Shown here in pieces: positions 1-64,000 of a stretch of DNA of 64,000 bases. The notes under the pieces were generated by a model. That model was not told where the DNA came from. It searched no databases and saw nothing but the letters and a program-made list of their open reading frames with translations. Both the position numbers and the translations under genes were made by a program. Each line of letters begins with the position of its first letter. The first letter of the stretch is position 1. This DNA is from Trichoplax sp. H2 (taxonomy: Eukaryota), in assembly GCA_003344405.1 (NCBI GenBank), contig NOWV01000015.1:310001-374000 (forward strand). The letters are read 5' to 3'.

Positions 1-268
1 TCTATAACGAAAATCTTGTCCACTTCGGCTAGTTCCTGTAGCAAATTGATAGAGTCAGAGCAGAAATAACACTTTATAGATGTATTGTATCATATTCTTG
101 ATGAAAGTCCGACATCAAACTATTTAACACCAAGGAGACAGATCGCCATTATCCCCATTTAACGAATTTTTACTATCATCAGCAACTTACCGTATGTTCA
201 TCAAAATAATTAGTAGCATGCTCATCAACTCCTTCCAATCCAGGATTAAATGTGTCCAAAATATCGAC
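1..268 (-). CDS. Possible internal exons of an unidentified spliced gene running off the left edge
   Basis: On the minus strand, acag|TC GAT ATT TTG...GAA CAT ACG|gtaagt (about 268-191, ...DILDTFNPGLEGVDEHATNYFDEHT) splices in phase 0 to ctacag|GAA CTA GCC GAA GTG GAC AAG (ELAEVDKIFVI, about 35-1). No homologue recognised. Confidence 0.3.
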
Positions 269-733
269 TGTGTATTCCAAAAGAATCTTATGATTCATAA
301 TTACTTGAAATCAAAGTATACCGGTTGGTTTTCAATGTCGTTGGTGAATTCTTTTAGAGGAATGAACGCTTATTTTATGAATGCTTTAAATCATAAGAAT
401 AAATAAAATCAGCAATGATATGTTCTACTATGATTTTCAAAGCCGATTTTATCCAAAAAGGTAGAAAATATGTTGATGCGTAAATCAAGTTATGGATGGC
501 AGACTTTCAAACAAGCTAACAGCTACTATATTTGTTTGAGGCAGTTATATAATTTGTTTAGGCGCTTTAACACCAGCCAATCGGTTGTAGCATCAATTAA
601 ATGTATAGTAAACTCTTATAATATACGAAAGTATGTTTTGAAGGCAGGCTATTCACTTTTATATTCATTGGTCTACATATCACGTCACAATCATTCGGCT
701 AAGACTTGAGTAATGGTCTAATGACGAAACGTT

Positions 734-747
734 ATTACCATAGCAAC
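734..747. promoter_or_regulatory. RFX X-box-like motif (ATTACC-AT-AGCAAC)
   Basis: Near match to the X-box consensus GTNRCC(N0-3)RGYAAC, upstream of the putative minus-strand gene. Motif match only. Confidence 0.3.
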
Positions 748-2708
748 CATAATAACAAAATTGGCCATCAATTCTTCATCTATATTTTGTATGGCTTCTA
801 CTAAAAATAATAACCTAATTTACATAGCAGGCTGTAGCCTTCATAGCCAACTAGACTTGCACTCAATTTACTAAAACATCATACGAAATAGTCTATGAAT
901 CAAATTTATAGCTGGCTGATTATGGAAGCCCCACGAGCAAAGCGAGGCAGCAAACGTGAAATTAATATGCTATTAATTCCTCGCTTTATTTATTATGAAC
1001 ATGGCACACACCACTAGTGACAAAGTAGTCTACACACGCCAATCCTTGCGGAGAACGCCACTTACTAACTTAAAGAGGCGAGATTAGCTATATCACCAAA
1101 TAATTCAGTTTCAACGACCGAAAACTATGGTATAATTATAGCGTCACAGATGATGTAGACGAGATAGTCAGAGCTTCACTATCATTTATTACTGAAGGAA
1201 TCTTGGCACCCAAGATTATGGTCTTTACAATTAAATATCAATTGAAAAACTAGTTGACTATCCAACCGACTAACTAACTAAAAAGGAATCTTCAGGCACC
1301 AGCCTTATATAGTCTCGTCAGAAACTCCTGGTTAACAGAACAGAATAATTTAAGCTCCGCTAGGCAGTGAAACTATCCAGTATCTTCCAATAGCAATAGG
1401 CTGGAGCAATAAATATGGAAAATACTCAGGAAATTTTTATTCTATCCTAATTAATCTTCCACAGACAAGCATTATTTTGCAAGTCTGAGCGTATTTTTAG
1501 TATCCATGTACGCTTGCTATTGAGTAGTTTGAGTACGAACAGGTTATTTGGTGTTATGCGATTACTGATTATTGCATCAAAAGTTAAAGTCTGAAAGTAA
1601 AATCGCGTCTTGTTAAACTAATCTTGCGCAAATAAGCATCATTTAGCTAGCTTAATTACCGGTATATTTTTAGTATCCATGAATGCTCATCATTTAAATA
1701 GTTTGGGTAAGAATAGCTAATTACCTCAGTTCTATCAACACCAATTATGGTAAATTCGGTATGAAACCTTTAATATATGTAAGCGTTAGACTCAACTGCT
1801 GTATAGTAGTATTATATCAATATCGATCTAGCTCTAAATCAGCATAGAATATAGTCAGCTTTTGTACTTCTACGACTGTTTATTAAGCAAGCTTTTCAAA
1901 ACATTCTATCAAATCGGATAACACATAATTTTAATTTCAAGGCCAAAGTACAAAGAGCTCATGAATATTAAACTTATATTCGGTCATACTTATCCAGTGA
2001 AAAATGCCAATCAAGTCACTAGACTCTACTACAATTACTGCTATTAAGAATAATATTCCTTTTTTTTTACCTAGTATGTTCTAATCAAACCATCATTACT
2101 ATTTATTTATTTAAATCATGCTCATCATCCGATCGCCTGAGCTTCGTCCATCAGCATGACGTCGAACATCATGTCGAATAATATTGGAGAAAAGACTTAG
2201 TCCATACGGTATGAAGTGATTATGTGAATGATACGAACTTTTAGCTAGTCTATTAAGTTACAGCAGCATACGAGTACAAATTTATTCCATAAATTTTCGT
2301 ACTGTATCTCGTAAATTATATCGTAATCAATATGACAGAACGAATGATGCCAAGAAATGGCTATCCGGTAAAATTTAGAACTAATAATTATCATCTAATA
2401 TAAATGGCGATTTCAAAGCCTTTTACGGATGAAGTGACATATTGGTACTGTGAAATCAATTTAATTCAAAGTATGCACTAATTTCAAGTATACGCTTTAT
2501 ATCATGAAATAGTCCAGTCGTACTGTCCTAAGGGGCATTCCATTAATTCTGATACGTATCAGAAACAGTAACATAAAAAATAATTTTCTTTTCTAATCAT
2601 TGTAAAGGTACACATTTACTTTACTATGTAAGTAAGGGTACAGCTTTAATCTTAAATTTCACTGCTAGTATAGTTATCAATCTAATGAGCATAATATCTT
2701 AAATAAAG

Positions 2709-3674
2709 TTAGATAATTTCACACTGATTCTTTATGCGATATTGAACAGCATCAAGGCAAGATTGATGCCATGAGTAAAATAACAGGAATACAAATAGAT
2801 GCCAAAACTGATGGCTGGAAGCTACATAATCGAATTTACCTGGAAATAAACGCTCAGGAAATTTAGTGACAAGAAATAAACAGCCCATTAAGCCATAAAA
2901 TAGCATATAGCTTGCACCAATTGTAAATTGACGAACAAATGTGGATGATATGCCGTCATGCAAGTAGATAAAATGAAATATTGGAACTAATGAAAATGCG
3001 ACAATAATAACAAAAACGACGGTCCTATTCATACGAAAATTTAAGTTTGAGATTTGAAACTGAATCCCTTTAGCATCTGAGCAAGCTAAATTATAAACAG
3101 AAGCCGATATTAAAAGTGTTGATACGATGACGTATATTAGTAACCAGTAGCGATGGCAATAGTAAGCAACATATAGCCCCGATACAAATCCACCGATAAT
3201 TCCAATACCTATGCCCCCAATATCCATCTTTAGCCACAATTGATTCATTCTCTCGGAGTGGCAATGAAATAGATGATATAAGGTACTTAGCAGCAATGTG
3301 GACATATAAAAAAAGCATGCAGAAGATATTACAATACGATCTGGCATACTTTGCAATGTCCATGGCACTACGTAGACATTATCGAAAACAAGCAAGTACA
3401 CGAAAATGAAAAAGCCAAGAAAATGACTCCAAATATTGATTGATTCATTCGAAAGTACGAATAAACTTTTGAGACAAGACTGATAAGATAAATTCACTCT
3501 ATAGCCGCTGTATATATGAGGATTGAATTTTAGGAATGGCGGAACCTGAGAAATATTATACAGCTGAATTGATCCATGACATTCCTTCTTTTGATCACCA
3601 GAAATAGATCGAAATCGAGAGAGGATTCGTGATCGACGAAATACAAAGGTTGTCATTGACCGAGAAAATGTCAT
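2709..3674 (-). CDS. PAQR3: PAQR3-like progestin/adipoQ receptor family protein (7TM, HlyIII fold), intronless, copy 1
   Basis: 321-aa ORF with the PAQR motifs PxFLxxNPxIxxGYR, NESINIWSH, STLYHLFHCHSE, KMDIGGI and PERLFPGKFDYVASSHQFWH, plus seven hydrophobic segments. Confidence 0.9.
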   Translation of the reverse strand: MTFSRSMTTFVFRRSRILSRFRSISGDQKKECHGSIQLYNISQVPPFLKFNPHIYSGYRVNLSYQSCLKSLFVLSNESINIWSHFLGFFIFVYLLVFDNVYVVPWTLQSMPDRIVISSACFFYMSTLLLSTLYHLFHCHSERMNQLWLKMDIGGIGIGIIGGFVSGLYVAYYCHRYWLLIYVIVSTLLISASVYNLACSDAKGIQFQISNLNFRMNRTVVFVIIVAFSLVPIFHFIYLHDGISSTFVRQFTIGASYMLFYGLMGCLFLVTKFPERLFPGKFDYVASSHQFWHLFVFLLFYSWHQSCLDAVQYRIKNQCEII

Positions 3675-6297
3675 CTTCTCTAAATTTCCTTTACACTTTT
3701 GAGCTCATCGTAGTTTCAAATGCTTAAGATATAGAGAGATGAATGTTTATCACTATTTAAAACCTGGAATCCGGTTCCAGTATCGTATACTAACTTACCC
3801 AGCCAGTATCGAGTTTGTTTATGCATACTATAGACGCCACACCTCTCAAAATACTGTCGACTATATATAAATAATTTAAAACTAGCCGAAACAGAAGCAT
3901 TATTTTTCCATATTAAATTAATATTTATATCTTTTGTATATCTCCCTATACTTAAATGAATTATTTACTTATACAAAGGGCAGCCGTTATTTCTGGATTT
4001 ACTGTGTATCCTAATTTAATTATAGCATACTTGATAATATTGTATATGGTATTTGATGTATTTCTGTTTTGATAAAATTTCTATAATATTAAAAGTTTAG
4101 GCTTCAATATTGAAATAAATTCACACACCTCTTGGACAGTCTAGCACCTATAAGTGTAATATTCATATTATCAACTTTCATATAACCTACCAAATATAGT
4201 TTCGCAAGTTTAATTGGTTACGCAGTAATATGTACCAGAATAAACGATACCTGTTGGTACCTTATGTCAGTAGATCTTATGCAAATAAAATTAAAAGCAA
4301 ATTCAAAGATGAATCTAACAAGCGCAGGAGAGTAGAATATAGCAGCAAATTCAGCATATAAAATTGATTGTATCTCAAAGAGATCTAGGTCGCTAACATG
4401 CATTTGAAAAAATAAATCGAGTTGATCCAATATTGTTATTGCATGGTGTTCTGTAACCCAAACAGAAGTCCATTAGTAGATCAGACGCGATAATATACAC
4501 TATGGTGGCAAACAGATGGTACTCTGAAATTAATACGAAAATGCATTTTTTGCAGACTGCTTTATGAAATTTTATTAAAAATCTAATCAACAAATACAAT
4601 CCGGTATTAAATTGGAATTTCAAATACACATTGGACTAGTTTTACAATCTAACTTAGAAATGGTCTTTTAGCTGCTTCCATTTTTTATACCTAAACAGTG
4701 CCGCATAGAGGTTTTATTAATATGCTGAGGGAGACTTCTAAACTAGCCTTATTGATAGATCTCACCAATCGAAGCTATCAAATGGCATTACTGCGATATT
4801 AATGCCCTTACATTGAGACTTAGAGTCAAAGAAATATTAATTTAAATCAGGAATAATACAGATTTACTGTAGACAAAATTTTCTATAATACTACTAAAGA
4901 CTTCAGCCTTTATTCCCACTCTATATTGCAAATTTTTCTTCCAATCTATACAATTTAAAAGACAGCATCTACAGTGTTTTAAAAGTCTTTTCCTGATGAT
5001 TGGATAATATATTTTGTCACTCTAAGACGTAAGTCATTTCCTTACATTTTATTTGAGGCGAAACCGTAAAAGATTCTTTTTGCAGATGGCCCGTCGGGCA
5101 GCTTTAGATCAGTCCTAATGACTCTTCATCTGTGATAAAAACTCTTTGAGCATCTTGTTCCGTTACTTAGAGTTATTTCGTAATCTTAGGCAGATCTCCA
5201 CCTACGTATAATCTTTAAGCAATCATGCTAATCATCCTGGGATAAATTTTTAGTATCTTAAGGGCTATACTGATTCTCAAGAACACTAATTAGTAATCTT
5301 AGCCAGTCGATATTCAGAATTAATATCACATGTCTATCTTTTTATTTCACTATGTAAATAGCAGCGATCAGATGAGGACACCTTCAATTAAGAATTTGAC
5401 CGTGACCTAGACAGCTACCACAATTTAACAATTCACTAACACCATTTGCTACAGAAAAAATGTACAAAACTCAAAAAGCTCCACAACTATGTCAGCACAT
5501 AATGTAAACTATAATCTTGTTAAATAGCAGTAGATAATACTAATAAATTAGCCCTAAAAACTAAAAAAATACAAGAAATACATTCAAGATAGAGCAGATT
5601 TTTACCACGAGAGTATACAATTCTCGTTTGAATGATCGAAATTTAGAAATTTTAAAACTCTAAACTCGCGATTTAAAGAGTGTTGACTAAGGAAATTAAG
5701 GAAAATAGAAGCCTGTATAGCGTACAATATGTAACATTAGGAACCATCGAACAAAAATTACTAGATTTCCTGGCAGAATGATCAGAGTTAAAGCATCGTT
5801 ACTAGTTAGCAATCCTAAACAAATCAAGAAATTCTGTATAATATTTCCCCCTTAGCATTAACTAAACTGAATTGTTGGAGAATGGTTCTTCAAATTTTCA
5901 GTAATAATTGTACAACATTCCGTAGTTGTAAAAATGCTATTACAGCACTACCAGCAGTTATTTTAATAAATTCAGCTATTAAGCATATACGCGAATAAAA
6001 CGGTCATTAAACCATTCAATATAGCCTTTAAGTGCGAGCAATTTATCAGGATCAGCTGAAACAATCACTAATATAGCTATTAACCGTATGAAAAATTCCT
6101 TAAAACTATTTCATAGTAAGCAACAACATTTCTAAAAGGAATTATAAAATTGAATCTAAAATGCTATCCAGCAGCAAAATGATCTTCAATCTAAAGGAAC
6201 TGATTTACATAATGAAATCATCAATGGATTGGGTACAAATAATTGGACAATCCTCACTTGAATAGTTACAAAATTCGGAAAGCTAATTTTCAAGCTA

Positions 6298-7269
6298 TTA
6301 AGTACTGCACTGGTTCAGTATTCGAAAATGAACTGCGTCAATGCAAGAATGATGCCATGAATAAAAAAGAAAGAATACACATACATGCCAAAATTGATGA
6401 CTGGAAGCTATATAATCGAATTTCCCAGGGAATAGACATTCTGGAAATTTAAAAATTAGAAAGAGACAGCCAAGTAAACCCCAACCAAGCATTATACCAG
6501 CACCGAATGCAAATCTACGAACAAAAGCTACGGCAAATCCACCATTTATGTATATGAAATGACCAATAGGAATAAAAGCAAAGGCCACGACTAACATATA
6601 AGTGTAGATTCGATGAACAGTGAGTTTCATTTTACCAACTCTTACATTGATTACTTCATCCTTTGCTCGGGATAATACAAATGCTGATGTAGCAATAATT
6701 CCTACCGAAGCAATGCTATAGGTTAGCAATAATGCTTGATGACAATAGTAGGCTCCGTAAATGCCAGACAAAAATCCACCAATAATTCCTATCCCGATGC
6801 CGCGAACATCAATTTTTAACCATTTGCAATAGCTTTCTTCAGAATGACAATGAAAGAGATGAAATAATGTACTCAACAATAAAGTGGACATGTAAAATAG
6901 AGAGGTTGAAGAAACCACAATTCTATCCATAAGATGCTGGAAAGTCCATGGAACAATATACATGTTGTCATAAACTAGCAAGTAGGCAAAAATAATAAAA
7001 CCTAGTAAGTGGGTCCAAATATTGATCGTTTCATTGGATAAAACGAATAAGCTTTTGAGACAGGATTGATAGGATAGATGAACACGATAACCATCGATAA
7101 TATAAGGATTGATTTGGAGAAATTCAGGCACTTGAGAAAAAGGATGTAGTGCTATAGCATCGTCTTTCCTCATGACGGTTTTACAAATAGTAGCAGTTTC
7201 AGTGATTGGGCTTGCTTTATCATGATGACTGACTAATTGAGTTTCTCCCTTACTTCGACGCTTCGTCAT
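6298..7269 (-). CDS. PAQR3: PAQR3-like progestin/adipoQ receptor family protein, intronless, copy 2 (tandem paralog)
   Basis: 323-aa ORF with NETINIWTH, STLFHLFHCHSE, KIDVRGI and PECLFPGKFDYIASSHQFWH. It is colinear with copy 1 except for a divergent N-terminus and TM5 loop. Confidence 0.9.
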   Translation of the reverse strand: MTKRRSKGETQLVSHHDKASPITETATICKTVMRKDDAIALHPFSQVPEFLQINPYIIDGYRVHLSYQSCLKSLFVLSNETINIWTHLLGFIIFAYLLVYDNMYIVPWTFQHLMDRIVVSSTSLFYMSTLLLSTLFHLFHCHSEESYCKWLKIDVRGIGIGIIGGFLSGIYGAYYCHQALLLTYSIASVGIIATSAFVLSRAKDEVINVRVGKMKLTVHRIYTYMLVVAFAFIPIGHFIYINGGFAVAFVRRFAFGAGIMLGWGLLGCLFLIFKFPECLFPGKFDYIASSHQFWHVCVFFLFYSWHHSCIDAVHFRILNQCST

Positions 7270-7560
7270 GATTAATAGTAATATTGATCCAAAACTAATT
7301 TCAACTTTGTTGACTACTACGCTCTAAGATGAAGCTTAACACTTGCATATGAAAAACAAAATAGTATTTAAAATGATTTAATCGAATCTCGATCCAACAG
7401 AGATACAGTTACCAGTCTCGTGACTGAGATATCTAGCACCTTGTTAATTAATACTGCTAAAAGATAATGCAATATACAAATTGCTATGGGTAAAGATGCT
7501 TTAATCTAGAATGATGTCAGTAAAGATGCAGAACTGAATAATTTATTATATAAATAACGT

Positions 7561-7692
7561 GATTGGGCCAGTTATAACTTTTAACCAATCAAGTATTAGG
7601 ATAAATCAGCCCATTTTAGATTATCTTTTCTCTGATATAAATCGACTATTCTGTACAAGGAGTCTGAATGGTCACCATCATGTGACGTCACA
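7561..7692. promoter_or_regulatory. Candidate promoter of PAQR copy 2: perfect CRE palindrome and two CCAAT boxes
   Basis: TGTGACGTCACA at 7681-7692 (core TGACGTCA), ATTGG at about 7562 and CCAAT at about 7585, 300-420 bp upstream of the minus-strand ATG at 7269. Confidence 0.4.
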
Positions 7693-7777
7693 AAGAACAA
7701 CGTATTGAATAGAATACGATAAGCTGATGCTTCTTTTGTTCTTGATGGCGTTGAGGCTTTAATCATTTTAGATTAAA

Positions 7778-8729
7778 CTATTACAAACTCACGTCGCTTT
7801 GCAGACGGTTTACGATAATGTACCCATTTGTTAATAATTAACAGATAGTGTTACCATTCTACATTATACAGTATATATATCCCGGTAATAGCCAGGCACT
7901 ACTAAATTCACAGCTATGCTTGTAGAATACTACTTTTCAATAATGCATTGACGGATGAAATGCTATATTAAGATTAGGGTTAGGTTAATGGTCCTCACAC
8001 GTCGCTTTGCTAACGGTTTACGATAATGTACCCATTTGTTAATAATTAACAGAGTGTTACCATTCGACATTATATATCTATCCCGGTAATAGCCAGGCAC
8101 TACTAAATTCACAGCTATGCTTGTAGAATACTACTTTTCAATAATGCATTGACGGATGAAATGCTATATTAAGATTACAGATTAGGGTTAGGTTAATGGT
8201 CCAAAGCACACGATGATAACTAATGTACGGTGATGGACATACAGTACAGTACCGTACCAAGTTAAGATTAGCATGTACTGTAAGATATCTACAGTGCAGT
8301 ACCATGTCCTAAGTACTGTGGTCAATTCTATACCAATCATTACAATGTGTCTAAGGATCGCTTACGTGAGCAGGTAAAGCTTGCTCTGTCGATAGCAACC
8401 GTTATAAGAAAATGTAACAATCAAAATGGCTATGTAGAAAACTCTATAAAGATTCTATGTTGATTCAATTTTCATCCCATTATTATATCAAATCAAAATT
8501 GAAAGGCCCAGTAGCCACCCTCAGCAATATAACAAATACTATTTTAAAAATCAGTACTCTGCAGAAAAGGCTATCTTAGAGCTATTCGTTTTGCATATAG
8601 AAATCTTGAGGTAAAAAGTACTGTAAGAATATTATACTGACCTATTGAAATGAACCCATAATCACAGTCATCCAACTGTTAGTATAAATATCCCCGCGCT
8701 GCTCATTTAAATAAAGTGGGTGGGTGGGA
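7778..8729 (-). mobile_element. Non-autonomous Helitron-like element, copy 1, with its terminal ~205 bp tandemly duplicated
   Basis: Colinear and highly similar to 28853-29558. Hairpin CGTC-GC-TTT-GC-A-GACG lies about 10 nt from a degenerate terminus (ctat at 7778 versus ctag in copy 2). The segment 7790-7993 is repeated at 7997-8202. No coding capacity. Confidence 0.65.
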
Positions 8730-8871
8730 TTGCAATACATTGCATTATATTATTGGTATAGTAGATTGGACGGGAGGGATATGGATTGCACCCGGGTACT
8801 CGAGTAATTTAAATGCTTGAGACATGTAAACGAAGTCTTATTTATATGTACTGTAGTTAAGCCTCTCTAGC

Positions 8872-11800
8872 ATGGCTAATCATCGAAAGAAAAGAGAATG
8901 GCCAGAAGATTTCCAGGATAGTCAAATCAGGATTGAAGGAAAAATTAAAAAGTTTATAACCACTTTTATTCAAGAGTTTAACAACAACTTGAATGATTTA
9001 TCTCAAGTACTGGATAGAGAAACTAAGTACAAGCCAGAAATAATTAGAAACAACGCTGCACAAATTTTCATTGACTTCCTAACCTTTATACGTTCGTTGC
9101 CTATTAAAACTCCGCTGATTGATTTAGGAAAACTAACTTCAAATATAGAAAATTTTATTTTAATAATAAAGAAAAGGTATGATCGCAAGACAATTAAGAA
9201 AATTATTAATGGTATATCTCCCAACAATGACCGCTCCGCATTAGGCATATCTATGATAGCTTGCGATCTCGTCAGGATCTACGAGCAACAACTATCCTTT
9301 ATTTCTAACTCAAGCGATTTTTACTACATTAAGAAATTTGCTAAGGATATGATCGCTGCTATCATCGTGTATATTTTGGATCAACCAGATAATCTACCGC
9401 AAGAAGCAGACAAAATGGCAAAATTTATTAGCCCATGCATTATGAATCCAAAATTTGTCAAGAAAAATTGGTTAGTTCAGATCGACTTTAAGATTTTCTT
9501 TACAAATCTCATGTTTCTATATTATAATCGCTATCGTAGATAATCAGGCAAGTTACTCTTTACAATATTCTGCTAGTGTTTCAATAGTGTCAGGTCTTAT
9601 ATCGGAATCCAGCTTTTAACTTAATGAACATATCTGACGATAGCAGACTCGAAGCTAGAAAAGGCTATATAAAGAAACGTAAATCTACTCAACTAGACCA
9701 ATCAAATCGTAATCTCGTAATGAGCTACATGGCCTATTGATATTTTATTTAGTAGAACTTTATCTTTCTAGGTTAAATGGATCAAGTTACAACTTCTTAA
9801 CAGCTGCTATCCTTCGCTATATTGATAAGACAACTGTAATCTATTCCCTAAATTCTTTTACAGCAAGCTCCCTTTAGCCAACTTACATACATAGCTACAA
9901 TATTTATTGCTGCGTCGTAAATATTTATCCTGATGCGGCAGGTACAGTATCTTAATTCCAAAGTAAATACAAATTTATAGGAGCCTCTTGTTAATCACCC
10001 CCAGACATTAACATTCTCGCACAACATGTCACTCTCTAAATTCTACCATTATCAATTACCACAATCAGCTACTTCCCCAATAAACGACGATTGCAACAGT
10101 TAGAAACAATAATTGGAAGAATAGCTCTACTTATTATCAAATTGCACGATAGTAGACTCAAAGCATAAAGACTAGTTAATGAATTAAGTCATACAAGTAT
10201 GAACTGAGCTAAAATAATTAGGTAGATTATACAAGTTGAACAAAAAGTTGTCTGTTGGATAAAAGGTAGAGTGAGATCAGTTACATCACTACAGAAACAG
10301 CCGTTAGAAAGGCAGTTCTACCTATTACTAAGTTGAGGGGCAGCATTACTGGATCAACAAGGGTAACGAATACCTAATTTATATTATCTTCTCATACCAC
10401 AACCTTGGCGGTAATTCAATATCTTGTAGCTCAAGCATTAAACCACTAAACTATGAGATAGATAATTGCCCTTAACTTGATCTCAAAGAAATTTTTTAAC
10501 TAAAATTATAAATGATTAATTACAAGTTTAATCTACTTAGATCCAATGTCTTGAATGATAGCTTTATAAATAAGATTACTTACAGAAGAGCGCAATTTCT
10601 ATAAGCGCTGATTGATATTAGGAATCCAAGATTAGCATTAAATAGAATTTGTTCACCAATTATATGATATACGTCTATATTGAAGAATGCATACCGGAAG
10701 ACATGAATTATGAACTAACTTTATCCTACAATAACTAATTTTCAGTTTGTGTAATAAATTCTTTCACTCTCGTTGAAATGTACCAATTTGTGAACGTTAT
10801 GCTAACTAGTCTTTCAAATTATAATCCTATTTGCAGCTATAGTAAAAAAAAAGGAAGTCAATTAAAAATTGACTGGCAAGGAAACGAAAACCTTAAAGTT
10901 TATTCATTCGACTTAGTCGAAAGTTCTGGAATTACAATAGAAGAGGATAATTCGTACAAGTATTACGACTTACCTCGTCAAGGGAAAAATGCTCAGTATG
11001 GCTTCCGACAATTATCCATCTTCAGACAGCAAGATAGCGAAAAACAAGATGCTATTCGGTGCCTCAACGATATTACAAAGCAAATAAAGAGCAGTTCTCA
11101 ACCACTGTACCAGTATCAAAGCAAATTAAGCAGGAATCTAGACATGCAATTCTTTATCCAATATGCTGAACAAGTTTTAGATGTAGTCAAACAGGATGAA
11201 TATAAAATCTCTGTTACGATCGATGACGATCAAATTAATGCAATCACAGCATTGATAACAGAGAATGTTTTCAATTTGATCAGTGATCTACTGAATAAGT
11301 TGAAGATTTCTTTGAAAGAAGTGTTTACGAACGAGATGGTAGAGAAAATTACCAAATGTCTAGATCTGATTACTAATGAAGAATTCGTGTTAACTTACTC
11401 AAATAAGCAGATTTTAGAGCATATGAATCAAAATCAAGAAACAATAATAAAAATGCTAAATGAAATTTTTGAAAATCAAAATAGAATGCAACAAGAGCTA
11501 GATAATTTAAATCAAAAGCGAGGAAATGGCATAGCTACACTTATACCTAGTCAACCCAAGGAGAATATATCACAAGATGGCGACTGTCTGGATGGCGTAG
11601 TCATGGACAGAACTCTTGAAGAAGGTGAAGGTGGGCAATCTTTACTTTTATGTATTATTCACTAAATAATCTCGATTGAGAATTAGTCCAGCACTTTATA
11701 CAATATTCAGCTGAGGAGAATTACAGTCCAAAGTTTGTTGCACAACAGCAGCAATGATTATAATACATCTTAGATCGTTTTAGTGAGTCAGCAAATTAAA

Positions 11801-13402
11801 GGAATTTAAATGACAGCGATAGCATATTTGCATATACGATGGCTGCTCTGCAACAGAACTAGAACGCATACCTTCATTCTACGTGAAAATAGTTTACCCT
11901 AATATTAAGAATTAAATTAAAAAACGAAATATTAATGTGCGAAGGTTTACATTAAAACGAAGTAATTTAGTAGACCGTAACTGATGATGTAACCAAGTAG
12001 AAGTGGGTATTACATGATGATAACGAACAATTCTATTCGAGAATTCATTAAAATAGTTTTCTCCTATCAGAAGAGTTATTACAATAATTTTAGAACTATA
12101 CAGTATGCCTACTTGCTCGTTTGCATTAATACATCGCATTATAGTACATCGACAATTTATAAAAATTTTCATTTATCATCGCGAAGTGTACAACTTTTAA
12201 ATGTCTTGACAAGCAGCTTTCATTCTAATACTTATGTTACAGGTATTTCAAATCTTCATTAACCCGCACTTGTAGGCAAAAGATTACATCTTTTATAAGC
12301 GGCTTGCAGAATTATACCTTTAAATAAGACGAATGTCGAAATACTTAGTGGCTCAATTGTTAATTTAAAATAAAATCATTGCAGCAGTTGCATCTCACCT
12401 TCATATATGTTTCTCATACGTAATTTTTTACGATAGAATAGCTATATTTTCATCTCGCTACCAATGTTATAAGTTTCGTAGCAATGACATATTACAAACA
12501 GTAAGCAGATGTCTTCTATTCATGGATCTCCAAGTTAAAAATCATATCTCCTTATCTGTCATTGTAATGAGGCAGACTTTATCTTATTCTGTATGAATTT
12601 ATTAAATTACAATAAAGTTAGACCTGCAAAAACTTAAGATAAAAATCTACTTTTAGTATAATATTTAAAATGTTCATGCAAGCTAGCCTATAATAGCAGA
12701 ACAGTAAAACAAGCGATACTACCTCTAAACTTCTACGATTTCTATCTCTAAATCAAACCAACGAACAAACAGTTTACTGACCAAGCTGTCTATAAATCAT
12801 AGTAGTTATGAATCTCTTCTACTTTTCTGGACTTAGATTACTCTCTAGCTGTCTCTTCTACCAAGAGACGTTAAGTTGGTTGATTGCAAGTTTACGTTAA
12901 CCTTGTAAAATAATACTAGGCAATAGTTAGTCCGGTTCTTTATGAAATCTAACGGTTTAAATCACTTTTTGAACGTAGTAACTTTCTATCGTTTCTTTTC
13001 TACTTTATTAAAAAATTTACTTTATTTCTATCTTTACACAATATAAAGGATGGCTATTACTGAAATTCGAACGTCATTTGATTTATTCCTCTTGTAACCG
13101 ATTGTCTTTCTTTTTTTGTCTAAGGTGCCCAACGAATCTTAGATTTAATTTCCAAAACTCAAATCTTGAATGACATCAAAGCTGTCAATTTAAAAGTGTT
13201 TTACGAATGTCTCGGCCTAAAGCATTTTAAAGTCAAAACAATCTTGAGCAGTAATCTAACAATAGGAGATAGACTAAAAAATATAATTAAAATTTGGTGC
13301 AACGAAAAACAAACCGAAGCAACAAAAAGAGTTCTCGTTGAAGCTTTGTCTAAAGTTGGATTAGATAAAGCAGCTGAATTGGTATCCAAGTCTCAGAAGT
13401 AA
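8872..13402 (+). CDS. Gene A: unknown helical N-terminal module (X) + coiled coil + C-terminal death domain (3 exons, about 556 aa)
   Basis: Exons 8872-9470 (TG|gttagt, phase 2), 10837-11630 (ttgcag|C...G|gtgggc, phase 1; alternative in-phase donor at 11624) and 13125-13402 (polypyrimidine tract...taag|GT) join in frame. The last exon has a death-domain pattern (FYECLGLKHFKVKTI...DRLKNIIKIWCNEKQTEATKRVLVEALSKVGLDKAAELV). Confidence 0.8.
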
Positions 13403-15461
13403 ATATCAATGCAGCATATGCCTGCAGCTACAGCAAATCTGAATACCATTTGAATATTATCTCGCCTGAAAGCATAGACGTAGATCTTGATGGAATATCT
13501 ATAATAAATGGTTGAAACAGTACTGCATACTAATTGCCAGAGCATATTAAATTCCTAGCGTGATAACGGCCTCAGGACGTCTTAATGAGCGATTCTATCT
13601 TCATGTCAACGGCATATAATACACAGTTTATAGGAATATTCATATGCATAATGTATGATGTAAGCTCATATTTAGAAATTGAAACAGTATTTGTCGTACC
13701 ATTTTATGGAAGAATATTTTGCAATCACTGATTATGCAAGTCGACAGAGTTTAAAGTTAGTCAGCTACGATACTTGTACTCGTATTAGTCAGTATTCCAT
13801 TTGAATGTCCAACAAGACCAAATATACAGTATTATGATCTGCGCGATTTTATGTAACTAATTACATAATTGTTCTACTATTTACCTTCTATTGATCTGCA
13901 ATGCTGCGATTATCTTACTCATTACTTTAAATATCATAGTAGCAATCAACCATGTAATTTAGTCGATCTTATAATAGTGGTCTTACGTAGACAGACTACG
14001 ACAGGGGCTATTAAATATAATTATAAAGATAGCTATCTTTGGCAATTCCCGAAATTTAGTCCAATACTATGCTAGCCACGTTATATTCGGTGTAGTTCAT
14101 ATAACAACCAAGCTATCAATTATTTCACAGCTTACAGCACAGTAAGGAAAAGAAAAATGCAATAAATTCCTTACCAATCAAACTGTCTTATAGTATAGGA
14201 TAACGATGTCATTAACATTAAATAAATTCATTTTATTTTTTATTATTCAACGATTTCATTCTTAGAAATACTTTTCGACTATTCCAATAGCAGGCATTAC
14301 TTAAAATAGTACAGATAGATAAAAGAATAGATAAATCTTCACTTTTAACTATAACACATAAAAAAATTCTATTCAAGTGCATAATAGAATAACTTTACTT
14401 AAAAGTTTGTCCTACATTTTATAGAGATTCAATAAATAAGCTAATATTAATGAAATCGATTTAGAAAATAGAATATATCAATTTCAGGATCTAAAAGAAT
14501 TGAGCAAAGTCTTACGCCAAGCGTCATATGCCTAAAATTTGACAAATTTGTGCATATCTAGAATAAAATCTTAGTATTTAGCTCTAGGGAATTTAGATGA
14601 AGACATGAAATTTAAGCAAAGTGATGAAATACTTTCACTAGCAGAGAATTAAATTCGATTAGCAAGTTATTGTAACTGGAAAATTTCAAAGGAAATAAAA
14701 ATAAAAATTATATGGCAAGACTTGCTGTTATAGACTAGAAATAGTGAGAACCGAAAGAGTATAAGATTTACGAATCTGTCGCATCTGCACTTACTTCAAG
14801 TTGATTTAAATAGATTGAATCTTAAAGGAATCGTTTTTAAAGTAAAGCATTGTGCAGTTTGTAGCAAATAAGAATATTACTTGCCTGAATAAAGGAATTG
14901 AATGGTTTCTCTCCAATATTTAAGCACTAAATTAATTTCTTTATCCAACAGTAAGTAAGGTTATTAATAATCTATCTCAATATAAAAATCATTTAAATTA
15001 GTATCGTAATTTGCTATTATTTACAGCATGTGTTATATCCTCTAACTCAGTATTATTATGAATACGCACGAATATCATCCTCCGGTACAACATAAGATAG
15101 CATAACTGTATTGGTGATTGTTATCATACGAGAACTACATCTAGTTAGGTGATCTGACAAATCTGTAACTAATCAGTATCCGAAAGACTACATACTTATA
15201 ATATTGCACATCGTGCAATCAGTCATGCAAGAATTGAGAGATTGAGAGGTTTTACTCATTCTAGTTTCTAGAGATACTCTTAAAGTTCTGAATAGTAAAG
15301 TTCTTGAGATATCTGTAGTGGAGTACATTAGTGATATATAACTTCTTAAATTGCTGAGAATAATTCTAAATCTATTTCAATAGAAATTATTAAACGTAAC
15401 TTATAAAGATTCCACAAGTATTGCTTCATCCCCGAGTCTTACAAGAGTACCTTCGTCAGGT

Positions 15462-15479
15462 TATATATATATATATATA
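15462..15479. repeat. (TA)n microsatellite
   Basis: Run of tatatatatatatatata. Confidence 0.8.
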
Positions 15480-17348
15480 CCTACATATATTCATTGAGGG
15501 CTGCAAATACAAAAACTAACTAAAGCTAAAGTTTCATAGTATTTCTTTAAAAATTTATTTACTTGTTCACGAAAAAATTATTGCACTGATTTGATTTTGA
15601 ATAAATATAGTTACATTATTACAATAACAAACAAAAGTAGCAGTTTATTTAGTCTTTTAATTCAATTAACCAATCAGTATCAATTTGAGGCTAGTCAATG
15701 ATTTCTGAAATGAACTCCTGAGGGTTAAGTAAACTTATAGAAATTTTTGTTTCTTCACGTACGATATCAGTAATAGGATTATCTAGTAGTTAGCAATCAC
15801 TGAATTAAACTGTGGAAAGCTATTCCAGCATTCAAAATATCACTATATCTTTTCACATTAATAACTTCTTTATGGGCCTTGATGTCATCCAATACCGCAT
15901 GATATCTGATCCTTGAAGGAGAACACATTAAATTTCAAATATAGAAATGGAACCAGAAAAACAAATCAAGCCTACAAATTAAGTACCATTCATAACATAT
16001 CTGTAGATCACAATTTTATAAGCTAACCTATTGCCTTCAATAAAGACTAATAAACATCAATACTCTAGATTAACACCTAGCATAATGTATCATATAATAT
16101 TATAAATCATAATCATAAACTCTAATCTAACTTTGATAAACCTTTAAAAATGGGGTGATATTTAATTTCCATAGGCATAGATTACATTTTTAGCATTTTT
16201 TGAATGGGTAATGTACTATTTTTTATTTGTATCAGCTTGCCAAATAATTTAGATTATCAATTTAATGAGGGGATTTCTTTCGAAACTGTAAACAAGAATT
16301 TAAATAAAGATATACAATGGTTACAATTCTAACTGATTAGCTCTTGTAAATAGTTTATCCGTTCCAACATTACTTTTTTACAATAGTTTTTTTCATCATT
16401 GTATACCACTAGCTACATTAAAAATTTGTACTACGTACCAGATTTCTCATCCTCTATTTCCATTCTTTTAAAGAACTAGTACTTGTTCAAAAGCTTTATT
16501 TTACAAAGAATCTAAAATCTCTTCCTTCCTTACTCGAAGAAAACTGATTTCACTTAAAAACAGTGAGAAATACTTCTTAGCCCTTTCTACTATCAAACTT
16601 CTAGTCAGCGTAACTGGTCAAAAAAATACTGCCCTTTGTAAATAACTCAATATAACGATTTCTTTGTGATCTACCTTAACATAATATGAAATTGACCACA
16701 ATATCAGGTTGGGTATTTAGATCGCTCCGTAGCTTTTAATATATTCTTAAATATAGGCATTTTTTTATTGGCTTAGTATAGAAATCTGTACTGAGTCTGT
16801 TTCAACTATACTCAAACACTGTTATTCTCAGTTATTTATAGTACACACAATTTTCGCAATTTCCAATCTATTGCAATTACATAATCTATCATGGAATATG
16901 TGGTATCTAATACTACAATCCTGTTCTCCGCATGCGTTGCATATCAAAAGTTATAAATACTGATGATTTTTGTCTCCAATTTGTTAGTTTTACCTGTCCA
17001 TGTTAGTATCAACGCACGCTGTAATTCGGTAGCTTACATGCTGATCTAGCAACTAACGCACTACATTTTACACAGTTACTATCTACAATAAAGTATCCAT
17101 CTTTCCAATAAATCCCTAATATAATTCTGTGAATGGCTACTAAGTCCACATTTGCAGACTATTCGAACCCTACATTACACAAAGTAACAAACAGAATACT
17201 GTAATTGTTAGCGATGCAAACTTAAAAAGCAAACAAGAATCCGTCACAAGTCATCCGGAACCGTTCCCAGTAAAAACGACCTTGCAATTTAAAATTTATC
17301 TAAATTTTTCATTCAATTATAAGGATTTTAAGCCTTTCCTATATTACC

Positions 17349-20300
17349 ATGGCAAATCAACAAGAGGCTGGCAAATGGCCAGAAGATTTTGATGACAGTC
17401 AATTCAAGAATGGATCAAAGATTAAACAATTTTTAATCACCTTCATTGAAAATTTTATCTCAGTGTTGCAAGAGATGTCTAATATGCTTGAACTTCAAAT
17501 TGAATTAAAGTCAGGGATAATTGCAGATTCTACATCACAATTTCTGGATGGTATTAAATCCTTTCTATTAGCAGTCTCGCATGATGGACTGTATAATATA
17601 GCAAAAGGAAACGAAATAATACAAAGACTAATCGACGAAATTACCGAAAGGCGCGATCGTAAATTCATCAAAAAAATTATTGACCGTCTAACTCCCAACA
17701 AAGATAGCATTAAATTAGCTATATCCATAATGGCTTGCGATCTTGTCAGAATCTATGAGCAGCAAATATCTATTATTTCTGGTTATAGCGATAATTACTA
17801 CGTTAAAAAATTTGCAAATGATATGGTCAAGGTGATCATCAGGTACATTTTAAATGAGGAAGATAGCCCACCGGAAAAGCCGACTGATATTGCGAAATTT
17901 GTTATCCCATGTCTTTTTAATCCTAATTTTGCCAAAAAAAAGTGGTTAGTTGAGATTTTATAAAATAATTTTATTTGTAAATCTCATATTGTTCTATAAC
18001 AACTTTAATTGATAAGTAGAGAAGATGGTTTTTAGTTGCCCATAGTGATTTCAGCTAATAATAAAAGTAATGCGTAGTAAAATTTCTACATAAATTTAAA
18101 GTCAGCACTCTGTAAACTAGATTAGACATATCTATTTAATACAGTAATTGTAGATGATAGCTAGTATGATGAGACGGTGTGTACTAGTACTAATAGTACT
18201 ATGTTATCTACAGAATTGACTGTATATTAATAACTCAAAACTGAGTTGATGGATTGTGAACCAAAGGGTTATAAAATTTGTTCATTAAAATAAAGATACC
18301 TTTTTTAGCGAAATCACTATTTCAACCCAATAGTAAAATAGTTCAATACTTTATCATTATTCTACTAGTATGAGCCAGCTCATAGCATTCCATTTTATCT
18401 TAATGTTTTTTACCAAAATTATAAGCAATTATAACTTACACCTACTTGGATTAAATTTTTAGAATAATAACTAATATGAGATGCAGATAAAGGCAATATA
18501 AATGGATTGATGATGATATTTTATAACTTCACTATCATTCCACTAAATGATGAGCTAGCTAACTGTACTTCACTTAGCCTAGAGACTTTTTCAACTAAAA
18601 TCATGCGTAATCTTAACTCTAATTTTACTTAGATCCTATGCATATAATGAGTTCCTTAATTAATAAAATTCACAATTTACATAGGTTAATGATAGACATT
18701 AGTTATGTAAAACTACTTTCAAAAGGAATTTCTTACGTATTTCTTAGTGTATACCTACGCGCCGTAAATGGATTCTAAAAGCTCTTTGGTTGACAAATAC
18801 TCGTTTAAATTACAGTTATTAAAATTAGCAATTGTCTAAAGTGAAGAAATTAGGTCACCACTTGTTCAACCCGAAAAGTATGATTTAATTATAGCACGCC
18901 TGATGAAGAAAATTCCATTTTCTTACCATTAAGATAATAATTAAATGTTGCTAAGTAAGATCAGTCGGGTGAATTAATAAGCCTAGCTTCTACGATAGCT
19001 ATTCCATGTGATTCCAAAATCACATGAGTAAATTATACAGTAGTATAAATCTATATAACTGTCAGCTACATCTTTAAATGCATATGACACGAAGAAAGCA
19101 AGTACACCATTTATCGTATCAGCCATCATACTATTACTTATTAAACATAGCAGACTATTCTGCTTGCTAGTACTACTGTACTCATGCTGTAGCTGCCAAT
19201 TATTGAATGACTAATATTTATACTGCAGGAAATATTATGCTAAGTGTCCACTACGATAATTAATTAACATATTGATGCTATTCATTCTTTTAGCCATGTT
19301 TCATGGCAAAATCGTTTTAAAATGCTGCAGCAAGTACTTTCATACCATAATCCTATTTTTAGGTTCAAAATAAAGAAGGGAAGTGAATTAGAAATAGTCT
19401 TACAAGAAAATGGAAACCTGAAAAAAATCAATTCACCAGATTTAATTATCAATACTGGAATTAGAGTAAAGGTGAATAATTCTTTTAAGTGCTATGATCT
19501 AAGCCACGGTGGAAAAATTGCTCTATATGGCTTCCGACAGTTGTCCTTTTTCAGCATTGGCAACCATAAAGACATAGTGAACGGCATCAACGATATTACG
19601 CATCAAATTAATATCAATGATCAATCATTATATCAGTATAAAAGCAAATTAAGCGGAAATCTAGATATGGAATCCTTTATTCATTATGCTGAACAGGTTC
19701 TAAATGTCGTCACACAGAAAGATCGATTTGAAATCACTGCTACGGTCAATGATGATCAAATCAATGTAATTACCACATTATTAACAGAGGATATTTCAAA
19801 TTTAATCAATGATAAGATGGATGCGTTCAAAATCTACCTGAAAGAAGCGTTTGGGAAAGAAATGAAAGAGATGAAAGAGATACTAGAGAAGATTGCAAAG
19901 TATCAGGATTTGATTACAAATGAAAAATTCATTTTAACTAACTCAATTGAAGAGATTTCAAAGGCTTTTAACATTCATACTCAAAAGATGATAGAAAATC
20001 TAGAAAAAGCAGGAACTGAACGAAAGCAAATTTTAGCGCTTAATCTTAGAATAGAGCAAAAGTTAGATGGTTTAGTAAATCAAATACAGAGCAATCCCAC
20101 AGATGCATCAGGTCTTAATCAACCCAACCGGAATATATCACAAGAGAGCGACAGTAAGGATACCACAGTCATTAGCAAACCTCTTTTAAAAGGTGATAAA
20201 TATCTTCACTTTTATATAACAGCAATAATTGAAATAGATCATAGATCACACCAGTAAGTCAGCAAAATTAAATGAATTTAGCTGATGATCATATCATATT

Positions 20301-23300
20301 TACGATGGTCACATTGCAACAGAACTGTAACACACGTCTTTATTACATGGGATAACAAATTACTCTAATTAGGATCTAAATTATCGAAAAATATATGATA
20401 TGGAATACTTTTTGCGATATACAGCATGAAGCACAGCCCACACATTTTTAATAATATCTAAGCTGTAGCAACCATAATTACAACAGGATTCATTAAAATA
20501 GTACTCGCATGTCACAAAAGAGAGTTACCAGCAAATTAAAACAATACGGTTTACCTATTTACTCCGTTGCATCACGTATTGTAGTACGTCGACAATTTAT
20601 AAAAATTTCAATTATCTTCATCAATAAAATCCAGATAAATCGCCGCATTAGCCGGATATCAAAACTTACTATATAGAGATACCTTCAAAGTATTACTCAT
20701 TAAATCGTACTTAAAACCTTAATCATGACCTACTTTTAACTTTAGATTTGCTAAAGAATTTTCCGATCGTACCGGACAGTCACTATATTCGTCGAGAAAA
20801 ATGGATAACTAAAATTTGTGATCAATTAAAGGAAATTGGCACGAATGACGGTCAAGTTTTAATCTATGGTTCCCCAGGAATTGGTAAAACTGTAGCAGTT
20901 GCTCAAGCAGTAGAGCGAAGTGTAATTGAGCTTGGCCACTTTCAATCCTATAAAGCATATTGGCTAGATATAGGTACTGTTAGCCATTTTAAAAATAAGA
21001 CTTTTCTATATTTATAGATAGTATTCTATAAAGTTTACAATGTATTATACAACATAATATTTAATGTATGAAATAAGACATACATGTTGCATGCAATTTC
21101 CTTCAACTAGAACTTAAGCGCTCTGATAGGATACTTCGTTTTATTTGCTCCGAAAATAGAGACATAAATAACATTTTTAATATCTAGCTAACTAGAAACA
21201 CAAGTTTAAAGCTGCAGGTCCGGAAATATACCGTACTATCTAAAATTATAACGTATTATGCTATAGCTGCTGACAGTCACAGCTGCTTGCTATCACTGTA
21301 TTTCCTAAATCAAATTACAACAAGCTTTTACGTAATATACCATAAGTATAAAGACGCTGTGATATATACCAATCACATATATCTAAAGTGTTACAGTCGA
21401 TATAAGGGCTTGGNNNNNNNNNNNNNNNNNNNNAGCAATTTGAAAAGGAATATTCTCTTACTCACTGTACAGAATATTTCATCATCCAAAAAGAAAACGG
21501 TATTCTGGTAAGGAATCATGTTCTTATAGCTATTCTTGTCTCAAATTTGGATCAATCACTCATCAGACGTATTACCGGTGTTAACTTTTCCAGGTTATAG
21601 CTGTAGCCAACAGCATGACTAAAATTTTAACATACTGCTATAGCAAAGAGAAACACTATAATTTCGAATTTGTTCTGGATCTTAAAAAGATTAGCAACTT
21701 ATGGTCTAGTCAGCGTTTAGCATTTATCACAGATAAGAGTCAAATTCATATTTACGATAAATGCAAAATACAGTTATTGCAAGTTATACAATCACCTATT
21801 AATGATGAATATAGCGAAATATCAGGTAACGAGAATCAATCATCGTTCATTTGTCGAACTAATGATCGCGAATACATTGTTTTTAAAGCAATACAGACGG
21901 CAAATCAAAGCTGATGAGATTGCCTGCCCATAATAATGTTAGAATACAAAATACACTGATTTTTTTAGTATCTTATCCAGACAGTTTTATATCTCGCAGC
22001 TATACATTGCATTATTTGTTTTTAATTACTCAGCAAGAAATTGCTGATAATAAGTTTCAGTTATTTTATAGCGGCATATTTACGGAGACAATGTTATACC
22101 TTAACAATACTTCGCAGGCCTTATTGATTTATTTTACGTAGCTAAACTTACAGTAAAAGAATTTGTACTTCGTGATATTTTATAGATTAATAGTTTATCC
22201 TAGAGAATTGGGTATACTAAAAATAGCGTAATAGCAAATGCGCTGCTAGCCAGATTTATTGCAGCAGGTTAATTTGTTTTTCATGATATTTATCAATCGA
22301 TATTTTCATGTAAGGAAAAGCGTGTACTATCGATAGCCTAATAACAAATGCACTTCCAACCAGATTTGTAACTACATGATCCAAATTTTGCTCGTGCGAG
22401 CAGAAATTAGTAAGCAATTATCATTTTTATCCAATTATATTATATTTCTTGTAGCTATACTGAGTAAATACATATGTAACTTTAAATAGGAGCCACAATG
22501 GCGATATTATTAGATAGGCTTACATCGAATTCGCTATCCATTCTATATCTATCTTACTCTACCTATTGGCATAGACAACTGCATATTTTGATAATGTTAT
22601 CTAATTATTTTGCTTTATTTTTACGTAAGCGCTTATAAATTAGCTGATTTTCCAATAAAAATTGCGATTTTTATGCTTTAGTCTGACAAGAGAACTGTTT
22701 TATATTTATTGCAAATTTCTAATAACAGGTAAATATCAGTACTTAAAATCCTATCATAGGTTAATTGTGAGGTGGATAGGCCTGAATGTGGGTTAATGAA
22801 AGTTAAATGATCGTTTTAAATTCAGCTTGTAATAAGAAAGAACAAAATTAATTGCCGTAAAACCCCTGAGCATAAGAGTAACAATTATTTCTATCTATAA
22901 CGGTGATTAAAAATAAAATCACTTGCTTGAAGCAACCCTGGTATTTGGCTATCAATTTAGTAAAGGCAATAGACAAAGTAACAAAATCATTCACTTTGAA
23001 TCTCATTCATTTAATCATTTTTCCCTAGGCTAATCTTATGATAACTCTTTCCATGAGAGACTATCCTTGTTCCTCCGCTTTTACCAAAGTATCTGGTCAT
23101 AAAAATTAAATTTTAATACTAAGTGTTACAGTGTTATATACTGTATTACAGTAGAAATATCTATGTTTGGATAATTCTGTTAGACCATCCTTATTTAGTT
23201 AACTTCTAATTTAGATATACTGTGTTTTAATATAGCATTGACTTTTTAAGACAGTGACACTTTGTCACGGTACGAACTACCGTGAAGAAATAGCTATCTA

Positions 23301-26300
23301 AATTTGGTTAATATAATATAATCTAAAGTGTTACAGTCGATATTAAGCCATTGGAAAATTTTCTAGTTTTAGAACAAAGTACTGGCTCATAAATTCGTAA
23401 AGTGAACATTTATTGGAGAAATTTGCTTATAGGATTAACGATAAATCCCTTCTTATCAGTTCTCTCATTATTAGAAAAAAATCTAAATTGACAACAAGAT
23501 TATATTAGAAACTTGAAAGCATTGGTTAACAAATTTTTACCACTATTAGCTGTAATGATTAAAGTTAATTACAGTATTTATGTATTAAATTAGCATATAG
23601 AACTTTGCCTATGCAAAGGCACAAATATATATGTACTATCTCTGAGTTAGATCTGATCTGTTTAATAATAAATGTACGAGTATATAATTATAATAATTTT
23701 AATATTTAGGTAAAATAAATGAAGATCAGCTAGCAGAAAAGTTAAAAAGCTTGTATCAAATTCTTAGTGGTTCAAAAGTCTTTTCCAATGAATTGCCCAG
23801 CATTCTGGATAATATTAATAGACTCTTTGAAGGTAACAAACGAATTTCAGCTTAATACCAATCCTTAAATTTGACAAACAGCTATTGTAGCATTAATTTT
23901 CCCTTAAAAATATCAGAGAATAGAATAAAGTCATTACATAATCAATTATGTGGTAATCTAATCGTATTCTTATCGAATTATTCTAGAGGATAAGAAAGTA
24001 GGAAATAATCTATTTGTTTTTGATGATATTTGGCATCCTTCATATTATAATTATTTTAAATTTGCTAAAAAATCAATCGCTACATCAAGAGAAATTAATC
24101 CAAATAATAAATTGCAGCCCTCAATCGAAATATCGGTAAGCACATTTAAATATTACTTAATATTGTAGTTTAAATATTTTTTATTCGTATTTCATTTTAA
24201 AGCAATAATTAATTTCATAATTAGAATTTTTACCCATCTCTCAATTAGCTAAGCTATATAGCACATTGAACGTGAATTTAGAATAAGGTATATAAAATAT
24301 ATTTATAGGAAGGTTTTACCGATATTGAAGTTCGTGAGGTTTTTAAGAAATATGAAAAAATAGAGAATGCCGAAATTTGCAAAGAGGAACCGTGGATTGA
24401 CGATATAATTATAGCTTCCGGAGGCTTACCTTTAGCTATTGGCTTAATTGGCGGCCTTGGTTTAAGAACCAATGAGCAGTGGAAAAATGCTCTTAATTCC
24501 ATCAGAGATGCGAAATGCCCCGTAAAAATTCCAAATTATGAAAATAATCTATGGGGAACAGTGGAGTTAAGCATAAAAAATTTAGGTGAACATGAGCAAA
24601 AATTTCGGCAACTTGGTGCCTTTAAATACCCAAAAGTATCCATTGATTCTATTACATCATTATGGCAGTGTGAAAAAGAAGTAGGACAAAGTATTTTGAG
24701 GAAATTTCATAGTAAATCATTGCTAAAATCTTTAGATTACGAAAGGTAAGAGCTATACATTGCATGCCAACGTTCATAATTTAATTCCTAGAACGCTTCC
24801 ATTTCCTGAATGTAATATTCTGCTAGTTCTTGATAGTAGCATAGTCGTGCCTATGACAGCAATACTGATTAGGAGGCATTAAAATCGCCTTCTATCACTT
24901 TATTTTAATCATTTGTAGTAGTAGCTCTGACAATGAAGTTGAAAGAGCTTTTATTGATCCAATATTAGTCTTTAATGTAATAAAGAATTGACCAAAAGAG
25001 TAGTTTGGCGTAGTACAAGACAGGCTCCATAATAAATTATTTACATCCCTTCTACAGGCACGTAGTTACTAATTCTTTCCTCAAAACAAAAAATCGTTGG
25101 TCTGTTCCTAGCCTTAGATAAGGCCTTGACATCAAGGATTAAAGTAGTTTCTTAGACATAAATTAATGCATATTACAATCTAGAGTAGAGCAGATCAATT
25201 TTTATATGTAGCTTTAGCGCGGTTACCTGCTAAATAGACTTGGCATTTGACAGGTAGTGTAGGTTTAAAATTCAAGAACTAATGTAGATCATTTTACACA
25301 TTTTCGATGGATGATGTCTACGCAATAATATCTGCTTTATTACCTAATTATAATCTAGACGTAAAATGGCGTAGTAAGCTTGTAATTCATCTTTTCGAAT
25401 TCTAAGCATTAATAGTCTCAACCGAATCATTTTTTATTAATCTTCTCAATATTTTATACTATTTATAATCCATTTAATTAATAATTTATCATTTTTAAAT
25501 CCAGTATGGTGAAATTTAGCAATCGATAACAGATAAAATTACTTGATTATAAGTCATCCAATTAAGTATCGTAGCCATCAATAAGAACCAACTATATATT
25601 CATAGTATATTTCTATAAATCGTGAAATATTCCAAAATCGATCTTTAAATATATATCTAAAAGTAACAAATATTAATGTCCAATGTATCTTCTTTTCTGA
25701 TATATATTATCTCTTGGAATGGGGCTATGATTGGCATAAAGTGATAACTGCGATTTGCATAACATGATGCTAAGCCATCTTCAAGTGCTTAATAGCGAAG
25801 AACAAACTCAAGAAGCGTATGAACAATCTTTAAATAAAAAGTTATTCGAAGGCTATTTGTGGCGATGCAATGGAAAGTGGAGTCAGTATCCTGAAACCGA
25901 TGTATATTTTTATCATAATATTATCGATCATGCTATAAAGGCAAATAATCATGAACTTTTAAAAAGTTTAATGAGCGATTTCCACTGGATGTCAGTCAAA
26001 TTGAAAGTATTCCAGACAATTTATAAACTATGCATTGATATCGAGAAATATATCAAGTACTTAGCTTCCAGAAAAGAGGTAAATTCAACTAAACTATAAT
26101 CATTTCTTCCAAAAAGCGCTAAGAAAAGTGAGATAGTTTTAAACTAGAAACTAATAAAATAGCTTTCATTTCTAGCTGCTGACACAAGCTAAAAATCATG
26201 TATGAATTATAAAACTGAGTTCTACACAAACCCTAACGTAAATGTATCACATTCTCTAATTAGAGCACGGTAACATAAAATATAATATATAGATTTGAAG

Positions 26301-29300
26301 ATATCAGATAACATATTTACCGAAAGAACGTGCTAAGCTATAATTCAACATAACAAAATATTACTTTAAATAGGCATCAATTAATTTTCCTTGTCCATGA
26401 GTTACATATATGAAAGTATATTTAGGCGAATATAAAATGCGCTCATCGGTGTAACAACAAGTGTGAAAGTTATATGAATAAATTAAATGCTCATGATAGT
26501 ACATAAATGTTTAATTTACTATCATACGTTTAACTTCCTTGGCTGCTTCAGGATAAAATTGGATAGTTTAATACTAGAAAGTATTGCAAAAGTATACAAT
26601 TCTAACTACTAACCCAAAATTGTAATGGAATTTTTAGGACAACGAAAATTACAAAATCTTACTTTCATTACTCCATCAACATGAATACTATTTAGATTTA
26701 GAATCCAAGGACTTGGTTCAGTTTTTACTCATAATCGCATTTAACAACGACAGTACGTGGATTACTAACATGGCAACTACTCTAGCCAGTCAATGTTCTG
26801 AAAGCGGCAAATATTGGATGATAGCAGGGTAAGCAAAAGCTAATAATGGCTGATTTAAATAGCATCGTAATCATCAATAATATGATAGATGATTGAAATA
26901 CTAGCTAAAATTAGCCATGATCAGATTGATACACTGTATAGAAAAGCTTTATGGAGGCAACTTAAAGGAAATTAGCCCCTATTCTGGCAGTTTACTAACT
27001 CAAATTCTTCGTCATACCAGCCACAATCCGGTATTAGTTCATTAGATAAATCGATTGCTCCTCATCACACAGGTCTTTCTAGAAGGACTTTGTAGAATAG
27101 TCCATACTTACAAAGCGCATGACGACTTCACTTAATTAAAATCACTATAAATGCATAACATATAGACTACATTAATTCGTACAAGCGAAACACCAACTGT
27201 GAAAACCAATATAGCATGTTATGTATTCAGAGAATTGAAGCAATTATGTCAAGCAAAACTAAGCAATTAATTATTTCAGTACGTAGCACTACCAAAAGAC
27301 AAAAGACAGAAATCATGATAAATCAGTGCAGCGTAAATATTTTATCTACCACACAAAACAGAATACAACGTTGTCATATAATTACGATGTAAAATAATTA
27401 GATTACAATCACAAGATATACAAATCATAGTAATGCCAAAATAAGCAGACAAAGAATAGAATCAAAAGCTTCATACTTAAACATTATACGCGCAATGGAT
27501 TATATTAGCAAAACGTAATTCAGCAAGTGATAATGCAGTAATATTCTATAATTCTACAGTATACCATAGTTGCAGTATACAAAATCCTAGCATTATAGCG
27601 ACATTTGTGCATCAAAATAGCACGTTATCCACTACAGTAGGCTACATAGCATATACCATCTCAGCCTAGGATAGTAATAAATGATTATAAATAACGACAT
27701 GAGGATAGAAAGTCCTACTAAAACTGAACTTAATAGCGTAAGTTTCTATATTAAAGCAGAAGACTATAGAAAGTGTCTGTTTTTGACAAATAAAAGAAAA
27801 ACTATCACTGATACAATATCACTATATTGCATATCAGTCGTTACTGTTGTGTTACTGTAAAAGAAATCGAATAAAAATTTAAAAATGAGATCATCATGAC
27901 CTACAGTAATAGAGTAACTATAATACTGTAGATAGTATATGCAAAAGAATAGATCAAAATATGAAAATTTTACCATAGTATGTAACAAACAGAACTAATT
28001 AGAGAGGTTATTATGGAATTGCTTTCATACAGCATAAAAGTATAGCAAGAATGAGCTAGCTATAAGCAAGAAAAAGTAATCAAAATACTTTCACTTCCAT
28101 GTTGAATATTTCAAATTAAACAAATCAGAATATCAATGTGGTACTGTTGATTCCTGAATTGTAATTAAATAATGATACGGTAATAACCAAAACTTGCAGT
28201 TATAATGTCGATAGAGTGCACGCTAGTTTTTCTCTTTTAATACTCGCAACACTATTTACAAGTTGTGTTGGAGGTAATCATATCTACTACCTCTTTAATA
28301 GACAATACCGTGCTTAAGCAGGAAATGATAGCAAAACTCTATATTCTTGTAATGTCTAGTACAATTAGCTATGATTATTACAATTCTAGATATAATCAAA
28401 GCAGAAAATTTTTAATAGAGCTATAAATCATAACGTCTTGTAGTAACCTGTTGTCACAAATTCAGCTTTATGATCGTCTAAACTTCGCTACCAGCCACTT
28501 CAGGACTCCTACTAACTAAGGAGAAATACTGTGAGTTTGACTAACTACAGACTCACAAGTACTATGAGTGGCTGGAAGGTTGTTTAGCTTTATGAGTTTT
28601 ATTCCAAGAGTACCCGAAAAGTATAGACCTTATTGTACAACAAAGAAATAGCAACTACGCGATGTAGTATCTGCTCGGCCTTATATACGATCCCCACACG
28701 TAGGTGGTCCAATATAGAGAAACAAGTTTTATATCATTTACTTGCATTGATATGAGAAATAAGACATAAATCATAATATGACTCAGTATATAGTCCAGTT
28801 ATAAACAACATTAATTATTCGTAACATCTCAAACTGGAGTAAATAAACAATACTAGTACAAACTCACGTCGCTTTGCTGACGGTTTACCGTAATGTATCC
28901 ATTTGTTAATAATTAACATATAGTATTACCATTCGACATTATATATATCCCGGTAATAGCCAGGCACTACTATATTCACAGCTATGCTTGTAGAATACTA
29001 CTTTTCAATAATGCATTGACGGATGAAACGCTATATTAAGATTAGTTAATGGTCCAAAGTACATGATAACTAATGTACGGTGATGGCCATACCAAGTTAA
29101 GATTAGCAGGTACTGTAAGATATCTACAGTGCGGTACAATGTCCTTAGCACTGTGATCAATTCTATACCAATCATTATAATGTGTTTAAAGAACGCTTGG
29201 GTATGCAAGCAAAGCTTGCTCTGTCGATAAGTGCTGTTATAAGAAAATGCAACAATCAAAACGGCTGTGTAGGAAACTCTATAAAGATTCTATGTTTATT

Positions 29301-32300
29301 CAATTTTCATTAGAGTATTACTTCAAATCAAAATTGAAAGGTCCAGTGGCCACCCTTAGCGATATAAGGAATACCATTTTTAAAAATCAGTACTCTGCAG
29401 AAATTACTACCTTAGAGCTATTCGTTTTACATGAAGAAATCTGGAGCTAAAAGGTCCTGTAAGAATCTTATACTGATCTATTGAAATGAACCCATAATCA
29501 GAATCATCTAACAGTAGTATAAATACCCCCGCGCTGCTCGTTTCAAGGGAGGGTGGGATTGGTGCTAAGTTAAAACTAGCAGTGAACATCATCATCGTAA
29601 ACGCAATTAATTCAGATTTCCATTAACATCTAATGTAATAAACAATTTTAGGAGGATGGAAAACTAATCCACAAAAATATAAACAGTTTTGGGAGAACAA
29701 CAAACTAACCTACAAAAGTAAGATGACAGCATCGCAACACCTGTTTATCTAACAAAAATTCTTGACATTAACTTCATTACTAAACCTTGATGCCTTGATT
29801 ACTGAGTTACTAATAACGAGTTATTTGTGAAAATGTCCACGTAAGAAATTAAGCTTAACAGTAGTAAGAGTGAAGATGGCGGTACGAAACCTGAGGGGAT
29901 TAGTGGTGTCAAAGATTTTACTTATTGGCGTTGGATAGGCAAAAGTCGGTAATTTAGAGACGATAAATGAAACCCAAAGTGGGAATATAAGAAAAATTAA
30001 GTAATGAACGATTTTAATGCGCCGCAATAGTGAGACGATTTACTAAGTAACTACCTCAGTATAGGGATAAAAATAGTACTTATAACGATTCTGGATGAAA
30101 CTAAAGGCAAATGTGTTAATATCAACTAGACATACAAGGGAAGAAACAGTTACGTCTAACTGGATGGAATCCAAGACAATAGGCACGAGTCAATCCGATA
30201 CTATACCTCGCTATTGCGTCAGAGAAGATGGCTTGAGTATTATTAATGCACGAAAGATTACAGATGCAAAATTTGCCATCAAGGTAGGTCTTTTAAGCTC
30301 TTAAGAGGTAATAATTCATAAATATTCCTTACGTTATTTTCATAGGTATAATATTTCCAGCTATAGGTGTTGAATAATCTTCTTTCTATAAAATATCATC
30401 AATCATTCAGATACAAGACTATGATACTGGAGAAATTAAATTTGACCTGCCAGTCTCCAAAAGAAATATTAAAGAAGTTAAAATTTCAGCAGATGGAAAT
30501 TGGCTTGCTTTCTTAATGCACATATCTCAGACTGCAAAAGGATCTATGCTTTTGGTGTTATGACATTACAACTTAAATCTGAACATATAAGCAAAACGCC
30601 AAAATACACTATATGGGAATTACCGAGACTATTAAAGCCACTAGTTTTCAATATATTACAATGACTTTCCAGTATTGTCTCTGTGCTAGTGACATATGAG
30701 AACTCGATTTCTCAGCTATACTCTGTAGACAACTGATTAATGGCTACATATTTTCTTCACGCTACGACCCCTGAACGCTTCTTAAGCAATTAATACTTTT
30801 ATTTTATGACCACACTGGCTTAAATAGACTTCTACAGTGAATTCCAGTGTCAATTAGCGTGAATACTTATTTTGCAATATTTTTCAAGTTATACTAATAG
30901 ATATCTAAAATTACTAAATAGATAGGAGTATGTCGATATTAAGGAACTTAGGGCGTTGAAATGCTTTTCCTCCGTCCATATACGGTTCGATTATATTACA
31001 TAGACTAGTATGCCCTTCAATCTACAGTACAGTAAATTAACTCGTAACAATTTGTATTTTATATCATAATTCTACTAATAAAGCATTAACTACAAGCCTA
31101 GCTAAATTAAGTATGGCATATAACCTTGCTTAGACTGCTCTAAGGCATTCATTATTCATCAATTAATGATTACTTAACTAGTAACGTACTACCTTAATAG
31201 CAACATAAAATTATTTGCGTGATATACATGAAATGATATTAGCCATCAATAGTTTGTAAGAATTTACCTGCTTTATTCATATAATGCATTAACAAGAGGT
31301 AAAAGGACTGTTTTTTTAGTAGATTTGTCACTTAAGTGACTTCAGAAATTCGAGACTTGCATTATGACATGTGCATTTATATTGTGACTGTTTGAGATTT
31401 CAGAATGGCATGCCTGGCAGAAAAAAACTCTGAATTAATTCAATAGCCAATGAATTAGAGATATAAATACCATGATTAATTATTATAACATCAATTTACT
31501 ACGATTATACAATTATGCTCGCCATCAAAATCGTCAATTTCAATTACTATATAATTATGAAGACTGTTATCTGTCTAAACTTGAAAAAATTAAAAACTTT
31601 ATTACGAGCCTACTTTCAGATCTTTCCTTCTCGATGTAACCCTACTGACTACGACTCAAAGTGCCGACGATTTGAGATTGTCAATATGTCAAAGCAATTA
31701 TACGTCTACTCACAATATTGTAGAGCGAAGTCAAATTGTAGTCATAAAAATAGCTAGTATATATCGTAGATGATCCATTTAGCGAATTCAAATTTTGAGA
31801 ATAAAAACAGCAATATTACTCGCATCTGATACATTTGGCATAAATGTAAACGGACAAGTTTAGACACGATTTATTTGAGATCTTGTGATTATGTTAGAAA
31901 TATAGACATTAAAATCTACTAATTATAAATGGATGCAATCTGTTGCAATCTGTTGTGTTCAAATAAATACTAGGAATATTGAGATAAATATCGTAGCTAT
32001 ATAAAAAAGGCTGAAGAGATATTAAGAACAAACAGAACTTTGCAAAGAGCAACAATCACTTCCAAAATTTTATTTAAAACTAGAGAAAAATACTGCTTTA
32101 TTTTGACTTAAACAAATTAGAAATTCGTGTAATGATTCCGGTTAATTGCAGTTGCGAGTAATAGGAGACTACTACGCAGTCATTGCAATTCACTTAAAAG
32201 AATTACGATATAGGCAGAATTACTGCTTCAACCAACGAAACTACTGAAAAGTTACTCACAGCACCTTGAGCTTTTTATTATTTGCTGGCTGGAACTAAAC

Positions 32301-35300
32301 TTGAACTACTTTCTACTGAACTATGGCACCTTTATATGCTACACAAAGTAGTTAGTGGTATCAGACTATCAAATTACTATTCTATTCGTAAAGTATTTTA
32401 AATAAAACTATCAATTAAACACATATGATCAGATAAATTGTACTTTAGATTTCCGAATACTACTAAATTAATAACAACCATAATTGTTACTACCATTTAA
32501 ACCTTTCGACGGTCTATAATATTATATAACTATATAAAAATACCAAGACAGATCAAAAGTTACAAATTAGAAGCTAGATCAAAATGTCTGAGTTTATATG
32601 TTATACTCGATAGCCAAGTAATATTATTTCTATTTTGTTTCATAATCAAAATAAGCTATAAGCTTTTATCATAGTTATAGCATAAGTTATATGCGACTAA
32701 ACGTATCATAGAAGTTACGTTCTAACATCGTATAATTTTTAACACAGTTATGCTACAGAATATTCCTAAGCTCTAACCCGAATTAAAAAGTCAGATTTAA
32801 TATACTACGACACTAAGAAAAACCAACTGTAGTTAAACCATTTTAAGTTTATCTTTTAAAGCTACAATACTTATTATAATACAAAACTTGATAAAGGATT
32901 TTAAAATTAATCTTCATTACAAAAGTTGATAAAAACTAGCCACTTATTTATACAATTCTAAATTCTAATTAATCTATGCAGATACTTAAACTATTATTAC
33001 ATTCAAAAAGGTACATACATGGGAGGTCTATGACAAAAATGGCATGAAGCATCTGCAATTTCAATTTATTCCTTCCAAAAGTCAGCCCATGGTAGCGCAA
33101 TTAATTACTGTGGATGGCAGAAAAGATCCCATAGTAAGAAATACAATTTTCTGGTGTTTATTTTAATCAATCAGCGATAAGTTTAGATTACTTAATATCC
33201 GTAGCATTGACTTACATGCTTGAGAAGAATTGCAAATTAATTTTAATTAACAATATTTTTATGGACATGTGGAGGTCTGCTAATCGAAGAATTCCTTTAT
33301 TAATTAAATAGCTTTGGAAAATTCATGACTCGCAAATAGAATTCCGGCAGGAACTTAAGTTGCGTTCAATGTGGATAGAACGTATTAAATTTGTATTCAA
33401 ACCCAAAAGGAATGCCTATCGACCCTTACTTTGGGGCGAAGATATCATTGAAAATTTCCAGACTGATGACCAAAACAAGAAACACAACCATGAGTGCATT
33501 CCAAAATGCCGGATCATATTAGGAAATATATCAAAGAATCGCTCAACAAATGAGGCAGATCTACAGTCAAGTTTAGCAAATTCCACAAGATTAATATTGC
33601 CATTGCACTTCCCTCGTAAAGGTAGTAAAAACACGACAGCATTCATAACCCTGTTACAGTTATTAATCATGTAGAGTCTCGGACCGAGATTGCAAACTAT
33701 TGAATATACATCTCAGTACTTTTATTAGCTAGATCTTGAGTCATATAACAATATTTCCATACTAATATAATCTATTATCAAAATCACAGCAGGACTTGAC
33801 ACAAATACTGAAGCAGGCGAGCGATTACGAAGTATCGACTATATTTATAAGAAGAAACTGATTGTCGTAAGATATAAGAAAGCGCTAGGATATCTACCAA
33901 TTAAGCACCAATCTGGCGAACCAATGGACTTAACGGAAAAATATACAGACCAATTTAAATTAGTCTTCTTTAGTGAAGATAACATTGCAAGCATTGCTAT
34001 CTCAGCAGATCAACAATTTATAGCAGTATTAATGTACTGGAAGATTGTTGTAAGTTTTATCAGCGATTTCGATAGATTACATTATATGTATACCTATCTA
34101 CTCACCTTAGGTTCTTAATACTTGAACTTGTTCAAGTTATACAGCTCATGTTTGGACAACTTCTTTGCTTCGAATAGATAATTAAGCTCCAAAATGATAG
34201 CATTTGCTACTATGAAACCATCTATTGCGTAGAAAAAATTCACGATATCACATTCGTACCTGGCATGAGCGGCCTATTTGCTTATGACAAAGTTTCTAAG
34301 CAACGTCTATATCGATTTACTATAAATGGTAATGATGTATATTGATCGCAATCTTTCATCAATAAACAAACTAATCCATTTCATATTGTAATCTATAACT
34401 AGACAATGATGCTCAAATGCAAGAAGCCAAACTACCTGTCTTTGATCTGGAATCGGAAAAATTCATCAGAACTGATCACATCATCATCGATACCAGCCAT
34501 GTGTTTAGTGACAATGTCCCAGTGGCACTACAATTAATTAAATATCAAAAGGAAAAATGTTGCTATTTAAAGGTTGTTTACTAAATAATTTGAAAATAAT
34601 AGACAAATATCATTGTCATATCAAATATTTAAATGAATATAAATTCTTAAACATAAACTATGCAGATAATCTTATTGCTTCGCTTTAAATAATAAATTAG
34701 TCCATTTATTTTTGACTCAAGTTATTCCAAGGAGAAAATTTAGAGCAAACGCTAATGGGCAAACTTCAGCAGAATTATAATCGCTGTTTTTTACACGAAA
34801 ATTATAAGTCAATTATCTTATTTCGAAATGATCTGTGCAAATCAGCCGATTGTTTAAATGAATTTAGACTCGAATCAGGATTAGGAACAGAACACTGGCA
34901 TATTACCCTAGCTAAAATTTCAAATGTAAGTGAAGAATAGAGTACAGCAGTCATAAATGGAAACTAGCTGTCCAAAGCTATTTTACTTCAGCCTGGCAAA
35001 GCGAGGTTTCATATTTGCAGATTATGCACTAAATAAGAAAATTACTAAGGTACACGAAAAGGCAACTTTGCTTAATTTTTGAATTGAATATCCATCTTGT
35101 TCGATATGATTCCATGTAGTACCGCTACCTTAACAAAATCTCCAACAATCAAGCAGACGAAAGGTTTATCAATTACTCTATGGCTTATGGCATAAACCCT
35201 AGCGATTATAATATACCTACACCTTATCAAATAGAAGATACTGAATTCAATGTACTGGCATCTAGATACAGAGAAAGCGATGATACAATCATTTTCATAA

Positions 35301-36561
35301 TAGAAATTAAGGTATTATTAATATTGATATTTCTCATCTTAACAGTTCTGTAGATATTTAATATTTCCCCATTCCTTCCATACGATAATCGTTGTATACT
35401 AACCTCATTTTTTATTATTTTATTTCTCCTGTATTTAGTATATACAAAGGAATCATAGACTGATCATATTTACAGCTAATTGCCAAGACGAAACTAGTTC
35501 CATCTATTCTGATACCAAAGAAGCAAAGTACGAAAATATCCAGATCGTTTATTTCGATGACAATTGCTTAATTACTCATCAGCATATCCAAGATAGTCAA
35601 AATACTTCACAAAGCACCATTGATGTAAGTATTATTTTAATAAACTAAAATCTGCAATATGTCATACATCCTATTGAAAAAAATTTAGATACTGCAAACA
35701 TCAATTCTACGTGTATACCCCCAATATTGAAATGCCACTTATCTTTACTTTTGATTATTCAAGATATACAAGCTAAATCAAACAAATGACAATGAGAAAC
35801 TATATAAATCTCACAAATATCAACGAGAAGATATAGGTGTCATCAGCAAACTAGTTATACATGGAAATGAACTGTCCGATGAAATTGATGTCGATTTTTC
35901 GCCTTTTAAGGACGATCATGATATTTTAACAATAGATTTTGACCTTGAAGGCAACATCGATGATATTGTAAGTCCATTAATGTGTACGGAGCTTTAAAAC
36001 TTTTTTAAATATATCTAAGAAATTACCGCAATCTAGCTTTTAAATGGATGTGTTAAACCATTTTTTCAATTAGCTTCAACAGCAATTTGAAAAGGAATAT
36101 TCTCTTACTCACTGCACAGAATATTTCATCATCCAAAAAGAAAACGATATTCTGGTAAGGAATCATGTTCTTATAGCTATTCTTGTCTCAAATTTGGATC
36201 AATCACTCATCAGACGTATTACCGGTGTTAACTTTTCCAGGTTTTAGCTGTAGCCAACAACATGACTAAAATTTTAACATACTGCTGTAGCAATGGGAAA
36301 CACTATAATTTCGAATTTGTTCTGGATCTTAAAAAGATTAGCAACTTATGGTCTAGTCAGCGTTTAGCATTTATCAAAGATAAGAGTCAAATTCATATTT
36401 ACGATAAATGCAAAATACAGTTATTGCAAGTTATACAATCACCTATTAATGATGAATATAGCGAAATATTAGGCAACGAGAATCAATCATCGTTCATTTG
36501 TCGAACTAATGATCGTGAATACATTGTTTATAAAGCAATAGAGACGGTAAATCAAAGCTGA
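17349..36561 (+). CDS. Gene B: Apaf-1-like STAND ATPase with module X (no CARD) + NB-ARC + HD2 + divergent WD40-like beta-propeller
   Basis: Phase-consistent exons: 17349-17944 and 19363-20192 (X); 20746-20973 (Walker A GSPGIGKT); 23710-23832; 23987-24135 (Walker B LFVFDDIW, sensor ATSR); 24309-24745 (GGLPLAI); 25742-26078 (LHN at the LHD/MHD position); 26638-26828; then propeller exons 30130-30283, 30411-~30554 (VKISADGNWLAF), 33011-33133, 33312-33621, ~33793-34049 (IAISADQQFIAV), 34178-34328, 34403-34572, 34722-34925, 35120-35311, 35439-35624, 35764-35967, 36074-36154 and 36241-36561. The link across the gap at 21414-21433 is unproven, so this may be two tandem copies. Confidence 0.8.
21414..21433. 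other. Assembly gap (20 N, true size unknown)
   Basis: Run of 20 n characters. Confidence 0.99.
21434..23123 (+). repeat. Diverged duplicate of the last two exons and ~1.2 kb of 3' flank of gene B (matches 36081-37772)
   Basis: Colinear with scattered substitutions. The exons 21434-21507 (partial) and 21594-21914 are open (MTKILTYCYSKEKH... versus MTKILTYCCSNGKH...). Similarity stops sharply after ...ttttaatactaag in both copies. Confidence 0.92.
28853..29558 (-). mobile_element. Non-autonomous Helitron-like element, copy 2, in intron 8 of gene B
   Basis: The minus strand ends ...CGTCAGC-AAA-GCGACG-TGAGTTTGTA-CTAG|T, a GC-rich hairpin 10 nt before CTAG followed by host T, which is the canonical Helitron 3' signature. 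The other end of the shared block reads A|TCCCACCC, a candidate 5' TC after host A. No target-site duplication or TIRs seen. Confidence 0.7.
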
Positions 36562-38965
36562 TGAAATTTCCTGTCCATAATAATGTTAGAATACAAAATA
36601 CGCTGACTTTTTTAGTATTTTATCCAGGCAGTTTTATATCTCGCAGCTATACATTGCATTATTTTTTTTTAATCACTCAGCAAGAAATTGCTGATATTAA
36701 ATTTCAGCTATTTTATAACGGCATATTTTCGGAGATAATGTGATACCTTAACAATATTTCGCTGGCCTTATTGATTTATTTTATGTAGCTGAACTTACAG
36801 CAAAAGAATTTGCACGTTGTGATATTTTATAGATTGATAGTTTATTCTAGAAAAATGGGTATGCTAACAATAGCGTAATAACAAATGCGCTGCCAGCCAG
36901 ATTTATTGCGGCAGGTAAATTTGTTTTTCATAATATTCATCAATTGATATTTTTATGTAAGGAAAAGCGTGTATTATCGATAGCCTAATGACAAATGCGC
37001 TTCCAACCAGATTTGTAACTACCTCACCCAAATTTTACTCGTAAGAGCAGAAATTAGTAAGGAATTATCATTTTTATCCAATTATATTATATTTCTTGTA
37101 GCTATACTGAGTAAATACATACGCAACTTTAAATAGGAGCCACAATGACGATATCATTAGATAGGCTTACATTAAATTCGCTATCCATTCTTTATCTATC
37201 TTACTCTACCTATTGGTATAGATAACTGCATATTTTGATAATGTTATCTAATTATTTTGATTTATTTTTACGTAAACGCTTATACATTAGCTGATTTTCT
37301 AATAAAATTACGATTTTTTATGCTTTAGTCTGACAAGAGAACTGTGTTACATTTATTACGAATTTCTAATGACAGGTAAATATTAGTGCTTAAAGTCCTA
37401 TCATAGGTTAATTGTGAGGTGGATAGGCCTGAATGTGGGTTCATGAAAGTTAAATGATCGTTTTAAATTCAGTTTGTAATAAGAAAGAACAAAATTAATT
37501 GCCGTAAAACCTCTGAACATAAGAGTAACAATTATTTCTATCTATAACAGTGATTATAAATAAAATCACTTGTTTGAAACAACCCTGGTATTTGGCTATC
37601 AATTTAGTAAAGGCAATAGACAAAAGAAACAAAATCATTCACTTTGAATCCCATTCATTTAATGATTTTTTCCCTTCGCTAATCTTATGATCACTCCTTT
37701 GATGAGAGACTACCCTTGTTCCTCCGCTTTCAACAAAGCATCTAGTCATAAAAATTAAATTTTAATACTAAGATATCCAAGGAAGCAGCATACAATTTAT
37801 TATATGGCAATCTTTTAAACATTGAACTCTAAAATGTCAATTACTGGAAATTTCAATTAAATGACGTAACTTTAAATTAAAGAGTAGTCAGATAGATGTC
37901 AGCAAATATTATAACAATAAAAGCTAGTCAATTTTAGCTATTACTTGAAAACTTGCGTTACATTCTTATTAACCGCTCTTCAATTTAATAACACTACTGA
38001 TAGGTAGAAGAATAGATTAATTTACTTATTACAACGCATTAATGAATTCTATCTAATCATATAACACAATTAATTAACTCAAAATGATGTTCTAAATTTT
38101 TGTAACATGGCAACATATATGAGTATACTAAAATTTATAGCACTAATACGGAGGATAGAATATACCAATCTCAGAACCTAAGAAATTAAAATGGATTTAC
38201 AAGCTAAAGGTTGTATTCCTTAGCATAGAATAAGTATGCCTTTAATAATTAGTAAATTTTACTTTTATATAGAATAAGATCATACCATTCAACTGCAGGG
38301 ACTTCAAATGAGGACATAAATTTAAGGAATGTCATAGAATGCTTTCACTATCAGAGAATTCATTGAACTAACAAGATACAGTAATTGAAGAAATTTGAAG
38401 CGAATATAGATAATACAGCTAGATATACTAATAGCATACCAGGAACAATGAGACCCGAAAGAGCATGGAATTGCGTATTTACTCTAAGTGCATTTGCTTT
38501 ATGTTAATTTATATGGATGAAATGTTAAAGCAAACATTTCTAAAGAGAAACAGTGAACAGTTTGTGGTTTACATGAATAGTATCTACCTGGAAACAGGGA
38601 TTATAAAGCTTCTCTACAATACTTACGCATTAATTTAATAGAGCTATGCAACAGTAAGTAAGGCTATTAATAATTACTAGGATTAAGTCTAACAGGTAAA
38701 AACTACAGTTAAACATAAGGATGAAGAAATCATTCAATCTTCTCAACCGAATTAGCCGTGCCAAAAATTATTACTGCATAATCTATTTTATTATCAGATG
38801 TCACATTTATTTTATGGTCAAATCGACTTTTCCATTTACTTTCTATTGTTAAATTCCACTTGCGGTTAAAGACTGCTACTCGTACTTTGATGTTACTCAA
38901 CGAAGTTTCTTTTTTATTCCAAAATGCCAAAGGTATCATTTCTACCATCAGTAGAGTGCTACTGA

Positions 38966-41900
38966 CTAGTATGGAAAGAAATTGAAGTCATCCAAAGCCT
39001 CTAAGGCTTCATTGATATCTACCTTGTCTTCTACAATTAGTTTTTTCTTCGTTTGGAAACATGATAATCCTTTTTTAATCTAGTGGAAGAAATTGACACT
39101 TGGATCTTAGAAGTTCTACAGTTAATAGCAAATGTTTGATATTATTCATAAATTTCTACTTGTATACTTGCATCAGTTCACCTACTTGTTTATCCAGGAT
39201 GCAATAAAATAGAAGTACAAGAAAATTCAGCAAGCAGTTTAAAGCAACAAAGACAAAACCACTAACAGTGTGATTGTACGAAATGAAGTTGCAGAAAAAT
39301 AACCATGTTAACAGAATAATAATCATCATGGTTGCAATCTCGTACTCTTGGACCCTCAATCTAATTCGTGAATATAATGTAAGAGCTTAGTAATAATCGA
39401 TTTAGTAATCAAAATGTTCTTACCAATATCGATAAATATATAATTGCTATATCATAATTTACATACTTTCGAGCTCTATGCTCTTCAGCATTGAACGCGT
39501 GAAATTCTTTGCTATCTTCCCCGTCTTTACAACACCAATCTTTAATTTTTAATTCCTTCAATTCATCCTGAGTACTGTACATCAAGAATGGAAGAGAAAT
39601 CTAGGTAATGTCAAGTTAATAATAGGTGATTAATTGTGTTAGCATTTCTGGTTAGTTTCTCAAAAGCAAAATAATACTTACTACCACTATAGCTGGCAAT
39701 GGAATCACAAAATAAAAGTTATTGATGCCATGCAGCCAACACCTGTTATAAATAAATAACAATGTTGCAGTTCTACTTCGTATCATTACGAATTTTTATA
39801 CAGTCATAATATTTTAGACATAATAGAAATGAAACAATTACAACAACTAGATAATTTAACTGACATATTTTGACCAAAAACTTTTAAAGTTGGGTGATAT
39901 ATCCATGGATCCACCAGCGAGGCAACAGTAATCGGTACGGTAGGAAGTACTGATATTAAGAAGAGGGAAATGATTAACGTCGTAAAAACAGCATACAATG
40001 TACTAATATTCGGGATTCCATTCCATCTAATGTCAGAAATTGATACATCAGCTCGATAGTATTAGTTATTGTCACTTATAAATTTAAATCTTGTTGAATC
40101 GTGATCTTACTCTATCCAAGGTCTAAACTAAATTAAGTCATAAATGACATGCGAGTATAATAATTTCTTTCTACGAGCAATTACATTGAAATTCTTGCCA
40201 ATACGAATGGATGAATCTTACAAATACTGAATCACATTAAAGTTTAAATTAATTAAGAATCATATCTAGATAACATACTCCATCCAATAAGGAAGTAGGT
40301 AAAGATCCACATTCTGCTATCATTTGCATTCTTGTTCTTTCGGTGACGATATTGGTGAAGGCATTGAACAAACATGCACGTAAAACAAGCCAGAATCATA
40401 TAATGTAGAACTATGCCTTTAGCAATGCACAGTGGCTAATATCGATAGATAAAAAATTAACAAAAACATTAGTTCGACTTCTATAATAACAGGAATTAAA
40501 ATAACATTTAAGAGACCATTCTAACTTGAGGATAACGCAGGGAAATACGAAGATATTCAAATTACTTCCGAATACAGGCAAAAATTAAAACTAATAAAAC
40601 TATTTTTATTGCCAGTAAAGACTAAATTTCAACTTAAATTATAGTTCATTATGCGATATCTTACTTACAGATTTTTCTTTAGCTGGTAGAAATGGAATAA
40701 CCACAGCAATCATCACATCGGTGAGAATGACTGCTATAGCTATATTACATCGAACTTTCCATTTCATTGTAAGCGAGACGCTAAGCATAAAGTGTTGTTG
40801 TAAAAAAATTGGTCATTTGGAAGAAATTATGCAGTTGCAAGCAAGCAATACATTCCTAACATGATTTGTATTCATTATTACGATTACTTGCAATCGTTAA
40901 TTACAGCCGATTTCAAAAAATTAAATCGTAAACACACAGTAATAATAGTATTGATTAATTGTTTATGCACGTCAAGGTATGGAAGATCACAATTGAACTG
41001 GTCACTAAGGTAAATGACGTTTAAAATACCCTGATCGTGATGGAGAGATTTGTAAGCATACTTTCATTCTTACAAGAATTTACAACATTATGTATGATAT
41101 CAATATCAATCTAGCTGGAATTAGATTAGATCAACTGTTGCACATAACATAATATCATATTCAGTTTGCTATTACTATTTAGACTTACTATAACAAAATT
41201 ATTAATACGAGTTGAATCTATAAAATATTTCTAAGCTAATTTTAATCGTGTAATTTAAAACTCATAAAATTAAAACTTCATGATCAGTGTATGTGTATCA
41301 ATATAATTATCGACGTTAAATTGCTGTCAGTCTTGTGCTGTTAAAATTATTTATTTTGCGAAGAGGCTAAACTCTCAACAAAACCTACTAAGTTACTAAA
41401 CTATTATAATGAAAATATTAATACCGGTATAATCGTTTAAATATTTCGAAGCTAATTCTAAACGTGTTATTTCAAATCCATAGAATTAAAAAATCCATGA
41501 TCAGCGAAGATACGTCAATATTATATCGACCTTAAATTATAGCCAGTCTTATGCTGCTACTGTTAATCAATTCGTGAAGAAAGCTAAAAGCTCTCAATAA
41601 AATCTATAAGTTACCAGTCCTGATAGACTGCTAACTACGACTTGTAATAAATAATACTACCTTAATTAAGCTAAGGTGTTATATCATGCAGAACTTCTCT
41701 ATACAGAAACATAATTGCACAAATCACTTGTTTCTCAAATTAAGTGCTTAAAATTAGCGGATTCGTATTATGTAATTACTAGATGTAGTGTCATTAAAAA
41801 GAAATTATTAAATACCAATTGTTATTTTTTAACTCAAAATTATGGAATGCATTCTTTTACCTCGCTGCTATAACAAAGCCCCAAGTCAACAAAATAAAAG

Positions 41901-44900
41901 TAATGGAGATCCAACCCATAGCTATATTAAACCATTGAAATAATAATGGTTTCGAATTATAATTGATATCATACTTCTTCATATTAGTTTCATTATTTTC
42001 CTAAATTGAAGACATAAACCAATGGGCAAGTTATTAACTTTATTCTGAGTAAATAATAATTAAAAAGAATGATATTTTAGAAATATTAAAGCTCGATCCT
42101 GTGAGCTTACCTTGACTTTATGACCTATATTTTAAAATAAAAAATGGTATCGCATTGTTAAACATTTACTTTTACGGACTTAAACGCCTATAATTCTATT
42201 CTTTATACCTGTATTCTATTTAGTAAATTGGCAAAGTAGATGCAAAGTAAATCAAGACATATTTATTCCCTATTTGAATGTTTAATGATTTTGGACATTG
42301 TTCAATTTCATTCAATCTGATATAATAATTTATTGAGTTATATCCAAGCGTTTGATACTTTAGTACGTTCCAAAGGTAGGTATGGAACCCTATCGGTTCT
42401 GAAGCTATAATATTATAGATTATTTGAAAGAAAGATAATACGATACTTTTGCAACTTCTAAATTTAGTTATGGTATCCTATCGGTACTAAAACTATAACA
42501 TCATAGGTCATTTGAAAGAAAAAAGATACTAATTTTTTAATTCTTAGTTTATTAGTGTAAAACACAGTTATCCAGTAGTACAACTAAAATATAATTTCTT
42601 TAGAAAGCATGACTCGGTGATTATTGGCATCATTTCTGCGCCTACTAACGTACTCATACGTGAGTCTGCATCATTTTAAAGATTTCTTGGCTAATTCAAT
42701 TTTATTAGCGTGCAATTTGCCTTGTTTAATTTACTATCCACGAAGTAAGTTAATTCCAATCTTCTGATTTATATTAACCGTCGATTTCACATTGCGACAT
42801 TATTCAAAAAGCATTAATTGCATTCCAAAAGTAAAACAACTATACTTGAAGTGAAGCAAAACATATTTTTAAAAGTTAGCCTTAATGAAGTAGTACAATA
42901 CCGTATGAAGTTCGCCAGCACTGCTTAAGGGTTGATGCCTGCTCGTAGGTTTGACAGCAGATAATGTTATTTCCTATAAATTCTTTCAACACTTCCATTG
43001 CAGGTCTTATTGTTTGGGGCTGGAACAAAAAAATATAAACATGTTTCATTTGCATATTATTCTATCCTACTCATAGTGATATTTATTAACTAATTTAGAT
43101 ATATTCTTATAGTCATTTTAATCTCTCGTGATTTATACCTAATTAAATAATATATATAAGTTATTAGCATAAATATAATCTTAAGAATATTCAGATAAAA
43201 ATACAACCCATTCAATTATTAATACCTTTCGCTAATAATCCCACAACTTTTTACAGTAGAAAGTACTGATGACTATATTTCATTTAGAGCCTTGGTCTTA
43301 CCTTATTACCGCAAGACGTTACGTTGGCGACTTTATAAGCAGCTTGATACAAACACTGTTAATCCAAAATGGATCAAATTAGGTGACTGATAAAAATTAT
43401 AGATCTGATTCCGATTTAAGTTATAACTTTTACCTATCAATATAAACTATTATTAACCATATTAAACCTATTTTATTACAAAAAACACAAACGCTACGTA
43501 AAATAATTTTGAAAATTCATATCACAGGAAATGGTGCCGATAGATTCTTAGTAAACCGCCGATAAAATAGAGCAAAAGCCAATGTTTTGCGATATAAACT
43601 TGATTAAACATAAGCTAAATATTTATAATCTGGGCTAAGAAAATCCTACTAAAGCTGCAATTTTTGATTAAAATACTTTGGAATTTTTTAAGGCTTGAAA
43701 AATATTTACGATCAAAAATGCTTTTAAATATATCGGCAAACCTGAGCTATCCAATGCCCATTATGTTCTAATTCTTGGAAAGTGGAAATAAAAACTTCAT
43801 ACAAACTCTCAATAATTCCAAGGACATCACTAACATAAACTGCTACTTTATGAGAAGATTCGAAAGCTTCCTGATAAAATTGACTCATCAAAATTTCATC
43901 GATATCCATAGAAGCCAGCAGTAAGTCGTATTCATCAAAGAAGCGAGAAAAATTCTGTAAAGAAAGACAACAAATCACAATAACTAAAGGCGATATTGGC
44001 TGTTGATAATAGTAGATCGCTATTGATGTAAAAAGAAAAAACTAGGCATTAGATCAGTAGCCCAAGCTTAAGCTAAGTAGATGATTAAATTAAGTATGAA
44101 ATTTCAGAACGTTGAAACAAAGTGATTAATAGGCTAATACTCAAAGTATTATTTGTTAAAAGTGACCATAACCGCACAAGAAACTTGCTCGACTCCAAAC
44201 AAGAAAAATAGTAGCAGTAAAAGTTAGTTATCACCGTTATTCAACTTTGACATTCGGTATTTTATGTCAATAGATGAATAAATGAATACGAAATAAAAAA
44301 TTAAGTTGCTAGAAAGATAATAATAACATTCGTATTGATTTCTTCCCAAAGCTTTAGTGTATTTACATGCAGGTTTACTTTAGCATCTTAAATCGTTTTA
44401 TAATTAATGTAATATGTTAAATAGAAAATAATCCATTATAAAATAGATGCTTTAAAATTTTCTGCTAAATTTTAGCCCTGCACCTATTCCCGAGTCATGA
44501 AAGCGAATGAAGTGGCTGTAAATTACTTTTATTATCCGCAAAATGACTTTCTTAGCTTAAAGAAGCTACTATATTTCAAGGCATTATAAAAACTGCAACC
44601 CAAAATCTACGTCTCAACTCATAAAGAAAACCTAAGTTTTATTACTAGTTGGCTTGTTTAAGTGTCGTATCATCTAAAGGATAATAGGCTTTACGCTTCT
44701 TTAATGCATACTAACAGCAAGATTCTTGCTGAAATACATTAAATCACATATGGATAGGGTAGTTAACAAACTGAAACATGGTAATATCACAGTTCTTTGC
44801 TCCTGTACACTCTTACAAGTATATTTGAGAGCTAATTTGAAGTATTTAGATATCGTTTGAAAATATCTTGAGAATTACTTTACCAATAATATTACTCGTT

Positions 44901-47900
44901 ATATTGCTTCAATATATTACAAGCTTAAAATGAAACATTCTGTCGCAACTATAAATGCATAGTTACAAGAAATATATAGCAATAAAGTGTAAGGCTAGCA
45001 AAACTGTTGGCATAATTAATTTATGAAGCAGCTCATGACTATCTAATAATCCCAAAATAAGCTTTCTAATCTCCATGGCAATCGGTCTTTTTCACTAATG
45101 GCGACCAATAAATTTTAAATCAGACCATGAAGCTATATGAAATAGAAGTACTATTTATTATTTAATTACGATTGCCAATACATGACCAATTAAATTTTGA
45201 TTTTCCCTATTGTTAAATATGGATACCTCTCATACATGATGGCTATAGCGATAAATATTTGTCAAATTTAAAGACGAAAATATGTACGAGTATTTGTTAA
45301 ATCCCTTGTTAAGGACATTCTTTATTTTAATAAAAACAAAATCAAGGCCTATTGTAAATATATAATAGAAATTTTAGACGGTAGAATTATACCAGAAATG
45401 AAAAATTAATAGGCTTCTAAATAGTTTTAAAATGAGATCCCCATTCGTCTTTTCATAGAACAAATAAAACCCACAAAATCTAATTTTGACATCACTTTGA
45501 TACCAAAGGCTTTTAATTTGTCAAGTGACAATCAAACAGAAAGTATCCGGAATAATTTTAAAAGACGATGATTTATGTCACTCTATTTCTGGATACTGAT
45601 GACTTTTGAATCAGACAGCAGATGTTACCAGGATAATAGACTTATATTTAATCTAATTAATTTTTTACTTATATGTTGCAATAAATAAATATTAAAATAT
45701 ATTACCACGATTACAGGCAGGCCGTCAAAGTTTATTTAAATGAATCTTTTCGATTAATCAACACAATTACGATAGCTATTTATGGATATCTTTCCCAGAA
45801 TATACTATTTCACTCTGAATAAGTTAGATCATTCGAAACTATTTTAATAAGACAAATAAACATTTCATCATATATTTATTGCTGAGAAAAAATGTGTAAG
45901 AGTTAAAATCACCTCACGTAGGGTGAATTTTCCCATTTATATTGAAAAGATCTAATTTGGCTGCAGAGATCTGAAGTCTTTCAAATACAATCAGAGGCGT
46001 ATCACTTAATTCATAAAATATTGCCTCCATCTTAACAAATTTATTAAATATTATATCTTTCGAATTTAAATAACTTTCTATATTCTAGCAGTTTAGCTAT
46101 CAAATCTTTCGTGCTTGAAATCTCGAAATCGCTCTCGATGTATTCTATACCACATGCACATAATTATCGAAAGCAGGGCATTTTATTCGAAAGCAGCTGT
46201 TACAAAAATTAGGCATAGAAAGTATAAGCATTCAGTAGCAATTCAGACCATTATTTAGACAAAAAATTACCGAAAATTAAATTTAAAACGAAAGAAGGTG
46301 AAAATGACTGTTCTCAGATATTTAGATCATTGTATGGTATTCCCAAGTATAAGTACTGGTAAATTATTAGCTAGACTAGTAAGATGTGGCATGAAAGCAT
46401 GAGACTATTTATTCAATACATGCAGGCCACTGTAAAACAAGTTATCCCATTATCTGACCGTTATGGTACTAAATTCAAGTACAAAAACTTCCAAATACCA
46501 ATCTTTACTTTCATATAAAGCCTATCTATCTAAATTTTCTAATTACTAAAATTTAACAGGCCACTTAATATCGATATAAGTCTACAGTAAATATTAGCAC
46601 TCAGTTAAAAATAGTATGTCGTTAAAATGCGACAAGTATATTACAAAATCTTATTTTTTAACCTACAAACGAACCCTATCTACGTAAATTTTCTAATTAT
46701 TAACTTTTAATCGACATTAAATACCAGCATAAGTCTATCGTCGATATTAGTGCGCACTTAGGTGCATATAGTTAAGATAAAACAAGTACAGTATTAAGTC
46801 TTAATTTTCAAACTTCATATGTAGCCTAGCTATCTAAATTTTCTAATTATTACACTTAATATAACACTAAATAACGACATAAGTTTATAGGTCAATATTA
46901 GCACTCAGTTAAGGGTAGGATATTATTAAAATCTTAATTTATAAATCTATTCAAATTAACTAGCATGAGGTAATTGATGGACGTGTAATGATTAAATCAA
47001 GACCTATAATCCAACTAAGTTGCATGATAAATTTATTTGGAGACTAAAATACCCGCTTTGAGTAATAGCTGATCGCAGGAGATTTATCGGCTGATGGTTG
47101 AATAAAACTGTAATATAAGGTATATAAGATTTGCATATTATACACTAAACCATTTACAGTACGGTGCTTTTAAAAATTCTTGCATTAAGAAACTGATTTC
47201 TTAATTTTATGCTATTTATCCAAAGTTCAAGAAGCGTGTCATCTAGCAATAAAACTAAAATGAGGGTCAAATCATATATACCAGTTAAATATACCAAAAT
47301 TTTAAAATATGATCATTTCTGTCACGCGGTTACCAGCAATTCTGATGTACTTTTCTTAGCGTATGATTTATTCATCTCTTTGTTAATAAACCACATTCCT
47401 ACTGTGAAACAGGCTATCTACCCGTAAGTTAGTTAACTAGAGGTATTTAATAAAGCTAATATCTATCAAATTAGAATTAAAATGTGGTCTTTAAGTTATT
47501 TTACCACTATTACTAAAACCTTCTCCTACAGATAGGCTCCATATAACTCATCACTTACAGCAATTCTAGCTTCAATCTGAGTAACTTCTGGACTGCGGCA
47601 GTGACAAAGATCAAAATCAGAATTATTTAACCAACGCCTGATAAGACTATGATTTGGTTGACAAGGCTGCTTGGATAAGCCACATACTATTCAAAGCGGA
47701 CAAAGCTATCATCACAATTTAATCCTATCCATTTTATATTTTAAAGTATAAAATATGCAATTTGGTAGAAGACTGTTACAAGTCAATCTGTTCTAAATTT
47801 ATGAAGCTTCCATTTTACTATCTGCTTTAACCGATTACTATTTCATTTACGATTATTTTTCCAGGTACACCTATTATAAAAAATTTGCTATTTGAAAGAA

Positions 47901-47981
47901 ATACAGAAAGTTCTTACCCGACACAAATACGCAACAGATACTCAACAGTATCCACCAGTCTATTTTCAAACCCTTAGCCAT
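38966..47981 (-). CDS. Family-B (secretin/adhesion-like) 7TM GPCR with signal peptide and a short Cys-containing ectodomain
   Basis: Phase-consistent exon chain (internal coordinates approximate): 47981-47918 (MAKGLKIDWWILLSICCVFVS, signal peptide), 47686-47559, 45977-45918, 43955-43742, 43355-43302, 43020-42902, microexon 42124-42111, 42000-41861 (TM1), 40780-40669 (TM2), 40435-40279 (TM3 LCIAKGIVLHYMILACFTCMFVQ; TYFLIGW), 39950-39866 (LPTVP), 39742-39682 (CWL, TM5), 39600-39467, 39360-39186 (TM6/7 FVFVALNCLLNFLVLLFYCILDKQ) and 39079-38966 (stop). Confidence 0.8.
41223..41615. repeat. Diverged intronic tandem duplication, period about 215 bp
   Basis: aaatatttctaagctaattttaatcgtg...catgatcag...cagtcttgtgctg...ctctcaacaaaacc at 41223 recurs as aaatatttcgaagctaattctaaacgtg...catgatcag...cagtcttatgctg...ctctcaataaaatc at 41439. 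Confidence 0.8.
42380..42540. repeat. Diverged tandem repeat, two units of about 90 bp
   Basis: tatggaaccctatcggttctgaagctataatattatagattatttgaaagaaa versus tatggtatcctatcggtactaaaactataacatcataggtcatttgaaagaaa. Confidence 0.7.
46500..46940. repeat. Diverged minisatellite, three units of about 152 bp
   Basis: taaattttctaatta occurs at about 46531, 46685 and 46835, each followed by similar ataagtcta/ataagttta and atattag(ca/tg)c segments. Confidence 0.8.
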
Positions 47982-50900
47982 TTTAATCCTTTTCGGAAAG
48001 AGCGGTGGAAAATAATTAGACTTGCAGGCTAATTTAAAGTAATATATTGCTTAGTTATACTAATTAAGGCAAAGAAGGAATACTTTTCTACGCTGGAATG
48101 AAGTATCTCAATGTGACAAAATGGGCAATATAAAGAATCTGCATCCATATATATATTTATGTTCTAATTAGAGAATAATATAACGGAATTAGATCGCTTA
48201 ATCTAATTAAAGCCAAAATAGAAAAGCTAGTTAGAATAAAGCGAAATAAACGTACGCATAGCTACAGTATTCAATATGTTGAATGCAAATCAAAGCTTTG
48301 TTATTGCTATTCTTATTATTTGGCACGATTATTGCTTTAAGATGAAGGCAAAATTTTTTGATTAATAGTTTCAGTGAATATTCATAGCCGCGATTTATAG
48401 AGCCGATTAATTGAAGAGTATTGTTTGAAATATTAAAATATAGATCCAATTTATTCTCTAAATGATGGAAAACCAAAATATCTTTCATATGAGTGATTTA
48501 TTCTTAATTACTAATTCATTTCCTATCAAACAATTTTTACGAATGAAAATTCCTGTTTTTGTATTGCTTACTACTTAATCTGCTAATTAAATTTAAGATA
48601 AAAAATATATTAAATTATTAAGCTCGTAATAAAAGCATATGTGCGTAGTGTAATAATTGTGACTATTTCGTTAGCTTAGACTTTGCTCTTAAGCTCCTGC
48701 TATTTGATTTAGTTTCTGCAGTTTCAGATTAATCTCAGTCTTCTAAATCCTAAACTGTTATATAATTAAAGCAATAATTTATATCGTAATGTTCTCAATA
48801 TTTAAGCTACATTCTTTATTATAATCTATCGTAATCAACTCAATGAATAAAGTATACGGTAAATCATTGTATCGCACATGATTAAGCTAATTGTTTGGGG
48901 TATATTTCATTCGAATCTCTAGCTGAAATACTTTGACAGCTAGCCCAACTCAGTTATTATTGAATACTCTGAGCTGCAAGACAATATTTGCTTTATTTTA
49001 TTTCAGAATAAGTTAATATATTTGATTAAGCTATTACTACAAAGGTATCAAATTTCGCTATATGTGTTCTAATTGTTTACCTCCTCATAAAAGGTGAAAA
49101 GAAGAGCAATTTTCCATAAAATCTTATGATCGAAACTATTGTGCGAAGCCTTGTAATCCTGCCTCACTGCAACAGTAAATCGTAACAGAATGATAGATGT
49201 AAATTAAATCAGCAGATCAATTTTTAAGTGACCGAAAAGCAAGTAATAAAAAATTCTATGATTTAATTCTCATGTTAACGACTAATAACAAATCAAGAAT
49301 GTAACCGTCTCTGCCGGATTTTAATTAATAATCAATAAATAGCTAGAATAGAACTATTATCTGAAATAGTTGCTGCATTTTACCTCAACGACTGTTGGCG
49401 AGCCAATATATAAATTTTGACCCTTTATGAGACTGGATAGCATTGTTGCAATTACATATTATTATGACTTAATCTTGTCTATTAATAAAGGTTAATCGAC
49501 TTTACAATTGATATAGGTACTGTAATTAGCCTATTATCCATTTTAAATTAAAGCTGAATCAAAAAAATTAGCCGCTACTTTTAATTATACGTAAGAAGTG
49601 TAAATAACATGAATCTTTAAATAGATTGTTTCATCAAAAATGACATGCAAAGATCGACTAAAATTATGGACTAGCGAAATGTTTTCGTTTAAGAATTTTG
49701 AAATAACTTGAATCATTTTCTTGCTACCACAGCAATTACACTAAAAATACCTTACATATATTCTTTTAACCTTTAACAAATCTAATAATTTATCAAATAG
49801 AACAAAGATGAATTTAATCAGCCCAATGGTTCAATAATTAGATAGCATAATATTTATCAATACACAGTAAAAGGTTTATAATGGAGCCTATACTTATTGT
49901 CAAGTTAGAAAAATCATGTCGAATAAATAGGTATTAATTAGTAGATAAGTAATAAAAGCAATATTATTGTCAACTAATTGATTGCTATTTTAATTAAGTT
50001 CACGTAGTTCATAATAGTACGAACATATAGCTTAGAAAAAGTTGTAGAATACACCATTACTAGTTTCTAAAAGTAATTTGTACGATGATAATAATTATTT
50101 AATTCCTAAATTTGAACGTATTTTATTTAAAGTAATAAATTTTATAGCACTCAAATAAACCTTGATCGCTAGCACCGAGTCCTACGTAAAATCATTAACT
50201 TTAGATCAAGTTTTATAAATAGAAAGGCTACAGAATAGGAATGTTAAAATTATATTCGCATAACTAATTATAATGTTCATCCGTAAAAATGGTCTACAGT
50301 AATTTTAAATAATTTCTCTAATATTCTTCTCGCGAATCACTGCCTGCGATAGTACGGCCATAAGACAGGCTACTCTGCCTCATGTTGCATAGAGACTTTA
50401 ATTCTGGTGGAATGGTTGTGATATATACCAATCACGAGATTCCAAATTTTAGAAAAATAAGGGCTTTATTCAATCTTATACAAAGATTAACTACATACAG
50501 CTCTACTCTAGCCGAATACTACTACTAAAGACAATAATCTAAAGTTGCATGCTTTTATACTTTCCGTAGCATTCGCAGCTACAATCCGCGCGGCAACCTT
50601 TTACCTTATTTTACACATAGTTAAATTATTCTTAGTAAGACTATTCTACTGCGGACCATCATTAATCCAATATGGATACGACTACAGTACTTACGTAGAC
50701 ATTATTCACACCAGCCAAAGTGCAATGAATTAACCATATCCTAATATATGATTTACAGTTCTATTTTTAACTATAGCCTTATTAGTAATTCAACACCTTA
50801 CTGTATATAGTCATCTGTACTCTAGCATAGAGTCTATATCACTACAGTCTATAGTTATAGCTACTAAATATCTCTTAGGATAAATATCTACCGTACATTA

Positions 50901-52749
50901 TACAAAACATGGCTAACAGTCTACAATCACAATACTAGTTACATTACAATGGTATTATGGTGCAAGTGGTAACATAGAAATTACTTGTACTCCTTTTGGC
51001 TGTACTTGTTACTGATATCATATTCAGTCTGTAGCAATTATCAATGTAGGATACCCATTTAATAATGAAATATTCGTAACTACATCGGAAATGAAATTTT
51101 GCATTTGTAATATTGCAAAATGATTTAAAATCTAGCTCTACATAGATATATATATATATGTTTATGTGCCACAATCACCCTTGCGACACAAGAAAAGAAC
51201 TCAGTACTTATAATAAACTTTACGTTAATCCGTAAAACTACTTCTTCAGCCTATGGTATAGTAACTGGAATCCTTGCGAAGTACTAACTCGCTCAGCACG
51301 CTATACGATATAAAACTATCACACAACTTAGCCTTAACCTGAAAATCACTTTTTATTGATCACAGTCCTTCTTATATACTCTTTCAGTAGTTATAAACAT
51401 ACTTACTATGCTACCAACATATTTCAATAACAAACATGTTATTATTACGATTAAATTATCAAATACGGACATTCGAGGCAATAAACAATTTCATACGTAA
51501 ATCTACTTCGGCTGTAAGTCCTGTCAAGCTCCTATGTTCTCGATACTTACTTATAACATATTACAGTATCATCATTATATCATAATAACTTAGGGTATCA
51601 CTAACAACAATTTCTAAAGTAGTAGTTCATACTTCTTAAAAGTTGAAAACAAAATGTTATCATAAATTGCACATCCATATTTAAGTTGTTTTGATGACTG
51701 TGACATTATGAAATGGAATTTTTAAGGGCGAAATACCGGTATTATTGGATTTCTGTCGCATGTGCAATTGAGTATCTCACATTTATGTATGATATAGCTA
51801 AAGTGTCACATAAATAGCGCTTATTACGATAATTTGAGAAGATATGATAGTTCTGTTAACAGCAAATGAGGTAATGTAAGTACCTTATAAACACTGATAC
51901 ATTATAAATGAGGATTACCATAATATTCTAATCTCAAATACGATAAAACCACTGAATACAGTAAAAATATAAAATAACGGTTGTCTTAGTTATGGACTTG
52001 AAAAAAACAATTTGAAATCAATATACATTAATACTATATCACAGAAATCCTGCTACCTTACGTTAGATTAATGAGCGATAGATAAAAAATTAACATCAAG
52101 AAAAGAAGCTTATAAGCATGCAATATTTATTGGCTATAATATCATTTGTGTACTACAATCAGTCAACCATTACACTTGTATTATTATACAGTTAGGATAA
52201 ATAATTTTAAATAAATAGAATCTATTTTGATTTTGAATAGCCCTATATTTTTCTTAATTATCACTAAAATCTTTGATGACGTAAGCTCCAAATGACTAAG
52301 TGAATTTAGACAATTTCCTAATACTATCTGGTAAAATGAGTCAGTAAAGCTTTTCTAACGTACGGATCTCTATTAGTATTTCATATTACTCAAATTTTTA
52401 ATTCTTAAGATAGAAATTTTAATAATAAATTATCGTTAATACAGTAAACTCGGTCGCAAAATTAAATTTAAATCCGCGCTATTCTAACAGATTTTTATTG
52501 TAATATAGTAATCTAATGGTTTGAATACTTAGCGAGGAATGTCATAGTTCTTGCTCGGATCTATAATAACTTGATTAAACTAAATGTTGGTTTCCTCTGT
52601 ACACTTGGCACGATTCCACTTTTTATCTAAACTACTTCGGATCTAACATTAAAATAAAAAATGGACTCAAATTATTATTAATAAACGTTTGGACTCACTG
52701 CACAGCTTGAATACTATGATTGGTTACTAAAACAGTAGGCTCATGAGTG

Positions 52750-54605
52750 ACTTACTTAGTGGTCTCTTAAATAATAAATGATGACAAGAAGAAGATGTAG
52801 TAAGGTATTTAATGTAATAAATAAAAACCGCTCGTAAAATGACGATAGGAAACAAAGCTGCAAAAGAATAACCACTTAGCAGCCGCAGTAACCATAACGA
52901 TAACGCCTTCATAAATTTTTTTTTTATATTTCCTAACAAGTATAAGACAAATACTTATAAAAAAACATGCATGTCCTATTCATAGGTAATTACAGTATTA
53001 ATTATTAGAACCTGCTTTGAATCTTCGCTTTGTTCTTTGAAAGTCATCACTAAATTAGTGATAGGATCCTGATGTGTTTTAGCGTTTGACAATATATAAG
53101 TTTCATGATGGCTATTAAATATTATGAAGAGAAATGAAATCTATTTTGCAAGAAAACCATAAAGCATTACGATGAAATATTGACTCAAGCTGTAAAGGAG
53201 GTAAGAGATAAATTTCATTCACTACTATTAAATTTAAGCTATAGTTTCTACTCACTAGATATACCGTTAGAATAATGGCTAACGGAATAAGAAAATATAA
53301 GTTGATGGTACCCTGCGATCCACAACTGTAACCATCATAAAAGTGAAACAATTAGATAAATAAAAATTGCTGTATATAAGGTTAGCCAACAGAAATACCG
53401 GTAATTAAAAGATTAGAGTAAGCTCAATAATATAGCATAAATTTTCAGAACACGCTCTTATCATCGACGGTATAAGATAATAGTAGTATTTATAAATTTT
53501 TATTTACATTTCTTTGCCAAAGACATTGATAATAGCGCTATAAATGCAAGATTTACTAAAATAGGCAATAACCATAGGAACAGCAGGTATCACTAAAACA
53601 GTAATTAAGTTAGATTAGAAAATGATAATTTATATCTTGCTTAAATAAAAAGAGTAAAATTTATTTTTAATGGCGTTGCAAATATTAAATTTGACGATGA
53701 ATTCATTTAAAATAAAGGATATTTAGTATGTTTAAAATTAGTATATACTCTGAATTCAATGCAATTAGGTTATTTTTTATTCGGATGCATTTTGCAAAGT
53801 TTGTATCTACGTCTGTGTAAGCGTAGCTATGTCGCAAGTATATTACAAATGCAATACTTAAGTATCATAGTAATACTTGAAAATTCTCACTAATTAGATA
53901 AATCGAACTTACCCAATCTGATAATGATATACAGGAGTTTCCACCATCCATTATTGCCTATATGATGACCTTTTCGGTAGCAAAAACCATGAATGCAAGA
54001 GACAAACATACATGTAAAGTACGTTGTGACCAAATATTGTAACGCCATTCCTTTAGCCTTACATATCTATAGATTTGATCAAAAACTTTTTAAAAGCCAA
54101 TCAGCAGTAGAATGAATTTTTAACCTTTCACTTACTATATGACTTAAAATTTTTAAAATTAATCGTTTATAATTTAGATTACGTGCCGTGTCAGCAATTT
54201 TAATGCTGCAATAGCATGAAAATGATAAAAGAGTAACGATCGTAAGAGCTATTAACTGAGTATACAGAAAGGCTAGAAGCCGGCAAAAATTGAATAATTA
54301 TGGTAATCATCACGTCAGTTAGTCCAAATGCTAGACTGAAATTGCTTCGCATCTTCCATTTCGCGCTATATGGTAAGCTTAAAGAATTATAAGTTGCCAG
54401 GTATTAATTTCAAGTGAAAGTATAGCAGATATTTTTAATTTATACAGCTAAATTTTGGAAATAACTTTCCTCACCTTAACGTTAAATATATTCCCCAAAC
54501 CACCAGAATACTCATTAAATTTATTCCACCCATGACAATATTAAAGAAATAAAATAACGATGAGCACAAGCAATCGAATTTTATACTCTTGAATGATCCA
54601 TTATA
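52750..54605 (-). pseudogene. Decayed paralog of the neighbouring family-B-like GPCR (7TM exons only)
   Basis: The exons match the intact receptor one for one: LFYFFNIVMGGINLMSILVVWG (TM1), KWKMRSNFSLAFGLTDVMI (TM2), ICKAKGMALQYLVTTYFTCMFV (TM3), IPAVP, LYFLIPLAII and WLFFCSFVSYRHFTSGF. Lesions are a phase mismatch at the ICL3/TM6 junction, a 1-nt deletion at about 52825, and TAA at the donor where the paralog has CAA. No ectodomain exons found. Confidence 0.65.
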
Positions 54606-55401
54606 GTCCTTTAATGATTGCAATATGCAATATTAAGTATGCTTAATTAATACTGATTTGATTCTGTAAAATTTTGGTAAAATAAAGTTTTAGCTCCATC
54701 ATTCGACTGAATACTTACATATAAATTATCTGCTATACAAGAAAGGGAATAAAATATGATAATGTTAATGATAGCCCTAAAATTCAAAAATCAACTTAAT
54801 CAACTTTATAAGGTTGTGCTATAAATGCATTAACTAGAGCATCTAAAAAAGCTTAAATTTCCTTAAGTTTGTAACTACTTGTTTTCTAATTCTTCATATA
54901 ATTTATACTTGGCCAATAATCGACAAAAAATGCTAGTAGCTGTAATTTTCAAATAGATGTTATCAAGCTACTTCCTTATAACAATCTCTAGTGTATTTCT
55001 AGTAATCGAGACAATCACTTGGCACAATATACCGCTAGTAAAGATAACGGGAAAATGATATGATATACGTGTACCCTTTGCGCATGATCGTAACGGTTCT
55101 GTAGGAAGATTAGTAACAGACTAATAATTAATTTATAAAGGAATGGTAATTCAAGACATGATCTAGTCTTGCTACAAGGAGCTCTATCTACAGTCTATAA
55201 GCTTAAACTGAAATGGAATGCAAAGTTAATTTCATCCCTTAAGCAATCGTTGACAGCATAAGGAGGCATTAGCACCTATGGATAGATGTCTTAATCGGTG
55301 GAAAAGGAAGATATATTGGCATAGTCTACAATCAGCTCTTAATTAAGTTGATATCTTGGTTCTATTTACAAGCTACGAAAGTGTGTAGAATTGGCTGCAA
55401 T

Positions 55402-58400
55402 ATGGGGTTGTCTTCTCAAGTTTTACAAGTTATCGATAAATACTATCAGAAATTAATTCATGAGATTCCATTAGCAGACCTCATTGATGACTTTGCAAGT
55501 AGGAATATTCTGTCAGAATATGAAGTCGAAGCATTTCATTTAGATTTACCGCCTATTGCAAAGCAATTTCAGCTGATAGCGATATTAAAACGCAAAGAGA
55601 GCTCTGATTTTTACCAGTTTTGTCAAGCCTTACAAAACCATGCAACAGCATCCATTCGACAGTTAGGAGTAATGTTACAAAATGATAGTAATATAGTAGA
55701 TTTGATAAGACAAGGTAATTTTGCAATAATTAAGGTGTAACTTTAACAGAGGTATTAATTAATTAGACTAAATACTTAAATCAACCAACGCCTATAATGT
55801 AGTAAACTGTTTTAAATAAAGTCAAAATAGAGATTAGCATTCATAATCGATGTAACGCTAGAATGTTACCGGAAATTAAATCGATTTCCTAAATTATGTT
55901 CAGTTTTCTTTTTGTAACGTCCAATTTTTTTTTATCAAATGAACAGAGCAACTTAAAGATTCAACGTCCGGTAAGTAGTTAGAGACAGATCTTGCCGGTC
56001 AAGAATAAAGCTATTGAAATGCAAGAATAATTATTTATTTCGACTGCAAATGCACCCAAGTACATAATGATTGATTATTCAAAGTAGTAGCTTAGAATCT
56101 CAATAGAGACTGAATTTAATACCTGTTAAAGTACCAACTCTAATGACGCCACGTGCCAATATGTCTTGATCAGCATTTCAATTATACTGCAGTTATGAAG
56201 TAATAACTTGTAGCGATTCAGAGATGCATAAGTAAAGCTGATATCATACTAAAAGCAGTTGCAGATGGAATGTGGAGTATCAATTCCGATCCAAACGAGC
56301 AAAAACCTTACTTTAAATGTGAACGGTAGTAATAAATTATTTTGTGGTATTGCCTAACTTAATTTCGTACTTATGCCTTTACATCCTATAATTACAAGTA
56401 AAACTTTAGCAAGATTGTGTAGAATTTAATATAATAAAAATTTGCTATATCGTACTTAGTCCTGGTTCACCCTTTATAGCCTTACTCTTAAGTTGCACAA
56501 TTTTGCTCTAGAACGTCCACTTGATAGAACAGATCGTGGTTAAGCACCGTGTGTATGCAGTTTAGCACTATTCACAATTACATAAACTTTTGTACAGTAT
56601 TAGAAAATCTTTACAAGTCTTCTACCGCTACCCAATACGTATATTAAATGCTGTAGTAAATGAATAGAAGGCAGTTAATCCATAAGATTCTGTTTATCAT
56701 TAGATTTTGACAGGATTTATAGTAACCCTATGGATTTACCATGTGAAAATATTACCGGCAAAAATTTCCCCAAGTGGAAGATAACAGCGTAAGTTTGCTG
56801 AATGACGTCTAAATAAATTTCTATCATGCACCTATTGACTAAGCTTATTCCTAAACATGGCATAAAAACAGTTATACTGATCGAAGAATTGCTGAAGATA
56901 CCCGTCTATCATCTATGGCAATTGGAACAAGTAGGTGTGATGTTTCACCTAAATGCTATAAATCATCAGATGAAATTTTAAAAATTATATCTAGCAACAA
57001 CAACGCTACAAATGACGGTGAACTTGTGGTAAGATTAGTATTTTGATCCAATTCAACGTTACTTTAAAAGTGCTAAATTAAAGGTTTATGCGTACGATAA
57101 ATTATCAGAAAATTCTGTCACTCAACCGCATGCTTTATACGGATTCATTTTTACAGGTAACCGACTATCAAAGTACTCAAACGACTTATAGACTGGAATT
57201 ACCAAAAATACTACTAAATCAAATATTAATATCATCGGACGGCAAATTTATAGCTTACTCCGTTGAAAGCGAAGACAGTCAAGATCATTCCTCTAACCCA
57301 ATTGATTCAGATAGTGATGAAGAAATCTATAATGTACGTTGAAATCTCATTTCCTTGATCATTCATTTAACTGTGGTACATACTTAGGAAATGAGCTAGA
57401 TATATTTCAATGAAGAAGTATACAAAAATTTTTGATACATTCGTAAAATGACAAGAGCTACATCTGCCCTAACATTAGAAAGTAAAGAACTATTAGTTAA
57501 TTTATCATTTTTCTTCATAGTTATTCTCAATAGTCCTTTACGACTCTGCAATACTCATACTAATATTAAAAACACTTCAAAAACTAAATTTTACAACAAG
57601 TAATCTTTCAAATTATTTTGAAATATGCTCATTAATTGCTCATGTGTCTTTCTTCCTGTAAGCAATAGATTGAAATATAATCTTAACGCTAATAAAGTAG
57701 CAACAATAGGTCTTATCTAAAATATCCCTGTAATTAGATCGAAATGAAATCCGAAGAATGGAGAATTTATTGCACCTGTACGAACCAGCAACTCCAGTTT
57801 ATTCATCAAGATGGAAAGAAATCAATTTCCTTATTATGTCGTTTACTAGAAATTTACCCAGTAACATCCAGCTATCCAATTTTGATGACGATATCATTGA
57901 ATCAGCAAAATCTTAACGTAAGGAATACATAACTATATGATAGACTGATATAGCCATATTCTTGCATTGGTCTATATAAATCAACAAAAATTATGATAGA
58001 TATCAAATATAATAAATATCAAGCTTTCTGCTAGACCTTAGTTTCTCAGCTTACTATAAAACAACTACGAATATATAATAATACTAAATCAAATTGAATC
58101 AAAATAATACCGTTTTAGGTAATTTCAAATATAACTGATCAAAATTAATAATAAAATATAGTAGATATCTGTCAATATTGGTCCACAAAGTATCCACCTT
58201 AGCTTTATCCTATAATTAAGCAAATTTGAAAGTTGGATAATTTAAAATCAGATTAAATCAACATATGAGTATACCAGCATGTGGATAATTTTAGATATTA
58301 GTGATCATAATTCCGAATAACGTAAAGTTAATTCAAAGCATAATGCACTATTTTAGTCTTCTTCTTATCTAAGCAATTAAAAGCTTAGCAGCCTTACATT

Positions 58401-61400
58401 ATTGCATTAATTTTAATCATTGTAGATTTGGGAAATACAAGATAAGAATATCAAGCAAACTCGACAGACCATTATGGCTGCCCATTGCAAGATATTTGGA
58501 TGTAGATTTATAGCTAATAGCAATAAAATTATCGTATGGTGGCCTATTGATAACCGAAATTTAATGCCGGCCGCGGAAGATTCTTCACTAAGCATTGAAT
58601 CTTGCCAAATAGAAGTAATCTTAATCCTACGTAGAAACTTTTGCAGTAATCTACCCTTGATAAATTACGATATTAATTAAGTCATGCGATAATGATTTTA
58701 CCAGATTTGGAATCTTAAAGACTGGCACCATCATCAATCATTTCAAGTCCTTTCCTCCATAAACTATTTAGATGACAAAAATGGATTCGCCAAACCTAAA
58801 ACGATAGATGACGGCAATTTATTAATGAAAGTCGAATATGTAGACCAGAATATTCCAATAATCGTACTAAAATATGATAATTTACTAACCTATTTAGTGG
58901 TAGAAGATAATCAAACAAGCTTCATCGATTTTACTTCACAATTTACGACGTCGTTGCAGCTTTTACATAAATGTCATGATGCCCTTATCGAAAATCTAAC
59001 CTTGTCCCATGATCATCGATTAATTGCATTCTCAACGAATTATGCCATTAATGTACGTTTGTAACACGTAATTCTAAGGTTTATGACATCTATTAAAGTG
59101 TGAAGGTTGCTTTTTTCTCATATTCACTTCCACAGCCTGATTGATACGTTACTTTTTAATTTATTCGCAAAGAACAGATATTTAAGGTGGCTTGTGGAGG
59201 CATTCATTCCCATTTGACAATTGACACCATTGAAAATATATCAGAATTAATGTTTGTTCCAGATAGTAACCACTTGCTCACTTATAGCAATATTTTTAGC
59301 AATGTTTTATCCCGTTATGATATTACTGGTAAGGAAAAAATTATCATCACGTGGAATTACAATTTTTATATTCGGTAAATGTGTATGAATTGAATCTCCA
59401 TTTAGGAAAGCAGCATGGCTGGAAGAAAGGACCTAATCAACATAGTGGCAATTATGATCAGATAATCGTAGCTTCAAGTTGCACCTTTATAAATGGCATT
59501 CCTATTATTGCCTTATTAATAAGAAGTCATCCAAAGATTGATTATAAAGTATATGTAAGTTTCTTATAGGCTGAAATAAATCGAAGTCAAGTATATATTA
59601 AATCCGTTCTTTTATCTTATCAAATTTGCGATAAAATAATTATAGTTTGTGATCACTCAAAATACTTGAGGTATTCTTTTTTACTATTATTGGCAGATTT
59701 ATCAAGGCGAAACCCTGAAAGCTACTTCCAATTTTGCATTAGACCAAGAATATGACGACTGCTTCCTCTATAATAATAATGACTCCATTAATCTTTACTA
59801 CAGCCAGCATTGCGTAAATCAGCAAAGCTTAGAAGATAGTAAAAGTAAAGTTGAGCACCGGCACGTCAAAATCAAAGAGGCTAGTCAATAATCCTACAAG
59901 CTAACTTGAAAAATAAAAATGAATATTGATAATGTCACGATACCTATTTAGTTCCCTTATCGTACATCATAAGCCTACCATAGATTATAGAAGTAAATTC
60001 AATTAATGCACCAATCCTCTGTTCAGTACGAGCGAAATCGATTCGATAGGAATAAATTAGAATTAACCAAGATCAAGAACTAAGTAACTTGAATATCCAA
60101 CGATATAAAACTATATGATTCATTAAGTAAGAGATTAATCTGGTTCAAAAATCTCTGAGTTTTTATCGATCGTTTATAAACTAAATTAGTACATACTCAA
60201 ACATAAGCTCAAGGATTATATCGACAATTTTTTCAAACCTATAATTTGATGTTATCGCTCTATCTCAGATTAAGTGACAACTTAATGCATCACTAATAAA
60301 TCACTAACATTTTTATTCTGATAGTTAACCGGATTGCAAACAAATCTACGTCAGAGAGGACAGTCTGAATTCAAAATAAATACAGACTCCAATCAGTTAT
60401 TAATACTCCAGTCAAGTTTTAGAGAATCTGATCAAACATACCTATTTCTAATTTCAGCTCTGGTAAGTTAATATGAAACTATCATCAAGATAGCGCATTA
60501 TTTGCCTTTTATTTAGTAAGATATTACTAAAAGACAATAAGATTTACTCTATTTCATTCTACTTTAGTTTGATGATGACAGTGAACAGATCATTGTAGTT
60601 AAAATCAATTTTTCCCGTGAAGAAAAACATACAATCTATTTGGATGATACCGCAGCGCATCGATTTACTCAACTAATTTACGCAGATTGTTACAATCTAT
60701 TTATTCAACAAACGATCAGCGAAGGAGGCGATGAATGTGTCATTAAAGTAAGCAAATATTAATAAGACGAATAAGATTCTCCGAAATTTGAAGGTCTATC
60801 ATGGGCCATAATCTTTAATTGCTGTACTTTTACTTCAGCATCAAATGAATCAATCTCATATGAGATATTATATCGAATTAGATTATTTGTATATTACTTT
60901 AACTATGTATATTCGCTTTAGTGGTATAAATTAGGTGATGGAATAACCTCAACACAATTGGTTAAATCTCACTATTACAGCTCAATATATGATGGAATAG
61001 CCTTTAAAATTACCATTCCTATTTCCAAGAGTGCAGATAGCATTAAAGTTAATTTATCACCACTGTATGTAGAGGATCAAGATGAAATGATTAAAGAATG
61101 GGGGGAAAAAGAGGCTGATTTGTTTGTTAGTACGATAGAATTAATTGTATAATATTATGTTATTGAAATTGATTTATGTGCCAGCTCATTTTTCAATACG
61201 ATAACACCATTACGTCTAAAGTATTCTCATAAATTCATCTCTAAGCTCAAGAATTGTCGGCGCTACGATCGTGAACGCTTCTTGTTAAGCACAGAAAATG
61301 AATTTACGGTAACAACTCTACATTCACAGATAAATATTCTGATGTAAAAACAAATCAATTTTTTAGAGGACTGATTAGTCCAATGTGTTGTTATAGATGT

Positions 61401-61687
61401 TTAACGGCCACCTCGTCCTGGTTATGAAAGGCTACGGCGAACAGACTCGAGAATTCACAGAATACTTTGAACTTAATAGCTTGGAAAATTTAATCACATC
61501 GAAATACTTCATTATTGTGGATTGGATGAGTTACAAAATCTTAATCTATGAAAATAAAACCCTTGCATTAATGCAGACTATTGAGGCACCAGCGATCAAA
61601 CCTAAAACCATCATAGGCAATCAAGAGCAATCTCTTTTTATTTGTCAAACAGATAGCAAGCAATATTATATTATTAAGGCCTTATAA
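55402..61687 (+). CDS. Gene C: CARD + ~55-aa linker + divergent WD40-like beta-propeller paralogous to gene B, lacking NB-ARC
   Basis: Exon 55402-55714 is CARD-like (VIDKYYQKLIHEIPLADLIDDFASRNILSEYEVEAF...KQFQLIAILKRKESSDFYQFCQAL). Linker exons are 55947-55970, ~56265-56325 and 56714-56788. Propeller exons from 56872-57028, 57157-57333 (ILISSDGKFIAY), 57738-57917, 58426-58614, 58705-59052 (LTLSHDHRLIAF) and 59179-59328 through 61397-61687 align exon by exon with gene B (last exon IIGNQEQSLFICQTDSKQYYIIKAL versus ILGNENQSSFICRTNDREYIVYKAI). Confidence 0.8.
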
Positions 61688-62299
61688 AATTCAGCAAATT
61701 AGAGCTGATGTAGCATTTAATATTTATATATGAATAATCCTTTAATCGAGTTGAGCACCATGACCAATTGATCACCGAATATGGATCATATTTATATATT
61801 GCATACTTTTAATATATACTTTAAGATCAGAATCAGATTTCATAGAGTCTTTTGTTAAATCTTTTAAATTCTGTAGTGACTTTTTTTTATATCGTATACA
61901 TATTTATTCTATTGATATTATTATGAATATGCAACCTCTAAACAAACTAATGATTTAAGGAATTGACAATAACATTTAAGAAAATGCATCAGTAGAATCT
62001 CGTTTAATGCTAGCGTATTCTAAATCAGCATGAACAACCAATCCCCTCTGATTATAACGATGAAATAAATAGAATAAGATAGAGCTTCAGATTTCGATAT
62101 GTCACTACAGTGTATAGTAAAGTAGCGCTTAAAAGACGCGCTTGAGTAATTTAGAAAATAAATAAATTCTAATTTATTCTTAATCAGTCATGGATTATTT
62201 TGCTTTGGTGTTGCAGCAATCTTAGATGTAATGTTGCATAATTGGTAATATTAAATTAAACGGACGGAAATCAATTTCTCACTATATATCGAATATAGA

Positions 62300-62920
62300 G
62301 TAGCAGGAATTGAAATAGAATAACCTTGTCGCATTTGCATATTGTCATAGCTGATGGATTTAAATCAAATTACCATCTTATCTGCCATTACAAATACTCG
62401 TATGCAATCTCTGCAGGCCATTGCCTATTCTTGTACAGTACTTTCAATCATTTTATCTGAACTTCGGTATGCAGATTCCACACTTCAATCAAAAATTGAT
62501 AGAGCAGATTAAAATCACTGTATACTTCAAATTCTGCGGTAGAATATCCCTAATATTGATTTAAATCATAGAGGCTATTGATCGTCAACTTTGGCTCAGT
62601 TCCCCATATGCACCTGACCGACTGTTACGAATTCGATCATGATGATAATATTACTCCTGTATATACCTAGAATTTAATTGATATCTCACCGGCAGATAAT
62701 GCCCGCTTGCTCTTCAAGAAGGATCGAGCAATTTAGCGTAAAATAAATTCAACTTTAACAGAAGTTTAATAACCTACAGGTTTGCATTAGGCTGCAAAAA
62801 TCCATGGCAACTAAGCGGAAATAAAATACGCATGCGTATGCCACCATTGCTCTCCACGTCTCCAACTCTCCATGTCCCCTGTCCAGGTTCTACCTGAAGA
62901 AGTCGTCGGTCCTTTTATAA
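62300..62920 (-). other. GC-richer, exon-like segments of a possible small unidentified gene divergent from LHPP
   Basis: Open segment aaag|GAC CGA CGA CTT...GCA AAC CT|gtaggt (DRRLLQVEPGQGTWRVGDVESNGGIRMRILFPLSCHGFLQPNAN) and further splice-like signals. I could not build a convincing full model. Confidence 0.2.
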
Positions 62921-63239
62921 CCTATAGTTCCACCATCGAGATGGAAATCAGGAATTAAAAATAAGTCAGGGGCCTAAGCATACAACCTAACTAAGTGATA
63001 CAAGCCAAGAGAAGAACATTTTATACTTTATGCACCATAGCAAGCTTGAGTTTAGTCCAAGGTAGGTATGCAATGTCTATTCTAATAAGTCTTTGCAAAA
63101 CAGCATCATGAATTTGTTTGTTTACTTTTTCGATGATAGTTCTTAAGCAACTCGGTTGTTCCAATAGAGTTCGGTAAAGAAATAATATTTTACCGCAGAG
63201 GTTGTCAAATTTTGAGGTATCCCTTGAGCAACTATCAAG

Positions 63240-64000
63240 ATGGCATCATCAAGCTGGCTACAGCGAGGTAATAATCGTTTGCAAGGCTTGTTGCTAGATA
63301 TATCTGGTGTTTTATACAATTCTGGCGTTTCTGGTGGTCAAGCAATTGATGGATCTGTAGAGGCTTTAGCAAGGTATGAGTTCTAAAAAAATTATCTGCT
63401 AGTTTCATACCCTTAACATTATGGAAAACTAGTAAGGCGGCTCATACTTAAACTTAATGCATAGCTTCCTTCCATTGTGCAAAGCAAGCACGTATCATAT
63501 TACAGTGTAATATTTGTCAAGAATTGCATCGGCTGGTGAAGTGTAACGCAATGTAGAATTAAGCATCAATCAAATTCTGTGATATCTTAAACGAGTTGCA
63601 TTATTCTCTAGAATACTCATGATTATTAATCTATAATTATAATTTATAATCATTTATTAGATTGAAGAAAGCACATTTTCCCCTTAGATTGTGCACAAAT
63701 GAATCTCAGTGTTCGATCGATACATTAGTTAAGAAATTACAACGTTTAGGATTTAATGTTCAGGAGGAAGATATCTATTCACCTATTAAAGCAGTTAAAA
63801 GTTTTTTGATAGAAAACTCACTACGCCCTCATTTGCTTGTACATCCAGGTAAGGCAATAATTGGCACCAATCTAGAATCAAGTATATTGAAATGCCATTA
63901 AATAAATTGTACTAATCCATTTTTATTTATCGTTTCCCCGAACGCTAACCCTTGGCTCTCCAATAAATTTAAATAGACGTCTTGGATGAATTTGTTGATA
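63240..64000 (+). CDS. LHPP: Phospholysine phosphohistidine inorganic pyrophosphate phosphatase (HAD family IIA), 5' part
   Basis: Exons 63240-63373 (LQGLLLDISGVLYNSGVSGGQAIDGSVEALAR, with the LHPP-type DISG motif), 63661-63848 (LRLCTNESQ...LQRLGF...LRPHLLVHP) and 63977-end (DVLDEFVD) join in frame. Confidence 0.92.

Follow-up and report, generated by a model that had tools for sequence, protein, structure and literature searches.

Apaf-1 and NLR-type switches are defined by a nucleotide-driven core, and the propellers of Apaf-1 follow a 7- plus 8-blade layout. Caenorhabditis elegans CED-4 belongs to the Apaf-1 family with part of this architecture missing, and its splice form CED-4L is inhibitory, acting against death. 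In vertebrates, ICEBERG/CARD18, COP/CARD16, INCA/CARD17 and the POPs are CARD- or PYD-only duplicates that have kept the interaction domain, lost the effector or assembly part and are thought to compete.

Here we analysed a gene (hereafter gene C) within a window of 64,000 nucleotides from Trichoplax sp. H2 (contig NOWV01000015.1, positions 310,001 to 374,000, forward strand). Gene C is TrispH2_003554 in this species, and its T. adhaerens counterpart is TRIADDRAFT_61454. Compared with the Apaf-1/CED-4/Dark apoptosome class, it has a CARD and, in its predicted fold, tandem propellers, and lacks both the NB-ARC and the winged-helix/HD2 parts. Like the death-fold decoys, it keeps an interaction domain and lost the assembly part after duplication; those decoys, however, are small single-domain proteins, whereas gene C has a sensor region of ~780 residues. 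CED-4 represents the opposite truncation, having no propellers and an intact NOD. The full-length Trichoplax Apaf-1 used as reference (RDD40482.1, T. adhaerens TRIADDRAFT_56066, here P0006) has the layout CARD/NB-ARC/WHD/APAF1_C and matches human Apaf-1 over residues 12-585 (E 5e-33). Gene C aligns to its CARD (residues 1-96, 39% identity, E 2e-16) and again to a region of ~800 residues running from the last HD2 residues to the C-terminus (585-1382, 28% identity, E 1e-103). P0006 differs in carrying NB-ARC, WHD and APAF1_C at residues 129-588, all three of which are missing from gene C.

Gene structure

Sixteen RNA-supported exons form a single 943-codon frame (Table 1). One RNA contig (X4 record 11, 1091 nt) spans exons 1-6, from the CARD exon across the two bridging exons to exon 6, with joints at 55714>55947, 55970>56704 and 56788>56872; its letters 504-614 amount to 111 nt (2+24+85), consistent with two bridging exons. 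A second contig (X6 record 16, 2700 nt) overlaps the first from exon 5 and extends into the 3' UTR. The three 5' joints are supported by one contig of one run (X4) and the downstream joints by two to three runs; for the CARD and bridging exons, X6 and X14 lack coverage and are uninformative in both directions. The public models for T. sp. H2 and T. adhaerens, which come from separate genome records, share an identical CARD-to-propeller junction peptide. Upstream, no in-frame ATG lies between the stop before 55273 and 55402. Exons 5-10 form one open frame with beta strands at high pLDDT, the intron after exon 11 (59880-60324) is of the GC..AG type, and exons 11-16 are colinear with the C-terminal exons of the neighbouring gene B. 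We conclude that gene C is a genuine placozoan Apaf-1 paralogue that is spliced and expressed.

Table 1. Features of gene C, in coordinates of the window.
Feature	Position	Strand	Evidence
5' UTR (minimum extent)	55210..55401	+	X4 record 11 begins at 55210 and reads through colinearly to exon 1
Exon 1: CARD with the start codon (residues 1-104), phase 1 at its end	55402..55714	+	Pfam CARD, identity to P0006, predicted helices
1157-nt interval where NB-ARC to HD2 exons would lie; two small exons only	55715..56871	+	
Exon 2: 24-nt microexon (EQLKDSTS), phase 1-1	55947..55970	+	X4 record 11 joints; same peptide in both public models
Exon 3: 85 nt, ends in phase 2; 3' end ..NFPKWKITA, remnant of the last HD2 exon	56704..56788	+	X4 record 11 joints; alignment to P0006
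Exon 4: first post-HD2 exon, propeller region begins	56872..57028	+	tblastn to P0007 and P0006; RNA joints
Exons 5-10: propeller blades	57157-57333, 57738-57917, 58426-58614, 58705-59052, 59178-59328, 59406-59554	+	GT..AG joints in X4, X6 and/or X14
Exons 11-16, stop included	59697-59879, 60325-60462, 60568-60747, 60922-61125, 61246-61308, 61397-61687	+	Joints in X4, X6, X14
3' UTR	61688..62183	+	X6 record 16 reaches 62183, X4 record 13 reaches 62098

The original prediction had proposed the splice chain 55714-55947-56265-56714-56872, with three bridging exons, and its central point, a CARD and an Apaf-1-type C-terminal region without NB-ARC in one transcript, is borne out by the spliced RNA contig and by Pfam. 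The RNA joins the CARD to the propeller exons, and the 24-nt phase 1-1 microexon stands. The bridge contains two exons, not three: the proposed 61-nt exon at 56265..56325 (+) is skipped by X4 record 11 and has no counterpart in either public protein model, and the acceptor used lies at 56704 instead of 56714. The donor after ...PKWKITA, in phase 2 and spliced to 56872, was correctly placed according to the RNA joints and the frame.

Loss of the nucleotide-switch core

Direct counting confirmed the distance of 1157 nt between the CARD exon and the first propeller exon. A six-frame scan of this interval found no Walker A, Walker B or GLPL-type motif, as had been claimed, and recovered its positive controls in the neighbouring gene (GSPGIGKT at 20868, LFVFDDIW at 24010 and GLPLA at 24423). 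The longest open frame in the interval is 50 codons. When 11 NB-ARC-bearing Trichoplax paralogues were used as tblastn queries at E<=10, no match fell inside 55723-56857, and only noise (E>=3) was obtained from 37000-55400. On the protein, Pfam gave no NB-ARC at E<=1 and no match to WHD or HD2 (APAF1_C), the latter being represented by a tail of ~25 residues that aligns to P0006; CARD was the sole Pfam match of both protein models (P0001 and P0002). Because there is no NOD, a nucleotide-dependent heptamer is impossible for gene C by the NOD route. The earlier statement that the product cannot self-oligomerise thus holds for NOD-driven ring assembly; it is too broad as a general claim, since clustering driven by CARDs or by ligand is possible.

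Predicted protein

The 943-residue product is predicted to comprise a CARD (~1-100), a disordered tether of ~45-60 residues and a tandem WD40-type propeller region (~165-943). That exon 1 encodes a CARD, as first proposed, is supported by Pfam PF00619 (27.2 bits, E 4e-6 for the exon ORF); over the whole protein the score is 22.5 bits, just below the Pfam cut-off of 23.9. Fold prediction was run on the public 934-aa model, compared with 943 aa for the RNA-derived product. This AF2 model has a mean pLDDT of 80.2, with predicted helices at residues 5-107 (pLDDT ~90; the CARD, a helical bundle), values below 50 at residues 100-142 and 58 strands between residues 168 and 932.

The best Foldseek matches of the model are double WD40 propellers, Apaf-1 among them (3shf at rank 3, E 4.6e-17; further Apaf-1 matches 3j2t, 3sfz and 5juy; overall range E 1e-15 to 5e-17). 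Human and mouse Apaf-1 (PDB 1z6t, 3sfz, 3j2t, 5juy) differ from gene C in possessing a NOD, and no PDB sequence matched P0001 at E<=1. Pfam returned no WD40 on the gene C protein, and the tandem propellers are therefore assigned from the predicted fold only, which backs what had been a guess in the original prediction. A structure search of the ESM Atlas returned generic WD40 double propellers and no CARD-plus-propeller cluster; feature matches there were all <=0.83 and serve as leads only. One apparent relative, P0021 (E 6.9e-12), was discarded as a chance match inflated by repetition: it is a tandem-repeat protein whose four near-identical repeats each score ~37 bits to 33 linker residues of gene C.

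Descent and distribution

The end of exon 3 aligns to P0006 577-600 (..RRWMITGYPDD), and exon 4 matches P0006 599-657 (E 5e-5) and P0007 606-662 (E 2.5e-4, 40% identity) in tblastn. The intron phase after the HD2 tail is conserved: gene C at 56788 and the equivalent exon of gene B at 26829 (...KYWMIAG, then gtaag) both end in phase 2, as had been noted. Two other parts of the comparison with gene B failed. The match proposed between exon 4 and gene B (...KTIGTSQSDTIPRYC...) was not recovered by BLASTP against gene B's corresponding ORF at E<=10 and is not significant by itself, and gene B, taken as a CARD-bearing comparator, has no CARD, its N-terminus being an unrelated region of ~460 residues. 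When 16 propeller regions were placed on a tree, gene C fell within the radiation of NOD-bearing paralogues, with P0006 as its nearest row by path; its stem measures 1.07, and the median end branch 1.06. The retention of the HD2 tail together with its intron position and phase indicates loss from a full-length ancestor. We conclude that an internal deletion very probably took the NBD, HD1, WHD and nearly all of HD2, sparing the last ~25 HD2 residues.

A homology search of 1.84 billion representatives gave 48 matches to gene C, 18 of them at E<=1e-10; among the 13 of these that were looked up, every named cluster came from Trichoplax. In an exhaustive HMMER search, the range from 30% to 99% identity contained no full-length relative. 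The T. adhaerens and H2 proteins share 99% identity, and this pair is therefore uninformative on constraint. A published supplement places gene C in orthogroup OG_9516, in which four placozoan species are represented by a single gene apiece (PMC10580291). Its entries outside Trichoplax are the Hoilungia and Cladtertia orthologues, Hhon_g10069.t1 and HoiH23_PlH23_004216; the CARD-propeller layout was read in Trichoplax only. Five exon-size fragments show 43-48% identity to gene C; P0006 is also matched by four of these, at 31-36%, and the fifth (P0024) matches no other paralogue. Three further fragments (P0025, P0026 and P0055) are closest to P0006, at 45-56% identity, which suggests that the two lineages diverge at similar rates. 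"Propeller-only" relatives were considered as additional NOD-less genes and mostly are not: P0013 and P0010 each fall in a cluster with a full-length H2 model (1454 aa and 1243 aa, respectively), and P0015/P0060 corresponds to gene B's propeller portion. P0008/P0056 and P0016/P0063 are propeller-only in both species.

Annotation and expression

Gene C is already annotated, yet no description of it has been published. Public annotation of both locus tags reads only hypothetical or CARD protein; text searches of the literature found nothing relevant on a NOD-less CARD-WD40 relative of Apaf-1, and neither tag is mentioned in the literature searched. TrispH2_003554 is absent from six supplementary files of Kamm et al. 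2019 (PMC6321704). That survey searched for NACHT or NB-ARC domains, neither of which is present in gene C, and its NOD-like table includes the neighbour TrispH2_003549; the same authors name two CARD-caspases. Judged by homology to P0006, gene C belongs to the placozoan Apaf-1 expansion.

In the supplement of PMC10580291, gene C is assigned in both Trichoplax species to module gc018, "peptidergic_zeta" (membership 0.506 in Tadh.pink and 0.719 in TrH2.white). Tadh.pink also holds TriadG61738 (NB-ARC/APAF1_C, 0.615) and TriadG60918 (APAF1_C, 0.973), and TrH2.white, part of the same multi-species module, holds TrispH2_009070 (CARD/APAF1_C, 0.796). The last of these shares with gene C its genome, its expression module, a CARD and the missing nucleotide-binding part; it keeps the helical HD2 domain that gene C has lost. 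Gene B is assigned to a fibre-cell module (TriadG61449 0.783, TriadG61451 0.894, TrispH2_003551 0.679). A paper on fibre-cell immunity (PMC8639732) contains no occurrence of Apaf, caspase, apoptos or CARD. Expression confined to peptidergic cells is unlike what a general apoptosis brake would predict.

Discussion

Gene C probably tunes a death or immune signal. The best explanation overall, which we hold with about even confidence, is that it acts as a stoichiometric modulator, a decoy or brake that raises a threshold; that the effect is a brake rather than a positive adaptor is a tentative preference, close to an even call. Without a STAND ATPase, the product would be incapable of ring assembly driven by nucleotide exchange. 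It would act on the Apaf-1-like/CARD-caspase pathway in one peptidergic secretory cell type, where its propellers may take up the same class of ligand as full-length relatives, and its CARD may occupy caspase CARDs or those of full-length paralogues while offering no activation platform. The outcome would be a higher firing threshold. As to the ligand, binding of cytochrome c is described as doubtful even for full-length non-chordate Apaf-1 (PMC4445527).

The same anatomy would equally serve a positive, ATP-independent sensor or adaptor, in which a multivalent ligand or partner clusters the propellers, the tethered CARDs meet, and CARD-caspases or other CARD proteins are activated without a NOD ring. 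We consider this possible but a clear minority prospect. To our knowledge, all working CARD platforms have either an oligomerising core or a CARD that forms filaments, which counts against it. The long disordered tether (100-142, pLDDT <50) would suit a recruiting arm, and conservation in four species and cell-type expression fit a dedicated signalling role. The WD40 region of human Apaf-1 alone is reported to suffice for inflammatory signalling (PMC11747288); here a sensor region signals without a NOD, which favours a positive adaptor over a brake. That construct, however, is an engineered, CARD-less piece of the protein that works through RIP2 in human cells. According to Kamm et al. (PMC6321704), RIP2 is missing from Trichoplax, and no RIPK1/2 orthologue was found in Trichoplax sp. 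H2. An improbable variant makes gene C one arm of a split machine in peptidergic-zeta cells: the ring would be formed by a paralogue that has a NOD but no recognisable CARD, and gene C and TrispH2_009070 would be, or regulate, the caspase-recruiting arm. We know of no contact surface between such incomplete Apaf-1-type proteins, which counts against this arrangement. It draws on the modules that gene C shares with TriadG61738 and TriadG60918 (Tadh.pink) and with TrispH2_009070 (TrH2.white), yet co-expression modules are broad and the memberships moderate. Moreover, the Pfam strings in the table miss divergent CARD or death-like domains, so the "CARD-less" label of the NOD-bearing paralogue is unsure. 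Chromosomal linkage lends no support either, since the neighbouring gene B sits in the fibre-cell module. We give similarly little credence to the strongest forms of these ideas: a naturally split, combinatorial apoptosome in which NOD-less CARD proteins plug into the ring or compete on it, or gene C alone as the first natural NOD-free Apaf-type sensor, working through ligand-driven CARD clustering.

Two further readings are less likely still. Gene C could be a transcribed relic, functionless since the NOD deletion, with its frame open only by recency, and the 99% identity of the T. adhaerens and H2 proteins says nothing against this. We find it quite unlikely, because a frame of 943 codons over 16 exons has been kept despite only 28-39% identity to the nearest paralogue, the predicted fold is confident, and the branch does not exceed those of NOD-bearing paralogues in length. 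A single copy is present in each of four placozoan species, and fragments from a likely distant orthologue show the same degree of conservation as the P0006 ones. As a weak hint in the same direction, among the differences listed for the DNA-like run X1 (55402-57368) two of 16 fall in 756 exonic letters and 14 in ~1140 covered intronic letters. An assembly or annotation artefact, with NB-ARC exons hidden in collapsed sequence or CARD and propellers on different transcripts, is largely refuted and very improbable. The contigs of a DNA-like run (X1) do end at 56196 and restart at 56268, leaving a 71-nt hole in the second intron, and the neighbouring gene has an assembly problem at an N gap. However, one RNA contig runs from the CARD exon to exons 4-6 and splices across that hole, the T. 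adhaerens model has the same junction peptide in a different genome record, and elsewhere across 53543-63000 the X1 contigs are colinear at an even depth of ~100.

Collectively, these findings describe a natural variant of the Apaf-1 type in which both ends remain and the core is deleted, and which offers an uncomplicated way to ask what sensor and recruiting modules can do by themselves. Surveys keyed to NB-ARC or NACHT overlook some of the Apaf-1 repertoire of placozoans. The textbook picture is unchanged unless NOD-free signalling is demonstrated biochemically. If the split-apoptosome reading were true, placozoans would assemble their cell-type-specific switches for death or immunity out of incomplete Apaf-1 parts. 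Gene C and a second truncated paralogue in the same expression module suggest that the large expansion of Apaf-1 in placozoans comprises both triggers and regulators.

Transcript structure of gene C

The CARD exon of gene C is identical (100%) to the start of TrispH2_003554 from Trichoplax sp. H2 (protein P0001, 934 aa, annotated "hypothetical protein") and 99% identical to TRIADDRAFT_61454 from T. adhaerens (P0002, 801 aa, "CARD domain-containing protein"). Gene C is therefore an annotated yet uncharacterised placozoan gene. The window is AT-rich (GC ~0.31), with many GT..AG introns. Contigs from four public sequencing runs (X1, X4, X6 and X14) were aligned to positions 52000-63000. Run X1 is DNA-like, with an even depth of ~100 across introns and intergenic sequence; X4, X6 and X14 are RNA-like, and X14 is recorded as RNA. 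One X4 contig (record 11, 1091 nt, depth 11.8) splices the CARD exon, by way of small in-frame exons, straight onto the C-terminal region, as originally predicted, and its 111 letters between 55712 (letter 503) and 56872 (letter 615) correspond to 2 + 24 + 85. The junction peptide, ...DLIRQ-EQLKDSTS-DFDRIYSNPMDLPCENITGKNFPKWKITA-YTDRR..., is identical in both public models. The details of the predicted bridge had to be revised: the contig skips the proposed 61-nt exon 56265-56325 and begins the last bridging exon at 56704, not at the proposed acceptor 56714.

Splice joints further downstream are present in two or three runs, and a 2700-nt X6 contig (record 16) overlaps the X4 contig from exon 5 and reaches the 3' UTR, to 62183. 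Joined by RNA coordinates, the 16 exons form one 943-codon open frame ending at 61687. Between 59052 and 60325, three junctions in the RNA contigs differ from those of the public H2 model (table), so that the product is 943 aa rather than 934; three entire exons are also missing from the T. adhaerens model. The contigs show few letter differences from the window, including a synonymous change (55686 T>C) and 57207 A>T, which gives K209N as in the T. adhaerens model, and probably derive from a very close strain.

Transcript features of gene C and open reading frames elsewhere in the window
Feature	Coordinates	Strand	Observation	Source
Gene C exon chain, X4 record 11	55210-55714, 55947-55970, 56704-56788, 56872-57028, 57157-57333, 57738-57880	plus		RNA contig
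Gene C junction	59052>59178	plus	Public H2 model carries 3 extra residues	RNA contigs
Gene C junction	59554>59697	plus	Public H2 model short by 2 residues	RNA contigs
Gene C GC..AG intron	59880-60324	plus	Public H2 model short by 10 residues	RNA contigs
HlyIII/PAQR ORF	2712-3704	minus	E 6e-38	Pfam
HlyIII/PAQR ORF	6301-7323	minus	E 3e-30	Pfam
HAD-like hydrolase ORF	63650-63898		Start of next downstream gene; Hydrolase_6, E 9e-10	

Absence of the ATPase core

The predicted loss of NB-ARC between the CARD exon and the propeller region was borne out by the motif, tblastn and Pfam searches. Interval 55715-56871 (1157 nt) has a longest open frame of 50 codons across six frames, and a motif scan found no Walker A, Walker B or GLPL pattern in it; in the neighbouring gene the positive controls GSPGIGKT (20868), LFVFDDIW (24010) and GLPLA (24423) were recovered. 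Using tblastn with 11 Trichoplax proteins bearing the nucleotide-binding core (NOD; E<=10), the CARD exon was matched and matches restarted at 56858-56870, with none in between and only noise (E>=3) over 37000-55400. Pfam on the whole protein returned CARD and a very weak propeller match, no more. The DNA-like X1 contigs match the window colinearly across 53543-56196 and 56268-63000, and the 71-nt hole between them (56197-56267) lies inside the second intron, where the RNA contig splices over it. Loose ends are not reported where the X1 contigs stop (56196) and resume (56268).

Predicted fold

Structure prediction on P0001 (alignment of 33 rows) gave a mean pLDDT of 80.2 and a pTM of 0.56. Residues 5-107 are helical (pLDDT ~90), residues 100-142 fall below 50, and 168-932 contain 58 beta strands and a single helix (802-819), which would make ~14-15 propeller blades at an assumed four strands per blade. 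Foldseek against PDB retrieved tandem WD40 propellers (best 7mq8_LQ, E 4.5e-18), with Apaf-1 entries 3shf, 3j2t, 3sfz and 5juy at ranks 3, 8, 11 and 13, and an Atlas structure search returned the same class. The expected propeller is thus favoured by predicted fold and Foldseek, but neither Pfam WD40 nor a PDB sequence search with the gene C protein supports it.

Descent and distribution

The full-length Trichoplax sp. H2 protein named Apaf-1 (P0006, 1388 aa; Pfam CARD, NB-ARC, WHD, APAF1_C) matches human Apaf-1 across residues 12-585 (E 5e-33). Two blocks of gene C align to this protein, residues 1-96 with 1-96 (39% identity, E 2e-16) and 14-934 with 484-1382 (28%, E 1e-103), the similarity of the second being convincing from about residue 120 (P0006 residue 585). 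The ~490 unmatched P0006 residues are NB-ARC, WHD and HD2 except its tail. The second block opens at the HD2 end (P0006 ..RRWMITGYPDD, gene C ..PKWKITAYTD), and gene C exon 3 ends ..PKWKITA in phase 2, as does the neighbouring gene's equivalent exon (..KYWMIAG followed by gtaag), the shared phase having been predicted. Because the HD2 tail and its intron position are retained, these alignments argue for gene C having arisen by deletion from a full-length ancestor, rather than being primitively NOD-less.

A maximum-likelihood tree built from 16 propeller regions (LG+G4, quick search) nests gene C within the NOD-bearing radiation of paralogues. There it shares an unresolved fork with P0006, P0009 and the propeller of the neighbouring gene (P0015), P0006 being nearest by path; the tool warned of long branches meeting, and finer placement is not claimed. 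The gene C stem (1.07) is no longer than the typical end branch (median 1.06).

HMMER against 1.84 billion representatives yielded only 48 proteins at E<=0.001, of which 18 reached E<=1e-10; the T. adhaerens orthologue was the sole full-length relative above 30% identity. None of the 20 matches scanned with Pfam combined CARD and propeller region without NOD, and several T. adhaerens "propeller-only" models are parts of genes whose H2 counterparts are full length. Five exon-size fragments (P0017, P0020, P0024, P0032, P0051) share 43-48% identity with gene C; all except P0024, which matches no other paralogue, also match P0006 (31-36%), and three further fragments (P0025, P0026, P0055) match P0006 at 45-56%. 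We read these sequences as putative orthologues of gene C and P0006 in a more distant placozoan, with similar divergence rates. In the supplement of Najle et al. 2023 (PMC10580291), orthogroup OG_9516 has exactly four members, one gene each from T. adhaerens, Trichoplax sp. H2, Hoilungia hongkongensis and the H23 species.

Neighbouring loci

Genes A and B, originally predicted as separate, look like a single gene without CARD (17304-36558), in which a ~460-residue N-terminal region of no Pfam family precedes NB-ARC, HD2 and propellers. Public annotation divides it into at least TrispH2_003549 and TrispH2_003551, and its pieces share a fibre-cell module (PMC10580291). Directly after an N gap (21414-21433), 21434-23123 is a 93.5% copy of 36081-37772, the neighbouring gene's last exon plus downstream sequence, flanked by a 30-nt repeat (21377-21406 and 23316-23347). 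TrispH2_003549 reads the copied exon into mid NB-ARC; in the T. adhaerens model the P-loop exon is followed directly by the next NB-ARC exon. The insert (21377-23347) is probably mis-scaffolded or duplicated. At 8857-13399, a paralogue of the N-terminal region (44-45% identity to residues 1-464 of protein P0004) precedes an ORF with a Death domain (13124-13399; Pfam, E 2.9e-6). One gene carries this region at the effector position; the next has it fused to a death domain. The two long HlyIII/PAQR ORFs are tandem paralogues. A short piece at 52456-52508, covered by X4 and X6 contigs with identical loose ends at both sides, resembles an exon from a different transcript, its remaining exons falling outside the aligned stretch or diverging from it.

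Expression

In the published modules (PMC10580291), TriadG61454, the T. adhaerens gene C, belongs to Tadh.pink (membership 0.506) and TrispH2_003554 to TrH2.white (0.719), both within the multi-species module gc018, "peptidergic_zeta". The same modules hold TriadG61738 (NB-ARC/APAF1_C, 0.615), TriadG60918 (APAF1_C, 0.973) and TrispH2_009070 (CARD/APAF1_C, 0.796). Gene B is in the fibre-cell module (TriadG61449 0.783, TriadG61451 0.894, TrispH2_003551 0.679), and the neighbours therefore serve different cell types. In supplement 3 of that study, placozoan Apaf-1-like genes span many cell-type modules (fibre, several peptidergic, epithelia, lipophil); several rows carry truncated Pfam strings (CARD/APAF1_C, Death/APAF1_C, APAF1_C alone), some of which may be split gene models.

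Novelty and possible function

Kamm et al. 2019 (PMC6321704) reported 42 NACHT/NB-ARC genes in H2, with at least twelve Apaf-1 homologues, some modelled without WD40 or CARD; the NOD domain was a requirement of their screen. TrispH2_003549 is present in the supplementary files examined, and TrispH2_003554 is absent from them. A literature text search, with subscription journals mostly outside its scope, found nothing relevant on the locus tags or on CARD-WD40 or NOD-less Apaf-1 forms. We conclude that gene C is real, already in databases yet undescribed, and that its architecture is a new variant in a known family.

The NOD of Apaf-1 powers ring assembly in a nucleotide-dependent manner, its CARD recruits a CARD-caspase and its propellers bind the trigger (PMC6321704, PMC11747288). 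Compared with Apaf-1, gene C retains CARD and predicted propellers on a flexible tether and lacks the NOD, and cannot be an apoptosome hub via the known route. The RNA contig across the junction, together with the same junction peptide in the T. adhaerens model, all but excludes an artefact. An intact frame, a confident fold prediction and an orthogroup spanning four species make a relic unlikely.

In the main alternative, gene C would be a positive adaptor that works without a NOD and is clustered by a multivalent ligand; the reported sufficiency of the human WD40 region alone for inflammatory signalling gives this alternative some weight (PMC11747288). Nothing computed separates it from our preferred reading, a stoichiometric modulator. 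As such a modulator, gene C would bind ligand and/or occupy partner CARDs without offering a platform, and would thereby raise the firing threshold in expressing cells.
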